In this document: in pieces, positions 1-64,000 of the stretch | How positions within the stretch are numbered: the stretch's first letter is position 1 | How the letters are laid out: the number at the start of each line of letters is the position of its first letter | Origin: Synergistales bacterium | Lineage (GTDB): Bacteria > Synergistota > Synergistia > Synergistales > JAFGMB01 | Length of the DNA: 64,000 nt | Assembly: GCA_963666205.1 (NCBI GenBank) | Contig: OY762654.1 | Location: forward strand, 1,216,001 to 1,280,000 | Direction: 5' to 3' | Translations under genes and position numbers: made by a program | Notes under the pieces: model-generated | What the model saw: the letters and a program-made list of their open reading frames with translations, nothing else | Told to the model about the DNA's origin: nothing | Database searches by the model: none

Positions 1-2
1 AA

Positions 3-509
3 CTTCGCGAACTGCTTGGGTTGGGAACAGATCTGGGGGGTTATGCCATAATGCTTGGAGGAACCAACGGAGGGCACCTGACAAGCTTCTCCCTGGTCGA
101 TGTTACCACCCATGGCAGGGCCTGCGGACTTATGAATCCATACTATACTGTTTTCTTTGCTCCCGCCATCCCGGAACAGCTCCTGGCCATAGCAGATATA
201 TTCAAACGTCACGGCTACATCACCGAAAACCTGACTTCCCTTAGTGGACAGGAGCTGGGAGAAACTGTGGCAAAGGGTCTTATGAGTTTTGCCAGGGACA
301 TAGGATTCCCGACCACCCTGACCGAACTGGATGGATTTTCAGATGGACATATAAAAAGAGCCCTTGACGCGGCAAAGGATCCTCAGCTTAAAATGAAGCT
401 GGAAAACATGCCTGTGCCTCTTTCCACGGATCAGATAGATGAATACATGGGTCCAGTTCTTCAGGCTGCTGCGACAGGAGACCTGTCGATAATAAGAACC
501 CTGCATTAA
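3..509 (+). CDS. Iron-containing alcohol dehydrogenase family protein, C-terminal part (5'-truncated by window edge)
   Basis: Frame is open from the window start; GGHLTSFSL..HGRAC His motifs typical of the Fe-ADH C-terminal domain. Confidence 0.75.
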   Translation, partial: LRELLGLGTDLGGYAIMLGGTNGGHLTSFSLVDVTTHGRACGLMNPYYTVFFAPAIPEQLLAIADIFKRHGYITENLTSLSGQELGETVAKGLMSFARDIGFPTTLTELDGFSDGHIKRALDAAKDPQLKMKLENMPVPLSTDQIDEYMGPVLQAAATGDLSIIRTLH

Positions 510-583
510 GTATGATCGAGACAGATAACAATGTCCTTCCTGAAAACCGGAAGGCCATTGTTATCATAAATATAACCTGTTAT

Positions 584-1855
584 CTATTCCACAATTACCC
601 CTACTCCATCGGGTATAACAGAAATAGAAGCCTTTGGATCACCAAGGATCTCTTCTGCCATATCAAGAGCATCTTCTATAGAGGCAGCCCATTTCATATT
701 GAGGAATCCTATCAGTTCTTCTGGTAATGAAGTGACCATTATCACCGTAGCTTTAAGGAGAACACGGAGAAATATCTGTATCTGCCACTGATCCGGTTCT
801 GTTTCATTTCTACCCCTGGACAATATCCTCCTCAAGAGACCTTCCGGATCTTTGTGATCGCAAAAAGTATTGGCAAAAGCTTTCCCGCCTAAGCCATCAC
901 TACATTCAGCCACAAGAATGATAACTCCTCCATCTTTTACACAAGCCTCGGCAGCCGTCATTCCCTTAACTGCCTGGTAGACATTCTGGTCCATGGGGTA
1001 TCCACCATTACTTGCTATAACAATATCTGAAGGTATTGCCTTAACACATGAACGCTGCCGCACATAATCACATCCAGCAAGGTGTGCTTCTTTCATATTT
1101 CCTGAGAATGCAGCAATAATCTTTTTACTTTCATCCATAACAACGTTGCAGATAAAGGCCAGTCCTGCAGTTCGTGCAGCAAAAAGCATATCTTCATGAA
1201 TGGGATTCCCTGCCAGAATTCCTGTCCGACATCGATTATGAGAAATGAATTCGGCACAGTGATTAGCCATTATAGATCCATATCCGGCAACACCAGGAAG
1301 AACACTTTTTCTCCCTCCGCTGAAACCTGCAAAAAAATGAGGTTCAATAAATCCTTCTGCCACGAGCAGGTCTGCTTCCATAGTCAATTTATTCAGAAGC
1401 ATCCTTCCTCCCGAAGGAAGGATGCCGGCATCGACCATTTCATCCTCTGCATGACTGTTATGGACCACTATTTTCTCTCCGGATGCAATGTCAGGCCCAT
1501 ATTTTTCGACGATCTCTTCTCTTGTTGTTTCGCGGTGTCCTCCCGTTGCTATGAGAATAGTAATATCTGCATATGGATTTACGGATCTTATCTCTTCGAG
1601 TAGAAGGGGCATGATAATCCTGCTGGGGACAGGCCGGGTATGGTCACTGCTTATTATTACGATTTTCTCTTTATTAACTGACAACTCCTTTAATCTTGGT
1701 GACACCACAGGATCGAGGAGAGATCCTTTTACAATTTCAGCCTCTGAAATGAATATTCTATGGTCAGGTTCCATGGGAAGTAGTATTCCCCTTAATCTAT
1801 CTTCGGGAATCTGACAGGAAAGAAAACTCTTCCCGTAGGGAACTGAAATCATCAT
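584..1855 (-). CDS. larA: Nickel-dependent lactate racemase family protein (LarA)
   Basis: SDHTRPVP, ATGGHR, EPHFFAGFSGGRKS, GGYPMDQNVYQAVKG motifs. Confidence 0.9.
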   Translation of the reverse strand: MMISVPYGKSFLSCQIPEDRLRGILLPMEPDHRIFISEAEIVKGSLLDPVVSPRLKELSVNKEKIVIISSDHTRPVPSRIIMPLLLEEIRSVNPYADITILIATGGHRETTREEIVEKYGPDIASGEKIVVHNSHAEDEMVDAGILPSGGRMLLNKLTMEADLLVAEGFIEPHFFAGFSGGRKSVLPGVAGYGSIMANHCAEFISHNRCRTGILAGNPIHEDMLFAARTAGLAFICNVVMDESKKIIAAFSGNMKEAHLAGCDYVRQRSCVKAIPSDIVIASNGGYPMDQNVYQAVKGMTAAEACVKDGGVIILVAECSDGLGGKAFANTFCDHKDPEGLLRRILSRGRNETEPDQWQIQIFLRVLLKATVIMVTSLPEELIGFLNMKWAASIEDALDMAEEILGDPKASISVIPDGVGVIVE

Positions 1856-2324
1856 ATATCTTCACTTCTTTCAAACACAGGATCCTACCAACTTAAGCAG
1901 GGAACTCTTCAGCATGATCAGCATCGGCCATGACATACCGCAGCGATGATCCCGGGAAATGGATCTTCTGAATTATCCCGGATTTAACAGTATAGAGGTC
2001 ATCGAAATTATAATTTCACCTGGATTAAAAACAAATCACATAAAACAGAGTATTAAGCAGAATAAAAGATCTGGAGAAAGAAAAAGGTTATTTTTCAACT
2101 TTAAATAGTAGCCAGTACTGTTATTGGGATTAGAAATTGTCAGAAGATTAAGATATACTTATATTACAAAATGTTAGGGATTTCTAACATTAATATTCAA
2201 GCATAAAGAAAGGGACCTTGAAATCCTGAAATAACAGCATTTTTTAATTTAGTGCAAATGAGAAAATGATCAAGTACCTGAGAGAAATAGAGAGAAACAA
2301 CTATCGAGAGTAACAGAGAGGGAG

Positions 2325-3928
2325 GTGTCAGAAATGAGAAACAGGTTCAAACTATGCTCAGCACTTTTTGTAGCATCAGCGTTTATTATTTCGACAGGTA
2401 TAGCCTATGGAGCATCCTACGAAGAACTTGTGAAGATCTATCTGGAAAAGGAAAGTGTAGAAAAACAGATAGTATCAGAAAGAGTATATGATGTCAGTGG
2501 TGAAAATATCAATGCTGCCAAACTTTGGGAAGAGATAGCCTTCGAAAAAGATCCTTCCATAGTTTCTGAAAAGGGCACCAGGCTTTTAAATTACCTGGTA
2601 GATGGGAATGTATCAGAATGGAACCAGATTAAAGGATTTCTGGGACCAGAAGGTTACTCCAGATCACTTGTAGCATTCAATACCGCTATATACAGTATAT
2701 CTGCTCTCCTCGAGATTGGAGATCCTGTTTCTTCAAGAAAGGCTTACGATATAGCAAAGGATATTTTCGACTCCCGGCAAACTATAGAAATAATCTATCG
2801 CACTTCTGGTAGAGAGGCCTTTAAGGAAAAGGGAAAACTCAGAGAACTTGGAGGCTCTAAGTGGATAGACAACAAGGGATACGAACTCTGGAACGTGAAT
2901 GACAAGGATAGCAGGCCTTTCGGTATAGAACCTGTAAGAAAGATCAGGGGATATGTCAATGTTTCCGAGGCTGTTTCCAGAAAGATGGTATTTCTTGATT
3001 CAAAGGGTCAGGTAAATTCCGGATCTGGATTGTATGCCTGGGATTGGAAAACCGGAAAAGTCTATCGTTTACGAGACAGGGAATATTCAGACGAAGGAAG
3101 GCCTGATAGAGGAAACAGATCAGGTGAAAATCCCGGGGATGATGACAACGGAGTACCCGGCGGCGACGATGATGACAACGGAGTACCCGGCGACGACGAT
3201 GATGACGACGATGACAACGGTCAGCCCGGTGACGACGATGATGACGACGATGACAACGGTCAGCCCGGTCACGACGATGATGACGACGATGACAACGGTC
3301 AGCCCGGTGACGACGATGATGACGATGATGACAACGGTCAGCCCGGACGATGGCGACGATGATGACGATGATGACAACGGTCAGCCCGGTGACGACGATG
3401 ATGACGACGATGACAACGGTCAGCCCGGCGGCGACGATGATGACGATGATGACAACGGTCAGCCCGGTGACGACGATGATGACGATGATGACAACGGTCA
3501 GCCCGGCGGACGACGATGATGACGATGATGACAACGGTCAGCCCGGTGACGACGATGATGACGACGATGACAACGGTCAGCCCGGTGACGACGATGATGA
3601 CGATGATGACAACGGTCAGCCCGGCGGCGACGATGATGACGACGATGACAACGGCGGTCCCGGCAACGGGAACGGCAATAACGGAAATCCCGGGAACGGC
3701 GGTGGGAACAACAACGGTTCCGGTCCTGGTTCCGGTAATGGCGGAAGTAACAACGGACAAGGCGGAGATTCCAGTAACGGCGGCGGTAATGGAAACAGTG
3801 GGAATAATGGAGGTGGAGGCAGCAACTCCGGTCTGGGAGACGGTACTAACCCCGGGAATGGCTCTGATAACAACAATGCAGGAGATTCCCCGGGAGGAAA
3901 TGGCACCAATAATCCAGGTGGAAACTAG
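2325..3928 (+). CDS. Secreted protein with Asp-rich tandem repeats and Gly/Asn-rich tail; two +1 frameshifts inside the repeat array
   Basis: GGAGG RBS and signal-like N-terminus; DDDDDDDDNGQPG units continue across three frames; two repeat spacings of 43 and 40 bp instead of 39; stop at 3928. Confidence 0.7.
3137..3660 (+). repeat. 39-bp tandem repeat encoding (D)8NGQPG: 11 QPG units plus 2 VPG variants
   Basis: cagccc recurs at 3222, 3261, 3300, 3339, 3382, 3421, 3460, 3499, 3539, 3578, 3617. Confidence 0.95.
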
Positions 3929-4003
3929 ACTTAAAGCCGTTAGATATTAATTACCAGGAAGACATATTCGGATAACTTCATAACACAAATGATAGGAATA
4001 ATA

Positions 4004-4041
4004 AAACAAGAGGGCCGGCTTAAAAGCCGGCCCTCTTGTTT
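4004..4041. terminator. Bidirectional intrinsic terminator between convergent surface-protein genes
   Basis: Perfect inverted repeat aaacaagagggccggctt/aagccggccctcttgttt. Confidence 0.85.
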
Positions 4042-4063
4042 ATGCATAAAATTTTCCTGTTAA

Positions 4064-5184
4064 TTACCTTTTTCTCATGAATAGAAGAGGCAGCAGAAGA
4101 AGAAGCGCAGAGGGTGCAAGGAAACCGACCGAGCAACCGCCACCGCTGCTCTTGAAGTCATCAGGAATATGCTCATCCCATTCGAGATGAATAGTGCCTT
4201 CTCCTCCATCCTGCGCTGAACCGTAAAACACCGGGATATCAAAAGAACCGTTAAGATCATTTATTGAGAAATAACTATACCTGGAAGGAGAAAGAGAACT
4301 CTGCCAGGATATATACATAGTCCGGGGTAACCATGGCCGACAGGCCTGATCCGACCCGGCCATCCGTAAGGTCATAGATAGCCTTGGAGTAGTCAATTAT
4401 ATTATCAGTCAGAACCAGGTCTTCCCCAGAAGATTTACATCAACATGTTTACCCAACCTAATCTTCTTCTCCACTCAAAGTTCAGCTCACTATCAAGACT
4501 ATAACCGTCACTTGCCTGATCGAGGGTAAATGAAAGATCCATATCAGCACTTGTTATATCGTTAAAGGATGCAAGCAACTCATAATCTGGATCATCTTCA
4601 TCGTCAAGTGATGGGTAAAAGTAATCACTAACAACTTCAGGAGTTGCAACCTTATATACTGCTACTCTGAAGGTAGGATCCTGCTCGACTTTTATTGCTC
4701 CTATTGCAAAATAATTGCTGGAATCACCAAGATCCGCATCAATTCCGCCATATATAACCCTGCGACCAGAAACAGCACCAAAATCCCAGGAAACAGTAAC
4801 CCCATAATCACCGCTCACAAAGGTATCCCAAAACCTGGGAAAATCGAAAGCCCCATCTCCTCATCGTATTCCATAGATATTTCCTCGAAAGAAATATTGA
4901 ATGAACCGGAAACACTTCCTGATTCCTCTAATGTACGTATAAACATCCCATCCATTGGTTGATCATTTCCATCCCAGTTAGAATGTCACAGCCTGGCCTC
5001 CTACTCGAAGACCGATATCATCAGAGTTGATCAGCAGAGGTCCCTCCATGCTGGGAAAAAATTACCCGTTCCTACAAAAATATCAGCACTATCAGTCTGT
5101 GAACCGGGATCAACAACAGCAAAACCGGGCACGAGCTACAAAAAGCATAAGCGCAGTTAACATAAATACAACGAATTTCTTCAA
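4064..5184 (-). pseudogene. Frameshifted Synergist-CTERM surface protein (true pseudogene or assembly indels)
   Basis: GGAGG RBS, TTG start at 5184, signal peptide MKKFVVFMLTALMLFVA; fragments in several frames (including ORFs 4435-4818 and 4064-4396) end in SSGGGCSVGFLAPSALLLLLPLLFMRKR. Confidence 0.75.
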
Positions 5185-5460
5185 AACATATTACCTCCCT
5201 GATAAAAGAGTTATGTTGATAAAAAGAAACAGAAAAGACTTCCAAGATCTAAAAGCATTTGAAGAGTAACAACTCCTGTGAAAGGGCAGATGGATAATAT
5301 ACATCAACAACATTCTACAGAATAATAAGTAAAAATCCAAGGAAATACACTTTTATGGAAGATCCTCTGATAATGTTCCTCCTATTTCTTTGCTTTACTT
5401 TATTCTGAAATACCTTTACTCTGATGACCAATGCTCTAACCACATCTATTCTTCCAAGGA

Positions 5461-7293
5461 GTGATCATTTTGAGTAAGAGACTCTGCACCTGCGTCCTGG
5501 TTTTACTATTGCTGACGTTACTGACTGTTCCTTCACAAGCATCTCTGGAGTGGACAAGAATTACCAATCCCGGGAATGGACCGGGAGACCCCGATGGAAT
5601 AGTTCCGGGGGGTGACCGTAACAATAGTTACGCATGGTGCATGGAAGTGCTCCCAACACCTTATGGAGATTACCTTTATGTTGGAAGCAACAGGAACCTG
5701 GGTTTTTTCATCATAGGAGGAAACAGATACTTTTCTGACTCCATGATCGAGCAATATTTTAATAACGATCTTCCTTCAGCAAAGGACTTCAGATCCAGAA
5801 TATACAGATACAGACTTGATGGGAGTGAACCATGGAAAGAGGTATATGTTTCACCTACTGTTTTTTCCGGGGATGTGGGAGCTTTTTCAACAACTGCCCC
5901 AAACCTTGTGACTTTTTTTGGCGGTGAAGGTACCAATGTTACCCTTGGAAAGGAAACAGGTTACAGGGGTATGCAGGTTTTCACCCCCGCTGGCGGGGAT
6001 TTACCAAGGCTTTATGTCGTTTCTTTCAATATCCTCGGAACATATTCCAGGATACTGGAGATAGACGGTTCAGATCCTGAAAGTCAACCCAGTGAAGTTT
6101 TCAGACTGGAAGTAAATACACTCAGGGGCATAACAGAACATAACGGAAAACTCTGTGTCGGAGCAGAAGAGATATACGAAACGGAAGGACCGACTCTTCA
6201 GAAAGAAGGCAACAATACTTCCACCGAAGGATGGTCCATGATAGCCACATCAGAGGATCTCAATGGAACAGCTGTCTGGGACCTGATCAGCTATAACGGT
6301 TACCTTTACTCCTTCAACTCCCAGCTGGAAGAAATGGAAGATGGCGGATTTTCGGTCTATAAGGGATATTATGCTGGTCCGGACAACCCGGATTCAAACG
6401 AAGCCGGATGGATATGGACAACCATCGCCGGAGAAGGGGGTAAATATCCGTACTCCATGGGGCACATAAGGCCTAACGCCGCTTCTCCGTTCCTGTTCGA
6501 TGACAAAGTGTACGTGGGAACACTTGCCTCCATGCCAGAAGCTTTGATGGGTCTTGTAGCAGATGCGGCCGATCAGGATGGCTCCCTTACTGAAGCATTT
6601 CAGAATTTCAGAGCGCTCCTGGATCCACCCCAGATATACAGGTTCGACAAGGATGATGACTGGGAATTGATAACAGGAGATCCTTCTGAAAATCTGGACC
6701 TCTCTGGTAACAGGATATTCCAGGCAAGGCTTGGAAACTATGGCGGAGGTTTTTTCAATCCCAACCTGCTGCAGGTTCTGGCAGGAGATACCGAAAATTA
6801 CTCTTTTCTCCAATATGTATGGAGAATGGAACCCTATGAGGGAAAACTTTACGCTACCACCTTCGATATAAGGGTATTCCTCAGATATTTTACAAACTTT
6901 GTAACTGATCCGGATAAACTTGAAGAGATCGAGACCCTTTTATCCCGGATAGATCTTTACAATCCAGATCCGGCAGGAACGAATATTTACAGCTCTGAAG
7001 ACGGGATCAGCTGGACACCAGTAATTACTGACGGTTTTGGAGATCCCTATAACTATGGCGGAAGAACCATAAAAGCTACAGACAAGGGTCTTTTTGTCGG
7101 AACAGCCAATCCCTTCTGGGGAGCCCAGGTCTGGAAGGCAACGGCTTCTGACAGCACGGAAGAAAGTACTACTACAGTAGAGGAAACAGATGTTTCTGTT
7201 TCCTCCGGGTCGGGCTGCAGCATCGGATATATATATCCATATGCCCTGCTGTTATTCCCCCTTTTATTTGTAGTTGGAAAGAAAATCAGATAA
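5461..7293 (+). CDS. Synergist-CTERM surface protein, possibly with a beta-propeller-like domain
   Basis: Signal peptide; Ser/Thr linker; C-terminal SGSGCSIGYIYPYALLLFPLLFVVGKKIR sorting tail. Confidence 0.8.
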   Translation: MIILSKRLCTCVLVLLLLTLLTVPSQASLEWTRITNPGNGPGDPDGIVPGGDRNNSYAWCMEVLPTPYGDYLYVGSNRNLGFFIIGGNRYFSDSMIEQYFNNDLPSAKDFRSRIYRYRLDGSEPWKEVYVSPTVFSGDVGAFSTTAPNLVTFFGGEGTNVTLGKETGYRGMQVFTPAGGDLPRLYVVSFNILGTYSRILEIDGSDPESQPSEVFRLEVNTLRGITEHNGKLCVGAEEIYETEGPTLQKEGNNTSTEGWSMIATSEDLNGTAVWDLISYNGYLYSFNSQLEEMEDGGFSVYKGYYAGPDNPDSNEAGWIWTTIAGEGGKYPYSMGHIRPNAASPFLFDDKVYVGTLASMPEALMGLVADAADQDGSLTEAFQNFRALLDPPQIYRFDKDDDWELITGDPSENLDLSGNRIFQARLGNYGGGFFNPNLLQVLAGDTENYSFLQYVWRMEPYEGKLYATTFDIRVFLRYFTNFVTDPDKLEEIETLLSRIDLYNPDPAGTNIYSSEDGISWTPVITDGFGDPYNYGGRTIKATDKGLFVGTANPFWGAQVWKATASDSTEESTTTVEETDVSVSSGSGCSIGYIYPYALLLFPLLFVVGKKIR

Positions 7294-7314
7294 CAAGACC
7301 TGAAAACACATTGG

Positions 7315-7352
7315 AGGGCAGGGGAGTCATATTACTCCCCTGCCCTTTTTTT
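7315..7352 (+). terminator. Intrinsic terminator
   Basis: agggcaggggagt/actcccctgccct stem followed by a T-run. Confidence 0.85.
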
Positions 7353-7550
7353 CATTATATCTTCGGTAATAAGTGCAAGAAGTGATGACATCATCAGGGA
7401 AACTGGTCCATTATATTTTCTCCCGGGACAAAAATACGACTGACTGAAACAGAAAATAGATAAAAGGGCATTTCAGTTGAATATATTGTAATATTACCTC
7501 AATGATCCATATGTTCTACTGCAGAAAGAGAAACAGAGAGTTACTTTACC

Positions 7551-8951
7551 TTGAAAGGACTGGACCTGATGATCAGACTTAAATTAATAGATTCATTCCT
7601 GCGAAAGATCCTTTATATTATTCTCCTGATAATTACAGTAACTGCAATAGCTGACCCTTTAAAGGCGGTAGAACCCCGGGAACTGCCGCTGGACAGCGAA
7701 ATACAAGATGTGCTCACCCTTCCCCAGAATCCTTTCTTTTACCTGACTGAAGATTACAACAGAAGATTGATAACAGAAGAAGAGCAGTCCGAATACCTGG
7801 AAGAATTCAAAGAGTTTTATTTCTCTCCCTGGTTCCAGGAGAAACCCCGCCACGGAATGGATGTGCAGGAATGGATCTTCAGTCATTTTGGAGAAAAGCA
7901 GGGTTATGGTGAGAACCGACGACTGAGGACCATAAAATGGCTTGAAGAACAAAGAGCCCGGGCTAACCTTTCTGCTTTGGGCACCCTTAACCGAAAAGCT
8001 GTGTCAGTCAGGGAGACCGATCTCAGACTTCTTCCTACCCCAAGGCCCTTTTTTTACGACTTCAACCTCCCGGGAGAGGGCTACCCCTTTGATTATCTTC
8101 AGAATTCCGCTGTTCATGCAGGGGAACCTCTTTTCATATCTCACCTTTCCGGAGATGGGGCATGGGCATGGAGTGAAACATCCTACGCGGCAGGTTGGGT
8201 AAAGATCGAAGATATTGCTTTCGTGAATGATGGATTGATCCAGAAATGGACACATTTACCCCTCGGCGTTGTCATTGCTGATAATTTCCCCATAAAGGAT
8301 CAGGATGGACAGTTCTGTCTTAACGGGAGGGCTGGAACCATCCTGCCCATCACAGGCAGATACATAACAAGGAACAGGATCATAATTCCCCTGAGGGGAC
8401 TGGACGGAAATGCTATTGAAGGGACAGCCCTTCTTTCCTCCGATAAACTGGGAACACACCCTCTACCTTTCACAAGCTGGAATGCGGCACTTATCTGCGA
8501 AACCCATATGGAGATGCCCTATGGATGGGGAGGATATGGACAGAATCGTGACTGTTCAGCCACTATTCGTGATATTTTTCTCCCCTTCGGGATCTGGCTT
8601 CCCCGAAACTCCGGAGCTCAGGCAAAAACAGGCATAACTATAGATCTGGAGAACATGGAAAACACTGACAAGATACACGCTATCCTCAGGGAAGCAAGAC
8701 CTTTCTGTACCCTTGTAAACAAGAAAGGTCATGTTATGTTATACATCGGTCGATATAGGGAAAACCCGCTTATTCTTCACAATACATGGGGGATCAGAAC
8801 CCTGGATAACGGGAAAGAGGGAAGAAAAATAATCGGCAAAACAGTGATCACCACTCTGGCACCGGGCAAAGAACTCCCGGATCTCTACCCTGGAAAGGGT
8901 CTGCTTATTGACAGTATTACCGGGATCACCCTTCTGGGAGGGATACGCTGA
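7551..8951 (+). CDS. SH3-domain NlpC/P60 (C40) cell-wall peptidase
   Basis: PYGWGG..RDCS catalytic Cys motif, LPRNS, GHVMLYIG; N-terminal signal/anchor; exact start uncertain. Confidence 0.88.
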   Translation: MKGLDLMIRLKLIDSFLRKILYIILLIITVTAIADPLKAVEPRELPLDSEIQDVLTLPQNPFFYLTEDYNRRLITEEEQSEYLEEFKEFYFSPWFQEKPRHGMDVQEWIFSHFGEKQGYGENRRLRTIKWLEEQRARANLSALGTLNRKAVSVRETDLRLLPTPRPFFYDFNLPGEGYPFDYLQNSAVHAGEPLFISHLSGDGAWAWSETSYAAGWVKIEDIAFVNDGLIQKWTHLPLGVVIADNFPIKDQDGQFCLNGRAGTILPITGRYITRNRIIIPLRGLDGNAIEGTALLSSDKLGTHPLPFTSWNAALICETHMEMPYGWGGYGQNRDCSATIRDIFLPFGIWLPRNSGAQAKTGITIDLENMENTDKIHAILREARPFCTLVNKKGHVMLYIGRYRENPLILHNTWGIRTLDNGKEGRKIIGKTVITTLAPGKELPDLYPGKGLLIDSITGITLLGGIR

Positions 8952-9098
8952 CAAGGCATGCCCGATCTATTAAAAAATGTGCCTTAAAGACTCGGGGGAT
9001 AGTATGGATCATCCTTACAGATATCCCTGAAAACATGATAATGAACTTAATTTACAGGTTTTAACCTTAAACAAAAAACTGAATTTAAAGGTCAAAAC

Positions 9099-9126
9099 TT
9101 GACAAATCAAAGCTTTACGGGATAAT
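9099..9126 (+). promoter_or_regulatory. Sigma70-type promoter of the DEAD-box helicase gene
   Basis: TTGACA-16 nt-GATAAT. Confidence 0.6.
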
Positions 9127-9128
9127 TG

Positions 9129-9208
9129 CTCCATAACCGTGGAGGGAATATGAACGTGACATCCAATGGTGGATGTCACTTTTTTGTGTGCCCTCCCATG
9201 TATGGAGG
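9129..9208 (+). promoter_or_regulatory. Structured 5' leader (nested stems, terminator-like hairpin, SD-sequestering stem)
   Basis: ctccata/tatggag, ggaggg/ccctcc, and gtgacatcca/tggatgtcac followed by T6. Confidence 0.6.
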
Positions 9209-9221
9209 AATAATTATAGAT

Positions 9222-10937
9222 ATGGAACAGAAGAATTTCGGGAGTTTCGGTCTCAGGCCGGAACTATTGGCAACACTGGAGAGGAAACAGTTTCAGAATC
9301 CGACACCTGTCCAGGAAAAGGTACTCTCTCTGGACAGCCACAATATGGATCTTATAGTAAGGGCAAAGACTGGTTCAGGCAAAACCCTGGCCTTCCTTCT
9401 TCCCCTTTTCAACGAAGGAAAAGTTTCCATGGGGAAACCCAGGGTACTTGTCCTCTCCCCCACAAGGGAATTGGCACAGCAGATATCCCGTGAAGCCGAA
9501 TGGCTTGGCAGGGACCTGGATGTAAGGATCGCGACCCTGGTAGGGGGAATGGATATATCCGGGCAGATCCGCGATCTACGCAGAGGAGCTTCCCTTGTCG
9601 TAGGGACTCCGGGAAGGACCCTCGATCACATAAGAAGGGGCACCCTCAAACTAAACGAAGTACATACGGTCATCCTCGATGAAGGTGATCATATGCTTGA
9701 TATGGGATTCAGAGAAGAACTGGAAGGAATTCTCGACTCCATAGAGGACAGGGAAAGGACATGGCTCTTTTCCGCTACCATGCCTGCAGAAGTCCGCTCC
9801 CTATCCAAGAGGTATCTTAAAGAGCCTGAATATATCTCCCTTGTAGAGGATGGCGCACAGCACTCGGATATAGACCACAAGGTTTACATGGTACCCCGCA
9901 GATGCAGGCTTGATGGACTTGTTAATGTGCTCCTCTGGGCTCACTCCAAAAAAGGGCTGGTCTTCTGCCACACCCGGGCTGAAACAATGGAAGTATCTGA
10001 TCGTCTTATCCGCGAAGGTTTCACTGCGTGCTGCCTTCATGGCGATATGACCCAGAGGGAACGTAACACTGCTCTTACTTCCTTCCGTTCAGGAAAGGTA
10101 TCCCTTCTTGTAGCCACTAATGTCGCCGCGAGGGGTCTGGATGTTCCTGGAATTGAACATGTTTTTCAGTACGGCCTTCCTGACGACATTGAAACCTTTA
10201 TTCACAGGAGCGGCAGAACAGGTAGAGCCGGCCACGATGGAGAGAACATCGTAGTCCTTAATCCCATAGAATCCAGGAAGTTCAGATTCATGATCAGAGG
10301 TACCAAGATCAAGGTTGAATGGCTCCCCGTGCCCGATGGGAAAGAGATCAGGATAAAACACCGTAAAAGATATGAAGAGAAGATCCTCAATGGATCCGTA
10401 CCTTCCAGCGAGGATGTCAGAACATGGGCAGAAGACCTTCTTGAGAGAGAAGATGCCGTGAACCTTGTAACCAGACTTCTGAACCTTGTAAATAAAAAAG
10501 TTCCTTCCGGTTACGATATTCAAAAGGAACTTCAGAAAGAAATGGACAGCAGGGACCCCCGCGAAACCAGGGAGAAGAAACCTGTGAAAAACGCAAGAGT
10601 TCATCACAACAGGGGAAGGGGAACAACGGTAACTCTCCTTATGAAACAGAAGAACGGCTGGAACGTAGGCCGAGTGCTCAGATCTGTCTGCTGTGCCCTT
10701 GAAGTTGACAGGAACGAGGTTTCACAGATCACCCTGAACGAAGAGAATATAATGGTTGATCTCATGCCCCTGGCCCTTGATAAATTTCAGGATTCAGCCA
10801 GCGCCCTGAACAGATGGGGTCTTGTCCCTACCGAGAATGCCGCTGTGAAAACAGTTTCAAACCAGCGGAACTCCGCTAAAAAAAGACCTGCCGGCAGACG
10901 GCCTGGAAAGAGAGAAACTTCGAAAACCAGGAGCTGA
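9222..10937 (+). CDS. DEAD-box ATP-dependent RNA helicase (DeaD/CshA-like; motif II reads DEGD)
   Basis: Q motif, AKTGSGKT, PTRELA, TPGR, DEGD, SAT, ARGLD, HRSGRTGRAG; start set at MEQKNF after GGAGG. Confidence 0.93.
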   Translation: MEQKNFGSFGLRPELLATLERKQFQNPTPVQEKVLSLDSHNMDLIVRAKTGSGKTLAFLLPLFNEGKVSMGKPRVLVLSPTRELAQQISREAEWLGRDLDVRIATLVGGMDISGQIRDLRRGASLVVGTPGRTLDHIRRGTLKLNEVHTVILDEGDHMLDMGFREELEGILDSIEDRERTWLFSATMPAEVRSLSKRYLKEPEYISLVEDGAQHSDIDHKVYMVPRRCRLDGLVNVLLWAHSKKGLVFCHTRAETMEVSDRLIREGFTACCLHGDMTQRERNTALTSFRSGKVSLLVATNVAARGLDVPGIEHVFQYGLPDDIETFIHRSGRTGRAGHDGENIVVLNPIESRKFRFMIRGTKIKVEWLPVPDGKEIRIKHRKRYEEKILNGSVPSSEDVRTWAEDLLEREDAVNLVTRLLNLVNKKVPSGYDIQKELQKEMDSRDPRETREKKPVKNARVHHNRGRGTTVTLLMKQKNGWNVGRVLRSVCCALEVDRNEVSQITLNEENIMVDLMPLALDKFQDSASALNRWGLVPTENAAVKTVSNQRNSAKKRPAGRRPGKRETSKTRS

Positions 10938-10960
10938 CCTCAGGGGTTGCACTGAAATAT

Positions 10961-10993
10961 GAGAGGCTCTTCCCGCGGGAAGAGCCTCTTTTT
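10961..10993. terminator. Intrinsic terminator between convergent genes
   Basis: agaggctcttccc/gggaagagcctct followed by Ts. Confidence 0.8.
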
Positions 10994-11280
10994 CATTCTT
11001 TAAGGAATTGCAGTTCCGGACTTGTCATACTTGCAGTAAAACGGATAACTTCGTATTCCGCCACACCATTTTTTCTGAAGGGATCTTCATTCAGGATCCT
11101 TTCAAGTTCTTCCGGATCCTTCAGACCTGAAATAATCACTCCACCCGTCCGTGGTTCCTTCCTTCCCGAAAGAAGGAAACTGCCTGCTTCATACTGTTTT
11201 TTTAGATATTGCCGATGTTCATCCAGGAACCTGTCCACTTCCTCGACGGGCCTGATATATGTAAGGGATATTAAATACAC
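10993..11280 (-). CDS. YciI family protein
   Basis: H-R-x-Y-L, SGRKEPRTGGVI and DPF motifs; 95 aa. Confidence 0.85.
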   Translation of the reverse strand: MYLISLTYIRPVEEVDRFLDEHRQYLKKQYEAGSFLLSGRKEPRTGGVIISGLKDPEELERILNEDPFRKNGVAEYEVIRFTASMTSPELQFLKE

Positions 11281-11303
11281 TTAAAATCAACTCCCTCTTG
11301 TGT

Positions 11304-11825
11304 TTATCTGTAACTGTTTTTCTTTATCCTGGAAAAGTCAAGCTCGCTTTCAGGATGTCCGGGCTTCTCCTCAGCACCATAACCTATGGCGATTATTGAA
11401 ACCACCCTGAGGTTCCTGGGAATACCCATAAGTTCCTGGACATATTCCTCTGCAGTATGCTCTTCCGAATGGGGACGCTTGCTGATCTGGATCCAGCAGC
11501 TGCCAAGACCTATGGAATGGGCGGTACAGTGGGCAATGGTAGATGCTATGGAACAGTCCTCGATCCAGGTATCGCTTTTATTTTCATCACCAAGGACCAC
11601 TATTGCAAGAGGCGCTCCCTCCAGGAACCGGGCGCCTCCCGGTTTGGATGTGGAGAGTTTGCTGATGACCTCTCTGTCATCCACAAAGATGAACTCACAT
11701 GGCTGGGCGTTCTTTCCTGAAGGAGCCCTGAGTACGGCTTCCTTTAATAGTTCAACCTTTTCGAGCTCGATCTTTCTTTCCTGGTACTGTCTTATACTCC
11801 GTCTTTCTCTGAGAATATTTAACAT
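11304..11825 (-). CDS. Nitroreductase family protein
   Basis: RRSIR, APSGKNAQP, GLGSCW motifs. Confidence 0.9.
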   Translation of the reverse strand: MLNILRERRSIRQYQERKIELEKVELLKEAVLRAPSGKNAQPCEFIFVDDREVISKLSTSKPGGARFLEGAPLAIVVLGDENKSDTWIEDCSIASTIAHCTAHSIGLGSCWIQISKRPHSEEHTAEEYVQELMGIPRNLRVVSIIAIGYGAEEKPGHPESELDFSRIKKNSYR

Positions 11826-11953
11826 ATGGCACCTCCATACCTGAGTGATTTTCTAAATACCGTAATCATTAACGCACAATTGGTTAAAACATTAAAACTG
11901 GACTTTCACAACTACTGATCTCGGCTTCGATTATAGTAGTACCTTCTCTTAAG

Positions 11954-12200
11954 TTACATATCGAGTATTACCGTAGGGACAAATCCTGAACCCTTTATGA
12001 TCTGCTGAAGATAGCTGGAGATCTCTATGAGACGGAGTCCGTTATCGAGAAACTCCATGATCATAACACCGATAAAGGTACCCTCTGCTCCTCCAATCCC
12101 TCCGATAAGACTAGTTCTTCCCAATACTATTGATGGCTATCACATCAAGTTCCAGGCCTATCCCGATACTCGGTTGGGTACTCCAGAGCATCCCTGCCAT
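11954..12200 (-). pseudogene. rbsC: Ribose/sugar ABC permease (RbsC-like) C-terminal remnant
   Basis: QPSIGIGLELDVIA[frameshift]SIVLGRTSLIGGIGGAEGTFIGVMIMEFLDNGLRLIEISSYLQQIIKG, immediately downstream of rbsD. Confidence 0.75.
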
Positions 12201-12388
12201 GGGGAACCCGGCAAGATTCCTTGTTTCATCATTGTCATCAAGGATATAAATACAAATTCCGAAGGTGGTCCTCCGTCAGGATAACGGAATCATGAAAATG
12301 GATATCTGAGAAATAGAAGAAGGATCGATAGAACTGTCGAGATAGATATTCTGAAAAACAGTTTCCCGGGATTTTCATATCCTTAAAC

Positions 12389-12781
12389 CTAAAATGATGC
12401 TCCACATGTAATGATAATATTGGAAAAAGGTGTGAATTCTCCGGTTCGAATAACAAATCTCATCTCATGAAGCATTTCTTTGAGCTCCTCATGGGTAACA
12501 CTGGAACATTTAAATCCGCCGCAACATACCTGAAGTTTTTTTAGAAGATCCTTATCTCTGGATACTTCCATGGCCCAGGTCACTTCCGCTATGGCCAACT
12601 CTTTGATTACTACTTCAAGAACAGAAAAAAAGGGCGGGCAACCTGGGGCATAAGCCAGATCGATCCTGTTCACCTGCTGGGGAACAGGTAACCCCGCATC
12701 GGAGATACAGAAACGGTCGAGGTATCCCAGAGAAGCGATCATGTAATTCAACTCAGGATGCAGTATTCCTCCTTTTTTCAT
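12389..12781 (-). CDS. rbsD: D-ribose pyranase (RbsD/FucU family)
   Basis: MKKGGILHPEL, DAGLP, RIDLA, HEELK, IRTGEFTPFSNII. Confidence 0.9.
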   Translation of the reverse strand: MKKGGILHPELNYMIASLGYLDRFCISDAGLPVPQQVNRIDLAYAPGCPPFFSVLEVVIKELAIAEVTWAMEVSRDKDLLKKLQVCCGGFKCSSVTHEELKEMLHEMRFVIRTGEFTPFSNIIITCGASF

Positions 12782-13041
12782 TCTCTTTACTCCTTTCTTC
12801 ATATTGCATTTTTCAGTTTCGATCATGAAAACAATCAAGGAAAAAGGAAAATTGATAAAGGGAAGATTCAGGAAGAAATGGAAGGTAGAAGCAATTCTAG
12901 ATCAATGTCTTTCATAATATTACTTAGATATCATAATATCTTATTATAGAACAGAAATGGCGGGAAAAAATGGGGTGAGAGAATGAACCTTCCCGCCCCA
13001 TTTTTATGATAAATGGAAATATCCAGTTTATGAACCAGCGC

Positions 13042-14046
13042 TTATTGTACTGCCGGGAAACTACCTTTCCAGCTTTCCCAATCTGAAACAATATTATCTA
13101 CTATTGCTGACCCTACACGGAAACCGTTGGTCATTCCTATGGAAAAACCTCCAGATGAAGTGGAGAGGCTTTCTCTTACTGTCTGGCCCGGATGAGGCTG
13201 GTCAAAGTTGACCACATCTCTTATTACGAACATTCTGTCCAGCTTACCGAAAGCGTTCAGCACCAAGGCAAATGCACTGTCCTCCATCTGGGTCACCATG
13301 TATCTCCCCGCATCATAGGCACTGCAGACCTCATCAGCAGTCCTGGAACTTCCCCTGCCATGCCAGTAGGAATCTCCGGTTACAGAAACTCCCCTCTGGA
13401 CTGAAGGTTTGGACCGGGCCTCTGCATCATTGTAAAGGAGCCTGTAAAAAGCAGCCCTGGAGGAATCCGCCAGTTCAACCCCGGCAGCAAGTTCAGAAAC
13501 TCTTTCGATAAGCCCAGTATTGAGCTCGAAATAGCCCAAGTCTCTCATGCTGTCCATAACCATAAATGTTGATTCCCCACTCTTCCCATCGGACTCTTTC
13601 CAGCTGTGGCCAAGTTCATAGTCCACAACCGCATCACAAAGCACGACGGAACCCAGGGTGGTACGGGAAGGAGGTCCTCCCGCACAGCCGGAGACCATGA
13701 AATAGGTATTGCTGAGATCAAAACGGGGATCTGACAGGATCGCCGTCAGTGTTGCAGCAGCCCTTGCCTTCCCCATGCCCGTTACAGTTCCTGCGACTCC
13801 ATCAGAATTAATGTAGAAATTGTTGGGATTACCGGTAATTTCAAATGCCCTGGCTCCCTTAAAATATCTTTCATACCAGTGCTGAAATTCACCGGCAAAG
13901 TCTCCTGTATTCTCTCCAACCTCGAACATGGAAAGTACAAGCATTTTCACTTCGATCCCCTTTTCAGAAGCAGCAACACCGGCAGAGAGGAGAGAGAACA
14001 ACAGGATAAACACCAGGATAACTCTTAGTGAACGCAAATATTTCAA
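13042..14046 (-). CDS. Purine nucleoside permease (NUP)-like secreted protein, PNP/UDP phosphorylase-type fold
   Basis: Signal peptide; MFEVG..GEFQHW, TGMGK, DPRFDLS, GDSYWHG, QMED, NFDQP. Confidence 0.8.
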   Translation of the reverse strand: MKYLRSLRVILVFILLFSLLSAGVAASEKGIEVKMLVLSMFEVGENTGDFAGEFQHWYERYFKGARAFEITGNPNNFYINSDGVAGTVTGMGKARAAATLTAILSDPRFDLSNTYFMVSGCAGGPPSRTTLGSVVLCDAVVDYELGHSWKESDGKSGESTFMVMDSMRDLGYFELNTGLIERVSELAAGVELADSSRAAFYRLLYNDAEARSKPSVQRGVSVTGDSYWHGRGSSRTADEVCSAYDAGRYMVTQMEDSAFALVLNAFGKLDRMFVIRDVVNFDQPHPGQTVRESLSTSSGGFSIGMTNGFRVGSAIVDNIVSDWESWKGSFPAVQ

Positions 14047-14107
14047 AACAGAACCTCCCTCGGTTTTTAAAACGACAGAACCATCGTGAAGTGTTCATAT
14101 TTCTTTT

Positions 14108-14563
14108 TTAAATATTTTTTAAAACAGCTTCAGCAGTCATGATAACAACAAGATAACGCAAGGATTTGCCTATGGCCACCCAAAAGATAAAGATCCATAA
14201 CTCAAGATTGAAAACCCCTGCTACTACCGTCAGTGGATCTCCTACTACAGGCAGCCATGCAAGGGACAAAATGGGGGCTCCCCATTTCCTGTATATTTTT
14301 TCGGCCTTTTGCCTTTTCTCAAAGTTTACATTTATGTAACGCGATAATAAAAAAGTCGCTCCCAACTTACCAACATAGTAATTTGTAATGGAACCAAGGG
14401 TATTGCCGGTAGTTGCAACTGCAAAAATAACCCATGGATCATAGCCGGAAACCGCCATAAGGGCAACAAAAACTTCTGAACCAAGGGGAACTAGAGTTGC
14501 GGCAAAAAAACTCACCATAAAAAGTCCGAAATAACCGGATTGAAAAACCAGATCTTCTATCAT
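14108..14563 (-). CDS. YqaA/DedA (VTT domain) membrane protein
   Basis: SFFAATLVPLGSE, GNTLGS, WLPVVGDPL, GKSLRY. Confidence 0.88.
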   Translation of the reverse strand: MIEDLVFQSGYFGLFMVSFFAATLVPLGSEVFVALMAVSGYDPWVIFAVATTGNTLGSITNYYVGKLGATFLLSRYINVNFEKRQKAEKIYRKWGAPILSLAWLPVVGDPLTVVAGVFNLELWIFIFWVAIGKSLRYLVVIMTAEAVLKNI

Positions 14564-14652
14564 TTGCCGAGAAACCCCGTTTCTCTGTTTTATCTTCGGA
14601 TAATGAAAAGGTTATTCACCATGTTGACCTACAAGTGAACAGATTGGCCCAG

Positions 14653-16053
14653 TTATAACTGGGCCAATCTGGATAAGACCCTTCTGATAGCCTGGGCGGA
14701 GATCCTGATGTCCTCATCAGTAGTCGCCCAGTTGGAAACAGAAATTCGCATGGCATCCATGTCATTCCATCGGGAACCGCCAGCCCAGCATGTTCCCTCC
14801 TCCTGCACAAGGGATGTAACCTGCCTGGTAAAATACCCGTCATCCTTCCCTTCAGGATCAAGGAAACGAACAAGTACCTGGTTAAGGATGACTTCATTCA
14901 GAATCTCTACATTGGGATCTTCGGAAAGGAGGTAAGCCATTAACTTTGCCTGGCGGCAGTTACGTTCAACTATTTCCCTTACACCTTCCCTTCCAAGAGA
15001 GCGGATGGCTCCATAAAGGGCAAAACCCCTTGCCCTCCTGGATGATTCGGGAACCCATTGCGATGGATCCCTTACTTCCTCCGGAGCAGCTATATAGTAG
15101 GGAGCCTTAAGCGCCATGGAAGCTCTGTGGGCAGCCTCGTTGGCAACGATAGCAATACCTGAATCATAAGGCACATTCAGCCATTTGTGAGCGTCGGTTG
15201 CCCAGGAATCCGCAAGTTCAATACCTGCTGACTCTTTCCTGAGAGAAGGGGTCAATCTTGCCCAGAGCCCAAAGGCACCGTCAACATGGACCCAGGCACC
15301 GGATCTATGGGCGATCGGGATTATCTCTTCGCAGGGATCGAAGGCACCTGTATTGACATTACCTGCCTGGGCATTCACTATTATGGGCCCCCGGCATGAA
15401 GTCAGTATCTTCTCCAGTTCCGAAGTGATCATTCGCCCCTGGGCATCAACAGGGACATACCTGATATTGTCTGTTCCAAAACCGAGCATTTTCAGCGCAT
15501 TGATGAGAGTTGCATGAGCCTCTGCTCCGGCAACAATATTGACCTCGGGAGCTCCATAAAGACCCTGCTTTTCCACATCCCACCCACTTGAACGGAGCAC
15601 CTCGTGCCTGGCAGCGGCGAGACAGGTGAAGTTAGCCATCTGACATCCGGTAACAAAACCCATGGAAGCAGTTGGAGGGAGATCCAGAAGATCCAGTATC
15701 CATCCAGAAACTATCTCTTCCACGACACCTGATGCCGGTGAAGAAATCGAAAGGACTCCATTCTGGTCCCACACCGATGTCAGCCAGTCGGCGGCCAGGC
15801 TTGCTGGTACAGCTCCTCCTGTAACAAAACCAAAATATCTTGGACCGGGACTGGCCACAAGCCCCCCGTCCACTTTGGCTGACATGTCCCGGATCACTTC
15901 CAAGGGATCCTCACTCTTTTCCGGGAGGTCCATAACAAGATCCTTCCTCAGTTCCTTAACGCTCTTTACAGCACCCACATGCCTCGATTCGATCCCATCA
16001 AAATAATCAACTGCTAACTTGAAAGTCTCTTCCAGCATTTTGTTATCGATCAT
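14653..16053 (-). CDS. Group II PLP-dependent amino acid decarboxylase
   Basis: PRYFGFV, WVHVDGAFG, DSWATDAHKWLNVPY (PLP lysine). Confidence 0.9.
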   Translation of the reverse strand: MIDNKMLEETFKLAVDYFDGIESRHVGAVKSVKELRKDLVMDLPEKSEDPLEVIRDMSAKVDGGLVASPGPRYFGFVTGGAVPASLAADWLTSVWDQNGVLSISSPASGVVEEIVSGWILDLLDLPPTASMGFVTGCQMANFTCLAAARHEVLRSSGWDVEKQGLYGAPEVNIVAGAEAHATLINALKMLGFGTDNIRYVPVDAQGRMITSELEKILTSCRGPIIVNAQAGNVNTGAFDPCEEIIPIAHRSGAWVHVDGAFGLWARLTPSLRKESAGIELADSWATDAHKWLNVPYDSGIAIVANEAAHRASMALKAPYYIAAPEEVRDPSQWVPESSRRARGFALYGAIRSLGREGVREIVERNCRQAKLMAYLLSEDPNVEILNEVILNQVLVRFLDPEGKDDGYFTRQVTSLVQEEGTCWAGGSRWNDMDAMRISVSNWATTDEDIRISAQAIRRVLSRLAQL

Positions 16054-16450
16054 AGGGAACCTCCCCGGCTATTTCCTTTTTGAAAGTATGTTCATCTCTA
16101 TTCTAAATATATAGTTGATTTCAGTTATTACAATAGGAATATTATCAGGTATTTGATAGGGTCTGGCCTATGGAATAAGGTCTATCCCTTCCTTTTGATG
16201 ATCAGATCATGGAGAATATATTCACTCCGGGAAAAAAGACTGGTACCAGTTCTTTCCTGCCTTTCAGGATATATCCCTTAAAACCTGCCATTATGGCAGG
16301 AAAAGGAAATATTGAAGTGACTGTAGGGACCTTTACGATCAGAGGTTCATGATGGGCATGGCTGCCAGCGGAGCCGGCAACCATGCTGGGATCTCATTTC
16401 GGGAAAAAGGCTGTTTAATATAGCAGGCATTGCGGTCATAAAAGGATAAG

Positions 16451-17704
16451 CTAGAAGGAGTCATCCCTTTTCTGACCATCAACAGCAATTATGGTTCCAA
16501 GTAAGACATCCACTGCCAGAGCCAGGTCTGCGGATTCGGAAAACTCCTCCGGGCAATGGCTCCGACCTCCCCTGCTGGGAACGAAAAGCATGGCCGTGGG
16601 GAAATATTTCGCCATTATCATGGAATCATGGCCGGCACCACTGCTTATATGAATGACCCTGTCTGTAAAACTCTGAGCCGTCTTCTCAAGGATCTTTCTC
16701 AATTCGGGATCAAGTTCTATGGGAGGGACGAAATGACTCGTGGATATATTCACCCGGGTTCCGTTCCTGTCGGAGATCTCCTTCAGGACCTCTTTTGCAT
16801 GGGGGATAAGCTTGTCCATGGTCTCCCTGTCCGAGGATCTGAGATCCATGGTGAACCAGGTACGGTCAGGGACCTTATTTGATGATCCATTGGGGATCTC
16901 AAGCCGCCCCACAGTTGCCACTGTATGAGGTAAACTCCTGGCATATCGGTACATCTCCACAGCAGCATGAGCTGCCACTTCGAAGGCATCGGAGCGAAGA
17001 TTCATAGGGGTGCTCCCGGCATGATCAGCCCGACCCTCAACGGATACCTCTATGGTGGAAGTTCCGGCTATAGCCGATACCACACCAAGCCTGCAGCCTT
17101 TCGATTCAAGTACCGGACCCTGCTCGATATGCACTTCAAAAAAAGCACGGATATTTCTTGCCCAGTCAGCATCAGGGAATGGAATGTCAGAAAAGCTGTG
17201 GCGGAACTCTTCTACCATTTCCCGTGCATTCCTTACGTTCTCATATTTCAGGGGAATAAGATCATCTTCGCTTGCCTCTCCGTTAAACCATCGACTGCCC
17301 AGGAACCCTGACTGAAGTGCAGTTCCTTCTTCTTCCACAAAGGCCATTATCTGAATGGGATGATGCAGTTCCATATTCTGTTCTTTCAGCAACCTCACAA
17401 CTTCAAGTCCCGCTATCACTCCGGCTGCTCCGTCATATTTCCCGCCATTTCTTACAGTATCCAGGTGAGAACCTATACAGACAGCAGGGAGATCAGGCGT
17501 CAGACCTTCCATGCGCCCCACCAGATTGCCCACCCGGTCCATATAGACCTGCATTCCAAGACCTTTCATTATTTCCATTACGGTTCTGTTCACATCTCTG
17601 AATTCACTTGAAAAACTGGGTCTGGTAATGCCCTGTCCGGGAGTGGAATTATGCCTGGAAAGTTCATTAAGAAGCTCGTCAATACGCTGGGTATTTGCTT
17701 TCAC
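16451..17704 (-). CDS. Zn-dependent M20 hydrolase, N-carbamoyl-amino-acid/allantoate amidohydrolase type
   Basis: GSHLDTV, GGKYDG, EEEG, EVHIEQGP, HAGSTPM, SGAGHD, SHCPEE. Confidence 0.9.
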   Translation of the reverse strand: MKANTQRIDELLNELSRHNSTPGQGITRPSFSSEFRDVNRTVMEIMKGLGMQVYMDRVGNLVGRMEGLTPDLPAVCIGSHLDTVRNGGKYDGAAGVIAGLEVVRLLKEQNMELHHPIQIMAFVEEEGTALQSGFLGSRWFNGEASEDDLIPLKYENVRNAREMVEEFRHSFSDIPFPDADWARNIRAFFEVHIEQGPVLESKGCRLGVVSAIAGTSTIEVSVEGRADHAGSTPMNLRSDAFEVAAHAAVEMYRYARSLPHTVATVGRLEIPNGSSNKVPDRTWFTMDLRSSDRETMDKLIPHAKEVLKEISDRNGTRVNISTSHFVPPIELDPELRKILEKTAQSFTDRVIHISSGAGHDSMIMAKYFPTAMLFVPSRGGRSHCPEEFSESADLALAVDVLLGTIIAVDGQKRDDSF

Positions 17705-17877
17705 TCTGCAACCTCCGACTTATTAGTGTACATAACACAAAAACATAATTCATTACATCCTTCAGTATCTCTCCGTAAAGATTCTCCCCTATTTGACTGA
17801 ATATATGCAAACCTTATTTGTCTCAGTATATCCATGTTAACAATCGGTTATTCAAGAATATATATGTATTTCATGGA

Positions 17878-19035
17878 TCAATAGTTTTCCATCACATATC
17901 TTTTAAATCGATGAATCCCTTCTGTAAGGTCCTCATCGGAGGCCGCAAAGCTCAATCTTAAATAACCTTCTCCATTATCACCGAAATAAGATCCGGGAAC
18001 TGTAGCGACCTTACCCTTTTTAAGAAGGTCAACGGCAAATTCTTCTGAACTTTTTCCAAAAGACCTGATATTCGGGAAAGCATAAAAGGCCCCCGCTGTA
18101 GGATAGCAGCTTACCCCCGGGATATCATTAAGGCCGTCTATAACGATGGTCCTTCGCCTGGAATAGATATTCAGCATCTCTTTCACACAATCCTGCGGTC
18201 CTTCAAGAGCTGCAATTGCGGCCTTTTGAGGAAAGGTCGGGGCGCAGGATATCAATGACTCCTGTAGATAGATGGACTGTTCTATATATTCGGACGGAGC
18301 TACTATATATCCAAGTCTCCAGCCGGTCATTGCATAGGTTTTGGAAAAACCATTATGGATTATGACCCGTTCTTTCATGCCAGGTATCTGTGCAATACTG
18401 CAGTAGGTTCGGCCATCATAGATAATGCTGTCGTAAACTTCGTCGGAAATAACGGTAAGGTCATGCTTTTTCACCACTTGAGCTATCTTGAGAAGATCAT
18501 CCTCTTCCAGAAGGGCTCCGGTCGGGTTATTCGGGGAATTTATCAGCAATGCCCTGGTTTTGGGCGTCACCGCTCTCTCGATATCTTCTGCCTGAAGACG
18601 GAAACCGTTTTCCTCTGTTACGGGAACTGTGACCACTTTTGCTCCTGCAAGATGAAACTGCCCCAGGTAGTTGGGATAGTAGGGATCTGGAATAATGACT
18701 TCATCTCCGGGATTCAGAATTCCTACAAATGAGTGAAACAGGCCCTGAGTGGTACCGGTCGTGATAATCACATTTTCAGGACCGTAATCAATACTCATTT
18801 CATTTTTATACCTTTTCGCAACAGCTTCCCGAAGTTCCCACAGGCCTCCGCTGGGAGCATAGTGGGTAAACCCGGCCCTTAAGGCTTGTACACCAGCCTC
18901 TATAATATGGGATGGAGTTTCCAGATCCGGTTCTCCTATACAGAGGCTTATGACATTATCCATGGACAATGCCAGAGCCGACATTTTGCGTATCCCTGAG
19001 CGGGGAAAGTCCGACACTCTTTGAGAATTTTTCAT
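17878..19035 (-). CDS. Class I/II PLP aminotransferase
   Basis: NSPNNPTG, SDEVY, GFSKTYAMTGWRLG. Confidence 0.92.
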   Translation of the reverse strand: MKNSQRVSDFPRSGIRKMSALALSMDNVISLCIGEPDLETPSHIIEAGVQALRAGFTHYAPSGGLWELREAVAKRYKNEMSIDYGPENVIITTGTTQGLFHSFVGILNPGDEVIIPDPYYPNYLGQFHLAGAKVVTVPVTEENGFRLQAEDIERAVTPKTRALLINSPNNPTGALLEEDDLLKIAQVVKKHDLTVISDEVYDSIIYDGRTYCSIAQIPGMKERVIIHNGFSKTYAMTGWRLGYIVAPSEYIEQSIYLQESLISCAPTFPQKAAIAALEGPQDCVKEMLNIYSRRRTIVIDGLNDIPGVSCYPTAGAFYAFPNIRSFGKSSEEFAVDLLKKGKVATVPGSYFGDNGEGYLRLSFAASDEDLTEGIHRFKRYVMENY

Positions 19036-19185
19036 AACAGATTACCTCCCCGGTAAAACCAGATTTCAAATTGATAGATACTGTTTTGAAGTATTAAGAT
19101 AATAAGAGGGATGATGAATAATCTCTTACAACAAAGCATGAACGGCCGTGAATAATAGAGATCATGAATATAAACCACTTAAACT

Positions 19186-19202
19186 GTTTTACTATGTAAA
19201 AC
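19186..19202. promoter_or_regulatory. Palindromic operator candidate
   Basis: GTTTTACTATGTAAAAC; its 15-bp core matches 20662-20676 in reverse complement. Confidence 0.55.
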
Positions 19203-19327
19203 TTTATTTTATTTTTAGCCACAAACCATACTATCATAATCCATTTTTTAGTCAATCAGTTCCTTCTATTGTCAGTTTATCAACAAATCAGCCACCCTAT
19301 TTGATGAAGTGTTCAGGATAAGAGATT

Positions 19328-20524
19328 TTATAATCCCGGGTTAAGCATTTTGACTGCAAATCCGGCCAGCATAGATGTTCCTGTAACAAAAACATCTTCA
19401 TCCACATTGAACTTTGACGAATGATGGGGGAAATCACTACCTTTTTCACTATTTCCAGTTCCCAGGAGGAAAAAGACACCCGGGATCTTCAACTGATAAT
19501 AGCTGAAATCTTCCGACCCCATTACTGGAGCTATTTCTTCCATGTTTTCTCTACCGATCAGCTCCTCTCCAACTTCTTTGATCATGATAAATAATCTACT
19601 GTCATTAATAGTGGAAGGTACATATTTTGTATATTTAAAATCTGCTTCACAGCGGAAGGTATGACTTACACCCTCGACGATCCGCCGTAAAGACTTTTCC
19701 ACATGGTCCTGAACTTCCCTGGTAAAGGTCCTGGCTGTCCCCTCAAGTCTTACTTTTTCCGGAATGATATTGAAGGCGCTTCCGGCCAGCATACTTCCGG
19801 TGCTTACAACAGCAGTATTTTGAGGATCTATTTCACGGCTTACTATAGTCTGAATGGATGAGATTACCTGTGCTGCGGCTATGGTAGGATCAAAAGTTTC
19901 ATGAGGAGCAGAACCATGGCCTCCCTTTCCCCGGATCACTGCCTCCCAGGCATCGCATGCTGCCATCATGGGACCTGAACAGCATCCGACCTTACCTGCA
20001 GCGATAGGTGACCATATATGGAGTCCGCAAATGGCCTCAACATCTTCAAGAACACCTTCTCTTACCATCTGGTCCGCCCCGCAGATTTTCAGAGCTGTCT
20101 CTTCACATGGCTGGAATATAAGACGTACCTTTCCGCAGAGATGTTCTTTCATCTCCACGAGGATCATAGCTGCACCCAGAAGCATGGCCATATGAGAATC
20201 ATGTCCACATGCATGCATTATGCCTTCATTTTGCGATGAAAAAGGCAGGCCGGTATCTTCTTTTATGGGAAGGGCATCCATATCAGCCCTCAGAGCTACA
20301 CATTTTCCAGGTCTGGATCCGGTTATTTCTGCAGTAACACCACAACTTGTTCCTCCAAATCCTATCCTGATATTTTCACATCCCATTTCCTTCAGTATCT
20401 TGGCGATCCTTTCAGAAGTCTGCACCTCTTCCCAGGATACCTCCGGGTACATATGGAAATACCGTCTGAATTCAACCACTTTCTGATGATTTGCCTTCGC
20501 AAGTTCCATTATCTTGTGCAACAT
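19328..20524 (-). CDS. M20D amidohydrolase
   Basis: RADMDALP, MHACGHD, FQPCEE, GKGGHGS, GSEDF, PHHS. Confidence 0.92.
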   Translation of the reverse strand: MLHKIMELAKANHQKVVEFRRYFHMYPEVSWEEVQTSERIAKILKEMGCENIRIGFGGTSCGVTAEITGSRPGKCVALRADMDALPIKEDTGLPFSSQNEGIMHACGHDSHMAMLLGAAMILVEMKEHLCGKVRLIFQPCEETALKICGADQMVREGVLEDVEAICGLHIWSPIAAGKVGCCSGPMMAACDAWEAVIRGKGGHGSAPHETFDPTIAAAQVISSIQTIVSREIDPQNTAVVSTGSMLAGSAFNIIPEKVRLEGTARTFTREVQDHVEKSLRRIVEGVSHTFRCEADFKYTKYVPSTINDSRLFIMIKEVGEELIGRENMEEIAPVMGSEDFSYYQLKIPGVFFLLGTGNSEKGSDFPHHSSKFNVDEDVFVTGTSMLAGFAVKMLNPGL

Positions 20525-20609
20525 TGTGAATCTCCTCCCTGGACTGGACAGTCTTTATGAACATTTCAGCGTTTTAAGAACGAGTGTTTCAAGAAAAAGA
20601 ATAATTCTA

Positions 20610-20676
20610 TTGACAAGACTAATTTGTATGTTACCATAATTTCATAAATAGTAAAATCGGTTTTTACATAGTAAAA
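20610..20676 (+). promoter_or_regulatory. Promoter plus palindromic operator upstream of the U32-like gene
   Basis: TTGACA at 20610, TGnTACCAT at 20629-20637, TTTTACATAGTAAAA at 20662-20676. Confidence 0.55.
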
Positions 20677-20774
20677 TAGTAAAAGAAATTACACTTCCCC
20701 ATAACAACTGTTTATGGTTAAAAGAATCCGTTCCGCAGGATTTTGAGATCAAATTTATCAGGAGGTATTTAGAA

Positions 20775-21713
20775 ATGAAACTCGACAGAATTTCTGAACT
20801 GATGGAAAAAGCAGGTATTCCCGGAAGAGATCTTTATGATCGTCCGGAAAGTGGAAAATCATTCCCCGACGGATGTCATTACAGGATCGAGATGTCAGGG
20901 GTAGAAGGACCTAAAGTCCTGGAAGCACTTATCGATGAGCGTCATAAAAGGAACGTTCCCGTCCATCGACTGATCTCTTTCTGCCAGGGTGGCACCCTTT
21001 TTGACAAGGCCGAGCTCAAGGACTTCGCGCAGATGGCAGCAGAGGATAAAATGGAAGTCATCGCTGTTCCAGGACCAAGAAATGCCTGGGATACGGGACG
21101 CCAGTTCATTACAGCCGATGGTCAGAGATGCGGAGGATTGAACCACCGTGGATCCGATGAAGTCCGCAAAGTTCTAGCAGACATGCTCGAAATGTATGAA
21201 ATGGGTTTCCGGGGTTTTATGCTCGTTGACTGGGGAGTAATGGCCATGGTCAAACAGCTTCAGGAAATGGGAGATTTTCCAAAGGATATCGCTATCAAGC
21301 TGTCGGTATGGGCTGGAGTAAGTTCTGCCTGCGGAGCAAAGCTGGCACAGGATATCGGAGTAAGCTCCTTCAACCCCGTTTCAGATCTTTCTCTACCACA
21401 GATGGCTTCTATTCGTAAGGTAGTTGACATCCCCATCGACTTCTACATCTGGACCTTTGATTCCTACGGCGGTGCAAACCGGATATTTGATGCACCTGAA
21501 GTAGCCCAGATCTATGCTCCATGCTACTTGAAGTTTGAACCGGCACCCACCGCTAATTATTATTCTCCCTTTGTGGCTGATGAAAATCATATGGACCTGA
21601 TGAGGAAAAAGATCAAATGGGCAGAATGGGTGATAAATAACGTAAAAGAAAATGCCCCGGAAATGAAGGTTTCTCCCCAGGGAGCGTCAGACCTCTTCAT
21701 ACCAAAGGTTTAG
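20775..21713 (+). CDS. Peptidase U32-like TIM-barrel protein of unknown function
   Basis: GGAGG RBS; GFRGFMLVDWG, IKLSVWAG, SFNPVSDLSL pattern resembles U32-family barrels. Confidence 0.55.
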   Translation: MKLDRISELMEKAGIPGRDLYDRPESGKSFPDGCHYRIEMSGVEGPKVLEALIDERHKRNVPVHRLISFCQGGTLFDKAELKDFAQMAAEDKMEVIAVPGPRNAWDTGRQFITADGQRCGGLNHRGSDEVRKVLADMLEMYEMGFRGFMLVDWGVMAMVKQLQEMGDFPKDIAIKLSVWAGVSSACGAKLAQDIGVSSFNPVSDLSLPQMASIRKVVDIPIDFYIWTFDSYGGANRIFDAPEVAQIYAPCYLKFEPAPTANYYSPFVADENHMDLMRKKIKWAEWVINNVKENAPEMKVSPQGASDLFIPKV

Positions 21714-21841
21714 GCATTTCTTACAGGACAGATCGTGACTTTCAGCCCCCCCTGATGTCACGGCAATAACATACAGTCAGAGAGAATAAACAGTTCCAGG
21801 GGGGCATATCTGTGCCCCCCTGACCCCCCGGAGGATTTCCA

Positions 21842-23152
21842 GTGAATAAAGAAAACAAGATACTCCTTTTTATGGTAATGTCGCTATTTTTTACATACCT
21901 TCCATGGTACAGTTTTTCTGGAGTTTCCAACCTGATCACTGCAGAATTAGGCCTTAACACAACTCAACTGGGCTATATTCTTTCTTCCTTTCAGGTGGGG
22001 TATATAATAACCGTCCTCGTTACAGGTTTCCTTGCAGATTTATTCAGACCCAGAGCAGTAGTGCTTTTCGCTTCCCTGGGAACAGCTCTGACAGCAACCC
22101 TTTTTCCATTTCTGGCAAAGGGATTTTTGTCCGTCCTGATGTTGAGACTCCTGGTCGGATTATTTTCCGGAGCCATATATGCTCCGGGAATGGCCCTTCT
22201 CTCTTCCTGGTTTCCCCCGGATAAACGGGGAAAAGCCATAGGAGCCTACACGGCCGGCCTTACATTCTCCTATGCAGGAGGATATTTCATAGCATCACCC
22301 CTTGCCAGTGTTCTGGGATGGCGTACAGGAATGATGTGTTGTGCCATACCAGCTTTTCTGTCCGTGTTCCTGATCTATTTTTTCGTTTCTGACGGGATCC
22401 TCGAAAATGATTCGCCGGATAGCTGCCAGGAGAGTTCCAGGTCTGAACCGAATATGCCGGCACCTGCCCCAGAGGGCGGATTCTCCGGCCCTGCAGTTCT
22501 AACTTTCGGCTATATGGGGCATATGTGGGAACTTTATGCTTTCTGGGGATGGATCGGCCCCTTCCTTGTAGCCAACTTTGTACATGCCGGATTCCCCTTA
22601 AGCAGAGCTGTTTCTTTGGGAGGAGTAGGTGCTTCCATGGCCATCGCAGCCGGCGCCATAGGAGTATGGATGGCAGGTTCTATTTCTGACCGGATGGGAC
22701 GCATAAAAGTTATAATAGCAGCTTCTTTATGCAGCATCCTGGGGAATGGGATCTATGGTTTTACCTTTGGAAAGGGACTGGCAACAGTTGCATTACTTGG
22801 AATATGGATAGGATTCTGGTCCATCGCGGATTCTGGAATTTACAAGGCAGCCCTGACGGAGATGACCCGACCAAGGATCCGGAGTACGGCATTGGGGATC
22901 CAGTCAGCCATTGGCTATCTGCCAACAGTAGTAGCGCCTGTCGTTTTCGGGAAATTACTTCAGATCTATAATCCTGGTATAAAGGAAGTGAGTAATGCCA
23001 CTAACTGGAGCATGTCCTTCCTGGTTCTCGGTATAGGAGCACTTGTCGCACCTCTTGCCATGTTGTGGCTTCTGCGGATACCCCAGTCAATATTGATCAA
23101 CCATAAGCCTGATCGAAACATCACCGGAGGAAACGGGCCAGCCGAACGTTAA
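21842..23152 (+). CDS. MFS transporter
   Basis: About 12 hydrophobic segments; GFLADLFRPR and SISDRMGR motif-A-like loops; WFPPDKRGKAIG. Confidence 0.9.
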   Translation: MNKENKILLFMVMSLFFTYLPWYSFSGVSNLITAELGLNTTQLGYILSSFQVGYIITVLVTGFLADLFRPRAVVLFASLGTALTATLFPFLAKGFLSVLMLRLLVGLFSGAIYAPGMALLSSWFPPDKRGKAIGAYTAGLTFSYAGGYFIASPLASVLGWRTGMMCCAIPAFLSVFLIYFFVSDGILENDSPDSCQESSRSEPNMPAPAPEGGFSGPAVLTFGYMGHMWELYAFWGWIGPFLVANFVHAGFPLSRAVSLGGVGASMAIAAGAIGVWMAGSISDRMGRIKVIIAASLCSILGNGIYGFTFGKGLATVALLGIWIGFWSIADSGIYKAALTEMTRPRIRSTALGIQSAIGYLPTVVAPVVFGKLLQIYNPGIKEVSNATNWSMSFLVLGIGALVAPLAMLWLLRIPQSILINHKPDRNITGGNGPAER

Positions 23153-23214
23153 CATCATTTGATACCCTTATTGCATGTGATAGATCATCTGATCTACTTT
23201 ACATCCTGGACATT

Positions 23215-23640
23215 TTATGAATTGAATGCCATTAATATCTCTACATGTCCTGTATGAATATCAATTTGTTCTTTTATCATTTTAAATCCGCATTTTTTAT
23301 AAAACTCGATACTATCACGATTTTCCTTATACACGGTAAGATTCAAGTTCTTGCTGACTTCCTTCGACTTATCAACAAGCTGTTTGCCAATACCCTTTCC
23401 CTGTTCCTTCGGGGAGACAAAGATCGCGGCCAAGGTTTCTCCGCATAAAGCAACAAAGCCTTTAATCATTCCATCTTCCTCAAATACGAAGATTTCGCTT
23501 CCAGGTAAATAGATTTCACGCATGTCAATAACTTTTGATTCCCAAAACCCTTTTTCTATAAAATTGTGTGCCTTTATTGAGGCTTCAAGCCAAATGCTCA
23601 AAATCTGATCTATATCGGGCTTTTGGTAAGCACGAATCAT
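23215..23640 (-). CDS. GNAT N-acetyltransferase (YjaB/YiaC-like)
   Basis: AHNFI..FW, IFVSPKEQGKGIGKQL, VYKEN..FYKKCGF. Confidence 0.9.
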   Translation of the reverse strand: MIRAYQKPDIDQILSIWLEASIKAHNFIEKGFWESKVIDMREIYLPGSEIFVFEEDGMIKGFVALCGETLAAIFVSPKEQGKGIGKQLVDKSKEVSKNLNLTVYKENRDSIEFYKKCGFKMIKEQIDIHTGHVEILMAFNS

Positions 23641-23672
23641 CCCTTATCTCCTAGTATATTATTGGGGAAATG

Positions 23673-23770
23673 TATCTGCGGAATAAACTCAACTATATAT
23701 AACGTTGGCATCACGTGATGTACTTATTGTATATTACAAATCCTATCCTATCTTTATTAACATAGGATAT
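23673..23770. repeat. Full copy of the two-armed intergenic repeat
   Basis: 23673-23713 is identical (41 bp) to 34458-34498; 23723-23770 matches 35176-35223 at 46/48. Confidence 0.9.
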
Positions 23771-23997
23771 TCAACTGTTTTTCCCCGCATTTCAAATGGA
23801 CCTAATACAGGGAACAGGCCACTTGAATACTTTTTCTGGGTCCTTATGGGTATTGAGATTGTTTCGGACTCAATTGATTTTGCGATCTAGTGAGTTGAGA
23901 TTGGTATGGCCTAAAATCAAGCTAATGAAATAAAGAAGTTCAGTAAGGGTTGAATGTTATAACAATATATAGAAAGTACCAGCATGAAACACTTCTT

Positions 23998-24309
23998 TTA
24001 TTGTTCAGCATCATTTTCTCTCTGATTCTTCTTTTTATAAATCATGGAAATATTAATCATTGCGTACCAGATTACTCCGACTAGCAATGGCTGAATTCGA
24101 TTTGAATTACCTATCGCAAAAGAAGCTCCCAAAGCTGCAAACATAGCAATAAAAATATGAAAAAGACGGATAAGAATTATTTGATGGTTCAATTTAGATA
24201 TAATTTTTTCAAAAATCCAGAATAAACATAGTGCTATTGCTCCAAATGGCAAAGACCCTCCAAATGCATAAATCAGGACATCAGAAAACTGTTTCATAGT
24301 AATACGCAC
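23998..24309 (-). CDS. Small hypothetical membrane protein (about 3 TM)
   Basis: AAGGAG RBS, hydrophobic segments, AT-rich. Confidence 0.55.
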   Translation of the reverse strand: MRITMKQFSDVLIYAFGGSLPFGAIALCLFWIFEKIISKLNHQIILIRLFHIFIAMFAALGASFAIGNSNRIQPLLVGVIWYAMINISMIYKKKNQRENDAEQ

Positions 24310-24580
24310 TCCTTAAGAACAAAGCCTGATCTCAACAGAAACATTAAGAACATTCCTTGATCTTATCTATAATAGTACCAATCAAGGACCCTGCCACAAA
24401 ACCTATTAGTCCAGATTTATAACTACTCCCTTCAAAATTGACCATTCCTCCAAGAATAGCACCTAATACAGCACATTTGGTCATCCAATTATTTTTGATT
24501 CCAAACAATGTTCTCCCTCATTTCATACTATATCTGTTCTACAATAGAATATTGCATATACACAAATATAGAACGCTTTG

Positions 24581-24615
24581 AAAAAGAGTGCGGGGTTAGC
24601 TTTCACCCCGCACTC
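24581..24615 (-). terminator. Intrinsic terminator after atoE
   Basis: gagtgcggggt/accccgcactc stem with a T-run on the minus strand. Confidence 0.75.
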
Positions 24616-24670
24616 AAAAGTTCGGTTACATACATACGTAAGTGTGTTGTCCTTAAAGTATAACAATACT

Positions 24671-25996
24671 TTATATGAGTAAAAATACGGCAGAACAAAT
24701 AATCCCTGCCAGAATAGCAACCATTACACAATATCCCATTATGTCCCTTACACTCAGATTTGCAATGGCCAATAGAGGAAGTGCCCAGAACGGCTGAATC
24801 TGGTTCGTCCAGGAATCTCCCCAGCAAAGGGCCATAGCGACTTTTGCAGAAGACACCCCTAGTGCGTGTCCTGCTGGAACCATGATAGGACCTTGCACCG
24901 CCCATTGCCCTCCGCCTGACGGAACAAATAAGTTAACAAGTCCTGCACTTAAAAAGGTGTATAGGGGGAATGTCCTGGCAGTAGAAATACTGACAAACCA
25001 GTTTGACATCCACTCGGCAAGACCTGATGTTCTCATCATTCCCATTATTCCTGCATAGAAGGGGAACTGGAGAGCAATGCCACCTGCGGCCTTTATGGCA
25101 TTGTTGATTGACTCCATATACCTTCTCGGGGACTTATATGCAAAGATTCCAAGGGTGAGGAAAATTAATATCACTATATCAAGGGTCAAACTAAACCCTT
25201 TAGTCATAAAGTGATTAACAATTACTACTGAGCCTGCTATTCCAAGAAGTAAGGAGAGAATGAGACTATTATCCAGTTTCTTAGCTGGTGAATCAGACAC
25301 TTCAGCCATGATTGGTTTCTCATCTGCAAACATATTTGGATCAACCTCAAGGATGAGGTCTCCTTTTTCTTCCCGGGGATACATGAAAATGTACAGAAGG
25401 GGAATAGCGATCAAAAGAGTCAAGCTCAAGATAATGTTCCAAGAACTGTAAAGAGTTTCGGTAACCGGAACAATTCCAATAATATCTTCAAGGAAATGCT
25501 TAGGTGTCGCTATAACCAGAGGGATACTTGAAGAAGGACCGCGCATCAGATTTCCGCTATAAGCCGCCGCTACGATAATCGGATAGTGCAATTTCTTGCC
25601 ATAATCTTTCTTCGCTAATTCTTTTGCTACCAAAGCTCCTGCAATCAAACCGAATGCCCAGCTTAAATAACTGCACAGAGCAGCCAATGTAGCGATGAAC
25701 CATACAGCCTGAACAGGACTTTTAGGAATTCCCGTAAGAGCTTTAAGGCCTTTATGTACAATCGGAGAATTGGCCAGAGCATGTCCTGTTATCAGAACAA
25801 ATATCATCTGCATGGTGAACTTATACAGACTGAAGAATCCCTTTCCCCAGTATTGGGTCATTTCCATTGGGCTTTTATGCATAATCCCCATACCCATTAG
25901 AAAAACAATAATACTCAAAATAATAGCAAAGGTAAACGGCTGAGGAAGCCAACGTCTCACAAGTCTGACAAAAAAGTTTGTCATAGCTCTAATCAC
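24671..25996 (-). CDS. atoE: Short-chain fatty acid transporter (AtoE)
   Basis: HYPIIVAAAYSG, QFPFYAGIMG, FVPSGGGQWAVQGP, QPFWALP. Confidence 0.92.
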   Translation of the reverse strand: MIRAMTNFFVRLVRRWLPQPFTFAIILSIIVFLMGMGIMHKSPMEMTQYWGKGFFSLYKFTMQMIFVLITGHALANSPIVHKGLKALTGIPKSPVQAVWFIATLAALCSYLSWAFGLIAGALVAKELAKKDYGKKLHYPIIVAAAYSGNLMRGPSSSIPLVIATPKHFLEDIIGIVPVTETLYSSWNIILSLTLLIAIPLLYIFMYPREEKGDLILEVDPNMFADEKPIMAEVSDSPAKKLDNSLILSLLLGIAGSVVIVNHFMTKGFSLTLDIVILIFLTLGIFAYKSPRRYMESINNAIKAAGGIALQFPFYAGIMGMMRTSGLAEWMSNWFVSISTARTFPLYTFLSAGLVNLFVPSGGGQWAVQGPIMVPAGHALGVSSAKVAMALCWGDSWTNQIQPFWALPLLAIANLSVRDIMGYCVMVAILAGIICSAVFLLI

Positions 25997-26122
25997 ATTA
26001 ATCCACCTCCAGATATCTTAATGTTCAACCCAAAACTTCTTATCAAGTTAAACCTATATGAAATATTTCACCTCCTACCGGCTCTTATTCTTAATGCTCA
26101 AACATCGAGAATCGCAAATCTC

Positions 26123-26806
26123 TTACACTTCCATCTTGCAAAGGTTTTCAGAAACCTTAAACTTCGCTTCAGTTACCTCTATTAATTCTTCCAATGATAT
26201 TTCCGGTGCAATTTCTTCAAGATATAGTTCTTCATCCCTGAATCTAAATAGACCAAACTCAGTCACAACCACGTCTACTTCTCCAAAACCGGTAATGGGA
26301 AGCGAACACTCCTTCACTATTTTGGATGTTCCCTTCTTGGTAATATGCTGCATGGCTACGTAAACCTTTTTGGCTCCTGTAACCAGGTCCATTGCCCCAC
26401 CAACACCCAACTGTTTTCCGTTCGGGATTATCCAGTTAGCAATATTAGCTTTTTCATCGACCTCGAAAGCTCCAATAACAGTTGCATCTATATGGCCTCC
26501 TCGGATCATCCCAAAAGACATGCTACTATCAAAATAACAACAGCCCTTTGTTTCAGTAATAGCTATCCGCCCCGCATTAATCAGGAGACAATCCTTTTCT
26601 TCTTCACAGGCAGCTGGACCAACACCCAACATTCCATTTTCGGCCTGAAGAAAAACTCTGTTGCTCTCTATATAGTCTGCTATCATAGTAGGTATTCCCA
26701 CTCCAAGATTGATAAACAGATCCTTCTGCTCACTCTGAGCTGTGAATTCCATTGCAATCCTTTTTGCAATTCTTTTTTTTGCTAATTCACTATCTAACGT
26801 TTTCAA
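26123..26806 (-). CDS. atoA: 3-oxoacid/acetoacetate CoA-transferase beta subunit
   Basis: NLGVGIPT, QAENG (catalytic Glu), IRGGHID, GGAMDL; start set at TTG after RBS. Confidence 0.88.
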   Translation of the reverse strand: MKTLDSELAKKRIAKRIAMEFTAQSEQKDLFINLGVGIPTMIADYIESNRVFLQAENGMLGVGPAACEEEKDCLLINAGRIAITETKGCCYFDSSMSFGMIRGGHIDATVIGAFEVDEKANIANWIIPNGKQLGVGGAMDLVTGAKKVYVAMQHITKKGTSKIVKECSLPITGFGEVDVVVTEFGLFRFRDEELYLEEIAPEISLEELIEVTEAKFKVSENLCKMEV

Positions 26807-26811
26807 CCTGT

Positions 26812-27483
26812 TCACCCCCTTAAAACCATTACATCTACAAAAAGATGTGGCGTGACAACACATTCAGGATCAAGCTCTCCTCTGGGAACAAGTTCTCCAA
26901 CTTCAGCAATCACAAGATCTGCCGCCATTGCCATTATTGGATTAAAGTTCCTGGCTGTTTTGTAATAAGAGAGATTACCTAACTCATCAGCCTTTAGTGC
27001 TGAGATAAGAGCAACATCTGCATGGACAGCCTTTTGAAGCAAGTATTCCCTTCCATTGAATATCTTGGTCTCTTTCTTTTGCCCCAGTTCTGTTCCAACT
27101 GCTGTCGGAGTATAAAAAGCGGCAACTCCTACTCCAGCCGCTCGTATCGCTTCTGCAAGAGTTCCCTGGGGGATGAGGTCAACATCGATTTTCCCCGAGT
27201 TATAAGCTTCTGCGACTTCCGGATTCCAGTTGTAATATGTACCGATTAAACCCTTTACCTTACCAGCAGTCAGCAATCTACCTAGCCCCACATTAGGAGA
27301 ACCCAAGTCATTACTTATGATCGTCAGATCACCAATATCAAGTTCACAAAGGGCATCTATCAACATTTTAGGGTCCCCTGAATTCCCAAAACCGCTTATC
27401 ATGATGCTTGATCCAGATTTGATCATCTTCATTGCTTCATTAAGTGATTTAAGTTTTGGACATTTGGAATCAATAGAGGGCAT
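26812..27483 (-). CDS. atoD: 3-oxoacid/acetoacetate CoA-transferase alpha subunit
   Basis: PQGTLAEAIRAAG, KADELGNL, ARNFNP. Confidence 0.88.
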   Translation of the reverse strand: MPSIDSKCPKLKSLNEAMKMIKSGSSIMISGFGNSGDPKMLIDALCELDIGDLTIISNDLGSPNVGLGRLLTAGKVKGLIGTYYNWNPEVAEAYNSGKIDVDLIPQGTLAEAIRAAGVGVAAFYTPTAVGTELGQKKETKIFNGREYLLQKAVHADVALISALKADELGNLSYYKTARNFNPIMAMAADLVIAEVGELVPRGELDPECVVTPHLFVDVMVLRG

Positions 27484-27519
27484 ATATATCTCTCCTTGTC
27501 GATAAAATGATTTACAGGT

Positions 27520-28713
27520 CTAAAACCGCTCATATATTGTTGCCATGCCCAAGCCACCAGCAATACATATAGTAGCCAGACCATACCTGACATGGCGTTT
27601 TTTCATTTCATGAAGCAGAGTCACTGTGATCCTGTTGCCAGAACAACCAAGGGGATGCCCTAGAGCTATGGCACCACCATTAACATTTGTTATTTCCTGA
27701 TTCAGACCCAACTCTTTTATACAGGCCAGGCTTTGTGCGGCAAAAGCTTCATTAAGTTCGATCAAGCCAATATCTTCCAGCTTTAGCCCAGACCTACTCA
27801 AAGCCTTCTGTGTAGCAGGAACTGGCCCTATACCCATGTACCGAGGGTCTACCCCAGATGCAGTACCCACAACAAATCGTGCCATTGGTTCTAAACCGGA
27901 TTTTTTTAGCATAGTTTCTGACATCAGGAGAACAGCAGAGGCCCCATCGTTTCTTCCTGAACTGCTTCCTGCAGTCACTGTCCCATCAGATTTGAAAGCT
28001 GGCTTTAGCTTTGCCATTTTCTCTATAGAAACATCTCTTCGTGGAAATTCATCTACTTTAAATTCAATGGGATCACCTTTTTTTTGTGGGATGAGGACAG
28101 GCACTGTTTCATCCTCAAATTTACCTTCATCAATTGCCTGAACCGCTCTCTTTTGGCTTGTAAAAGAAAACATATCCTGCTCTTCTCTTGAGATGCTGTA
28201 CTTTTCAGCAAGATTTTCTGCAGTCATACCCATTATCAGATGTCCATATTTATCTTCAGGCTGTGAACGAGGCTGACTTTCAGTATTAGGATCTAATAGG
28301 AGACCATTCCCAGCTTTATAACCAAATCTTGCTTTTCTTAAATAAAACGGAGCTGTACTCATACTCTCAACTCCACCAGCAATAACTACATCAGAGTATC
28401 CAGTCATGATCTGCAAAGCACCATTTACGATTGACTGCATTCCGGATGCACATTGCCTATGGACAGTATAAGCGGGCATTTCTTCAGGAAAACCTGCCAT
28501 TAACGAAGCCAACCTGGCAATATTGGGACAGTCCGTAGACTGCTTTGCTTGTCCCAGAATGACCTCATCGACCATACCGCTCTCAATGGAGACTTTCTCA
28601 AGCACGCCAGAAATAACAACCCTTGCTAACTCCTCTGCCGGGATATTCTGTAAGGCCCCTCCTAATTTCCCTCCTGCAGTACGAACAGCAGAAACAACAT
28701 ACACACTCTCCAC
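27520..28713 (-). CDS. atoB: Acetyl-CoA C-acetyltransferase (thiolase)
   Basis: CASG, NEAFAAQ, GHPLG, CIAGG. Confidence 0.92.
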   Translation of the reverse strand: MESVYVVSAVRTAGGKLGGALQNIPAEELARVVISGVLEKVSIESGMVDEVILGQAKQSTDCPNIARLASLMAGFPEEMPAYTVHRQCASGMQSIVNGALQIMTGYSDVVIAGGVESMSTAPFYLRKARFGYKAGNGLLLDPNTESQPRSQPEDKYGHLIMGMTAENLAEKYSISREEQDMFSFTSQKRAVQAIDEGKFEDETVPVLIPQKKGDPIEFKVDEFPRRDVSIEKMAKLKPAFKSDGTVTAGSSSGRNDGASAVLLMSETMLKKSGLEPMARFVVGTASGVDPRYMGIGPVPATQKALSRSGLKLEDIGLIELNEAFAAQSLACIKELGLNQEITNVNGGAIALGHPLGCSGNRITVTLLHEMKKRHVRYGLATICIAGGLGMATIYERF

Positions 28714-29160
28714 GACAACACCCCCGAATGAAATCTATAATGCCAGCAGAATAAGATACCTTTTTACTGAAATATTAGAATTGAAGATATATTTAGAGTC
28801 TTGCATGAAATCTTGCATCCCCCATAAAATGCGGTTGAAATATTCCATTCATTCGCATTATAAAACAGAATGTGTAAGAATTCCAGAGAGAATGTCCAGT
28901 AAGAGATTTTGTTATTTTTCTTTTCTATATCCCTATGAATTATTTTGGTGGGTGCTACAGAATTGAGATACTGCTCTGAACATTATCTTGGGATACATAC
29001 TATGTCTTTTATTTCGATTTCAAACATCGAAAAACAGCATAGGAGAGTTACTCGTTCCAATTGTATGGGAGAGATTGAGAGTAATTTATTAAGATGGGTT
29101 TTAATAGTTCTCCATGAAAGACATTGCTTTTGAAAAGCAAAAATCCTTTAATGATAGAAA

Positions 29161-30036
29161 TTACACGATAGGAGGCGTCTTCCTTTTCCAACCAACATAA
29201 ATTTCTTCCTGATCCCAGATCTCTTCAAAGTCTTTCAAGGTGTCCTGTCCTTCCTTCCCGAATTTTCTCACCACCGATACTATCAGAGCATTCAAGATGC
29301 TCATTGTGGGCGTAAGAGAAATAACAAATGAGACCGGGGGAGCTTGAACTACCAGCGGAATATCAGATGCCATTGCAACAGGAGAAGTGAGGCTGTTTGT
29401 TATTGATGCCGTCTTTATCCCAATCGAATGAGCATACTCCAATAAACGTACTGTCGCCCTTGAGAATCTACCAGTACATATGCCAATCAAAAGGGGGTTT
29501 TGAGTTTTGTTTTTCGCCTTTAAGAGCCTTTCAAAGGCAAAATCTTTATCCAAAAGATTAATTGCCGGAAGAAACCACGAGAGGTACATATTAAGAAAAT
29601 AAGCAGTGGCATAACTGCCTCTGCTGGCGACAATATATACAGCATCAGATTTTATCAAAGCATCGGCTATGCTATCTAATGCTTTATAATCCAGATTAGT
29701 AATTGTATTTAACAATGCTTCATTATCGTCCATCAGAATTTTAGTAGTTACATCATCCTTTCCAGCAGAGCTGATGTAAGTATTGTGTTCCTCAAAGGGG
29801 GTACATAGTTTAATCAATGACTCCTGGATGGAGCTTCTCATGGCAGGGTAACCATCATACCCAAGAGCTAAAGCGAATCTTACAACAGTAGATTCACTTA
29901 TCCCAACTCTTTTGGCTAATTCAGCAGCAGTAAGGAATGCAACTTCATTCATTCTTTCAAGGATATACTCGGCTATTTCTAAATGTGATGCCGATAGTTC
30001 CGGTAGTTTAGACATTATGCGATCTTTGACCATCAA
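29161..30036 (-). CDS. MurR/RpiR family transcriptional regulator
   Basis: ELAKRVGISESTVVRFALALGYDGY HTH plus SIS domain. Confidence 0.9.
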   Translation of the reverse strand: MMVKDRIMSKLPELSASHLEIAEYILERMNEVAFLTAAELAKRVGISESTVVRFALALGYDGYPAMRSSIQESLIKLCTPFEEHNTYISSAGKDDVTTKILMDDNEALLNTITNLDYKALDSIADALIKSDAVYIVASRGSYATAYFLNMYLSWFLPAINLLDKDFAFERLLKAKNKTQNPLLIGICTGRFSRATVRLLEYAHSIGIKTASITNSLTSPVAMASDIPLVVQAPPVSFVISLTPTMSILNALIVSVVRKFGKEGQDTLKDFEEIWDQEEIYVGWKRKTPPIV

Positions 30037-30534
30037 TAATCTCCTTTAACTCAATTGATTAAAAACTCTTCTATCGATTAAAACCAGACTTTTACGCTTA
30101 TAGTTATTTCCCATATATAAGCTTGTTATTATCACACACTATTACTAACTATTGCTGATTATACAAGATTCCTCTCTGCATACGAAGTAAATCAACATAC
30201 ATCCCGTGAAAACCCTTGACATAATCTCTTGCTAAAGAGGGTGAAAAATATTTTATTATGTACATATACTTGAATCATAGAAAAAATTGCAGCAAAGACG
30301 TTATCTGGACTTAGGATACATATCAATAGGCGGGATTCGCTACTCCCCTGTTATTTAATCGTTTACTATCATTAAAAAATTTTAATTAAGTTATTAAAAT
30401 CAATTCATAGCAATTGTATGAACATGACTTACCTGATACAAAACAAGCAAACTGTCTATGCCCCAAAAGAAGACACCTGTAATACATTCACAGGCATCTC
30501 CTTTTGAGGAAATATTCTCTTGCCATATAAGCAA

Positions 30535-31713
30535 TTAGCGCTTTATTACAATGGAGACGCCTTGCCCTCCTCCGATACAGGCAGTGGCCAAACCCAATTC
30601 AAGGTCACGATTTTTCAAAGCATATATAAGGGTGGTTAGGATTTTCGCACCAGTTGCTCCTACAGGATGACCCAAAGCTATAGCACCGCCATAAATATTG
30701 CATTTCTCCATATCAAAAGGCATTTTCCTGTTTACGGCCAGAACTTGTGCTGCAAATGCTTCATTTAATTCAATTAAATCCATGTCATCCAGGTTTAAAC
30801 CGGCTTTATCAAGTGCCTTTGGAGTGGATATAACGGGCCCCAGACCAAAATATCGTGCATCTAAAGCACCACTGGCATAACCAATAATTTTCGCCAGAAT
30901 CGTGTACCCTTGAGAACGGGCCCAGTCTTCATCTGCCACAATAATGGCACAACCTGCATCACATAGCGCCGAACTACTTCCAGCTGTGATAGTACCATTT
31001 TCTTTAAATATAGCTGGCAATTTACTCAGTTTTTCAAGACTAGTATCCCTTCTAGGTATTTCATCAGTATCAAATATTACGTCACCCTTTTTCCGGTCTT
31101 TAATAGTAACTGGAATGATTTCATCCTGAAAATTTCCGTTATCAATAGCGTCAATTGCTCGGAGGTGACTTCTCAGGGTAAATTCATCCTGTTCCTGCCT
31201 TGATATATGAAAGTCTTCAACTAGCTGTTCCGTCGCTGTACCCATTATCACATTCGATATCGGACAAATAAATCCATCCCTATGCAAGGCATCTGGAACA
31301 CGTTTTTCTCCCATCCTATGTCCCCATCTGGCATCAGGCAGCAAATACGGAACATTCGAAGCACTTTCCATGCCTCCTGCTACAATAACCTTTGAGTCTC
31401 CTAATCTAATCTTGTCTGCTGCTAACATCACAGACTTGATACCAGACCCACATCTCTTGTTAATGCTGAAGGCTGGAATACTCTGAGGAAGACCCGCCCG
31501 GTAGAGCGCTATTCTAGCCGGATTAGCTCCTACTCCAGCCTGCCAGCCAATACCAAGGATGACTTCATCGATATCCTCGTAACTTACACCACTTCTTTTT
31601 ATTGCTTCAGAAACGGCATATGCGCCAAGATCAGAAGCATCAAAAGGTTTTAAACTCCCTCCAAATTTCCCACCTGGAGTCCTACAGGCACTTATAATTA
31701 CCGGGTTTCCCAT
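30535..31713 (-). CDS. Acetyl-CoA C-acetyltransferase (thiolase), second paralog
   Basis: CGSG, NEAFAAQ, GHPVGATG, CIGGGQG. Confidence 0.92.
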   Translation of the reverse strand: MGNPVIISACRTPGGKFGGSLKPFDASDLGAYAVSEAIKRSGVSYEDIDEVILGIGWQAGVGANPARIALYRAGLPQSIPAFSINKRCGSGIKSVMLAADKIRLGDSKVIVAGGMESASNVPYLLPDARWGHRMGEKRVPDALHRDGFICPISNVIMGTATEQLVEDFHISRQEQDEFTLRSHLRAIDAIDNGNFQDEIIPVTIKDRKKGDVIFDTDEIPRRDTSLEKLSKLPAIFKENGTITAGSSSALCDAGCAIIVADEDWARSQGYTILAKIIGYASGALDARYFGLGPVISTPKALDKAGLNLDDMDLIELNEAFAAQVLAVNRKMPFDMEKCNIYGGAIALGHPVGATGAKILTTLIYALKNRDLELGLATACIGGGQGVSIVIKR

Positions 31714-31745
31714 AAATTAGCCCCTCCTAGAAAATGTATTCTCCT

Positions 31746-32420
31746 TTAGTCAATCCCTTCCATAGTGGACAGGGCATCGGAAACGGTAAATTCAGCAGTA
31801 ACATTATTTGTAATATCTTCTACCGTTACCTCTGGAGCAAGTTCACAAAGGGATAAAGTCCCTTCATTAACCCTGAAAAGACAATACTCTGTCACAATAG
31901 TGTCTACGACACCAACCCCTGTCAGGGGCAGGGTGCATTTCTTAAGGATTTTGGGTTCACCTTTTTTAGTTAGCAAAGTAGTCGCTATGATAACCCTTTT
32001 CGCTCCTGTCACCAGGTCCATAGCCCCTCCCATGCCCGGGATAATCTTGCCTGGTATCCACCAATTAGCGATATTGCCATACTGGTCTACTTGAAGTGTC
32101 CCAAGAACAGTGGCGCTGAGATGTCCTCCCCGGATCAGCCCAAAACTAAAATCACTTGCAATAAGTGATGCTCCGGGGAGCAATGTGAGGCACCTTCCCC
32201 CAGCCCCTATGAATCTCAAATCTTCAGTTGCGGGTTTTGGACCAGCCCCTATAACTCCGTTTTCTGCCTGAAACACAATACTGATATCATCAGGAATATA
32301 GTCTGACACCAGGGTAGGTATACCAATTCCCAGATTAACTACTGAACCATCCTCAAGATCAAGAGCAATCCTTTTTGCAATTCTATGCCGTACCTGTTCT
32401 TCATCAAGTGCGCTCAGCAT
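31746..32420 (-). CDS. CoA-transferase beta subunit, second paralog
   Basis: NLGIGIPT, QAENG, IRGGH, GMGGAMDL. Confidence 0.9.
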   Translation of the reverse strand: MLSALDEEQVRHRIAKRIALDLEDGSVVNLGIGIPTLVSDYIPDDISIVFQAENGVIGAGPKPATEDLRFIGAGGRCLTLLPGASLIASDFSFGLIRGGHLSATVLGTLQVDQYGNIANWWIPGKIIPGMGGAMDLVTGAKRVIIATTLLTKKGEPKILKKCTLPLTGVGVVDTIVTEYCLFRVNEGTLSLCELAPEVTVEDITNNVTAEFTVSDALSTMEGID

Positions 32421-33093
32421 AATATGAATCCCCCTTCATAACTACAAAATCCACAAGTATACCTGGAGTAATAATTTCGTTGGGATCCAATTCACCCAAT
32501 TCGACAACTTCATCCACTTCTGCGATAACAATATCGGCAGCTGTAGCCATAGCAGGATTAAAGTTTCTGTTAGTACCAAAATAAGTCAGGTTGCCTGCTT
32601 TATCAGCCTTATGGGCCTTTACTAGTGCCACATGGGCCCGTAGCGGCAATTCAAGAATATATTTCTTTCCTTCTATTTCAAGGACTTGTTTACCTTCCTC
32701 ATGAACAGTCCCCACACCAGTTGGGGTAAGGATTCCACCCAATCCAAAACCACCTGCTCTTATCCTCTCAACAAAAGTTCCTTGTGGTACCAATTCAAGC
32801 TCGATCTTTCCTTCATTAAAAAGCTTACCTGTAATTTTATTGAGCCCAACATGTGATGCGATCACTTTTGCAACCTGCCCATTTGCGACAAGCTTCCCAT
32901 GACCTACATCCTCATAGAGAGTATCGTTCGCAATAAGGGTGATATCCCTTACCCCACTTTCAATAAGAGCATCAACAAGGGTATAGGGAACCCCACCGTA
33001 ATTGAAGCCTCCTACCATTACCCTTGACCCATCTTTAATATGACTTACACTCTCTTCAGGTGCAACTATAGGTTTCATGCGAATGGAAACCAC
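32404..33093 (-). CDS. CoA-transferase alpha subunit, second paralog
   Basis: PQGTFVERIRAGG, ADKAGNL, RNFNP; GTG start after AAGGAGG. Confidence 0.88.
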   Translation of the reverse strand: MVSIRMKPIVAPEESVSHIKDGSRVMVGGFNYGGVPYTLVDALIESGVRDITLIANDTLYEDVGHGKLVANGQVAKVIASHVGLNKITGKLFNEGKIELELVPQGTFVERIRAGGFGLGGILTPTGVGTVHEEGKQVLEIEGKKYILELPLRAHVALVKAHKADKAGNLTYFGTNRNFNPAMATAADIVIAEVDEVVELGELDPNEIITPGILVDFVVMKGDSYYAERT

Positions 33094-33462
33094 CGTGCAA
33101 TCCCTCCTTTCAAAACATGAAATCGAAGATTTAACCAGTAAGCACAAGATTCTGAATTAGATGAATAAATGGAGCTTATCTTGCATTAGAATATCACTAT
33201 GCAAGGATTCTTGCAAGATTGCTTTTTATTGCTTTTGACAGGTATTTCTCTTCAACAACAATTTTGTGATGGTGGTAGAGATAAAAAATAGTGTGATCCG
33301 TAAAGGCGATAAGAGAGGATTTTATGGAATCAAGAGGAGAGTTTTCCAAAAATAAGGATACGATCAGATATTCCGATAACAGATCGTTTTTCTGAAAATA
33401 TAAATATCCTGACTCTCTAAATCAGGTTAGCTGAAATCTATTGTTAAAAAGACCGTGATAAC

Positions 33463-34035
33463 TTAGTCCCAGTAACCGATAACGTTATTTCTTCGTTCAG
33501 GACGACCAGGTTTTGAATTCAAATCTGAATATCCCAGGCAAACACAGTAATATGGTTTATAGCCTGTTGGAATTGGAATATCCGACATTTTCTCAGGATA
33601 CGCAAATAAATATTGCACAAAACCGATCCAACAGGAAGCAATTCCGAGGCTAAAAGCTGCCAGAAGCATATTCTGAATTGCTGCGGAGCATTCTGCAATA
33701 GGACCGAAATTCCCATTTGGATTTGATGTCACTTCATCCCCAGATACAATTACAATAGTTGGGGCACTATGGAGCACCTTATATTTCGGATTATTACCAA
33801 GTATCACTGCTCTCGGAATTTTGCTTTCCAACATACATTTCTTAATCCTCTGATCAAGATCCTCAATTTTCTCTTTATCCTGAATGACTAAAAAATTCCA
33901 CCTCTGCAAATTATGTCCACTAGGGGCATAAATTGCTGCATCCAAAATTGCCTCAAGTTTTTCGTCTTCAATTTGTCTTCGTTGATATTGCCTTATACTT
34001 CTGCGGTCTTTAATTGCATCAATAATAGGGTTCAT
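33463..34035 (-). CDS. Nitroreductase family protein
   Basis: RRSIR, APSGHNLQ, QNMLLAA..GIASCWIG. Confidence 0.9.
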   Translation of the reverse strand: MNPIIDAIKDRRSIRQYQRRQIEDEKLEAILDAAIYAPSGHNLQRWNFLVIQDKEKIEDLDQRIKKCMLESKIPRAVILGNNPKYKVLHSAPTIVIVSGDEVTSNPNGNFGPIAECSAAIQNMLLAAFSLGIASCWIGFVQYLFAYPEKMSDIPIPTGYKPYYCVCLGYSDLNSKPGRPERRNNVIGYWD

Positions 34036-34437
34036 TGATCACACACTTCCTTCCTCTGATCATTTTAGAAGCTATGAGAGAAATGCCACAGAACATATGA
34101 GAATATTGTTGCATATCCTTATCTCTATCATGCAATACTAATTGACCCCGCCCCCCAAACGAACTTTTTCCAAATGCTAATACATTATTACAACTTCTTA
34201 AGTAAAATCACCATTGAATCAACAATCAGGCTCATCAAGATACAAACACATAATTCTTCAGCAAAATAACAGGATAGGACGCTATTTCCGTCATACCCTG
34301 TTATTTTTACCTCATCGAACCGAAGGTCCGAATCAATTGTATTTTAGTATATCATTTGACTTTCTCATGTTTCAGATGGATCACTTTGGGGGGAATTAAT
34401 GTTTCGACTATTACTCTCAAAATTTCCAGAAGGTCTA

Positions 34438-34514
34438 TTTTATTCCAGGAAAAGATCTATCTGCGGAATAAACTCAACTATATATAACGTTGGCATCATG
34501 TTATGTCCTTATTG
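34438..34514. repeat. Copy of the two-armed repeat
   Basis: 41-bp exact match to 23673-23713; left arm colinear with 36636-36688. Confidence 0.9.
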
Positions 34515-34647
34515 ATTACGATGTATTGCCTCCTATATCCATCAATCCGGGTATCAGTCAAATTTTTCATATTTCAAGGCTTTCTGTTAAGCCCCCATAA
34601 GAAACATAGCCGATGTTTTCGTTCTTTGAGCTTCTCAACCGGAGAGC

Positions 34648-35115
34648 TTAATCACTGATGTCGTCCAACTGAAAGGAGATGATCTTTCGCAACTCGGAAA
34701 GTGACAGCTCTACCTGATAACCGATTTTTCCGGCACTGAAAATGATCGTTTCCAACATTTCTGCGCTGCTGTCGATCGTGGTATGGAAAAACTTTTTCAT
34801 GCCAATAGGGGAACAGCCGCCATGAACATACCCGGTAAGAGGCTGGAGTTCTTTTGCTTTCAACATATCAATTTTCTTTTCCCCCACAGCTTTTGCTGCT
34901 TTTTTTAAATTCAGATCTTTGCTGACAGGAACCACAAACACGTAGTATTTTTTAGAGGCGCTTACCGCTACAAGGGTCTTAAACACCTGGTCGGGATCCT
35001 GATGGAGCACCGAAGCCACATCCATTCCGCTGACTGCATCTGTATCAGCATAACAGTGGCTTTCATAATTAATTTTCTTTTGCTCCAATAGCCGCATTAC
35101 ATTTGTTTTTTCCAT
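34648..35115 (-). CDS. ybaK: Cys-tRNA(Pro) deacylase YbaK
   Basis: KTNVMRLL, VFKTLV, TGYVHGGCSPIG, SAGKIG. Confidence 0.92.
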   Translation of the reverse strand: MEKTNVMRLLEQKKINYESHCYADTDAVSGMDVASVLHQDPDQVFKTLVAVSASKKYYVFVVPVSKDLNLKKAAKAVGEKKIDMLKAKELQPLTGYVHGGCSPIGMKKFFHTTIDSSAEMLETIIFSAGKIGYQVELSLSELRKIISFQLDDISD

Positions 35116-35133
35116 AACTGCTCTCCAACTTCA

Positions 35134-35254
35134 GAATAAATTAAACTATTTATAATATTAACATCATGCGATGCCCTTATTGTATATGACAAATCGTATC
35201 CTATCTTTATTAACATAGGATATACAGCTGGTTTTCTCGAACTACAAATAGACC
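35134..35254. repeat. Copy of the two-armed repeat with degenerate core (AATAT)
   Basis: aactatttataatattaacatcatg...tatcctatctttattaacataggata. Confidence 0.85.
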
Positions 35255-35362
35255 ATTTGAGAAAACCAGGTCAATATACTGTCAATCTTGATAGCAGATT
35301 CTTCAGTCACCCTCCAAATCAATCAGGTAATATAGAAGCAGATCTTTTCCTATTTCAAACAT

Positions 35363-36430
35363 TTAATCGATCAGAAATTGGAAAATTACAGGTAGTAATG
35401 TCAACACGCTGACAAGGCGTACTGTGTGCAGAACGCTTACCACCAGGGGGTCGGCTCCAACCTCATCGGCGATCATGCTCATCTGGGTCAGTCCTGCTGG
35501 CGATGAGGCTAGAAGACAGGTGCTGTAGTTCCAGTTAGTTATGCGGTAGAGGATCAGACTGAGGAGTATCCCCGAGAGGATCATTACAATGGCCAGGATC
35601 GAAACAGGGACTAACAATCCAGAAAGCATCATCATTGTTTCCCTTGTAATTTCCTGCGAGATGGCCAGCCCAACCCCGATTCGTGCCAGGATACGCAGAT
35701 TCGAGTGGACTCGGGTAAAATTACCCCAAATGACATTGCAGACCCCCACGGCAAACATGGACCCTAAAAGATCTCCCACTGGAATCCCAAGGATACGACC
35801 GGTCAATCCTCCTGCAATAGCGGTTACAGCAAGTCTGATAGCACCAATATAGCCGTTATTTCCAGTTTCAGTCTCTTTTAGATCCGTTATATGCTCTGGA
35901 AGGGGGATCTCTTCCTCAGGATCACGTCTTGACTCGACACCGCGGGCGATAAAGGGCATAAAGATCAGGAAGAAAACCACCCGGAAAAGTTGGAGAAAGG
36001 TAATACTGACCTGATCCTCCCCCAGAGAAATGCCTAATAGAGCCATTTCCGTAAGCCCTCCGGTACTCGACCCAAGGAGAGCTGTTCCAAGAGAAAGACG
36101 GGTTACCCATGAAAGCAGAAAGCCTGAACTGATAGAAAGGATCAGCATCCAGAGGGATACAAGGATCGCTGGCAGGAGGATTTTCCTCATTTCCCTCAGT
36201 GTAGACCTGTTGACTTTCAAGCCAATAAAGCTTCCGATCACTAATTTTGAGACAAAGGTGATCTCATTCGTGGGAAAGGCTAAATGCAAACCAAACATAC
36301 CTATGACTGAGCCCATAAAAAGGGCCCCCAACATGTCGGGTGCCGGGAAGCGCAAAAAAACGAAGAGCTTCCAGCCTAAGATTCCCATAAAGAAAAGTCC
36401 GAACATACCGGTAAGGATTCCGCCGTCCAT
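35363..36430 (-). CDS. AbrB-family (duplicated-domain) membrane protein
   Basis: Internal duplication with GGLTEM..QLFRV and PAGLTQM..HTVRL; start set at MDGGIL. Confidence 0.82.
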   Translation of the reverse strand: MDGGILTGMFGLFFMGILGWKLFVFLRFPAPDMLGALFMGSVIGMFGLHLAFPTNEITFVSKLVIGSFIGLKVNRSTLREMRKILLPAILVSLWMLILSISSGFLLSWVTRLSLGTALLGSSTGGLTEMALLGISLGEDQVSITFLQLFRVVFFLIFMPFIARGVESRRDPEEEIPLPEHITDLKETETGNNGYIGAIRLAVTAIAGGLTGRILGIPVGDLLGSMFAVGVCNVIWGNFTRVHSNLRILARIGVGLAISQEITRETMMMLSGLLVPVSILAIVMILSGILLSLILYRITNWNYSTCLLASSPAGLTQMSMIADEVGADPLVVSVLHTVRLVSVLTLLPVIFQFLID

Positions 36431-36789
36431 ATACTCTACTCTTTCACTCTGCTGGAGTGGCATCAGGTCTCTCCAGCTGGAATTGTTATCAGGATTTTGA
36501 CAGATGCTATTTGGGGATGTCCCTGTTCCCCGAAAAATAGTCCAGTTGGGATGTGACAAAGTTGCAAAAACCGGGCATATTGAAAAGGAAGATCAATGCT
36601 TCAACCATTACTTCTAATGATTCTAAAAGTTGCTTTTTTATTCCAGGAAAGGATGTACCCGTGAAATAACGAAAACTATTTATAACGTCGTGGAAGAGGA
36701 CATCTTAAAGGAAACAACGAAACAGTATAGAGGTACTTCACATAAAAGACCTCTGGATTAACCACGGGATTGATCCTGTACTCAATGGA

Positions 36790-37548
36790 TCAGGAAAGCC
36801 TGATATTCATATCCTTTACAGAAGCCACGACCTGACCCACAAGTTTCAGTTCCTCGTCGCTTCCCTCTTTATAGCGGAATCTGGGGAATGTCAGGCTTAC
36901 AGCCGCTACCGGCGCTCCGAATGAAAAGAGGGGAACGGCTATACATGCCAGTCCGGTCATGCATTCTTCATTATCCAAGGCATAACCGCGTTTTCGAACT
37001 TCCTTAAGTTCCTTTAGAAGGTCATCCAGTGAACTTATTGTTTTTTCGGTAAATCTGATGAAGGCCTCTTTTTCAAAGAAGCTTTTAACTTCACTTTCAG
37101 GCATATGGGCCAGCATAGCCTTTCCTACCCCAACGCTGTAGGCAGGAAAGGTTTTACCGATCTCCACATTTACCCTTATAGTATTTCTGGATTCAACCTG
37201 ATCTATGTATTGGACCTTTGCCCCTTCAAGGACAGCAAGGTGAACAGATTCACCTGTATCCTCAGAAAGGCTCTCCATGTAAGGCCGTACCTGGGAAATA
37301 AGACTCTGATTCCTGTCCTTTTCCCTGCCTATCTGGGAAAACTTGAAGGTCAGGCTATATTGTTTATTAGAAAGATCCTGCTGAACATAACCCAGAGAAC
37401 AGAGCGTGGCGAGAAACCTGTATACCGTACTCTTGTTCATATTCAGTTCTTCACTCAGATTCAAGATGCTCTGTTCTCCATTTTTCGAGAGATATTCTAT
37501 TATGGCAAATGCCTTATGGAGGGATATATTTTCTTTCATTGTCGTCAT
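36790..37548 (-). CDS. IclR family transcriptional regulator
   Basis: KSTVYRFLATL HTH; GESVHLA; GKAMLA; RGYALDNEE. Confidence 0.93.
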   Translation of the reverse strand: MTTMKENISLHKAFAIIEYLSKNGEQSILNLSEELNMNKSTVYRFLATLCSLGYVQQDLSNKQYSLTFKFSQIGREKDRNQSLISQVRPYMESLSEDTGESVHLAVLEGAKVQYIDQVESRNTIRVNVEIGKTFPAYSVGVGKAMLAHMPESEVKSFFEKEAFIRFTEKTISSLDDLLKELKEVRKRGYALDNEECMTGLACIAVPLFSFGAPVAAVSLTFPRFRYKEGSDEELKLVGQVVASVKDMNIRLS

Positions 37549-37757
37549 CTCTTTTCATCTGGAAGAAATATTGTTAATAATGTTATTATGTGAAATCAGG
37601 TTTCGCTGGATGCAAAATCATACTAACACACTTTAAACTCCAGTCAATTATTATCTTATTCAGATGCCCTCTGATCTCAACTTCATCATTTCGTACAATC
37701 CTGAAAAACTTAAGCTTTTCCCTGATGGTTTACAGAAACAATGGAAGGGCATTATAT

Positions 37758-38492
37758 TCAGCATAAGGATAGGGGCCAGTTCATAGCCTCCTGCTCCAGC
37801 CTTCTGAAAAAAGTTTCTTCAAGAATATCGATCATCCAGCCCTCGTCAGGAAGATAACCGTCTCCCCTCCATTCAATCCCATGGGCAGTACCTAGCCAGA
37901 GTATTCGGATCTCCTTTGATGACAGCCTTCTGAGATGCATCCTTAATAACTGTCTTACGGATCTTTGACAGGCCTGATAATATTCTCCCTTTCCCCTCTG
38001 AAGCTGAAAGCAGTATTCCTCCCAGCAGTTCGAGAAAGAAAAGCTGGTATCAGCAGTCATGACCGTATTTTCAAGATCCATCAGTTCGTCCTTTATTTTT
38101 CCGGCAATGTTCCTGTAGTACTTATCTATTTCTTCTTTAATGATCACTGCAAGAAATATCTTTAATTTATTGCGTACTGTTTCAGAGAATCCAGGGGCTT
38201 CCCGACATTCACCAATTGTCCCTGGAGGGAAAGAAAGATCCCTGTCCGGGAAATCAGTGTCTTCACCGGACATCTTTTCCAGATAGATCCTGATCAGATG
38301 ATCAATTATGGAAGACCTTTCAGTTCCATCTTTCCAGAAGGAAAAATAAAAGTCATTCCAGCACTTATCAAGTTCCCCTTTATCCGTATTTTCATCAAGG
38401 ACTGAAAGAAGTGTATAAAAATCATTCCATACCAGACCAGCATAGTACCTGCATTTATCATTAATTATCTGATCGATATCAAGATCGGACAT
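37758..38492 (-). CDS. Hypothetical protein
   Basis: 244-aa ORF with plausible RBS; no family recognised. Confidence 0.6.
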   Translation of the reverse strand: MSDLDIDQIINDKCRYYAGLVWNDFYTLLSVLDENTDKGELDKCWNDFYFSFWKDGTERSSIIDHLIRIYLEKMSGEDTDFPDRDLSFPPGTIGECREAPGFSETVRNKLKIFLAVIIKEEIDKYYRNIAGKIKDELMDLENTVMTADTSFSFSNCWEEYCFQLQRGKGEYYQACQRSVRQLLRMHLRRLSSKEIRILWLGTAHGIEWRGDGYLPDEGWMIDILEETFFRRLEQEAMNWPLSLC

Positions 38493-38563
38493 TCTTTAAA
38501 ATCCTTCTTTCTTCCATGTTTTAATGAACTTTTATCTCATCAATTGGAATTTAAGATCTTTTT

Positions 38564-39364
38564 CTAAAAAACTGCATAATCATCATCTTTCCTGTCAGTA
38601 ATGAACATATAGCCGGGTGAATGGGTAAGAGCAAAAAAAGGCTTCGACCTCATAAGAGCTGCCTGAGGCGTAACACCGCATGCCCAGAAGACGGGTACTT
38701 CTCCCTCTTTAACGGTTACACTGTCACCAAAGTCGGGATGGCCTATATCCTTAATTCCTATCTTCCCAGGATCACCTATATGAACAGGCGCTCCGTGGAC
38801 TGAAGGAAACCTGGCAGTGGTGAGGACGGTTCTGGTTATCATTTCCGAAGGTACAGGTCGCATTGAGACCACCATGGGACCCTCAAGGGAACCTGCTTTT
38901 TCACATTGTATATTCGTAATATACATCGGGACGTTCCTGCCTTCTTCAATGTGGCGCACCGGAATCCCCCTTTTCAGAAGAGCTCCCTCAAATGTGAAGG
39001 AACAGCCAAGAAGAAAACCTACCATATCCCTGTTCCAGTACTTTCTGACTTCAATGGGTTCATCTATCAGTTCGCCCTTCTCCCAGACCCTGTACCTGGG
39101 CAGATCGGTCCTCAGGTCGCTGCCGGGAGCAGTGATCCGTGCCTCTGCCAGACCCGGTTCTGTAACATCCAGAAGGGGACATGGTTTCGGATTCCTCTGG
39201 CAGAACACCAGAAAATCGTATGCCAGGTCCCTGGGAAGCACCACCAGGTTAGCCTGAGTGTACCCTGCAGATATACCGGCTGTTGGACGGACCAGTTCTC
39301 CTCTGCGGCAAAGTTCCCTTGCCCTGGATGGCAGCATTATGGAAAGGTCTTCAGAATTCAGCAT
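38564..39364 (-). CDS. DUF1445/YcsI putative hydro-lyase (D-glutamate cyclase family)
   Basis: QANL, FCQRNPKPCP, DLRTDLP, GCSFTFE, FWACGVTPQ, THSPG. Confidence 0.88.
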   Translation of the reverse strand: MLNSEDLSIMLPSRARELCRRGELVRPTAGISAGYTQANLVVLPRDLAYDFLVFCQRNPKPCPLLDVTEPGLAEARITAPGSDLRTDLPRYRVWEKGELIDEPIEVRKYWNRDMVGFLLGCSFTFEGALLKRGIPVRHIEEGRNVPMYITNIQCEKAGSLEGPMVVSMRPVPSEMITRTVLTTARFPSVHGAPVHIGDPGKIGIKDIGHPDFGDSVTVKEGEVPVFWACGVTPQAALMRSKPFFALTHSPGYMFITDRKDDDYAVF

Positions 39365-39402
39365 TGATTTACCTCCCGAATGATAGTTTCAAAAGGATAT
39401 TG

Positions 39403-40071
39403 TCAGAATATCCATCTATGGTCAAGGAACCCCAGGGCAATAGCCCATGTTCCAAGACCGACTTTGACGGCAATGAGAATATTAAGAGAAGGGATCAGCC
39501 CCCCGCTGAGGAAAGAACCTGGATCACCACTGACCGGAACCGACATGAAAAAGGAAAGCATGGAGACAAATAATACAAGCAGCCAGGCCTCTTTTTCCAT
39601 GGCCTCGGGCCTTTCTTCCGAAAGATAGGCTCTAAGGCGACTGCTGTCATTTGTAAGTGACTGAATGACCATGGAAGTACCCAGGGCAACTCCTGCGGCA
39701 AAACCGCCTCCCGGAGAAAGATGTCCTGTAATGGCAAGAACTGTCCCGAACAGGAAAGCCAGGAACGATGCGGCTTTGAACATTATGGCTGTAGCTGGAT
39801 CCACGTGGAGATACCTTTCAAGGGTGAACTTGCTGCCTCTGTTAAGAAAATAAAGTGCTCCTGTTATGGAAATTGAAAATACAATGACCTCAAATATGGT
39901 GTCATAAAGCCTGTTCCGAAGATAGATAAGAGTTACTGTATTGGGGATACCCCCTTCCCGAAGCAGCTTATGCGATAAATATCCTCTTTCAGGCCCATCC
40001 CATCCTCCGGATGCAAGAAAGAGGAAAACGAGAACAATAGCTGCAAGGTACGATCTCTTGAGATATTTCAT
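39403..40071 (-). CDS. mnhB: Mrp/Mnh antiporter subunit B-like
   Basis: NRLYDTIFEV, GHLSPGGGFAAG. Confidence 0.85.
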   Translation of the reverse strand: MKYLKRSYLAAIVLVFLFLASGGWDGPERGYLSHKLLREGGIPNTVTLIYLRNRLYDTIFEVIVFSISITGALYFLNRGSKFTLERYLHVDPATAIMFKAASFLAFLFGTVLAITGHLSPGGGFAAGVALGTSMVIQSLTNDSSRLRAYLSEERPEAMEKEAWLLVLFVSMLSFFMSVPVSGDPGSFLSGGLIPSLNILIAVKVGLGTWAIALGFLDHRWIF

Positions 40072-40784
40072 GCTCTCTCCCCCAGGTATCTGCTTCTCAG
40101 ATCTTCAAGGATGTGCCTTTCCTCACTGGTAAATTTCAAAAGCATATCCCTCAGATCGTGGGCATCCTCTGAAATAAGTATCGAATAAAAAGCGCTTTCA
40201 GACTCACCCTCCAAAGGGATATCTTCTCCGGACCGTCTTTTTTCAAGCACTCTCAGAATATCCAGCCATTCTCCACCAGCCATGGGATAGACCATTGTTT
40301 CAACAACAGGAAGGTTGAGATATCCATCTCCACTGTCATGAGGTCGAACAAAAGGACCGATCGCCATGTCCATTACCCCTTCCTGAAGGGCATCCTTAAG
40401 AGATTCCCTGTTTTCAAATAGAACGAACCTGGCTTTTATACCTGCCGAACCGCCAAAGGCTTCAAGAAGGTCCACCATGAATCCCTGAGGTTTCTCCTTA
40501 TCGGTATGGACAAGAGGGGAAAGTTCAACATATCCGACGCGAAACTCACCAGTGGAGGTAAATACCACCACATAGAGCAGAGTTACCAGAAGGGCTCCCA
40601 TAAGAGCCTCGGTAAGGGCCACATCCGGTGCCCCCATAAGTGCATAAGCTATCGCCGCTGCAACGCCGAGCATTCCCCTGGCTATTATGGCATGTAACAG
40701 ATGCTTCTCCCCCAGGGTTATAAGGGCCAGGAACGGGATAAGAAGGACAGTCCCTGCTACCAGAAGATCAGAGGCTGACATCAT
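40068..40784 (-). CDS. DUF4040 (MrpA/B-related) subunit with soluble C-terminal extension
   Basis: GAPDVALTEALMG; about 160-aa soluble tail. Confidence 0.8.
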   Translation of the reverse strand: MMSASDLLVAGTVLLIPFLALITLGEKHLLHAIIARGMLGVAAAIAYALMGAPDVALTEALMGALLVTLLYVVVFTSTGEFRVGYVELSPLVHTDKEKPQGFMVDLLEAFGGSAGIKARFVLFENRESLKDALQEGVMDMAIGPFVRPHDSGDGYLNLPVVETMVYPMAGGEWLDILRVLEKRRSGEDIPLEGESESAFYSILISEDAHDLRDMLLKFTSEERHILEDLRSRYLGERA

Positions 40785-41065
40785 TGTTCCTTCCCTTCTA
40801 TCAGACGTACCGCACCCCTGGCAATTATATAGGACACCATGGGCCCCCACATAAGTAAGGCCAGAAAGGCAACGGAAAGAGGGATTATCCTTTCAGGATG
40901 TAATATTACAAGTCCCGCCACTATAAGCATGGCACCAAGAGTATCGGACACTCCAAGTGTGTGAAGCTTGACGATGATCGGAACGGGTTTAAGAAGGTAG
41001 AGGGTTCCCCAGACCATCAGAAGCGCCCCCAGCCCCATCATGATATCTGCAAAAAGGATCATCAC
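40781..41065 (-). CDS. mnhG: Mrp/Mnh subunit G
   Basis: KLHTLGVSDTLG; operon position. Confidence 0.85.
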   Translation of the reverse strand: MMILFADIMMGLGALLMVWGTLYLLKPVPIIVKLHTLGVSDTLGAMLIVAGLVILHPERIIPLSVAFLALLMWGPMVSYIIARGAVRLIEGKEQ

Positions 41066-41316
41066 CGGGGATTCCTCCTCTCCAGCACAATGGCCAGTAC
41101 CATGACACCCAGATCTCCCAGGATGAGAGCGGCAAGGGCCACAACAGTAATGGATGGATCACCTGTCATGGCAGATATCAGGAGGATAAGGACAGCACCT
41201 TTAATTGAAAGGGAGGAAAAGGCCATAATCTTCATCCATGCCCCCTCCGAAGAGTGAAATATCCATGCTGATAGGAAAAGGAGCGCCAGCATTATGAAAG
41301 AAACAGCGGGTATCAC
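41062..41316 (-). CDS. mnhF: Mrp/Mnh subunit F-like
   Basis: 84 aa, 3 TM, translationally coupled between mnhE and mnhG. Confidence 0.65.
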   Translation of the reverse strand: MIPAVSFIMLALLFLSAWIFHSSEGAWMKIMAFSSLSIKGAVLILLISAMTGDPSITVVALAALILGDLGVMVLAIVLERRNPR

Positions 41317-41690
41317 TTTTTATCCTCCTCGAACCTGTGGATCAGGATCTCATTCAGATGATCCACGTGGATCGCAACAGTCTTTGGTGTAAGGGTAACA
41401 AGAAATACCCTTGTAAATATAGTCCACGGAGAAGCCTCATGAATCCTCTCTGTGAGATAACCTCTTCTGTATTTCCTGGAAAAAATAAGCACAAAAGCTT
41501 CTTTATAAGCTATAAAAATTGTCTTGGTCAAAAGCCACAGGAAATACACGAATTGTTTCCAGGGTAAAGATATGGACAGGATCCTGTCCAGGCAAAAGCA
41601 CAATATCAACCCGGTTACAATGAGGGGAATATCATGAAGCCCCGTCAATGCTACCCAAAGAAGAAATGCTGCCGCCACAAGAGGGGTCAT
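41313..41690 (-). CDS. mnhE: Mrp/Mnh subunit E
   Basis: VTLTPKT..LIH motif. Confidence 0.82.
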   Translation of the reverse strand: MTPLVAAAFLLWVALTGLHDIPLIVTGLILCFCLDRILSISLPWKQFVYFLWLLTKTIFIAYKEAFVLIFSRKYRRGYLTERIHEASPWTIFTRVFLVTLTPKTVAIHVDHLNEILIHRFEEDKK

Positions 41691-43144
41691 GAACCGAACA
41701 CTCCTATCATTGCAAGTATGCAGAAAAGAGACAGACCAATTATATGTACAAGCTCTTCAGGCCATTTGGGGATTTTCCAGTATCTGTCAAAAAGAAACAC
41801 CCTGTAAATTGCCATCCCTGCTAAAACCATTAAGGTAGATTTAAAAACATTGGACCATTCTGGTTTCATATGGACGAACTCAAGAACCAGAATGGAGGAA
41901 AGAAAAAAGAGGTTGCGTAAATTTACCACTCCTGTCCATTTCCCTGATGGAAGAAGGGGAAGGAAAAGAAACCTGGATGCATACACACATGAACCCATGG
42001 CAGCCAGATATACCGGGTAAACCTGCCATGCTGAAAGCCCCTTGAATACTATTGCCTTGGCTCCCAAACCTCCGAGAAGGGGAAGGCCCGCAAGTGCAAG
42101 AGATGCAATAACCAGAGGAAGCCAGTTCTCCTTCTTCAAACCACGTATTTGAAGAATATGCAGGTCCCTTTCTTTAAGTTCACCCGCACAGAGGAAAAGC
42201 CATGCCTTTAAGAGACCATGTGCCAGGGCATAAATATGACCTGCTCCTGGTACTGCCAGGATAAAACCCGTCTGGGAGACAGAGCTGTAAGCAATGACCT
42301 TTTTTATATCTCTCTCTACTGAAGCATAGCACATTCCCCAGAGCGATCCTGCCGCCGCAAGAATCAGGACGATCCTGAAGGCAGTCGGGTTCAGAAGGGA
42401 GATGCGAAGCAGAGGGGCAAGACCTATCTTGACTATAACTCCCGAGAGAAGAGCAGATACTGCTGTTTCAGCTTCTCCATAAGCTTCCGGTACCCAGAGA
42501 CCCATAAGAAACACTCCTCCCTTGATACAGAGACCTGTTACCAGTAGATAAACAGGAAGCCCGGAAAGGTCCGGAAGGATCGACATAGAGAAAGATCCGC
42601 TCCGGTTATAGGCATACAGGCACCCCAGCAGATAGAGGATCATACCAACGTTACCAACCATGAGATAAATAACAGCTGACCAGGCCTGCCTTGGCTTTTT
42701 ACCCAGCCTTATGAGAAGAAAGGCCAGTATACTTCCAAGCTCAACACAGACAAAGACATTGAACAGGTCGTAACTTATGAATACAGCATTTGCCGTTCCA
42801 TGTAACATGGCCATGAGAGGGAAGGCGAAAAGAGGGAGAGCTCCTTTTTGCATAGAAATAGTTACTCCAAGAAATACCAGACAATTCATAAGCACAAAGG
42901 TCCATGCGAACCGGTCCAGCAGAAGCTCTACACCGAAGGAACCTTCCAGGGAAAAACGGATCTCCTTACCATAGGCAAGCATAAGAACGGCAAGAATGGA
43001 ACCGGATAAAAATACAAAAGAAAGGATCCTCTTCCCATGATCAGGTTTCTTGAGAAGTATCACTCCTGTAATCAGGGGTATCAATACTATCAGGCAGATC
43101 GAAAATAGACCTGTAAGGTTTTGCGGGGCCATCAACGCTTCCAT
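41687..43144 (-). CDS. mnhD: Mrp/Mnh subunit D (copy 1)
   Basis: DLFNVFVCVE, IKGG..WVPEAY, SALLSG, AYSSVSQ, HGLLKA. Confidence 0.88.
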   Translation of the reverse strand: MEALMAPQNLTGLFSICLIVLIPLITGVILLKKPDHGKRILSFVFLSGSILAVLMLAYGKEIRFSLEGSFGVELLLDRFAWTFVLMNCLVFLGVTISMQKGALPLFAFPLMAMLHGTANAVFISYDLFNVFVCVELGSILAFLLIRLGKKPRQAWSAVIYLMVGNVGMILYLLGCLYAYNRSGSFSMSILPDLSGLPVYLLVTGLCIKGGVFLMGLWVPEAYGEAETAVSALLSGVIVKIGLAPLLRISLLNPTAFRIVLILAAAGSLWGMCYASVERDIKKVIAYSSVSQTGFILAVPGAGHIYALAHGLLKAWLFLCAGELKERDLHILQIRGLKKENWLPLVIASLALAGLPLLGGLGAKAIVFKGLSAWQVYPVYLAAMGSCVYASRFLFLPLLPSGKWTGVVNLRNLFFLSSILVLEFVHMKPEWSNVFKSTLMVLAGMAIYRVFLFDRYWKIPKWPEELVHIIGLSLFCILAMIGVFGS

Positions 43145-43482
43145 TTTATCTGTATCCTCTCTGTGTCAAGAGTATGGAAATACCTGGAAAGGTCCATAAC
43201 CACAACTACCAGAAGGGCAAGGATGGAAAAGCCGATGACAATGTCTGTGAGGATAACCGCCTGGGGAACGGGATCTGCCACGGGAACTCCCGCAGAAGGA
43301 TCGGTCATTATGGGTGACCTGGATCTTTGCCAGGCCGAAAGGACAAAGAGGCTTATTACGCCGGTATTCATTATATCCATGGCTATTACTTTCATGATGA
43401 GGTTCCTCTTGAAAAGAATACCTCCAAGACCAATGGCAACAACTGAAAGAAGTATAGTCCTCACCACGAATATAACGTCCAC
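43132..43482 (-). CDS. mnhC: Mrp/Mnh subunit C (copy 1)
   Basis: NLIMKVIA, DPVPQAVILTDIVIG; GTG start after GGGGAGG. Confidence 0.88.
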   Translation of the reverse strand: MDVIFVVRTILLSVVAIGLGGILFKRNLIMKVIAMDIMNTGVISLFVLSAWQRSRSPIMTDPSAGVPVADPVPQAVILTDIVIGFSILALLVVVVMDLSRYFHTLDTERIQIKWKR

Positions 43483-43620
43483 GAAAGGACCTCCCCTGCA
43501 GGCAAAAGTATTTTCATGCTTAGTCACTAGTGTAAATGGTTAAAGAGAAGTTTGCAATAACTTCGCGAACATTATCCTAACGATGTAACATGCAGAATTA
43601 ATACATGGATAGAGTAAAAA

Positions 43621-43666
43621 GGGAGGATGGATCACGGAATGTATCTATCTGGATAACAACGCCACC
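43621..43666 (+). pseudogene. nifS 5' stub at the duplication junction
   Basis: RBS then [13 protein letters not shown], exactly 2055 bp upstream of the real [11 protein letters not shown]. Confidence 0.85.
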
Positions 43667-43745
43667 TGTTACAAGCAGAGGAATATAATGAAACCCCGTC
43701 AAGGCTGTCCAGATCAGAAAAAACCTCTGTTACAAAGGGTGTCAT
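43667..43745 (-). pseudogene. mnhE 5' stub at the duplication junction
   Basis: MTPFVTEVF[fs]IWTALTGFHYIPLLVT versus MTPLVAAAFLLWVALTGLHDIPLIVT. Confidence 0.8.
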
Positions 43746-45199
43746 GAACCGAACACTCCCATCATTGCGAGAATGCATAGAAGAGACAGACCGATGATAT
43801 GCACAAGCTCCTCAGGCCACTTTGGCAGTTCCATAAAGTTTTTTCTCATAAACAGCAGGTAAAACCCCCATCCTGCCATAAAGAACAAAGAAGCCTTTAT
43901 CATGGAGAAAAGGGAGAAATACCCGGATGAGATGTCAAGAGCGACCAGGGAAACCACAAAAAACATATCTGTCCTGTTCAGCATCCTGGAAACCGGACAT
44001 CCAGGGTTCAAAGGAATAAAAACAAGTTTTGCAAAGGAAAGGCATGTCCCTGTTGCTGCCAGGTACATGAAGGGAACCTGCCAGTACGCCAGCCCTGTGA
44101 ATATCTTCGACTTGATGGCATATCCGCCCAGAAGGGGCATTCCGGATATAGCCAGAGCTCCGATAAGAAGAGGAAACCTGAGATCAGCGTTCAATCCCCT
44201 GCCTTTAAGTTCCTTGAGATCCCGGGTATTCAATCTGCCTGCTGTAAGGAATAGCCAGGATTTGAAAAGACCGTGCGCCAGTGCATAAATATGTCCAAAG
44301 GCAGGTAAAACCATAATGAAACCCATCTGGGATATGGTGTGATAAGCGAGCATTTTTTTAAGATCCTTTTCAAATACGGCATAGATAACACCGTACAAGG
44401 CAGTAAAGATCGCCAGCACTGACACTACCTTCAGGATAGCTGGAGAAAGAGTGGACATTCTGAGCAAAGGGGCAATGCCTATTTTTACTATAACTCCTGA
44501 AAGCAGTGCAGAAACGGTGCTTTCCGCTTCCCCATGGGCCTCGGGAAGCCACAGCCCCATACAGAAAATCCCTCCCTTGACCGATAGTCCTGTTACCAGA
44601 AGGTAAACAGGAAGCCCGGAAAGGTCCGGAAGGATCGACATAGAGAAAGAACCGCTCCGGTTATAGGCATACAGGCACCCCAGCAGATAGAGGATCATAC
44701 CAACGTTACCCACTATAAGGTACATAACAGACGACCAGGCCTGTCTTGGTTTTCTGCCGATCCTTATAAGAAGAAAAGCCAGGATGCTTGCCAGTTCTAT
44801 ACATACAAAAACATTGTACAAATCGTAACTTATGAAAACGGCATTTGCCGTTCCATGTAACATGGCCATGAGAGGAAAGGCGAAAAGAGGGAGAGTTCCT
44901 TTTTGCATAGAAATAGTTACGCCAAGAAATACCAGACAATTCATAAGCACAAAGGTCCATGCAAACCGGTCCAGCAGAAGCTCTACACCGAAGGAACCTT
45001 CCAGGAACAGGTGTATTTCCTTTCCCTCTATGAACATAACAACTGCAAGGACGGCCCCCGTTAAAAACATCACAGGAAGGATCTTCCTGCCATAATCAGG
45101 TTTCTTTAAAAGCATAACTCCTACAGAAAATGGGACCAGTACTATCAGACAGGCAGGAATGAGCCCTGACATGTTATCCATAAGGCTCAACGCTTCCAT
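43742..45199 (-). CDS. mnhD: Mrp/Mnh subunit D (copy 2)
   Basis: DLYNVFVCIE, WLPEAH, AYHTISQ, HGLFKS. Confidence 0.88.
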   Translation of the reverse strand: MEALSLMDNMSGLIPACLIVLVPFSVGVMLLKKPDYGRKILPVMFLTGAVLAVVMFIEGKEIHLFLEGSFGVELLLDRFAWTFVLMNCLVFLGVTISMQKGTLPLFAFPLMAMLHGTANAVFISYDLYNVFVCIELASILAFLLIRIGRKPRQAWSSVMYLIVGNVGMILYLLGCLYAYNRSGSFSMSILPDLSGLPVYLLVTGLSVKGGIFCMGLWLPEAHGEAESTVSALLSGVIVKIGIAPLLRMSTLSPAILKVVSVLAIFTALYGVIYAVFEKDLKKMLAYHTISQMGFIMVLPAFGHIYALAHGLFKSWLFLTAGRLNTRDLKELKGRGLNADLRFPLLIGALAISGMPLLGGYAIKSKIFTGLAYWQVPFMYLAATGTCLSFAKLVFIPLNPGCPVSRMLNRTDMFFVVSLVALDISSGYFSLFSMIKASLFFMAGWGFYLLFMRKNFMELPKWPEELVHIIGLSLLCILAMMGVFGS

Positions 45200-45537
45200 T
45201 TTATCTGTATCCTCTCTGTATCAAGAGTATGAAAATACCTGGAAAGGTCCATAACAACAACTACCAGAAGGGCAAGGATGGAAAAGCCGATGACAATGTC
45301 TGTGAGGATAACCGCCTGGGGAACAGGATCTGCCACGGGAACTCCCGCAGAAGGATCGGTCATTATGGGTGACCTGGATCTTTGCCAGGCCGAAAGGACA
45401 AAGAGGCTTATTACGCCGGTATTCATTATATCCATGGCTATTACTTTCATGATGAGGTTCCTCTTGAAAAGAATACCTCCAAGACCAATGGCAACAACTG
45501 AAAGAAGTATAGTCCTCACCACGAATATAACGTCCAC
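45187..45537 (-). CDS. mnhC: Mrp/Mnh subunit C (copy 2, same protein as copy 1 from the GTG start)
   Basis: Same translation as 43132-43482. Confidence 0.88.
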   Translation of the reverse strand: MDVIFVVRTILLSVVAIGLGGILFKRNLIMKVIAMDIMNTGVISLFVLSAWQRSRSPIMTDPSAGVPVADPVPQAVILTDIVIGFSILALLVVVVMDLSRYFHTLDTERIQIKWKR

Positions 45538-45667
45538 GAAAGGACCTCCCCTGCAGGCAAAAGTATTTTCATGCTCAGTCACTAGTGTAAATGGTTAAAA
45601 AGGAGTTTGCAATAATTTCACAAACAACAACTTAATGATGTAAAATGAAAGAGCGATACACAGATAG

Positions 45668-46849
<1,182 letters not shown>

Positions 46850-46892
46850 TGGACTTCTTCGGAAACAGATACTTTGAAAGAGGGTGATCCAT

Positions 46893-47858
46893 ATGGCAAA
46901 AAAAGATCTCATAGGAGGTTCCCTCTGGGAACAGTACTCGGATAAGGTTACCCAGAGAATGGTAAATCCTGCATTTATGGGAGATATAACAGAGGAAGAA
47001 GCTGAAAAACTTGGAGGAAAGCTCATTGTGGCAGATTGGGGAGCAGAGGCCTGTGGTGATGCGGTGCGCCTCTACTGGGTGGTAGATCCTGAAACAGACA
47101 AAATACTGAAGGCCAGGTTCAAGACCTTCGGTTGCGGAACCGCCATAGCTTCAAGCGACGTTATGGCTGAGATGTGTATCGGAAAAACAGTCGATGAAGT
47201 GCTTAAAATAACAAACCTGGACGTTGAGCGAGGACTGAGGGACTCCGAAGATACTCCTGCCATACCACCCCAGAAAATGCACTGCAGTGTAATGGCCTAT
47301 GATGTACTGAAAAAAGCGGCATCTCTCTACAAGGGTGTGGACATGGAAAGCCTTGAAGGAGAAGAGATCGTCTGCCAGTGTGCCAGGGTTTCTCTCAAAA
47401 CTATAAGAGATGTGATCAGGCTTAACGACCTGAAAACGGTAGAGGATATAATTCATTACACTAAAGCAGGGGCATTCTGCAAATCCTGCATAAGGCCGGG
47501 GGGACATGAACCTAGAAAGTATTATCTAGAAAACATCCTTCGTGAAGTACGTCATGAAATGGAAATGGAATCTGCTTCCGGACATACAACTGTAACCGAC
47601 TTCACACAGATGACACTGATACAGAAACACAGAGCAGTGGAATCGGTAATAGATAAAGAGATAAGGCCAATCCTGCTCCTCGACGGCGGGAACCTGGAGG
47701 TTGTGGACATGAAGGAACATGCAGACCTGGTGGAGATCTTCATCAGCTACAGCGGTGCATGCAAGGGCTGCCCGAGCAGCCAGACCTTCACCCTCCAGAG
47801 GATAGAAGATTCCCTGAAGGAAAACCTTTCTGAAAAGATAAAGGTCACTCCTGTATAA
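46893..47858 (+). CDS. nifU: Three-domain Fe-S scaffold NifU
   Basis: ACGD/FGCG/KMHC IscU domain, CQC..CKSC central [2Fe-2S] domain, C-terminal GACKGC Nfu domain. Confidence 0.95.
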   Translation: MAKKDLIGGSLWEQYSDKVTQRMVNPAFMGDITEEEAEKLGGKLIVADWGAEACGDAVRLYWVVDPETDKILKARFKTFGCGTAIASSDVMAEMCIGKTVDEVLKITNLDVERGLRDSEDTPAIPPQKMHCSVMAYDVLKKAASLYKGVDMESLEGEEIVCQCARVSLKTIRDVIRLNDLKTVEDIIHYTKAGAFCKSCIRPGGHEPRKYYLENILREVRHEMEMESASGHTTVTDFTQMTLIQKHRAVESVIDKEIRPILLLDGGNLEVVDMKEHADLVEIFISYSGACKGCPSSQTFTLQRIEDSLKENLSEKIKVTPV

Positions 47859-48126
47859 TTGCTCCTGAATAAGGATGCCACTATTGTGGGGAAAGCTTTC
47901 ATCTATAGTTTTCCCCTTTTTTTCTACAATTCAGGGACATGATTCCGGCAGAACATACAAGAAGGGAATGTTGCTTCAATAGAGGAAAATGGCCCTCGAA
48001 TGGGGGTGGAAAAAACAGGCATTCTTTTATCAACGAAAATTCCTGATCAGAAAGACAGTCAAATGAGCTACACTGGAAGGAAATTGCCATATTACGGAAA
48101 GTCCCTTCCGGTATAGGTGGAGTATC

Positions 48127-48474
48127 TTATTTGCTTCTGGTAAGTTTTATTGAAAGAAACATGCTTTTTTCGTCATAATCCAGCTCTGCATGATCGGACA
48201 TTATCCCTAGAAGGGCAAATTCAGATTCCACATCCGAATCCCCGGAAAGACTCCAGTAATATTCCTCCATCTGTGGATTCCTCGGCTGGTTTAATAATTT
48301 CTTTATCCTGTTCGCCTTTTCTCGGCGCATATCCTGACAGGATCCGGAAATGGTTATCACATATCGCTCCCTTTCTTCCAGTATCCTCAAATTCATATCC
48401 CTGCAATCATATTTCAAAAAATCGCTGATCAGTTCTTCTGCCATTCTGGCTATTCTCTGTTTGTAATGGATCAT
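48127..48474 (-). CDS. Hypothetical protein translationally coupled to the DUF1576 gene
   Basis: ATGA overlap; R..QMEEYYWSL.G motif. Confidence 0.7.
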   Translation of the reverse strand: MIHYKQRIARMAEELISDFLKYDCRDMNLRILEERERYVITISGSCQDMRREKANRIKKLLNQPRNPQMEEYYWSLSGDSDVESEFALLGIMSDHAELDYDEKSMFLSIKLTRSK

Positions 48475-49736
48475 CTCGAATCCCTCCTGGTTATTACCTC
48501 TAATATTGGGACAAGGACCATTGCCACTATCCCCCCGGCAAAACCGTTGTTGTAAAGATTGAATCCGGAATGCAGAACCCCTACGTTAAGTACAACCGAG
48601 GAATGGACAAACCCTGCAAGAATCCCCCATTTCCACCCGAATTCACCGCTTATGGGGGCAAGGGTGGTTCCAAAAAGTGCAGCCAGCTGGATAGCGGGGT
48701 CTGTTATAGCCCAGGATTTAGTAAGTGCTCCCAGACCTACTCCAATGAAAATGGGAAGGCTATTCTTGAGGTGTTTGCCAAAAGCACTGAATCCAACAAG
48801 TGTAAATATTCCGGCCAGAGTCGGTCCGTTAAGATCTCCCCTGATAGCAATTATATAAAAAGTGCTGAAAAAACCCATGACACCCATGTTGAACAAGGTG
48901 GCCCCCCAACTTTCAAGGGCGATAAAATCCGTTATCAGGCGCCCGGAATAATGCCATATGGCTCTCTGGGATTTTATAATACCCCTTCCTCCTATAACTA
49001 TAGCCATTAATATCATGACTGAAAACAGGGATACAAGAAATACTCCCAGTATCAGGTTGTTCCCTGTGGTCCATATCATCCTGCTATCCGTCAGGAAACC
49101 GTAAGAACGGAAAATTGATACGTAAAGGGTACCCACTACCCCCGAAACGAAACCTATATTGTAGAGGTTGAAGCCATGATGGACCTTGAGCATCTGGCTT
49201 GCAAGGGTAGGCAGCACAAAACCTATGGAAAGTCCTGTTACAGAAGAGAGAATGATTCTCACTAATGGAGGTACAGATATGCCGAACATAAGCTGGCTGA
49301 CAAGAGGTGAAAGAGCCGTACCAAAGACAGCTACATAAACATATTTTGAAAAATTCTCCCTGCTGAAAACAGAAAAAAGGTAAACGCCGGTAATAATGAA
49401 CCATATGTTGAAAATATTCTTCCCCAGGAAACCAAAACCCGCCACAGTAAAGATAGAGGCCACTGATATCCCTGTTATCCGGGTTTTTTGAGTCAGGAAG
49501 AGAATACCAATTATGAGGGAAAGAAAACCACTATTGAAAAAGGCAGCTCCCATACCGCCAATACCAATGTAGTCACTGATGAGATAATCGGGGTCTTCGA
49601 TGATCAGAAGAACTCCTCTCAGAAGCTCCATTGAGGGTTCCATGAGAAGCCCCGTAGTGATAATAAGGAGTGAAAAGGAGAAAAGGAAAAAGTACGGAAA
49701 AAGCCATTCTCTTCTCTGTGAAAGATATATTGCCAT
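48471..49736 (-). CDS. DUF1576 family membrane protein
   Basis: Internal duplication with GFGFLGKN/GFSAFGKH, FGTALSP/FGTTLAP, GFNLYN twice. Confidence 0.85.
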   Translation of the reverse strand: MAIYLSQRREWLFPYFFLFSFSLLIITTGLLMEPSMELLRGVLLIIEDPDYLISDYIGIGGMGAAFFNSGFLSLIIGILFLTQKTRITGISVASIFTVAGFGFLGKNIFNIWFIITGVYLFSVFSRENFSKYVYVAVFGTALSPLVSQLMFGISVPPLVRIILSSVTGLSIGFVLPTLASQMLKVHHGFNLYNIGFVSGVVGTLYVSIFRSYGFLTDSRMIWTTGNNLILGVFLVSLFSVMILMAIVIGGRGIIKSQRAIWHYSGRLITDFIALESWGATLFNMGVMGFFSTFYIIAIRGDLNGPTLAGIFTLVGFSAFGKHLKNSLPIFIGVGLGALTKSWAITDPAIQLAALFGTTLAPISGEFGWKWGILAGFVHSSVVLNVGVLHSGFNLYNNGFAGGIVAMVLVPILEVITRRDSR

Positions 49737-50229
49737 CGTTTTAATAACCCCCTTTAGCCGCCACTCCAATACTGGAAAATTTAGAATTACAAATATCTCC
49801 TACTCAAACATACCCGAAAGGCTCCGTGGTTCTTCCCATCCATGGATCACTCTTTTCTAAAAAGCGGGAAAATCCAGGATATTCTTAACTTCATTCACTG
49901 ATAAGCCTGAAAGACGAACAACTTTTTCGATGGACCTCGGTCAGATATGCATAATTATCTTCAGGAACTTATCTAAAGGTTCAGAGACAATCAACAAAGA
50001 AGAAGCATAATGTACAAGTATCCTGCCATTGATTTCCATGGATCTGTCAGCATTTCTGAAACTATTAAGAACACCGGTAAGACCAATTTTGAACCTGACG
50101 GACTTGTTCCACCATTTCTTCGTTTCCATGCATGAATTTCAATAAGGATAGCACAGATGGACACCTGATTTCCAAAACCAGAAAAGCTATGATACGTTAA
50201 AATAGGAAGTATGGAGGTGATCACCCATC

Positions 50230-51186
50230 ATGCGAAAACGAACGCTGGTCTCCCTCGTTTCAGTTTGTCTGCTGCTCTGCTTCACCTTTTCCGCCAATGC
50301 AGCATCCCTGGCAAAGGTAATGTCCCTCCCCATATGGGTAGGAGAGGGCAAAGACAGGGTCAGGATAAGGGTGGGAGACATATTCAAAAACACCCTGGAC
50401 TGGGCTTTGACAACCGGGGGTTATGCTATCAATGACCCGTTGAGTTTTACCACAGTCCTTACGAACCTGCCCACAGAATTCAAAGGGGTTCTTCTGACAA
50501 AGATAGAGATGGAAAGACATTATGCCTACAGGCGCCTTATGGAAGCCGAAGATGAGGGATATGCACCCGATAAAAAGTACTTCGGCCAAATGGTGGAACG
50601 TCTCGAGGCTGCAAAAACCTGGGTTGCTACCGGGGACGGGAAAGACCTTGCCAGGCTCGTTGCCCGGGCAAAGAAGGAAACCACCCCTGGCCAAAAACAG
50701 AAGATAAGCACTGTATCCTCTGAACTCCTGCACTCCACCGGATACTTCAAGGCAAGAGAACAGCTTATGCTTCCCTTTAAGGATAACAGTCTCTTCTTCG
50801 AGGTATTTCTGAACGAACATGGAATACCCCAGATACGGGGAGACGGAAAGATAAAGATACAGATGGGAAGCGATTACGTTTATTTCTATTTCAGAATAAA
50901 AAGGGGAGAGATAAGAGACCCTGACCCCAACAAGACTTATCTTGACCTGTCTGAAATTCCCAAAAGGATCAGATGGGAAATATATGGCCGTATAGACCTT
51001 GAAATGAGCGGGCAGAATGCTCCCTTTGACGGAAGTATCCAGGGAGAGGCCTACCTGGACGGCAATACTATAACAGGAAACATCTACGGCCAGAGAGGCT
51101 ATATGAACAGGCTCTGGCCTGCAGGAAACCTTGTAATAGATGCACTTCCCGGAACCCTTGACTTCGAGACGAGCCACTACTTTTAG
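50230..51186 (+). CDS. Secreted hypothetical protein
   Basis: GGAGGT RBS; signal peptide ending in SANA. Confidence 0.7.
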   Translation: MRKRTLVSLVSVCLLLCFTFSANAASLAKVMSLPIWVGEGKDRVRIRVGDIFKNTLDWALTTGGYAINDPLSFTTVLTNLPTEFKGVLLTKIEMERHYAYRRLMEAEDEGYAPDKKYFGQMVERLEAAKTWVATGDGKDLARLVARAKKETTPGQKQKISTVSSELLHSTGYFKAREQLMLPFKDNSLFFEVFLNEHGIPQIRGDGKIKIQMGSDYVYFYFRIKRGEIRDPDPNKTYLDLSEIPKRIRWEIYGRIDLEMSGQNAPFDGSIQGEAYLDGNTITGNIYGQRGYMNRLWPAGNLVIDALPGTLDFETSHYF

Positions 51187-51204
51187 GCAAAGGAGGATCA
51201 GCTG

Positions 51205-52107
51205 ATGAAAAGATCAGAACTGAAGACTGTATTTCCGGCACTTCTGGTAATATGCTGTTTGATCATGGTTGTAAATATCCCCCCTGCCTCATGTGGCGAG
51301 GATGCTGATTCCCGATATAAACTTGCCAGGCAGTACCATAACGGTGAAGGCAAACCAAAGGACCGGCATAGGGCCTTCGAACTGTTTCAGGAAGCCGCAG
51401 AAAAGGGACATAAAGTGGCTCAGTTCTACATGGGTGTCTACTATGACTTCGGGTACATCTTCGAGAAGGACCTGAAAAAAGCAGCCTACTGGTACGGCAA
51501 GGCGGCCGATCAAGGACAGGAAAACGCCCAGTACAACCTTGCCAACATGTACCATTCAGGCAATGGAGTTTTAAAAGACAGGAAAAAAGCTTTCGCTCTT
51601 TATAAAAGTGCGGCAGAACAGGGGCATACCAGCTCTGAGTTCAAAGTGGGCCTTTATTATGATGAAGGTTATATAGCCCCCCCGGATTACAGAAAGGCAG
51701 CCCTGTGGTATGAAAAATCAGCCATGAAGGATCACGTTAGATCCCAGTACAACCTCGGATTTGTGTATTGGGGATTTGGAGATACAACTTTGAAAGACCT
51801 GGAAAAGGCCGAATGGTGGTTTATGATGGCCGCCCTTCAGGAAGATGTGAAATCCATGACCGAACTGGGCCTGTTATACGTAACCATGGGATCTGAAGGA
51901 AAGGTACAGTTATACTATGACAGGGGATATTACTGGCTGAGAAAGGCCTCTTTCAATGATGATGCAAGAGCCATGTACTACCTGGGCCTGATGTACTCAA
52001 AAGGGGATGGAGTTCAAGAGGACCTTAAGAGAGCAAAATCGTGGCTTGAAAAAGCTGCCGCCAAAGGAAATAAAGACGCGAAAAAGATCCTGACCGGAAT
52101 GAATTGA
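51205..52107 (+). CDS. Sel1-repeat (TPR-like) secreted protein
   Basis: Repeated AQYNLA..Y..G.G...D..KA..WY.KAA units. Confidence 0.92.
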   Translation: MKRSELKTVFPALLVICCLIMVVNIPPASCGEDADSRYKLARQYHNGEGKPKDRHRAFELFQEAAEKGHKVAQFYMGVYYDFGYIFEKDLKKAAYWYGKAADQGQENAQYNLANMYHSGNGVLKDRKKAFALYKSAAEQGHTSSEFKVGLYYDEGYIAPPDYRKAALWYEKSAMKDHVRSQYNLGFVYWGFGDTTLKDLEKAEWWFMMAALQEDVKSMTELGLLYVTMGSEGKVQLYYDRGYYWLRKASFNDDARAMYYLGLMYSKGDGVQEDLKRAKSWLEKAAAKGNKDAKKILTGMN

Positions 52108-52161
52108 TGGACGCGAAACTTTCAGCAGGGAGTAGATATATTTAACTCCCTGCTCTCTTCA

Positions 52162-52773
52162 TCAGATACGGGGGTTCTCCCGTTCAAAACAGGTAATGCA
52201 GAGAACCCGTCCACCGGAAAGCCTTGCCTTTGTCTCCATAACCATTTCTCCACAATCTTCACAGGAAACACTTTTTTTCATGGGAGCATATTCAGGAACT
52301 GGGAACTGGACTTCCTTCACCTCGAACAGGTCTACCAGGTCAGCCCCCAGTATCATGCCGGAATGTTCATCCCGAAGTTCCAGAAACCGGGTCCAGTCAT
52401 CTTCAGAGAGGGAACCTTCGTTACTTTTCTTCTGCAGTTCCCTATACTCCTCCCGTCCTTTATCGTCACCAGGGCGAAGGACTATCCTTTTAGACTTTCC
52501 ATCCCTCCGACGGTAGAAACTGAAAGCGACCTTTCCCAATGTCCTGACCACAAGATTACCCTTTCCCAGGGTACATCCTGTGAGGAACTGGATGGCATCC
52601 ACTCCGCAGAAGTCCGTCTCTGCAACTGTAACGATATCTTCATCCAGGCTGTGGCCAAATTCCTGCAGGGCAAATTCTGACGCCCTGATACCGATCGCCA
52701 GCCCCGGACACCAGTGGCCGTGAAAATCTATACATTTATGTATAAGCTCTTCGGTAATTATTTGTTTGGACAT
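52162..52773 (-). CDS. FmdE family protein with C-terminal zinc finger
   Basis: FHGHWCPGLAIG, CGVDAIQFLTGCTLGKGN, CEDCGE..CITC. Confidence 0.92.
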   Translation of the reverse strand: MSKQIITEELIHKCIDFHGHWCPGLAIGIRASEFALQEFGHSLDEDIVTVAETDFCGVDAIQFLTGCTLGKGNLVVRTLGKVAFSFYRRRDGKSKRIVLRPGDDKGREEYRELQKKSNEGSLSEDDWTRFLELRDEHSGMILGADLVDLFEVKEVQFPVPEYAPMKKSVSCEDCGEMVMETKARLSGGRVLCITCFERENPRI

Positions 52774-52814
52774 ATAACTATCCCTCCTGAAAAGACAATT
52801 TCGATATTGACAGT

Positions 52815-53660
52815 TTAAGATACGTTTTTCCTGAAGAGTGGAACCGGATCAGCTCCCGAAGAATGACTGTGGAAATCTTCTCCCTCCAGAGGACAGTCCA
52901 AAGCTGCAGAAGGGATGACTACGGGAACGTCTCCTGCAAATATAAGCTCGACCTTGAGTCCATATATATCTTCAATGACCGACGCATTTATCTCCTCTCT
53001 GCTCAATGAATAGGCGATACGTCCATCCTTGAGGAAGAGGAACCTGTGGCCAAAACGGAAAGCCGTGTTCAGATCGTGCATGGTAACCACCGCTGCCAGA
53101 CCATGACCTGTGACGATATGGTCAAGGATCTCCATGACCTCCACCTGGTTCTTGAGGTCCAGGCTGCTGGTGGGCTCATCAAGTAAAAGAAGACCCGGCT
53201 CCTGAGCCAGTGCCCTTGCTATCATAACCTTCTGGATCTCCCCTCCGCTCATTTCATCCAGACTTCTAAGGGCAAGGTCTTCCAGATGAAGGGTCTGAAT
53301 TATTCCATCAACAGCTTTCAGGTCATTTTCTGTTACGTGCCACCCCATGTGTGGTCTGCGGCCAAGAAGAATAGCATCAAAAACAGAAACCCTCCCCGAC
53401 TGATTCCTCTGGGGAACATAACCTACCAGCCTTGCTATTTCCCGCTGGGAGAGGGAGAAAAGATCCTTCCCGTCAAGTAACATCTTCCCCCGTCCGGGAG
53501 TCAGGATACCGTTCATACATTTGAGAAGCGTAGACTTGCCTACTCCGTTGGGCCCCATGATCATCACTGTTTCACCGGGAGAAACGTTCAGAGTGATATC
53601 GTTCAGTACAGGACGTGAAGGATATTGAAAGTTCATATCCATAACCTGAAGTATCATCAC
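52815..53660 (-). CDS. ABC transporter ATPase (FecE/BtuD-like)
   Basis: GPNGVGKST, MSGGE, LLLDEPT, H-loop. Confidence 0.93.
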   Translation of the reverse strand: MMILQVMDMNFQYPSRPVLNDITLNVSPGETVMIMGPNGVGKSTLLKCMNGILTPGRGKMLLDGKDLFSLSQREIARLVGYVPQRNQSGRVSVFDAILLGRRPHMGWHVTENDLKAVDGIIQTLHLEDLALRSLDEMSGGEIQKVMIARALAQEPGLLLLDEPTSSLDLKNQVEVMEILDHIVTGHGLAAVVTMHDLNTAFRFGHRFLFLKDGRIAYSLSREEINASVIEDIYGLKVELIFAGDVPVVIPSAALDCPLEGEDFHSHSSGADPVPLFRKNVS

Positions 53661-54724
53661 CTGTTCCCCCTTATTATCAGGTAAATAAACAGAGGTGCTC
53701 CCAGAAATGATGTAAGGACCGAAACGGGAAGTATCCTGGGTGAAATAACCGTCCTGGCTGCCAGATCCGCTCCCAGAAGAAGCAGTGATCCAACTATTGC
53801 AGCTCCGGGGATAAGGAATCTGTGGTCATCTCCCACTATTTTCCGGACCATATGAGGAGCCACAAGACCCACAAAACCTATCACGCCCACACAGGAAACA
53901 ATAAGAGCTGAAATCAGGGACGCCATGAACATTCCAAAAAGGCGTACCCTTTGAACTTTTACACCAAGAGAATGGGCAGATTCCTCTCCGGCGTCTATGG
54001 CATTATAGTCCCAGGATCTCCAGAGAAAGAAAAACATGGACAGCATGGATGCCAGTGAGAGAAGGATTACCTGAAGCCAGTCAGCCCTTGCCAGATCCCC
54101 GAAGGTCCAGAAAACCATCGCTGCCAATTCCGTATCGTCGGCAAAGAACTGAAGGATAAGGGTCCCTGCAGTAAACAGAGATCCAATTGCAACCCCTGAA
54201 AGTACTATGGATTCAGGAGAAATATTTCTTCGTCTTGAAAGAGCGAGGATGACCACTGTAGCTATAATGCTGGAACCAAATGCAAAAAAGAAGGTCAGTG
54301 GCATATTATTTATGGTAACAGCATTGGCAAGAGTGCTCTGCATTCCCCCCGAACCAAGAAGGATAACAGAAAAGGCCGCTCCGAATGCCGCAGCCTGTGA
54401 TATTCCAAGGGTAAAAGGCGATCCCAGAGGATTTCTCAGCAGGGACTGCATTACCCCTCCCGATACAGCCAACCCCACACCTGCTGCTATAGCGGCAAGA
54501 GCCTGTGGAAGACGGATCTTCCAAACTATGAGGCTCGTCTGCCTTGAAACATCATGACCATACAGACTCTTGAGGACCTCGGAAGGTGCAAGACGGACAG
54601 GACCAAGACAGAGAGAAAGAACAAACAATATAAGCAGCAATGCTCCCCCTGTAAAAAGCCATGTTTTTTTCCTGACTATATAAGCCCTGTAAGCGGCAGG
54701 ATCATGACCTCGTTCAATATGCAT
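53657..54724 (-). CDS. FecCD-family ABC permease
   Basis: IRLP, LRNPLGSPFTLG, GEESAHSLG, GFVGLVAPH. Confidence 0.93.
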   Translation of the reverse strand: MHIERGHDPAAYRAYIVRKKTWLFTGGALLLILFVLSLCLGPVRLAPSEVLKSLYGHDVSRQTSLIVWKIRLPQALAAIAAGVGLAVSGGVMQSLLRNPLGSPFTLGISQAAAFGAAFSVILLGSGGMQSTLANAVTINNMPLTFFFAFGSSIIATVVILALSRRRNISPESIVLSGVAIGSLFTAGTLILQFFADDTELAAMVFWTFGDLARADWLQVILLSLASMLSMFFFLWRSWDYNAIDAGEESAHSLGVKVQRVRLFGMFMASLISALIVSCVGVIGFVGLVAPHMVRKIVGDDHRFLIPGAAIVGSLLLLGADLAARTVISPRILPVSVLTSFLGAPLFIYLIIRGNR

Positions 54725-54727
54725 ATA

Positions 54728-55855
54728 TTATTTCAGCTCCAACCTTTCGAAGGCCATACCCTTGAAGGAATCCTTCATAACATGGAACACGTCCTTATCC
54801 ACAAGGAATCGGAATATCTCATCAGCCTTTGCTTCCGGATCAACATCCTGAAAACGGTCAGGATAAAGCATTTTACCTATAAAATAGGCATTTGCCAATA
54901 TACTCCCGAAATTCTGGCTATACCAGTTATAGGGAAGGACCCCATATACTTCTCCAGTTTTAACAGCCTTAAGTTCCTGCCAGATGGGATCGGTCCTTAA
55001 TTCTGCAAGGGCACTTGCATCTTTCGGAGCATTGAGGGTGGAAAGATCGATAAAGATCACTTCCGGATCCCATTGAAGTATCTTTTCCCTGGAAACATCA
55101 GCCTGTGAGGAGGATCCTGTAAGCTCTTCTCCTGCAAAAGCCACGTTAGGAGTTCCCGTAAAGGCAAAAGGTGGATAACCCTTTTCCGTGGATCGAAGAC
55201 CATGGGGACCCTTGTAGGCGATCCCTCCCACATAAGCAGTTTTCCTGGAACCCTCTTCCATACCCTTCATCCGTCTGGACAGGTCCGTTATGTTATCTTC
55301 CAGAAAATCAATTACTGCTTCTGCCCTGTCTTTTTTGTCCATTACCTGCCCCATTATTCTTATGGACTGATAAAGGTTATCTTTCTGGTTAAAGAGGTTC
55401 CCGTATTCAAGGGGTATAACGGGTATACCAGTAGATTCCTGAAGCTTTCCTGCCGGAGTTCCCATCTCAGGATAGGTTTTGAAAATAACCTGCGGAAGAG
55501 ACTCAAGGGAAACTACAAGCTCTGGCCTTGTAAGACCTCGAAATTCACCTGTCTGGGGCAGATTTCTGAAAAAGGGGTTAGCTAGAAAATAGGGTCTTGG
55601 ATCTATGGGGATGTTTCTTTTCTCGATATCCTCAACTCCCGAAATCGTGCGGTGAGCCTGAAGATAGGTAAGCAATCTGAGGCAACCGGGGCCGGAACAT
55701 AGCACTTTTTCGACTTTCCTGTCAGCACTCAGAACATTGCCAAAGGCATCTTTTACGTCGGGATCATTCTCTGCAGAGAGAATTCCTGAAAAAGAGATCA
55801 GTAGGATTAAAGCAATAATGGTTATATTACATATTTTTCTGGAAGACAAAACCAT
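54728..55855 (-). CDS. Class III (iron/cobalamin/nickel-chelate) ABC substrate-binding protein
   Basis: Signal peptide; EKILQWDPEVIF, LKAVKTGEVY; exact start uncertain. Confidence 0.88.
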   Translation of the reverse strand: MVLSSRKICNITIIALILLISFSGILSAENDPDVKDAFGNVLSADRKVEKVLCSGPGCLRLLTYLQAHRTISGVEDIEKRNIPIDPRPYFLANPFFRNLPQTGEFRGLTRPELVVSLESLPQVIFKTYPEMGTPAGKLQESTGIPVIPLEYGNLFNQKDNLYQSIRIMGQVMDKKDRAEAVIDFLEDNITDLSRRMKGMEEGSRKTAYVGGIAYKGPHGLRSTEKGYPPFAFTGTPNVAFAGEELTGSSSQADVSREKILQWDPEVIFIDLSTLNAPKDASALAELRTDPIWQELKAVKTGEVYGVLPYNWYSQNFGSILANAYFIGKMLYPDRFQDVDPEAKADEIFRFLVDKDVFHVMKDSFKGMAFERLELK

Positions 55856-55905
55856 CACCTCGTAACAGGGATTAGTAAAAACAGATTCAGAACATTTCCA
55901 GTATT

Positions 55906-55933
55906 GTAGCACATATTATTGATTTCGTAGCAC
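55906..55933 (-). promoter_or_regulatory. Candidate NikR-type operator
   Basis: GTGCTAC-N14-GTGCTAC direct repeat just upstream of the ABC-FmdE operon. Confidence 0.5.
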
Positions 55934-56039
55934 GATAGATCCGATTTTCAAGCCCTTACTATCTCTAATACAAAAAAAGAGGACACCCCTCTCCAGGGCT
56001 GTCCTCAAAAGTTTCCTCATCTGTACTATTTATGTAATA

Positions 56040-56441
56040 CTACTCTCTGGGTTGTACCGGGTAACCCGCCTGGATCCAGGCTTTCCAGCCTCCCTTGAGA
56101 ACCTGAATATTTTCGAAACCTGCATCGATCATTTTTCGCGCCACACTGGCGCTTGTGAATTCGAAGGGTCAGGCACAATAGATAACGTATCTCTTGTCCT
56201 TGGGATAATCTGGAATCCATTCTTCCGTCTTCCAGGGATCTCCTCTGAAAGAACCCTCGATCATCTCATCACTCTTTTTCCAGTCACTGGTCTTCCTTGA
56301 ATCAATTACCACAAGATCTTCTGTTCCCAAAACACTGTTGAGTTCATCTACAGTGATCTTTGGAACAGCTTCTGCGATCATGGGAATGAACAGAAATAGC
56401 GACAACAATAGAACCAGGAACAGGGGTTTTCTAATTTTCAT
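56040..56441 (-). CDS. Exported rhodanese-domain selenoprotein 1 (TGA at 56169-56171 read as Sec)
   Basis: YCA-TGA-PFEFTSASVARKMIDAGFENIQVLKGGWKAWIQAGYPVQPRE*: the rhodanese domain is complete only with readthrough. Confidence 0.88.
56138..56152 (-). promoter_or_regulatory. SECIS-like hairpin 1
   Basis: GCGCCA-GUG-UGGCGC starting 16 nt after the UGA. Confidence 0.7.
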
Positions 56442-56621
56442 AAACAAAATATCACCTCCTTTCATATATTTTCACATTTTAACATAATACGTGTTTAAAT
56501 ACATATCTATATTCTCCCCGGGTTATTTATCCGGATCTACAGAAATAAGGAATTCCAATTTAAAATTTAACAAGTCCTGACTCAACTTTTGGACCTGATC
56601 ATGACTATTGAACTGCAAAGG

Positions 56622-56652
56622 AAAAGACAGCCCACTCTTCAGGCTGTCTTTT
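56622..56652. terminator. Intrinsic terminator after rhodanese 2
   Basis: aaaagacagcc/ggctgtctttt; a related hairpin at 55972-56006 follows rhodanese 1. Confidence 0.75.
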
Positions 56653-56686
56653 AAAGGATCTTCACATTACGCATTTTATAGAATGA

Positions 56687-57097
56687 TCATTCTCTTGGCT
56701 GTACCGGATAACCCGCCCTGATCCAGGCTTTCCAGCCTCCCTCAAGGGCCTGTACATTCTCATACCCCCCCTGGATCATTGTCTGCGCCACCCTGGCGCT
56801 GGTGAATTCAGAGGGTCAGGCGCAATAAAGAACAAATTTCTTATCCCTGGGGTATTTTTTCATCCACTCTACCGTCTTCTCCGGATCCTCCCTGACGGCA
56901 CCCTGGATCATTTTATCGCTCTCTTCCCAGTCGCTTTGTTTCCGGACATCGATAATAACAAGATTCTCTTCTCCCCAGATACTGTAGAGTTCATCTACTT
57001 TTATCTTTGGCACTGCTGCTTCAGAAATTACAGGTATCATAAAAAACACCATAAACACAAGAAAAAGGAGGAGAGGTTTTCCAGCTTTTTGAAACAT
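56687..57097 (-). CDS. Exported rhodanese-domain selenoprotein 2 (TGA at 56816-56818 read as Sec)
   Basis: YCA-TGA-PSEFTSARVAQTMIQGGYENVQALEGGWKAWIRAGYPVQPRE*; GGAGGT RBS, signal peptide. Confidence 0.88.
56785..56799 (-). promoter_or_regulatory. SECIS-like hairpin 2
   Basis: GCGCCA-GGG-UGGCGC starting 16 nt after the UGA. Confidence 0.7.
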
Positions 57098-57314
57098 AGG
57101 ATCACCTCCATACCAGTATGCTTGTATTTTATCATACATAACTACCATATCATTGTTGCACACTTGTAAACCGAGCTTCAGAAATACCTGGACCATGATA
57201 GAAGTATAGCTATCTGTCATAAAACAAGAAAAGAGCGGACTCTTTATCAAGCCCGCTCAAATTAATAGACGGTATTTCACTTCAATATATTTCTCTCAAC
57301 TTATCATTGACACT

Positions 57315-58700
57315 TTATTCGGGTATTTCAGAATAATTTTCTCTTATTCCTTCATTTCCCACTTTATTTTCACCGTTCCACCATCCGGGAAGAAGCCTTG
57401 CAATTACTATTGTACCCAGGGCAAGGGCTGTAAAGAACATCCCGACATGCAAGATACCGTATTTCATCATCAGGAGAGGCATGAATGCAAAGATAAACCA
57501 TATGTAAAGAGAGGTAATGGCAAAGGCCATTGACCATGAACTGAGAGCCTCAGTCTTGAAATCCGGATCGACAAGTCGAAGCAGTAGAATACCTGTAGCA
57601 CCCACTCCGGTACATTGACCAAAGTTAATAATACTTCTTTCAAACCAGTCCTGGCGTGGTAGCATTCTCTTCCCAAAATACATGGTAATGAAAATAGTCA
57701 TTGCCAGACCCACACTACAAAGGACGGTTATGGGTATGATATAACCCATAACTGCTTTAACCGGCAGAGAAATGATCGCTGAAACGACGAGAAAATCGAC
57801 AAACATACCCATCAGTCTGGCCTTGACTACAGGATCTATCAGCCAGTCTAACCCCACCTTACACATGCCAAACCATATAAGGGCCATAAGGATGATCCCC
57901 CATGCCCATGGAGCCACTCGATGGATTATGCTGCCTGCGAATAATTCCCTGACCTGAAAAGCGGCACCTACCGTGATAAGGATAACTGCAAGCATGAAGG
58001 AGTATGGTTCAATCGCAGCAGGATACTGGATCTGTTTCCCTAGGTATTTTGCATTTTCCGGACGGCTATAGCCCTTGATGATCTCTTCCGGAAGATCATC
58101 CGGACTGGATAGAAAATTGGTATAGCCCTTTCGAGCCGCATAATTTATCATCACGATTCCCGCCAGGATCCCTCCCAGAATACCTACAGTAGCGGTAGTC
58201 AAACCGACACCCTGGCTGTCAAGCCACCAGTCAACCCCCATTTCTTTAAGGGATGATCCCAGCATAGCAGCTGTTCCATGCCCTCCGGCAAATCCGGCCC
58301 AGAGCTCGAAACCAAAAGTTTTATAGGTTACCTTAAGAAAGGCGGCTCCTGTTAGCAACCCTACCCCGATCTGGGCAAGAAAGTGGAGATTAAGGTGAAG
58401 GAATTGCCGCCCAACTCCCCCGGCAAGTTCTTTTGGTTTTGGGAGCTTGATTCCAAGAACTGATGCGGTGATAACAACCGTAATGAGAACCCCTGGAAGT
58501 TTTGAAAATTCTTTCATCCATTCTTCACTTACCGGTATTACTCCCAACACGTTAGGACACAGTATCAAACCTATTACTCCGCCGATAAGGCTTGCAGGAA
58601 GAAACAGTTTTCTAAGAGGTTTTACCCAGACCCTTACGACGTATCCAAGCAACAGAAAAACACTCAACAAAATGAACTGTTTGAGAATCGTTTCAGACAT
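57315..58700 (-). CDS. gltS: Sodium/glutamate symporter (GltS/ESS family)
   Basis: LPASLIGG, GFAGGHGTAA, FGQCTGV.ATG.LLLR.VDP. Confidence 0.85.
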   Translation of the reverse strand: MSETILKQFILLSVFLLLGYVVRVWVKPLRKLFLPASLIGGVIGLILCPNVLGVIPVSEEWMKEFSKLPGVLITVVITASVLGIKLPKPKELAGGVGRQFLHLNLHFLAQIGVGLLTGAAFLKVTYKTFGFELWAGFAGGHGTAAMLGSSLKEMGVDWWLDSQGVGLTTATVGILGGILAGIVMINYAARKGYTNFLSSPDDLPEEIIKGYSRPENAKYLGKQIQYPAAIEPYSFMLAVILITVGAAFQVRELFAGSIIHRVAPWAWGIILMALIWFGMCKVGLDWLIDPVVKARLMGMFVDFLVVSAIISLPVKAVMGYIIPITVLCSVGLAMTIFITMYFGKRMLPRQDWFERSIINFGQCTGVGATGILLLRLVDPDFKTEALSSWSMAFAITSLYIWFIFAFMPLLMMKYGILHVGMFFTALALGTIVIARLLPGWWNGENKVGNEGIRENYSEIPE

Positions 58701-58820
58701 ATTTTCCCCCCCTATTATCTTCTGAGATTACGGATCACATAAATCTGCCTTTATACATAAACTCCCCCAAAGAATATTTCACGGGGGAAGCCTTCCCCTG
58801 GAAAAATGATTTATTAAGGA

Positions 58821-60008
58821 CTAACCGGAAACAGATTTCCAATCTGCACTTTTTATCGCAAGATATGTCTGCCATGCAGTTCCCCATGCAAGAATACTTT
58901 CATCGAAGATCATGGCCGGATGATGGACCCCATTTTCACCATTTACCCCAAGCATAATGAAACATGATGGTATCTCCCTGGAAAAGAAAGAAAAATCTTC
59001 TGAACCCATAAAGGGATTTTCCTTTTCGATGACTTCCTCCCAGAATTCCGGTCCCATTTCAAGAACTTTCTGGGTCAGGAATGGATGATTAATAACAGAT
59101 CTGTAGTTGCACTTATATTCGAAAGAGGTATCAAGCCCGTATGAATCTGCAGTTCCATGACATATCTCTTCGAGTCTCCTCTGGATAAGTCTCTGCACTG
59201 GGTCGGTAAAAGTTCTTACAGATCCTGAAAGAGAAGCAGATCCAGGAATAATATTCTCCCCGGAACCTGCATGGACCTGTCCTATTGAGACTACCGCCTC
59301 TTCGAAGGGGTCGATATTCCTGCTTACCAGGGTGTTAATGGCTCCTATCATCTGGCCAAGGGCTGGTATGGGATCTTTAACCAGGTGAGGTATGGATGCA
59401 TGTCCTCCCTTACCCTGGATCTCAATATAGAAACGGTCGCTATTCGCAGTGAAGGCATTTTTTCTTGTAGTGATGCTCTTGTGAGGCAGAAGGACCGGCA
59501 TTAGATGATGTCCGAAAATACAATCCATGGGATATTTTTCAAGGAGACCCTCATCGATCATCTTCTTTGCCCCCGCAAAACCTTCCTCAGCCGGCTGAAA
59601 AACAAGGATGACTTCTCCCTTTAAATCCTTTTTACGCTCAGCGATCAGTTCGGCGACCCCCAGCAGCATGGCCACATGTCCATCATGACAGCAGGCATGC
59701 ATAACCCCTCCAGAAACGGAAGAATAGGGTAAACCTGTTTCCTCTTTCATGGGCAGGGCATCCATATCCGCCCTCATCCCTCTTGCAGGCCCAGGTTTAT
59801 CGCCTTTAATTCTTCCGACAACACCAGTAACACCAATACCAGTAGAAACTTCATAACCCAGAAGATCGAGGACTTCTGCCACTATTGATGAAGTCCTGAT
59901 TTCCTCAAAAGCCAGCTCAGGGTGTTTATGGAAGTCTCTCCTCCACGAAATGATCTTATCCTCTATGGATAAAGCGCTTTGCAGAAAAGATCGAGCCTCT
60001 GTATTCAT
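58821..60008 (-). CDS. M20D amidohydrolase
   Basis: HPELAFEE, RADMDALP, MHACCHD, FQPAEE, GSEDF; start could be the GTG at 60017. Confidence 0.92.
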   Translation of the reverse strand: MNTEARSFLQSALSIEDKIISWRRDFHKHPELAFEEIRTSSIVAEVLDLLGYEVSTGIGVTGVVGRIKGDKPGPARGMRADMDALPMKEETGLPYSSVSGGVMHACCHDGHVAMLLGVAELIAERKKDLKGEVILVFQPAEEGFAGAKKMIDEGLLEKYPMDCIFGHHLMPVLLPHKSITTRKNAFTANSDRFYIEIQGKGGHASIPHLVKDPIPALGQMIGAINTLVSRNIDPFEEAVVSIGQVHAGSGENIIPGSASLSGSVRTFTDPVQRLIQRRLEEICHGTADSYGLDTSFEYKCNYRSVINHPFLTQKVLEMGPEFWEEVIEKENPFMGSEDFSFFSREIPSCFIMLGVNGENGVHHPAMIFDESILAWGTAWQTYLAIKSADWKSVSG

Positions 60009-60024
60009 TACCTTCACCTTTTTT

Positions 60025-61356
60025 TCAGTTGCTCATAAGATTTGGCAGGAATAGGGATATCTGCGGAAATAAAATAAGTATCCCAAGAACAACGAGTTCG
60101 CAGAAAATAAAAGGCCATACCCCCCTGAACACCTCTTCCAGAGAAGTATCCTTACCTGCCACACCTTTCAGGGCATAGACGTTCAGACCAACCGGCGGAG
60201 TGATTGCTGCTATCTCACCAAGTTTCATAATGATCACACCGAACCAGATAGGATCATAACCAAGAGATACGATGATCGGGAAAAAGATGGGCAGGGTAAG
60301 GGCCATGATGCCGGTAGGAATAACTATCATCCCAAGAAGGAACCAGATCAAAAGGATTCCTGAAAGCACAGCAAACCTGGGCATATCCCATCCTGTTATC
60401 AGGTTTGAAGCAAAAGAGGGAATTCTTGTAAGGGCAAGAAATCTGCCAAAGAACAGTGCTCCCACCATAATAATGAATATCATGGAAGTAGTATGGGCCG
60501 AATCCCTCATACCCTTCCTGATAGCCTGAATGGATCGGATCTTCCCCTGTTGAAACCCCAGGACCAGCGCGGAAAGGGCTCCTACTGCTCCGGCTTCGGT
60601 AGGAGTGAAGATACCTGAATAGATGCCACCCAGCACTATGGCTGCTATCAATCCAATTGACCACATCTTCCGTAACGAACCCAGTTTGCCTTTCTCCACT
60701 TTTCCGATTCTTTCACTTTCAGCAGAATCCCGAGGGGCAAGAGAGGGATTTCTAAGCACCCTTAGAATTATCATCACCGAAAAGGCGGCAGCTGTAAGGA
60801 TACCTGGAAGAATCCCTGCCATGAATAATTTTCCTATAGACTGTTCTGTAAAAATTGCATAGACAATAAAACCGGCACTTGGAGGGATCATTGCGGCAAA
60901 ACCGCCTGCAGCAGCGATACTTCCCAAAGCGAAAGGTTTATCGTACTTATAACGGGTCATCTCCGGCAGTACTATTTTCCCGAATAATGCTGCGGTTGCC
61001 AGGGATGAACCCGATACTGCCCCAAAAGCGGCACAACCGAAACAGGTGGCTATGGCCAAAGATCCAGGCAAGCCTTCGGTCAGATCATGTATACCTTCAT
61101 AAGCCTGCTGTGCAAAAGAACCCATGGCCGCAAAAGCTCCCATCAGGATGAAAAGAGGAAGGGCACAGAAGGTTGGCGTCGCAATGGTATAGTACATTGT
61201 CTGACTGAGAAAGCTCATAGCTCCCTGAAATCCCACCAGAACCGCGATCCCCAGAAATCCAACAACAAAGAAGTCAATAGCAATATGGATCCCCTTACCA
61301 AGCAATATCAACAACAGAAGGATACCTATCAGACCAACAGTTACAGGATCCATCAT
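60025..61356 (-). CDS. dctM: TRAP transporter large permease
   Basis: ALPLFILMG, SGSSLA, IPPS, FTPTEA, ITPPVG. Confidence 0.93.
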   Translation of the reverse strand: MMDPVTVGLIGILLLLILLGKGIHIAIDFFVVGFLGIAVLVGFQGAMSFLSQTMYYTIATPTFCALPLFILMGAFAAMGSFAQQAYEGIHDLTEGLPGSLAIATCFGCAAFGAVSGSSLATAALFGKIVLPEMTRYKYDKPFALGSIAAAGGFAAMIPPSAGFIVYAIFTEQSIGKLFMAGILPGILTAAAFSVMIILRVLRNPSLAPRDSAESERIGKVEKGKLGSLRKMWSIGLIAAIVLGGIYSGIFTPTEAGAVGALSALVLGFQQGKIRSIQAIRKGMRDSAHTTSMIFIIMVGALFFGRFLALTRIPSFASNLITGWDMPRFAVLSGILLIWFLLGMIVIPTGIMALTLPIFFPIIVSLGYDPIWFGVIIMKLGEIAAITPPVGLNVYALKGVAGKDTSLEEVFRGVWPFIFCELVVLGILILFPQISLFLPNLMSN

Positions 61357-61868
61357 TTGCCATCTCCCCCCATCGCCGGTTTTGACCAGATATCAGAGAT
61401 CATTGACACTGCATTGATCACAAGTTGGAACAGGTAGAAGATACAGCCGATAAAAATAATGAATTTCACCGGGTAGACAGGAAGAGGAGTGGTCCCTGAT
61501 ATGGCTTCCCCAGTATCAAATGAAAAGATGGCATTAACATATGAAGCGTAGGAAGCAATGATCATGAAAAGAATGGCGATCCCATAATCGAAAAGATCGG
61601 ATATTTTTCTGGAACCAGGAGACAGCTTTTCAATAAAGAATTCCACTCTTATATGGCTTCGATTCTCCTCACAATGGGATAATCCCAGGTAAACCGTTGC
61701 TACAAGAGCAAATACAGCCATTTCACTTACCCCTTGGACAGGTTTTGAGAAGAACCTTGAAACAATATCGAATAAAAGTAAAGCCATTATGGCAGTAACC
61801 AGCCATCCACTAAGCTCGGCCAGAGCGTTATTCAGTCTATGAAGCAAATCAGAAATCGAGTTGAGCAT
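61353..61868 (-). CDS. dctQ: TRAP transporter small permease
   Basis: 4 TM, HIRVE motif, between dctP and dctM. Confidence 0.9.
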   Translation of the reverse strand: MLNSISDLLHRLNNALAELSGWLVTAIMALLLFDIVSRFFSKPVQGVSEMAVFALVATVYLGLSHCEENRSHIRVEFFIEKLSPGSRKISDLFDYGIAILFMIIASYASYVNAIFSFDTGEAISGTTPLPVYPVKFIIFIGCIFYLFQLVINAVSMISDIWSKPAMGGDGK

Positions 61869-61933
61869 GGTTGCCTCCTTTTGAACCCGAAGAAAGGGCA
61901 GGTCTGTTTATGACCTGCCCCTGGATCCAAAGA

Positions 61934-63019
61934 TCATTTTTTCTCTTTTCCTATTTCTTCAGAAATATATTTCTCCATTGTTCCGAGTATTTCACGTCCG
62001 TTGGCAATGCCCATTTCTTCAGCTTCAATGATCCAGCTTTCTTTCAGATCATGCCATACACCAAGTTCAACCCATTTTCGGATATCTTCTTTCGAAGCCT
62101 CTGTAACGGTACATCCCCTGTCTTTCTGTGACAGAGCTATTCTTTCCCACTCAAGTGTATAAAGATCAGAGAATCTTTCGATAACTGACGTATTTGCTCT
62201 CAGAATTCCCTGCTGGATATCTGCCGGAAGACTGTTCCATTTCTTCAGATTAATGGTCACAAAAATAGGCATGGGAACCCATAATTCTCTGGCAGTAAAA
62301 ATATGCCTGGCGGGTTCATCAAGTTTAGTGGCATAAATACCGTCATAGTTTGTAAACACCCCGTCTATCGTCCCGGTTTGAAGGGCCATGTAGCAGTCAC
62401 TCCAGGGGACCGAAACCGGAGTAGCACCGCAAGCCTTCAACGCTTTGAGATAATTTGCGCTTGAAGCACGGACTCTCAGGCTGGAAAAATCTTCAACCTT
62501 TGTAAAGGGGCTGGTTGAACAGAGTGCCATGGGGAGCATGAATCTCATGAACAGAACCTTCTGATTCCACTTCTCCAACTCTTTGCTGAAATCGGGTATG
62601 GAATCGTAACAGTTTGTTATGGCTCTGCTCAGATTAGAGAACTTCGTAGGTCCCTCAGGAAAAAGGGCAAAAGCATTATGCATGAAAAGCTGTTTGGGGT
62701 AATAGGCAGGGAGTACATATCCCATATCCACCATTCCGTTTTTTACACCATTCAGGATTTCCTTACCCTTCAACAGAGAACCCTGCCAATATATTTCAAG
62801 GGTCACCCGGCCATCGGTATTTTTTTCAATTTCTTCTTTCATTATCTGTACAAAATTACCGCCCAGTCCGGCAGGAGGACCAGATTCCGCATATGTAAGA
62901 GTAATAACCTTTTCTGCAGAAGCAGAACTCACCGTCAATGGAAAGACAGAAATGAGGATCGTAAAGATAATGAATCCAGAAAAAAGAAGAACACTCTTTT
63001 TAGATCTTTCACTAAACAT
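61934..63019 (-). CDS. dctP: TRAP substrate-binding protein
   Basis: Signal peptide; LRVR, YMALQTGTIDG, WNSLPADIQ. Confidence 0.9.
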   Translation of the reverse strand: MFSERSKKSVLLFSGFIIFTILISVFPLTVSSASAEKVITLTYAESGPPAGLGGNFVQIMKEEIEKNTDGRVTLEIYWQGSLLKGKEILNGVKNGMVDMGYVLPAYYPKQLFMHNAFALFPEGPTKFSNLSRAITNCYDSIPDFSKELEKWNQKVLFMRFMLPMALCSTSPFTKVEDFSSLRVRASSANYLKALKACGATPVSVPWSDCYMALQTGTIDGVFTNYDGIYATKLDEPARHIFTARELWVPMPIFVTINLKKWNSLPADIQQGILRANTSVIERFSDLYTLEWERIALSQKDRGCTVTEASKEDIRKWVELGVWHDLKESWIIEAEEMGIANGREILGTMEKYISEEIGKEKK

Positions 63020-63065
63020 GTTTCATCCCCCTTTACTGATTTTTTAGACTGTCTTGATTTTACAT

Positions 63066-63998
63066 TCAGAAAAGTTCAAGGTATTTCCTCTGCAGGGAAA
63101 CTCCAAGACCAGGTTTTTCCCCGACGATCACCTCACCATTGTCAACTTCAAGTGGTGGTTCAAGAAGATCTTCCTCATAGAGTGGGACTGCAATCTGGTC
63201 ATTGTCATGACACATACAGACCTGACTGGCCGCGAAATGGACATTAGCCATCGACCCAAGACCTGCTTCAATATTGCTCCCGGCAACAGCAGTCAGACCT
63301 GCTGCTTCTGCTATGGCTGCAGTCTGTACTGCCCTGTAAAGTCCTCCAACCTTGGCTACTTTTATATTTAGGATATCGGCAGCTTCCATATCCACGATCC
63401 TTATGGCATCATGAATGCTGGAACAGCTTTCATCTGCCATAACGGGAACATCTATCTTATCCCGCACATATTTCAGACCTTTAAGGTCCCATCTCCTGAC
63501 AGGCTGTTCAACATATTCAAGACCAAGATCACTTATATCCTCATAGAAGGCGAGAGCCTCACATGCCGTAAAAGCCTGGTTTGCGTCAATCCTGAGTTTG
63601 AATTCATATCCAAATTCTTCCCGCAGCTTGTGAAGAAGTATCTTTTCCCTTTCTGTATCAGTCCCAACTTTAACTTTCAGAGTTCCATAACCATTCTCGA
63701 ACATGGCTCTGGCATCTGCCAGTCCATCTTCGATAGTCTGTATTCCGAGTACCCATGCCTGGCGAACAGAGTTTCTGACTTTCCCTCCTAAAAGTGAACA
63801 TACAGGAACCTGAAGTAATTTACCTGCAGCATCGTAAATGGCCAGATCCAGAGCTGTCTTTGCACCGTGACATTCAGCTGCTGTCCTGTCCATTCTCCGG
63901 TGGATATCAGATACATCAAGAACACTTATACCCTTAAGCTGGTGTTTGAGGTTCTTCTCGATAACCTCCTGGTCCGTGTACGCTGTTTCTCCCATGAA
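63066..63998 (-). CDS. Enolase-superfamily (MLE subgroup) enzyme, probable dipeptide epimerase; 5' end outside window
   Basis: KVK, DANQ/EQP/DES metal ligands, NIK second Lys base, C-terminal DND (DxD) motif. Confidence 0.8.
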   Translation of the reverse strand, partial: FMGETAYTDQEVIEKNLKHQLKGISVLDVSDIHRRMDRTAAECHGAKTALDLAIYDAAGKLLQVPVCSLLGGKVRNSVRQAWVLGIQTIEDGLADARAMFENGYGTLKVKVGTDTEREKILLHKLREEFGYEFKLRIDANQAFTACEALAFYEDISDLGLEYVEQPVRRWDLKGLKYVRDKIDVPVMADESCSSIHDAIRIVDMEAADILNIKVAKVGGLYRAVQTAAIAEAAGLTAVAGSNIEAGLGSMANVHFAASQVCMCHDNDQIAVPLYEEDLLEPPLEVDNGEVIVGEKPGLGVSLQRKYLELF

Positions 63999-64000
63999 AG

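Follow-up and report, generated by a model that had tools for sequence, protein, structure and literature searches.

Whether accessory genes that alternate with copies of one intergenic element constitute a gene cassette system is the question raised by a chromosomal locus of an Acetomicrobium-type bacterium (contig OY762654.1, positions 1,216,001 to 1,280,000; this stretch of 64,000 nucleotides is referred to as the window). The initial annotation had described four modules delimited by a two-armed site with the core AACGT, and had proposed successive integration of circular modules by a recombinase acting in trans. The observation of a repeat-delimited array is confirmed. It is a real, lineage-restricted module array at 1.239-1.253 Mb of the genome, in which three full and two half copies of the element bound four modules (Table 1), and its cassette-like reading is partly supported.

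Table 1. Features of the module array and its flanks (window positions)
Feature	Position	Strand	Basis
MFS transporter gene, left chromosomal flank	21842..23152	+	Pfam MFS_1, E 7.8e-38
Half site: core AACGT(T) and right arm only (type C), no left arm	23145..23190	+	HMM positions 62-107
Module 1, GNAT acetyltransferase	23215..23640	-	Pfam Acetyltransf_7/1/10
Full site, AACGTT at 23701-23706, right arm type A	23650..23783	+	146.8 bits
IS3-family terminal-repeat remnant, right-end type	23784..23820	-	IS-end HMM E 1.9e-6, alignment
Module 2 cargo, 10.8-kb block	23998..34035	-	Pfam
Full site, AACGTT at 34486-34491, right arm type B	34415..34605	+	137.8 bits
Module 3, YbaK/ProX-type aminoacyl-tRNA editing domain protein	34648..35115	-	Pfam tRNA_edit, E 2.6e-25
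Full site, degenerate core AATATT at 35154-35159, right arm type A	35116..35275	+	137.4 bits
Module 4, AbrB-family membrane protein	35363..36559	-	Pfam AbrB, E 3e-59
IS3-family left-end remnant and leader	36519..36632	+	BLASTN to IS end at genome position 654182; HMM E 4e-6; alignment
Half site: left arm only, ending in AACGT (36684-36688)	36633..36688	+	Profile and sequence
Right junction DNA: stretch of about 20 nt, then hairpin with T-rich tract	36689..36789	none
IclR-family regulator gene, right chromosomal flank	36790..37548	-	Pfam IclR_C, E 3.5e-46

The Pfam assignments bear out the gene content claimed for the four modules, and the ORF list places all cargo of modules 1-4 on the minus strand, as had been stated. 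The large second module encodes a short-chain fatty acid (SCFA) transporter, two sets of CoA-transferase A/B plus thiolase, an RpiR regulator and a nitroreductase, besides a 103-amino acid ORF to which no family is assigned. The start codon of the GNAT gene lies 10 nt from the left arm, that of ybaK 38 nt from the core. The true start of the AbrB-family gene is probably located further in than the listed TTG, since the latter overlaps the IS-end remnant. The description of the cargo as AT-richer holds only in part: GC contents are 0.359, 0.402, 0.413 and 0.452 for the GNAT, 10.8-kb, ybaK and AbrB modules, respectively; the flanks have 0.456-0.465 and the genome 0.445. The array starts at the stop codon of a conserved gene: the end of the MFS gene, GAA CGT TAA (last two codons and stop), overlaps the first core, and its orthologues in three related genomes, G001, G003 and G002, are 89, 78 and 76% identical, respectively. 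On the opposite side, the hairpin with T-rich tract 3' of the IclR gene was read by eye as the IclR terminator.

The anatomy and coordinates of the element hold on re-examination, with five-letter cores at 23701-23705, 34486-34490 and 35154-35158 (AATAT) in the full copies and halves at 23145 and 36684. The right half at 23145 (core 23145-23149) scores 32.2 bits over positions 52-122 of a model built from seven full sites. Positions 23673-23713 equal 34458-34498, 41 bp being the maximal exact block; overall, the copies are 70-83% alike. The TATCCTAT-N10-ATAGGATA palindrome ascribed to the right arm is borne by the 23701 site and is found in two of the three full copies, but the third is without it, and the site orthologous to 35154 in the same genus has not retained it. 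The 35154 copy has a shortened left arm and a decayed, IS-end-like tail (...CCAGGTCA). The 23701 site is a three-part mosaic that switches at about -28 and +18, off the core, which argues against a core-specific crossover. Chance is excluded for the repeat because each of three typed 23-26-nt pieces has two matches in the window versus 0.00 expected from 100 shuffles. When five pieces of 161 nt each were compared by BLASTN-short with the complete genome (2,948,783 bp), no convincing copy appeared beyond the locus, and the sequence-only model of the seven full sites (R1) returned just the five local copies; neither search placed a further copy next to an integrase in this genome. In this genome, the repeat is not a MITE or promoter motif of the dispersed kind. 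The element is known from three genomes and a few metagenome contigs only.

The two-armed site is here recognised as the interior of a larger unit of about 280 bp that is bounded by terminal repeats of an IS3-family insertion sequence. Its order is IS3-type left terminal repeat, orfA leader, left arm, the palindromic core AACGTT(AG), right arm and inverted terminal repeat. Measured from the core, the IS left ends are 164-170 nt away and the right ends 112-116 nt, the outer ends pointing outward. Accordingly placed are the remnant at 23784..23820, whose outer end faces away from the core at a distance of about 116 nt, and that at 36519..36632, which reads from an outer end at about 36519 towards the core and retains the orfA ribosome-binding site and ATG. 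One complete 280-bp unit occurs in L013 (reverse-complement 2058-2337), where a target-site duplication is absent. In G001 and G003, these termini enclose IS copies of 1.24 kb that include orfA/orfB, while in the present genome the IS copies with these termini are decayed or miniature; an orfB query matched three of five family genomes, exactly the three that have sites. With high confidence, the site is enclosed in an IS3-derived shell. Every unit faces, in one orientation, the start of the first gene or operon of the adjoining module. An extra half-unit before a glgE-like gene of G001 likewise faces the gene start, and at this locus an IS terminus abuts DNA 92% identical to the present genome. 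On the gene strand, a conserved TATAAAT resembling a -10 box adjoins the core, making a promoter role for the module genes probable, at about even chances; a promoter scan was not above shuffles (34 found versus 37.0 expected). The IS3-derived shell, the gene-facing orientation and the -10-like box keep readings other than a cassette system open.

Comparison with relatives revealed module breakpoints at the repeats: modules are present or absent, stand in a different order and have probably been inverted. In G003, G002 and the metagenome locus L046, the two flank genes, MFS and IclR, are direct neighbours. In G001, which is of the same genus, the sites are kept with other modules between them: four full and two half sites with the same order of halves accompany the order MFS, a 142-amino acid protein, IclR-DctPQM-amidohydrolase, IclR/M20/DctPQM plus GNAT, ybaK, AbrB and IclR. 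The 10,785-bp module is precisely missing there, and it is also missing in a metagenome strain of about 99.5% identity (contig record 2 of run X1, differing at 11 of 1,858 and 8 of 1,836 aligned nucleotides). In a third genus, g3 (G003), other contigs carry the order GNAT-site-AbrB-site-[IclR, RraA-like, TctCBA]-left half and a ybaK gene between two sites, the GNAT, AbrB and ybaK modules being accompanied by this element at different loci. Between genera, the AbrB and ybaK modules become homologous from +112 and +116 relative to the core, which coincides with the outer right end of the unit; for ybaK and genus g3, this is position 34606. A contig of run X5 joins 23151, in the MFS-side core, to 23652 on the opposite strand with 56 letters between, and probably represents the GNAT module inverted at the palindromic core. 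Taken together, module polymorphism almost certainly occurs at the units.

The attL/attR-like pattern of half sites was also recovered, with several independent joints near the core. Half-units meet unrelated DNA within about 10 nt of AACGT in four to five independent joints, namely on the MFS side, on the IclR side, at a second locus of G001 (between AACGTTAG and G), in G003 (between AACATTAGC and C) and at ybaK of G003. Against a core-specific crossover, apparent similarity at these joints ends at 0, +3, +4 and +10 and at no single position, and the right arm is entered by about 27-37 nt before the joint that follows GNAT in G001. Truncations of the right arm vary, too (about +35 in L034 4135-4209, about +60 in the G001 site at 8125). 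The 36684 end may not be a pure joint of left arm and chromosome, since about 20 nt to the right of its core (GAAGAGGACATCTT...) recur after the ybaK left arm of G003. No circle joint was seen in the metagenome contigs examined, and no unoccupied attB could be aligned at nucleotide level among the relatives compared.

Our tentative preference, held at somewhat less than even probability, is for a lineage-specific unit of about 280 bp that marks the gain, loss and reordering of modules within the family and would be opened at its centre in circles. Units stand in one orientation before the leading gene of every accessory module. At the array ends the unit is found divided in the middle, its right half at the MFS stop codon and its left half at the IclR side, as would be expected if circles with one unit and its genes were opened at the unit centre and joined to a short chromosomal match. 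These split units lead us to infer a conservative recombination step centred on the core, the enzyme for which would be encoded away from the locus; such a site-specific step may have taken place, its probability falling just short of even. For the turnover seen at present, for instance whether the 10.8-kb block is there or not, homologous recombination between copies suffices. Exact identity over 41 bp and 95% identity over 57 bp flank this recent event, which provides no evidence for a site-specific step because the near-identity allows homologous recombination. The locus is free of recombinase genes, as had been stated; the genome's six Phage_integrase matches and one Resolvase match lie at 0.198, 2.526 and 2.75-2.80 Mb. 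Apart from a universal Xer-like pair, no recombinase common to the three site-bearing genomes was found; G003 yielded only two Xer-like tyrosine recombinases and no resolvase, but this genome is an 86%-complete MAG. Integration of circles by a trans-acting recombinase thus finds backing in the half-site joints and the module polymorphism but not in any shared non-Xer enzyme or circle joint; likewise, the breakpoints and half sites favor the cassette-like reading, while the off-core mosaic switches and a recent event explicable by homologous recombination count against it.

Somewhat unlikely, yet to be taken seriously, is an explanation without a dedicated cassette system, in which an IS3-derived miniature element, possibly a mobile promoter, was seeded before operons by transposase in trans. 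Module differences would then arise by homologous recombination, gene conversion and IS-mediated or illegitimate rearrangement, and the central breaks would reflect selection for the -10 box plus leader, or chance. IS termini at fixed distances, the complete 280-bp unit, intact IS copies in site-bearing genomes only and the precise IS-terminus boundary at the glgE locus of G001 agree with it, as do the fixed gene-facing orientation with conserved TATAAAT, the 41-57 bp identity at the sole recent event, the mosaic sites and off-core joints, the right arms cut at varied lengths and the want of a shared non-Xer recombinase in the three genomes. It is difficult to reconcile with the clustering of four to five joints to unrelated DNA within about 10 nt of the centre of the unit, which pure homologous recombination cannot produce, as it cannot join a half-unit to unrelated DNA. 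Moreover, the array ends are permuted halves (right half first, left half last) instead of whole units, the inverted homology at hand, 6-8 bp, is too short for the probable GNAT inversion at the cores, the unit shows no dispersal, none being found in this genome beyond the array, and the complete unit has no target-site duplication.

Under another explanation, the modules would be decayed cis-mobilizable elements, integrated successively at the MFS 3' end by a tyrosine integrase from an ICE, IME or phage that has since been lost, and the IS ends would be incidental later insertions that decayed. An attL-like end, internal att sites, an attR-like end and a shared core over a conserved stop codon fit this improbable route, and copies that are 70-83% alike suggest old events. 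Decayed ICEs and IMEs are, however, typically far larger than the single-gene modules of only 0.55 and 0.67 kb; relics of integration or transfer genes are absent from all modules; and a search of 41 order-level relatives, of a 151-genome phylum sample partly overlapping these and, by pattern scan, of 185,579 species genomes yielded no integrase-bearing element with the site. IS termini that recur at constant distances on either side in several genomes argue for their membership in the unit. An integron remnant, i.e., an attC cluster without integrase (CALIN), would account for the direct site array, the mostly co-oriented genes, two single-gene modules and the missing nearby integrase; its probability is minimal. 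Integron boundaries follow GTTRRRY, which the heptamers GTTGGCA, GTTAACA and GTTAGCA do not fit. Both-strand folds of three sites were not better than shuffles (z -1.64 to +0.74) and the consensus fold of seven sites is a five-pair hairpin only, in keeping with the previously reported mismatch to the canonical attC fold. With these two defining features contradicted, integron identity was rejected; in addition, the crossover lies a third into the site and not at its end, and modules reach 10.8 kb with their own regulators. Finally, the Xer-like pair (about 300 amino acids), the only tyrosine recombinases in all three site-bearing genomes, might act on a dif-like sequence at the unit centre, and module arrays without linked recombinase are, in the sources as far as consulted, a hallmark of dif modules (PMC6449649, PMC13141974). 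This is very unlikely: inspection by eye, in accordance with the initial annotation, found no 11-6-11 dif-like dyad in the core region, the sole conserved dyad being CATC-N4-GATG; the sites are all in direct order with none alternating; the GC-skew extremes are some 450 kb and 1.17 Mb distant from the locus; and G002 and G004 carry the same Xer pair without sites.

Among known systems, tandem accretion of CIMEs with ICEs and IMEs, as outlined for ICESt1-related islands of Streptococcus thermophilus in the part of PMC5704250 considered, shares with the present array integrase-less tandem elements separated by att sites with a common core, a start in the 3' end of a conserved gene, and terminal half-sites with whole sites within. 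Unlike there, no integrase-bearing relative was found here and modules go down to a single 0.4-kb gene, while the palindromic core lies inside IS3-type terminal repeats and the site always faces a gene.

Integron arrays and CALINs resemble the locus in the direct repeated site between co-oriented genes, the occurrence of single-gene units, the lack of a linked integrase and a module content that differs among relatives. They differ in that attC folding and GTTRRRY are replaced here by a double-stranded, two-armed site with a central breakpoint, and the cassettes by large modules of several operons that include regulators, with a promoter probably present in each site. IS-derived miniature elements and IS-bounded translocatable units are represented by IS26-type arrays and MITE-flanked composite units. 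As in these, a small non-autonomous unit with the termini of a resident IS splits accessory segments, and a circle of one unit plus segment would yield the array pattern. Here, in contrast, the array terminates in half-units broken at the centre and not in complete ones, copies of the unit are restricted to module arrays without dispersal, and its complete form lacks a target duplication.

The dif modules (pdif) of Acinetobacter plasmids, to the extent covered by the sources used (PMC6449649, PMC13141974), are likewise shuffled modules bounded by short sites, with the recombinase XerC/XerD supplied in trans by the host, whereas the sites described here measure about 130-280 bp versus 28 bp, stand in direct order on a chromosome and are devoid of a dif-like dyad by eye. 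With reused or mobile prokaryotic promoters, in the partial account drawn on here (PMC3575422), the unit has in common that one upstream sequence precedes unrelated genes; in addition, its copies mark boundaries of gene presence and absence, and permuted halves of it close the array on both sides.

The array of gene modules in the window is real and richer than first described. All sites named by the initial annotation were recovered. Three are full copies (cores at 23701, 34486, and 35154), one consists of a right arm alone, which follows AACGT at 23145, and one of a left arm alone, ending at 36688; when the full copies were made into a profile, it retrieved these five sites and nothing else notable in the window. 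Each of the typed 23-26-nt pieces was found two times (0.00 expected, 100 shuffles), and the 41-bp identity is exact and also constitutes the maximal block. BLASTN-short against the whole genome of 2,948,783 bp (G000) gave no convincing copy beyond the array, and no further copy in G000 was found with R1, a covariance model of seven full sites that uses sequence only (alignment A2). Equally borne out were the gene content according to Pfam (MFS and IclR genes flanking the GNAT, 10.8-kb, ybaK, and AbrB modules), the minus-strand position of every one of these ORFs, and the lack of a recombinase gene in the array and its surroundings. Such a gene was absent from every module examined in G000, in the same-genus relative G001, and in G003, a family member of another genus; the six Phage_integrase matches and the one Resolvase match of G000 lie at 0.198, 2.526, and 2.75-2.80 Mb, the array at 1.239-1.253 Mb. 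Much of the cargo had also been described as AT-richer than the flanks, which holds for three modules (GC 0.359, 0.402, and 0.413; flanks 0.456-0.465, genome 0.445) but not for the AbrB module (0.452). Inside the 10.8-kb block, two diverged CoA-transferase A/B plus thiolase units are found at window 26123-28713 and 30535-33147, and repeat pairs of 78-80% identity are spaced about 5.63 kb apart. Elsewhere in the window, the 1-kb bin 3001-4000 has a GC content of 0.545 and an AT skew of 0.33, well above the adjoining bins.

The sites are part of a unit of about 280 bp with an IS-derived shell. IS termini are matched by the stretch between the left arm at 36684 and the AbrB gene and by several right arms at their distal ends; their positions were derived from an HMM built on three such termini, and in every case the outer end is directed away from the core. 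The termini (TGACCTGC...) are common to 1.24-kb IS copies of G001 and G003 that carry HTH_Tnp_1 and rve ORFs with orfA overlapping orfB, the architecture of the IS3 family. In G000, the same termini occur in one decayed copy (rve, rve_3) and in a mini-IS, which is bordered by CCAT on either side, a 4-bp duplication. The leader beside the left terminus retains the orfA start, with RBS and ATG; the left arm of ~90 nt, the core, and the right arm of ~70 nt have no relation to the IS. When genera are compared, the AbrB and ybaK modules become homologous from window 35270 and 34606, respectively, i.e., from +112 and +116 relative to the cores, coinciding with the outer right end of the unit. An orfB query matched in G000, G001, and G003 and had no match in G002 and G004, two other genomes of the family; these are the same three of five genomes that possess sites, a co-occurrence which fits, albeit five related genomes are no test. 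Left of the 34486 site, at window 34300-34400, an IS right-end-like fragment (...TTTGACTTTCTCATGTTTCAGATGGATCACTTTGGGGGG) is joined to the leader segment of the unit, which hints at unit-to-unit recombination.

Positions of sites, unit termini, complete units, and joints
Feature	Location	Description
Full sites, G001	contig L013, reverse complement, 2222, 8125, 14586, 15259	
Array, G003 contig one		GNAT-site-AbrB-site-(IclR, RraA-like, TctCBA)-left half, adjoining DUF169 gene
Array, G003 contig two		ybaK flanked by two sites
Left ends of unit	window ~36519; G001 2058, 7955, 16619; extra G001 locus	164-170 nt left of core
Right ends of unit	window 23820; G001 2337 and, weakly, 15369	112-116 nt right of core
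Complete 280-bp unit	G001 2058-2337	TGACCTGC...GCAGGTCA
Mini-IS, 279 bp	G000 genome 654182-654460	left end, first 56 codons of orfA (HTH_Tnp_1), right end
Joint, MFS side		half-unit similarity ends directly left of AACGTT
Joint, IclR side		half-unit similarity ends after AACGT
Joint, extra G001 locus		half-unit similarity ends after AACGTTAG
Joint, G003 array contig (L034)		half-unit similarity ends after AACATTAGC
Joint, G003 ybaK		half-unit similarity ends about 10 nt beyond core

Comparison with relatives, which had been proposed as a check, revealed presence/absence breakpoints. The MFS orthologues are 89% identical in G001, 78% in G003, and 76% in G002. In G003, G002, and the close metagenome contig L046, MFS is directly followed by the IclR gene, so that the flanks are empty; all three represent other genera, and since their intergenic DNA is not alignable to the joined G000 flank, no nucleotide-level empty site (attB) is available. 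A metagenome scan with the MFS protein returned 19 loci with a single close relative (74%), which is an empty site. Elsewhere on L046, positions 13360-19857 match genome positions 2119442-2112945 over 6.5 kb at 98%, the neighbouring core genes being just 68-74% identical, and this stretch looks like a recently exchanged mobile element. In G001, the right half again adjoins the MFS stop codon and the left half borders IclR, and the cargo is different. From the MFS side, it comprises a 142-aa gene, an IclR-DctPQM-amidohydrolase module, a third block (IclR, M20 peptidase, DctPQM, continuing into GNAT), ybaK, and AbrB; a single site separates GNAT from ybaK, so the 10.8-kb block is missing. The three right arms at 1375, 2222, and 8125 of the L013 reverse complement are mutually closer than the MFS-side arm is to its G000 counterpart, a pattern of similarity that suggests gene conversion among the copies or their recent serial arrival from a single source. 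G003, with its empty MFS-IclR interval, has the element at other loci.

Strain-level variation was found in sequencing runs. A contig of 3,693 nt from run X1 aligns to window 21812-23669, where 11 letters differ, and to 34455-36290, where 8 do, and exactly 10,785 bp are skipped in this near-identical strain. In run X7, which may be the source sample and where 88% of the sampled words are present and no bridging contig is listed, contig depth, a weak measure, is 9.66-10.5 in the 10.8-kb block (window 23684-34005) and 21.6-26.4 in the surroundings; this contrast could reflect a mixed population in which only some cells have the block. A contig from run X5 (about 92-98% identity) links 23151 with 23652, the two lying on opposite strands and, by arithmetic, 56 letters apart, and probably represents the GNAT module inverted at its two cores. 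Among the Logan contigs of four runs no circle joint was seen, which is uninformative since the contigs end at sites; parts of the window left uncovered in runs X1 and X2 carry no evidential weight.

In all copies, the left arm points to where the neighbouring gene or operon starts, and several of these operons have an IclR regulator as first gene. The best-conserved block over both genera, read on the gene strand, is GTTATAAATAGT, containing TATAAAT directly downstream of the core; the start codons of ybaK and GNAT follow the core after 38 nt and about 60 nt, respectively. A convincing -35 element is missing, and a sigma-70 consensus scan was not above shuffles. The unit may carry a promoter. 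The extra half-unit of G001 precedes a glgE-like gene, its IS terminus adjoining DNA 92% identical to G000; at this locus, G000 has neither the unit nor the upstream 4.8-kb ABC-transporter operon.

The element is confined to one small family, i.e., to three genomes and a few metagenome contigs. R1 matched in 3 of 41 genomes of the order (G000, G001, and G003), with zero matches across the other nine families, and in 2 of 151 sampled genomes of the phylum. A pattern fitting 7/7 genus sites hit, among 185,579 species genomes, the G001 contig alone (4 matches) apart from one match in a Holdemania MAG (10.9 bits), which was judged to be due to chance. Chance was also assumed for the matches in two pattern scans of viral contigs (5 and 1 stretches), which scored 9.9-23.8 bits with R1 over the pattern-specified part only. 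A distant BLASTN search of a plasmid collection with one site gave no match, and Rfam over 22500-37500 yielded only a chance match to a miRNA model (30454-30513). Beyond the array, the unit has no copy in G000; G001 has one extra half-unit, and in G003 copies are found on three contigs. No description of the element was found in a limited literature search, a full-text search for Acetomicrobium and integron found no literature, and nothing on such arrays was among the best 10 matches in the Synergistetes, gene cassette, and attC literature.

Tyrosine recombinase matches number 6, 10, 3, 2, and 2 in G000 to G004, and Resolvase matches 1, 1, 0, 0, and 0; the recombinases of G003 (a MAG, 86% complete, 270 contigs) are an Xer-like pair alone. 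IS110-type (DEDD) transposases were found neither in G000 nor in G001. Y1 transposases are present in all five family genomes. The one beside the G003 array (L034 ~1293-2308), a 289-aa Y1_Tnp protein with a C-terminal HTH, was rejected as a candidate; it belongs to a different element, which is bounded by ~35-bp inverted repeats of its own (GGTCAGGTCTT...TTTTTGTGCTACAA) and sits within the 3' end of GNAT. Two homologues of the protein, 49-50% identical, lie at G000 genome positions 1556566-1557420 and 1642331-1643185. An IS3-family transposase could be the mover of whole units or of unit-bounded composites. The known chemistry of such transposases takes place at the termini and not at the centre, so that a catalyst of the centre-specific step may be lost, host-encoded, or nonexistent.

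The preferred reading, held tentatively and at somewhat less than even probability, combines an IS3-derived, probably promoter-bearing boundary unit with conservative recombination at its palindromic centre and current turnover by homologous recombination. The unit would mark the module boundaries, the architecture of the array would be a record of conservative recombination at the centre, and modules would currently be turned over via homologous recombination between unit copies. Judged by where similarity ends, four or five independent joints are no further than about 10 nt from the centre of the 280-bp unit, and a putative overlap of about 7-8 nt (AACGTTAG) fits every joint except one (AACGTCGT). 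The array has the right half first and the left half last, the permuted order that opening a circle at the centre should produce; the MFS stop codon TAA is made by core and right arm. The main rival retains the same IS3-derived unit and dispenses with any site-specific step. Several observations do speak against a purely site-specific picture: right arms also end at about +35 and +60, the site at 23701 is a mosaic with change points around -28 and +18, the joint downstream of GNAT in G001 is located about 27-37 nt into the right arm, and ~20 nt right of the 36684 core reappear in G003. Homologous recombination is unable to link a half-unit with unrelated DNA. This rival is given a somewhat lower probability than the preferred reading. 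With a small chance of being correct, the unit might go further and represent a mobile landing pad, i.e., an IS3-mobilisable shell around an orientation-blind site (palindromic overlap AACGTT), where circular modules of any size would be captured and expressed from the promoter of the unit by means of a host-encoded or IS-supplied enzyme. This would amount to integron-like capture on double-stranded two-armed sites, without attC and without a linked integrase.

If the unit centre is a true recombination site, it would define a platform for gene capture that belongs to none of the integron, dif-module, and ICE-accretion families, situated in Synergistota, a phylum with barely described mobile elements, and the site itself would be movable by a resident IS. 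If homologous recombination between promoter-bearing miniature elements is responsible, the array would be a clean natural case of a small IS derivative organising a hot spot of accessory genes. In both cases, the MFS-IclR interval is a well-delimited variable locus that can serve strain typing and module-exchange tests in Acetomicrobium-type bacteria.

Compared with known systems, the array is not an integron. An attC site is an imperfect palindrome that folds as a single strand with its ends paired (R''-L''/L'-R'), cassette boundaries follow the consensus GTTRRRY, and integron cassettes are mostly single promoterless genes. In contrast, six folds of three sites on both strands (z -1.64 to +0.74) were not better than shuffles, the RNAalifold consensus of seven sites has merely 5 pairs (CATC-N4-GATG) and no attC-like fold, and none of the boundary heptamers GTTGGCA, GTTAACA, GTTAGCA, and ATTAACA fits the consensus. 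The modules differ as well, their sizes ranging from two single-gene modules to one of 10.8 kb with RpiR, and G001 and G003 contain IclR-led operons. The cassette-like reading in the initial annotation is partly supported, by the module breakpoints in relatives and the joints near the core; it does not amount to a demonstrated new recombination system. The probability of a CALIN is close to negligible.

Classical CIME accretion, with the IS relics being incidental, shares several features with the array: modules lie between att-like sites with a common core, half-sites are located at the array ends, and the array starts at the 3' end of a conserved gene, the gene end being supplied by the element. 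It differs in that no autonomous relative of the modules, with an integrase specific for this site, was found in G000, 41 relatives, 151 phylum genomes, or the pattern scan. This reading is considered distinctly improbable. CIMEs and accretion are dealt with in PMC5704250. Recombination of the Xer/dif-module type is less probable still. A dif site spans 28 bp, with two 11-bp arms around a 6-bp spacer, and by eye the core region shows no dyad of this kind; site orientation alternates in such modules, and here it is the same throughout G000, G001, and L034. A dif site at the terminus was likewise dismissed, the GC-skew maximum (70 kb) and minimum (1.706 Mb) both being far from the array, and so was a restriction-site idea, AACGTT not being avoided in the genome (observed/expected 423/403). 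dif modules and IS targeting dif sites are subjects of PMC6449649, PMC13141974, and PMC10132070. From an IS3-derived miniature element the complete unit of G001 differs in that no target-site duplication was found around it; the likeness consists in terminal inverted repeats that match an autonomous IS of the same genomes. Promoter reuse is a topic of PMC3575422.

Follow-up and report, generated by a model that had tools for sequence, protein, structure and literature searches.

A tandem gene pair in a Synergistales bacterium very probably encodes exported CxU rhodanese selenoproteins of an already catalogued family

On the minus strand of a Synergistales genome, two paralogous genes carry an in-frame TGA directly after the residues YCA, followed by 42 further conserved codons. 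Do these TGA codons end two short proteins, or are they read as selenocysteine (Sec, U), and what would the resulting proteins do? We examined the pair within the 64,000-nucleotide stretch of DNA that holds it, hereafter the window. With translation table 11, the ORFs at 56169..56465 and 56816..57250 (minus strand) are ended by YCA-TGA. Reading TGA as U extends copy A by 42 residues, PFEFTSASVARKMIDAGFENIQVLKGGWKAWIQAGYPVQPRE, up to the TAG at 56042-56040, and copy B by 42 residues up to the TGA at 56689-56687; AWIQAGYPVQPR is an example of a peptide predicted downstream of the TGA. The features of the pair are:

57103..57109, minus strand: ribosome-binding site of copy B, GGAGGTG, 7 nt from GGAGG to the ATG, read from the sequence.
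56687..57097, minus strand: CDS of copy B, the upstream paralog, a predicted rhodanese selenoprotein precursor of 136 residues (ATG 57097-57095, stop TGA 56689-56687; NF041203, 161.5 bits; PF00581, residues 34-127).
57017..57097, minus strand: predicted signal peptide of copy B, 27 residues, cleaved between VISEA and AVPK (sequence reading, hydropathy script and a low-pLDDT N-terminal helix, residues 6-19, in the model).
56816..56818, minus strand: in-frame TGA of copy B, predicted Sec94 in the motif LYC-A-U (TGA in 80 of 82 copies at the homolog column; unchanged in RNA-library contigs).
56785..56799, minus strand: putative SECIS-type hairpin of copy B, GCGCCA-GGG-UGGCGC, stem start 16 nt past the UGA (conservation and covariation).
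56622..56652, minus strand: hairpin after copy B, a 12-bp stem followed by CCUUUGC, a probable terminator between both genes (-20 kcal/mol, z -2.07).
56453..56459, minus strand: ribosome-binding site of copy A, GGAGGTG, read from the sequence.
56447-56445, minus strand: alternative start of copy A, an in-frame TTG.
56040..56441, minus strand: CDS of copy A, the downstream paralog, a predicted rhodanese selenoprotein precursor of 133 residues (ATG 56441-56439, stop TAG 56042-56040; NF041203, 149.3 bits; PF00581).
56367..56441, minus strand: predicted signal peptide of copy A, 25 residues, cleaved between MIAEA and VPK (sequence reading, hydropathy script).
56169..56171, minus strand: in-frame TGA of copy A, predicted Sec in the motif IYC-A-U (homolog column; unchanged in RNA-library contigs).
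56138..56152, minus strand: putative SECIS-type hairpin of copy A, GCGCCA-GUG-UGGCGC, stem start 16 nt past the UGA (conservation and covariation).
55972..56006, minus strand: intrinsic terminator downstream of copy A, GAGGACA...UGUCCUC and then U7 (-26.8 kcal/mol, z -4.21, a fold matched by 0 of 200 shuffles; consensus scan).

The two copies are identical at 85 of 135 positions (63%, pairwise alignment), and their post-TGA segments at 31 of 42 (hand count on the paralog alignment). The rhodanese domain PF00581 crosses the TGA in both (residues 31-125 in copy A, 34-127 in copy B), and the predicted mature proteins would have about 109-111 residues if full-length and 66-68 if stopped at the TGA. 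The first-pass annotation, made from the sequence alone, had described ORFs stopping at YCA-TGA and 42 open, conserved codons that complete the fold; the frames, the paralog alignment and PF00581 agree with this description. RNA-library contigs from four runs in two studies span both TGAs with no difference listed there, which shows the TGA to be present in independent data, Sec insertion being a separate matter. None of the contigs from the four runs lies over 56432-56686 or the flanks, where uncovered stretches prove nothing, and those of three runs in two studies end at 56015/56016; contig depth cannot rank genes and carries no inference on operon structure or expression level.

The family to which both copies belong is already known, since NCBI has a curated model made specifically for it, NF041203 (rhodanese_LYCAU, “rhodanese-related (seleno)protein”), and reviews list the family as a CxU rhodanese selenoprotein (“form 3 / COG0607 form 2, CxU”), a predicted protein traced to a 2005 prediction. 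The model scores 149.3 bits for copy A and 161.5 for copy B against a curated cut-off of 115, covering profile positions 4/5-125 of 126 in both; against genomic DNA it gives 141.8 and 154 bits, with one TGA in each match. The L-Y-C-A-U motif appears as VLYCAU in copy B and VIYCAU in copy A. The pair is thus a correct, ordinary find within a catalogued selenoprotein family, and the earlier suggestion of a hidden, novel gene falls away. The C-A-U motif, size and Sec column of NF041203 are those of both copies, and nothing essential differs: both are members, with an unusual host phylum and a tandem duplication. From the Olavius symbiont metagenome (PMC1976440), a UxU form of rhodanese-related sulfurtransferase selenoprotein is described, which belongs to the same family but has Sec in place of the Cys of CxU, whereas the window pair is CxU. 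Judged by these sequence features, the pair very probably represents tandem paralogs encoding exported single-domain rhodaneses of family NF041203, and we hold our best explanation, taken as a whole, with high confidence.

Does the genome have the means to decode these codons? Profile searches of the one-contig genome recovered selA (564.7 bits) adjacent to selB (364 bits), selD (333.7 bits, with one TGA of its own) and tRNA-Sec (77.1 bits), all over their cut-offs, and ARAGORN reports a tRNA-SeC with anticodon tca; every component of the machinery that the first pass had proposed to look for was found. A hairpin GYGCC-NGNNU-GGCRC with a stem of 5-6 bp, conserved across 76 distinct homologous sequences, begins 16 nt past the TGA, inside the codons for T-S-A-x-V-A. 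At pair 27-39, 55 of these sequences have U-A, 16 have C-G and 5 have U-G, none being unpaired, and both columns are third codon positions, placing the U-A/C-G covariation at synonymous sites. Pairs 28-38, 29-37 and 30-36 are formed in 76, 76 and 75 of the 76 sequences, and the loop G32 is invariant. Overall, 78% of the alignment cells are paired, vs 23-46% with the partners slid by 1-3 columns. Because the homologous sequences are related and not independent, shuffle controls of the covariation overstate its significance. Single-sequence fold z-scores of the post-UGA region are unremarkable for the two genes (-1.28 and -1.42; -0.37 and -0.33 over longer spans), and support for the hairpin comes from conservation and covariation, not from single-sequence folding. 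In the bSECIS model, the UGA is soon followed by a stem-loop whose apical loop holds a G, features that recur here in the position of the stem and its invariant loop G. The prediction that the in-frame UGA is read as Sec via SelB and tRNA-Sec, directed by the post-UGA hairpin, is strongly supported, and the downstream hairpin invoked in the first pass is seen as a conserved, covarying, SECIS-type stem.

The best 80 loci among the genomes of 368 relatives, each locus from another species, hold 82 copies of the gene: 75 with C-x-TGA, 5 with TGA-x-TGA and 2 with C-x-Cys. The TGA and the open downstream frame therefore recur in 80 of the 82 copies, far beyond chance, and the comparison of homologs suggested earlier yields predicted Sec, rarely Cys, at the TGA column. 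Two database relatives (P0005 and P0006) read YCAC, with Cys at this column, and loci L082 and L089, which form a derived clade, have TGT there and lack the canonical stem. Tandem copies also occur about 430 bases apart in a Geobacteraceae MAG (L044), and the source genome holds a third, more distant paralog outside the window, of the UxU type. Within Synergistota, 3 of 201 genomes carry the gene, forming one clade among deltaproteobacterial sequences; the family is rare in this phylum, which is an unusual host. Of 11 database relatives, 8 were cut by generic gene callers at the TGA or shortly ahead of it, to products of 92-97 residues. The claim that standard annotation would truncate such genes holds for these callers, but a pipeline using NF041203 should recognize the gene. 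The Cys-x-Sec motif, the tandem duplication and the Synergistota host had all been named correctly.

The AF2 model has a mean pLDDT of 89.8, with domain blocks above 90, and Foldseek returned 141 PDB matches at E <= 0.001, the matches listed being rhodanese-type domains. The Francisella rhodanese-like protein 6mxv, E. coli GlpE (1gmx), Anabaena Alr3790 and Thermoplasma TVG0868615 share the alpha/beta fold of the window pair (target-normalised TM of 0.81 for 1gmx and 0.85 for 3gk5, rmsd of about 2 A). HMMER alignment to 6mxv sets the Sec column on the loop Cys of each of its two domains (C-G-G-G-F-R-S and C-G-S-G-F-R-S) and runs ungapped from there through GGW, with a six-residue active-site loop; in one of four PDB alignments, that of 2hhg, C92 and not U94 falls on the chain's Cys by way of a two-residue gap. 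Sec most likely occupies the canonical position of the catalytic Cys, where the rhodanese active-site loop begins. Solved single-domain rhodaneses have a catalytic Cys there, whereas the window pair would have Sec, preceded two residues earlier by an additional Cys. A 51-row alignment of members shows no variation at C92 or in the Sec column; elsewhere, 5 loci have TGA in place of the Cys two residues upstream of Sec, and we infer that this Cys probably acts as a second redox-active residue.

The loop itself reads U-P-[S/F/N]-E-x-T in the same alignment, with a nearly invariant Glu and no Arg or Lys; it is acidic where the loops of solved rhodaneses are Gly/Arg-rich, and predicted export is a further difference from these. 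Loops of thiosulfate:acceptor sulfurtransferases of the GlpE/PspE type are basic or Gly-rich and suit an anionic sulfur donor. The pair shares with that type a nucleophile at loop position 1 (Sec, not Cys, with the 2hhg alignment ambiguous on this point), but no basic or Gly-rich stretch is present in its loop sequence, which argues against thiosulfate as the donor. Both N-termini resemble Sec-type signal peptides, as called by eye and with a hydropathy script: MKIRK, a hydrophobic stretch and a cut between AEA and V in copy A, and MFQKAGK, a hydrophobic stretch and a cut between SEA and A in copy B. This matches the cleavable signal peptides described previously. The same script finds an N-terminal hydrophobic stretch in 82 of 84 family copies and a lipobox-like motif in 17, and the CxU rhodanese family is predicted to be almost always exported.

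We also asked what surrounds these genes. In the window, Peripla_BP_2, FecCD, ABC_tran and FmdE genes adjoin the pair on the same strand, and the upstream gene encodes a GltS-like membrane protein of 461 residues. For comparison, ORFs within 4 kb were clustered at 75 loci and representatives scanned in Pfam and NCBIfam. The cluster is also found at an Acetomicrobium hydrogeniformans MAG locus (L031) and is kept within the genus only: a single-copy relative from another genus of the same taxonomic family (L029) has different neighbors, and the cluster did not recur among the 75 other loci. The metal-uptake/FmdE operon reported in the first pass does lie next to the pair, but a functional link to it is unsupported given this distribution. 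DndB-like, cyclophilin, HNH, lipid A acyltransferase and DUF547 neighbors were rejected as functional partners; they come mostly from one MAG group (75-98% identity), and recurrence among closely related MAGs reflects synteny, not a functional link. The sole diverse recurrent neighbor, with a median identity of 32%, is a membrane protein of about 420 residues that lies directly upstream on the same strand at 16 of 75 loci; three members were scanned, and one showed faint amino-acid-permease matches. BLASTP found no homology between this protein and the 461-residue GltS-like one or the 357-residue membrane protein upstream at L031 and L029 (E 4.1 and 0.17). Across the family, the gene neighborhood is not conserved and offers no functional clue. 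A consensus promoter scan gave a candidate at 57153..57126 upstream of copy B and none for copy A, and a consensus terminator scan listed the hairpin after A and not that after B. Hairpins follow both genes (z -4.2 for A, -2.1 for B), consistent with the terminators attributed to each.

Among better-known systems, Sud of Wolinella succinogenes (1qxn) is likewise a small sulfur carrier with the rhodanese fold (16% identity, rank 47 in the Foldseek search). Sud is a periplasmic polysulfide-sulfur transferase that uses Cys and serves the polysulfide reductase Psr, a membrane PsrABC complex with an NrfD-type PsrC. Such a partner would be expected in a Sud system, whereas PF03916 (NrfD/PsrC-type) has no match in the source genome (one genome, 100% complete). 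TsoB (NF045694), resembling a rhodanese/DsbD fusion, also combines a rhodanese domain with Sec and an envelope thiol-redox association, but the match to it is weak and partial (30.1 bits vs a cut-off of 805). TsoB is a fusion of 572 positions with a UxxxxU motif.

Could the TGAs nevertheless be real stops, leaving truncated relics or products of 91-93 residues without the active-site loop and a merely residual frame behind them? We consider this hardly credible. Table 11 and the generic gene callers do stop there, and TGA does serve as a stop in the source genome, where it ends copy B and where the selA and selB matches are free of internal stops. A residual frame would, however, have to account for 42 codons over which the paralogs agree better than elsewhere in the protein and which complete the Pfam domain, for a frame kept open, with TGA at that column, in 82 copies from 80 species, for a covarying hairpin at a fixed distance, and for the existence of Cys forms alongside a complete Sec machinery. 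A functional tie to the adjacent Peripla_BP_2 / FecCD / ABC_tran / FmdE cluster is improbable as well. It draws on same-strand adjacency in the window and at L031, and is opposed by the strong terminator between copy A and the binding-protein gene, by the different neighbors at L029 and by the absence of the cluster from the 75 other loci.

What, then, might the proteins do? Beyond the observed gene structure, family membership, Sec-decoding signals, fold and export signal, we tentatively favor extracytoplasmic transfer or reduction of sulfane sulfur via a Cys-Sec selenenylsulfide, well short of an even chance. After export by the Sec pathway, the selenolate would take sulfane sulfur from a donor of the persulfide, polysulfide or thiosulfate type and form Se-S-. 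The neighboring Cys would then attack and release or pass on the sulfur, leaving a Cys-S-Se-Sec selenenylsulfide, which an extracytoplasmic thiol system fed by a CcdA/DsbD-type membrane protein could re-reduce; a DsbD_TM/CcdA-type gene is present in the source genome (54.7 bits). Somewhat less probable is that genuine Sec-rhodaneses act as thiol/selenol oxidoreductases on disulfides, sulfenic acids or peroxides in the envelope, with the C-x-U pair cycling between selenol/thiol and selenenylsulfide and carrying no sulfane sulfur. As in redox motifs, Sec can stand at either end of the pair at once, 5 of 82 copies being UxU; reviews note a likeness to thiol oxidoreductases in most predicted prokaryotic selenoproteins; and the acidic loop without basic residues and the CcdA/DsbD-type gene fit. 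Yet the fold and the Sec position are those of sulfur-carrying rhodaneses, and the neighboring genes, in the window and at the 75 loci, include none for a thioredoxin-like partner. We regard as doubtful a role in handling a metal or a chalcogen or metalloid oxyanion (selenite, tellurite, chromate or arsenic species) outside the membrane, for uptake or detoxification with a membrane transporter. A weak match to ChrE, a rhodanese of chromate resistance (E 1.6e-10, far short of the ChrE cut-off), points that way, as do the permease-like protein upstream at 16 of 75 loci and the GltS-like one in the window. Against it, BLASTP shows no relationship among the three types of membrane protein encoded upstream, the permease-like neighbor is missing at 59 of 75 loci, each rhodanese gene in the source genome has its own terminator hairpin, and the loop lacks the Arg of CX5R, the motif of arsenate-reductase/phosphatase sites.

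As a discovery the pair carries little weight, given the curated NCBI model and the selenoproteome reviews; its practical value is to recall that a generic gene caller tends to end such genes at the TGA or ahead of it. Added here are the position of Sec, the near-universal predicted export, the rarity and single clade in Synergistota, and the non-conserved neighborhood. A literature search on Anaerobaculum, thiosulfate and rhodanese found nothing, and for NF041203 itself the relevant literature found was a 2026 review. According to the A. hydrogeniformans genome note, Acetomicrobium/Anaerobaculum lack cytochromes, and PMC3944610 describes Acetomicrobium, one of the hosts, as sulfidogenic oil-field bacteria implicated in pipeline corrosion. 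It is a long shot that the Sec-rhodanese pair, perhaps with the UxU paralog, is part of the machinery by which these bacteria reduce thiosulfate and elemental sulfur to sulfide, in which it would act, on the same slender odds, as a selenium-based extracytoplasmic sulfane-sulfur acceptor or reductase. For Acetomicrobium thiosulfate and sulfur reduction, the pair is a cheap, testable candidate, and its biological interest lies in a widespread, almost always exported rhodanese with predicted Sec at the catalytic site.

Under translation table 11, both open reading frames of the rhodanese pair stop at Y-C-A-TGA (56169..56465 and 56816..57250). Reading this TGA as selenocysteine (Sec, U) yields two genes arranged head to tail, in the following context:

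The rhodanese pair and its neighbors
56040-56441, minus strand: copy A, MKIRK...VIYCAU plus 42 residues, then TAG
56687-57097, minus strand: copy B, MFQKAGK...VLYCAU plus 42 residues, then TGA
Downstream of the pair: Peripla_BP_2, FecCD, ABC_tran and FmdE-zf-dskA genes
Upstream of the pair: GltS-like membrane protein (E 9.3e-6, below the Pfam cut-off), M20 peptidase, TRAP transporter and enolase-superfamily gene

The first-pass annotation had described a conserved 42-codon frame beyond each TGA, and this was confirmed. The copies are identical at 85 of 135 positions in a pairwise alignment and, by our own count on the alignment, at 31 of the 42 post-TGA residues, so the stretch beyond the “stop” is no less constrained than the one before it. 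A GGAGGTG ribosome-binding site can be read ahead of each copy. The proposal that each gene has its own terminator also held, with a strong intrinsic terminator and its U7 tract 3' of copy A (-26.8 kcal/mol, z -4.2) and a 12-bp hairpin, whose U tract is weak, 3' of copy B (z -2.1), the latter absent from the list of a consensus scan.

Several lines of evidence converge on selenocysteine as the meaning of the in-frame TGA. The host genome, searched as one contig of 2.95 Mb, encodes the full machinery that the first pass had proposed to search for: selA (564.7 bits) and selB (364 bits), adjoining each other; selD (333.7 bits; G000:C1:2905894-2906826, minus strand, locus L010); and tRNA-Sec (Rfam, 77.1 bits; called tRNA-SeC with anticodon tca by ARAGORN). 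Since selD contains one in-frame TGA of its own, the selenophosphate synthetase SelD is probably a selenoprotein too. A homolog scan with one genome per species returned 368 relatives; from these, the best 80 loci, comprising 82 gene copies, were kept. Among these copies, 75 carry Cys-x-TGA (CxU), five carry TGA-x-TGA (UxU; L048, L056, L085, L087 and L109) and two carry Cys-x-Cys (CxC; L082 and L089), and all 82 retain the downstream frame through GGW...YP. Eight of 11 protein-database relatives are shortened, ending at YCA (n = 5), YCK (n = 1) or FY (n = 2; P0011 and P0013, consistent with termination at the first of a UxU form's two TGAs), and two are full-length Cys forms (YCAC). The remaining relative, P0007, has W at the Sec column (YCAW), which may be a gene caller's reading of TGA as Trp.

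In two studies, four RNA libraries contain contigs that span the TGA of both genes (95-100% identity), with no difference from the window listed at either TGA. These contigs bear on the presence of the TGA and say nothing about translation; being independent, they rule out an assembly error. The contigs matching 56015-56431 and 56687-57107 come from marine-sediment metatranscriptome libraries of the two studies, and in three runs they stop at 56015/56016, immediately 5' of the terminator stem, with adapter sequence there in one.

The expected downstream hairpin is present in both copies as a GCGCCA-NNN-UGGCGC fold starting 16 nt after the UGA, and the same hairpin was found across the family. 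A gap-free alignment was made of 76 distinct stretches of 60 nt, with identical rows removed, from the CxU forms of the window, L028-L029 and L032-L110; the five UxU and two CxC genes were left out. Pair 27-39, with both columns at synonymous third codon positions (AGY Ser, GCN Ala), is U-A in 55 sequences, C-G in 16 and U-G in five, and is never unpaired; its C-G state is spread over several distinct clades of the tree. The three inner G-C/C-G pairs are formed in 75-76 of the 76 sequences, pair 26-40 is flipped to C-G in two, and the loop G at column 32 is invariant. Paired cells amounted to 78%, compared with 23-46% when partners were slid by 1-3 columns, and the covariation score was 0.161 against a shuffled mean of 0.102, with none of 500 shuffles reaching it, although both controls overstate significance because the sequences are related. 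In the two Cys-form genes (L082 and L089), the stem was looked for and is missing.

Both copies exceed the cut-off of 115 bits of the NCBIfam equivalog model NF041203.1, “rhodanese_LYCAU, rhodanese-related (seleno)protein” (149.3 bits for A, 161.5 for B). Of the reviews that list the family, one traces it to Zhang and Gladyshev 2005 (Bioinformatics 21:2580; reference 13 of that review), and another counts it among predicted selenoproteins, describing the functions of most of these as not clear. The UxU variant was already described in the Olavius symbiont paper (PMC1976440); both window copies, in contrast, are CxU. Thus, the Cys-x-Sec rhodanese interpretation is supported, and the two copies are ordinary members of an already known family.

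Modeled with AlphaFold2 from a family alignment of 51 rows, the protein has a mean pLDDT of 89.8, with domain blocks above 90 and a less certain N-terminus (about 30 residues, pLDDT 62-75), where a helix at 6-19 fits a signal peptide. The Foldseek matches listed are single-domain rhodaneses (6mxv, 2hhg, 3gk5, Alr3790, GlpE 1gmx and, at rank 47, Sud 1qxn). HMMER alignment to both domains of 6mxv runs ungapped through the GGW motif and places the loop Cys, the catalytic residue of rhodaneses, opposite the Sec column. Sec is therefore likely, rather than proven, to occupy the catalytic-Cys position, as the 2hhg alignment instead pairs C92 via an opened gap. D50, C92, U94, S100, L118, G120, G121, W122, W125 and P131 are invariant in the 51 rows, and E97 and T99 nearly so; the loop, U-P-x-E-x-T, is acidic and contains neither Arg nor Lys. 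In the UxU forms C92 is itself replaced by Sec, which speaks for an active role as redox partner rather than for a bystander.

Export, also proposed at first pass, is predicted from N-terminal hydropathy: a hydrophobic stretch (11-residue Kyte-Doolittle mean of at least 2.0) occurs in 82 of 84 copies, namely the 82 from the best 80 of 368 relatives plus the window's two, both of which have it. The exceptions are L056 and L051, the latter with an interrupted upstream frame; 17 of the 84 have a lipobox-like motif. As neither “periplasm” nor “signal peptide” is present in a 2026 review of the field, this near-universal predicted export may be under-remarked.

Within Synergistota, the family was found in three of 201 sampled genomes, host included, all in the host's own taxonomic family and with one TGA per match. 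Most of the 80 other-species loci, the best of 368, belong to Thermodesulfobacteriota or “delta proteobacterium” MAGs; some are from Nitrospirota and Methylomirabilota. A maximum-likelihood tree of 51 rows groups the four Acetomicrobiaceae sequences in one starred clade (99/94) beside L056 and L078, among deltaproteobacterial sequences. The clade splits into copy B with an Acetomicrobium hydrogeniformans MAG (L031) and copy A with the gene of a single-copy relative in another genus (L029). In the same tree, the CxC pair forms a derived clade. Given this placement and distribution, the simplest reading of the sequences is that the gene was acquired horizontally once and then duplicated in tandem at an early date, on a tree whose root is midpoint only and does not show direction. 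Two copies, with some 430 bases between them, also occur in a Geobacteraceae MAG (L044).

Outside the window, the genome carries a third rhodanese selenoprotein gene that is more distantly related (G000:C1:2315597-2316025, plus strand; L026:1261-1689 / L112). It has two in-frame TGAs in the motif FY-U-A-U-PEE, an N-terminal hydrophobic anchor or signal, and a GCAGUC-CGUGU-GGCUGC hairpin after the second UGA; at 51.5 bits against the cut-off of 115, the curated model would not name it. Thirteen of the 201 Synergistota genomes, from four families, have relatives of it, each with 1-2 TGAs. Eight of the 11 relatives translated, those outside Acetomicrobiaceae, are CxU proteins of about 100 residues that lack a signal peptide; covariation is seen in their stems.

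The metal-uptake/FmdE neighbors noted at first pass are indeed downstream and recur in L031, but not in L029 or among 75 other loci. In the last gene of this cluster (52162-52773, minus strand), an FmdE domain is fused to a C4 zinc finger of the DksA/TraR type. L031 and L029 share a 357-residue membrane protein (72% identical) upstream on the same strand, directly adjacent in L029 and separated in L031 by one 139-residue ORF of no family. Its host homolog (81% identity; G000:C1:1281663-1282724) is found roughly 8.6 kb farther upstream, just beyond the window, so a transport/peptidase gene block has been inserted in between; in the window (57315-64000), this block holds the GltS-like membrane protein, M20 peptidase, TRAP DctPQM and enolase-superfamily gene. 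At 16 of the 75 loci, in diverse lineages, a multi-pass membrane protein of about 420-450 residues lies directly upstream on the same strand (for example, L105:2641-3897, L069:2619-3905 and L045:2558-3910; median pairwise identity 32%). It matched no Pfam or NCBIfam family, one of three members scanned gave faint amino-acid-permease matches, and with the rhodanese it may form a real gene pair. No function-explaining neighborhood was found in the window, L029, L031 or the 75 other loci.

The proteins combine a rhodanese fold and an export signal with Sec, very probably at the catalytic position, and a redox-capable Cys or Sec two residues earlier. Tentatively, Sec would take up sulfane sulfur as Se-S-, C92 would resolve this to a selenenylsulfide, with the sulfur released or passed on, and an envelope thiol system would re-reduce the C92-Sec pair; a DsbD_TM/CcdA-type gene is present in the genome. 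An arrangement of the Sud-Psr type is unlikely here, as no NrfD/PsrC match was found in the genome. A role purely as a thiol/selenol oxidoreductase, in which the same pair would serve, seems rather less probable than the sulfane-sulfur scheme, and chalcogen, metalloid or metal handling together with a transporter is improbable.

According to PMC6025917 and PMC3944610, Acetomicrobium/Anaerobaculum reduce thiosulfate, sulfur and cystine or cysteine to sulfide, and the A. hydrogeniformans genome note states that cytochromes are lacking and that “the pathways are unknown”. A part in this pathway for the exported Sec-rhodaneses is a long shot: 198 of the 201 sampled Synergistota genomes lack the family, and the acidic loop is ill-suited to thiosulfate. 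At this low probability, they are nonetheless cheap candidates for sulfur/thiosulfate reduction in Acetomicrobium/Anaerobaculum.
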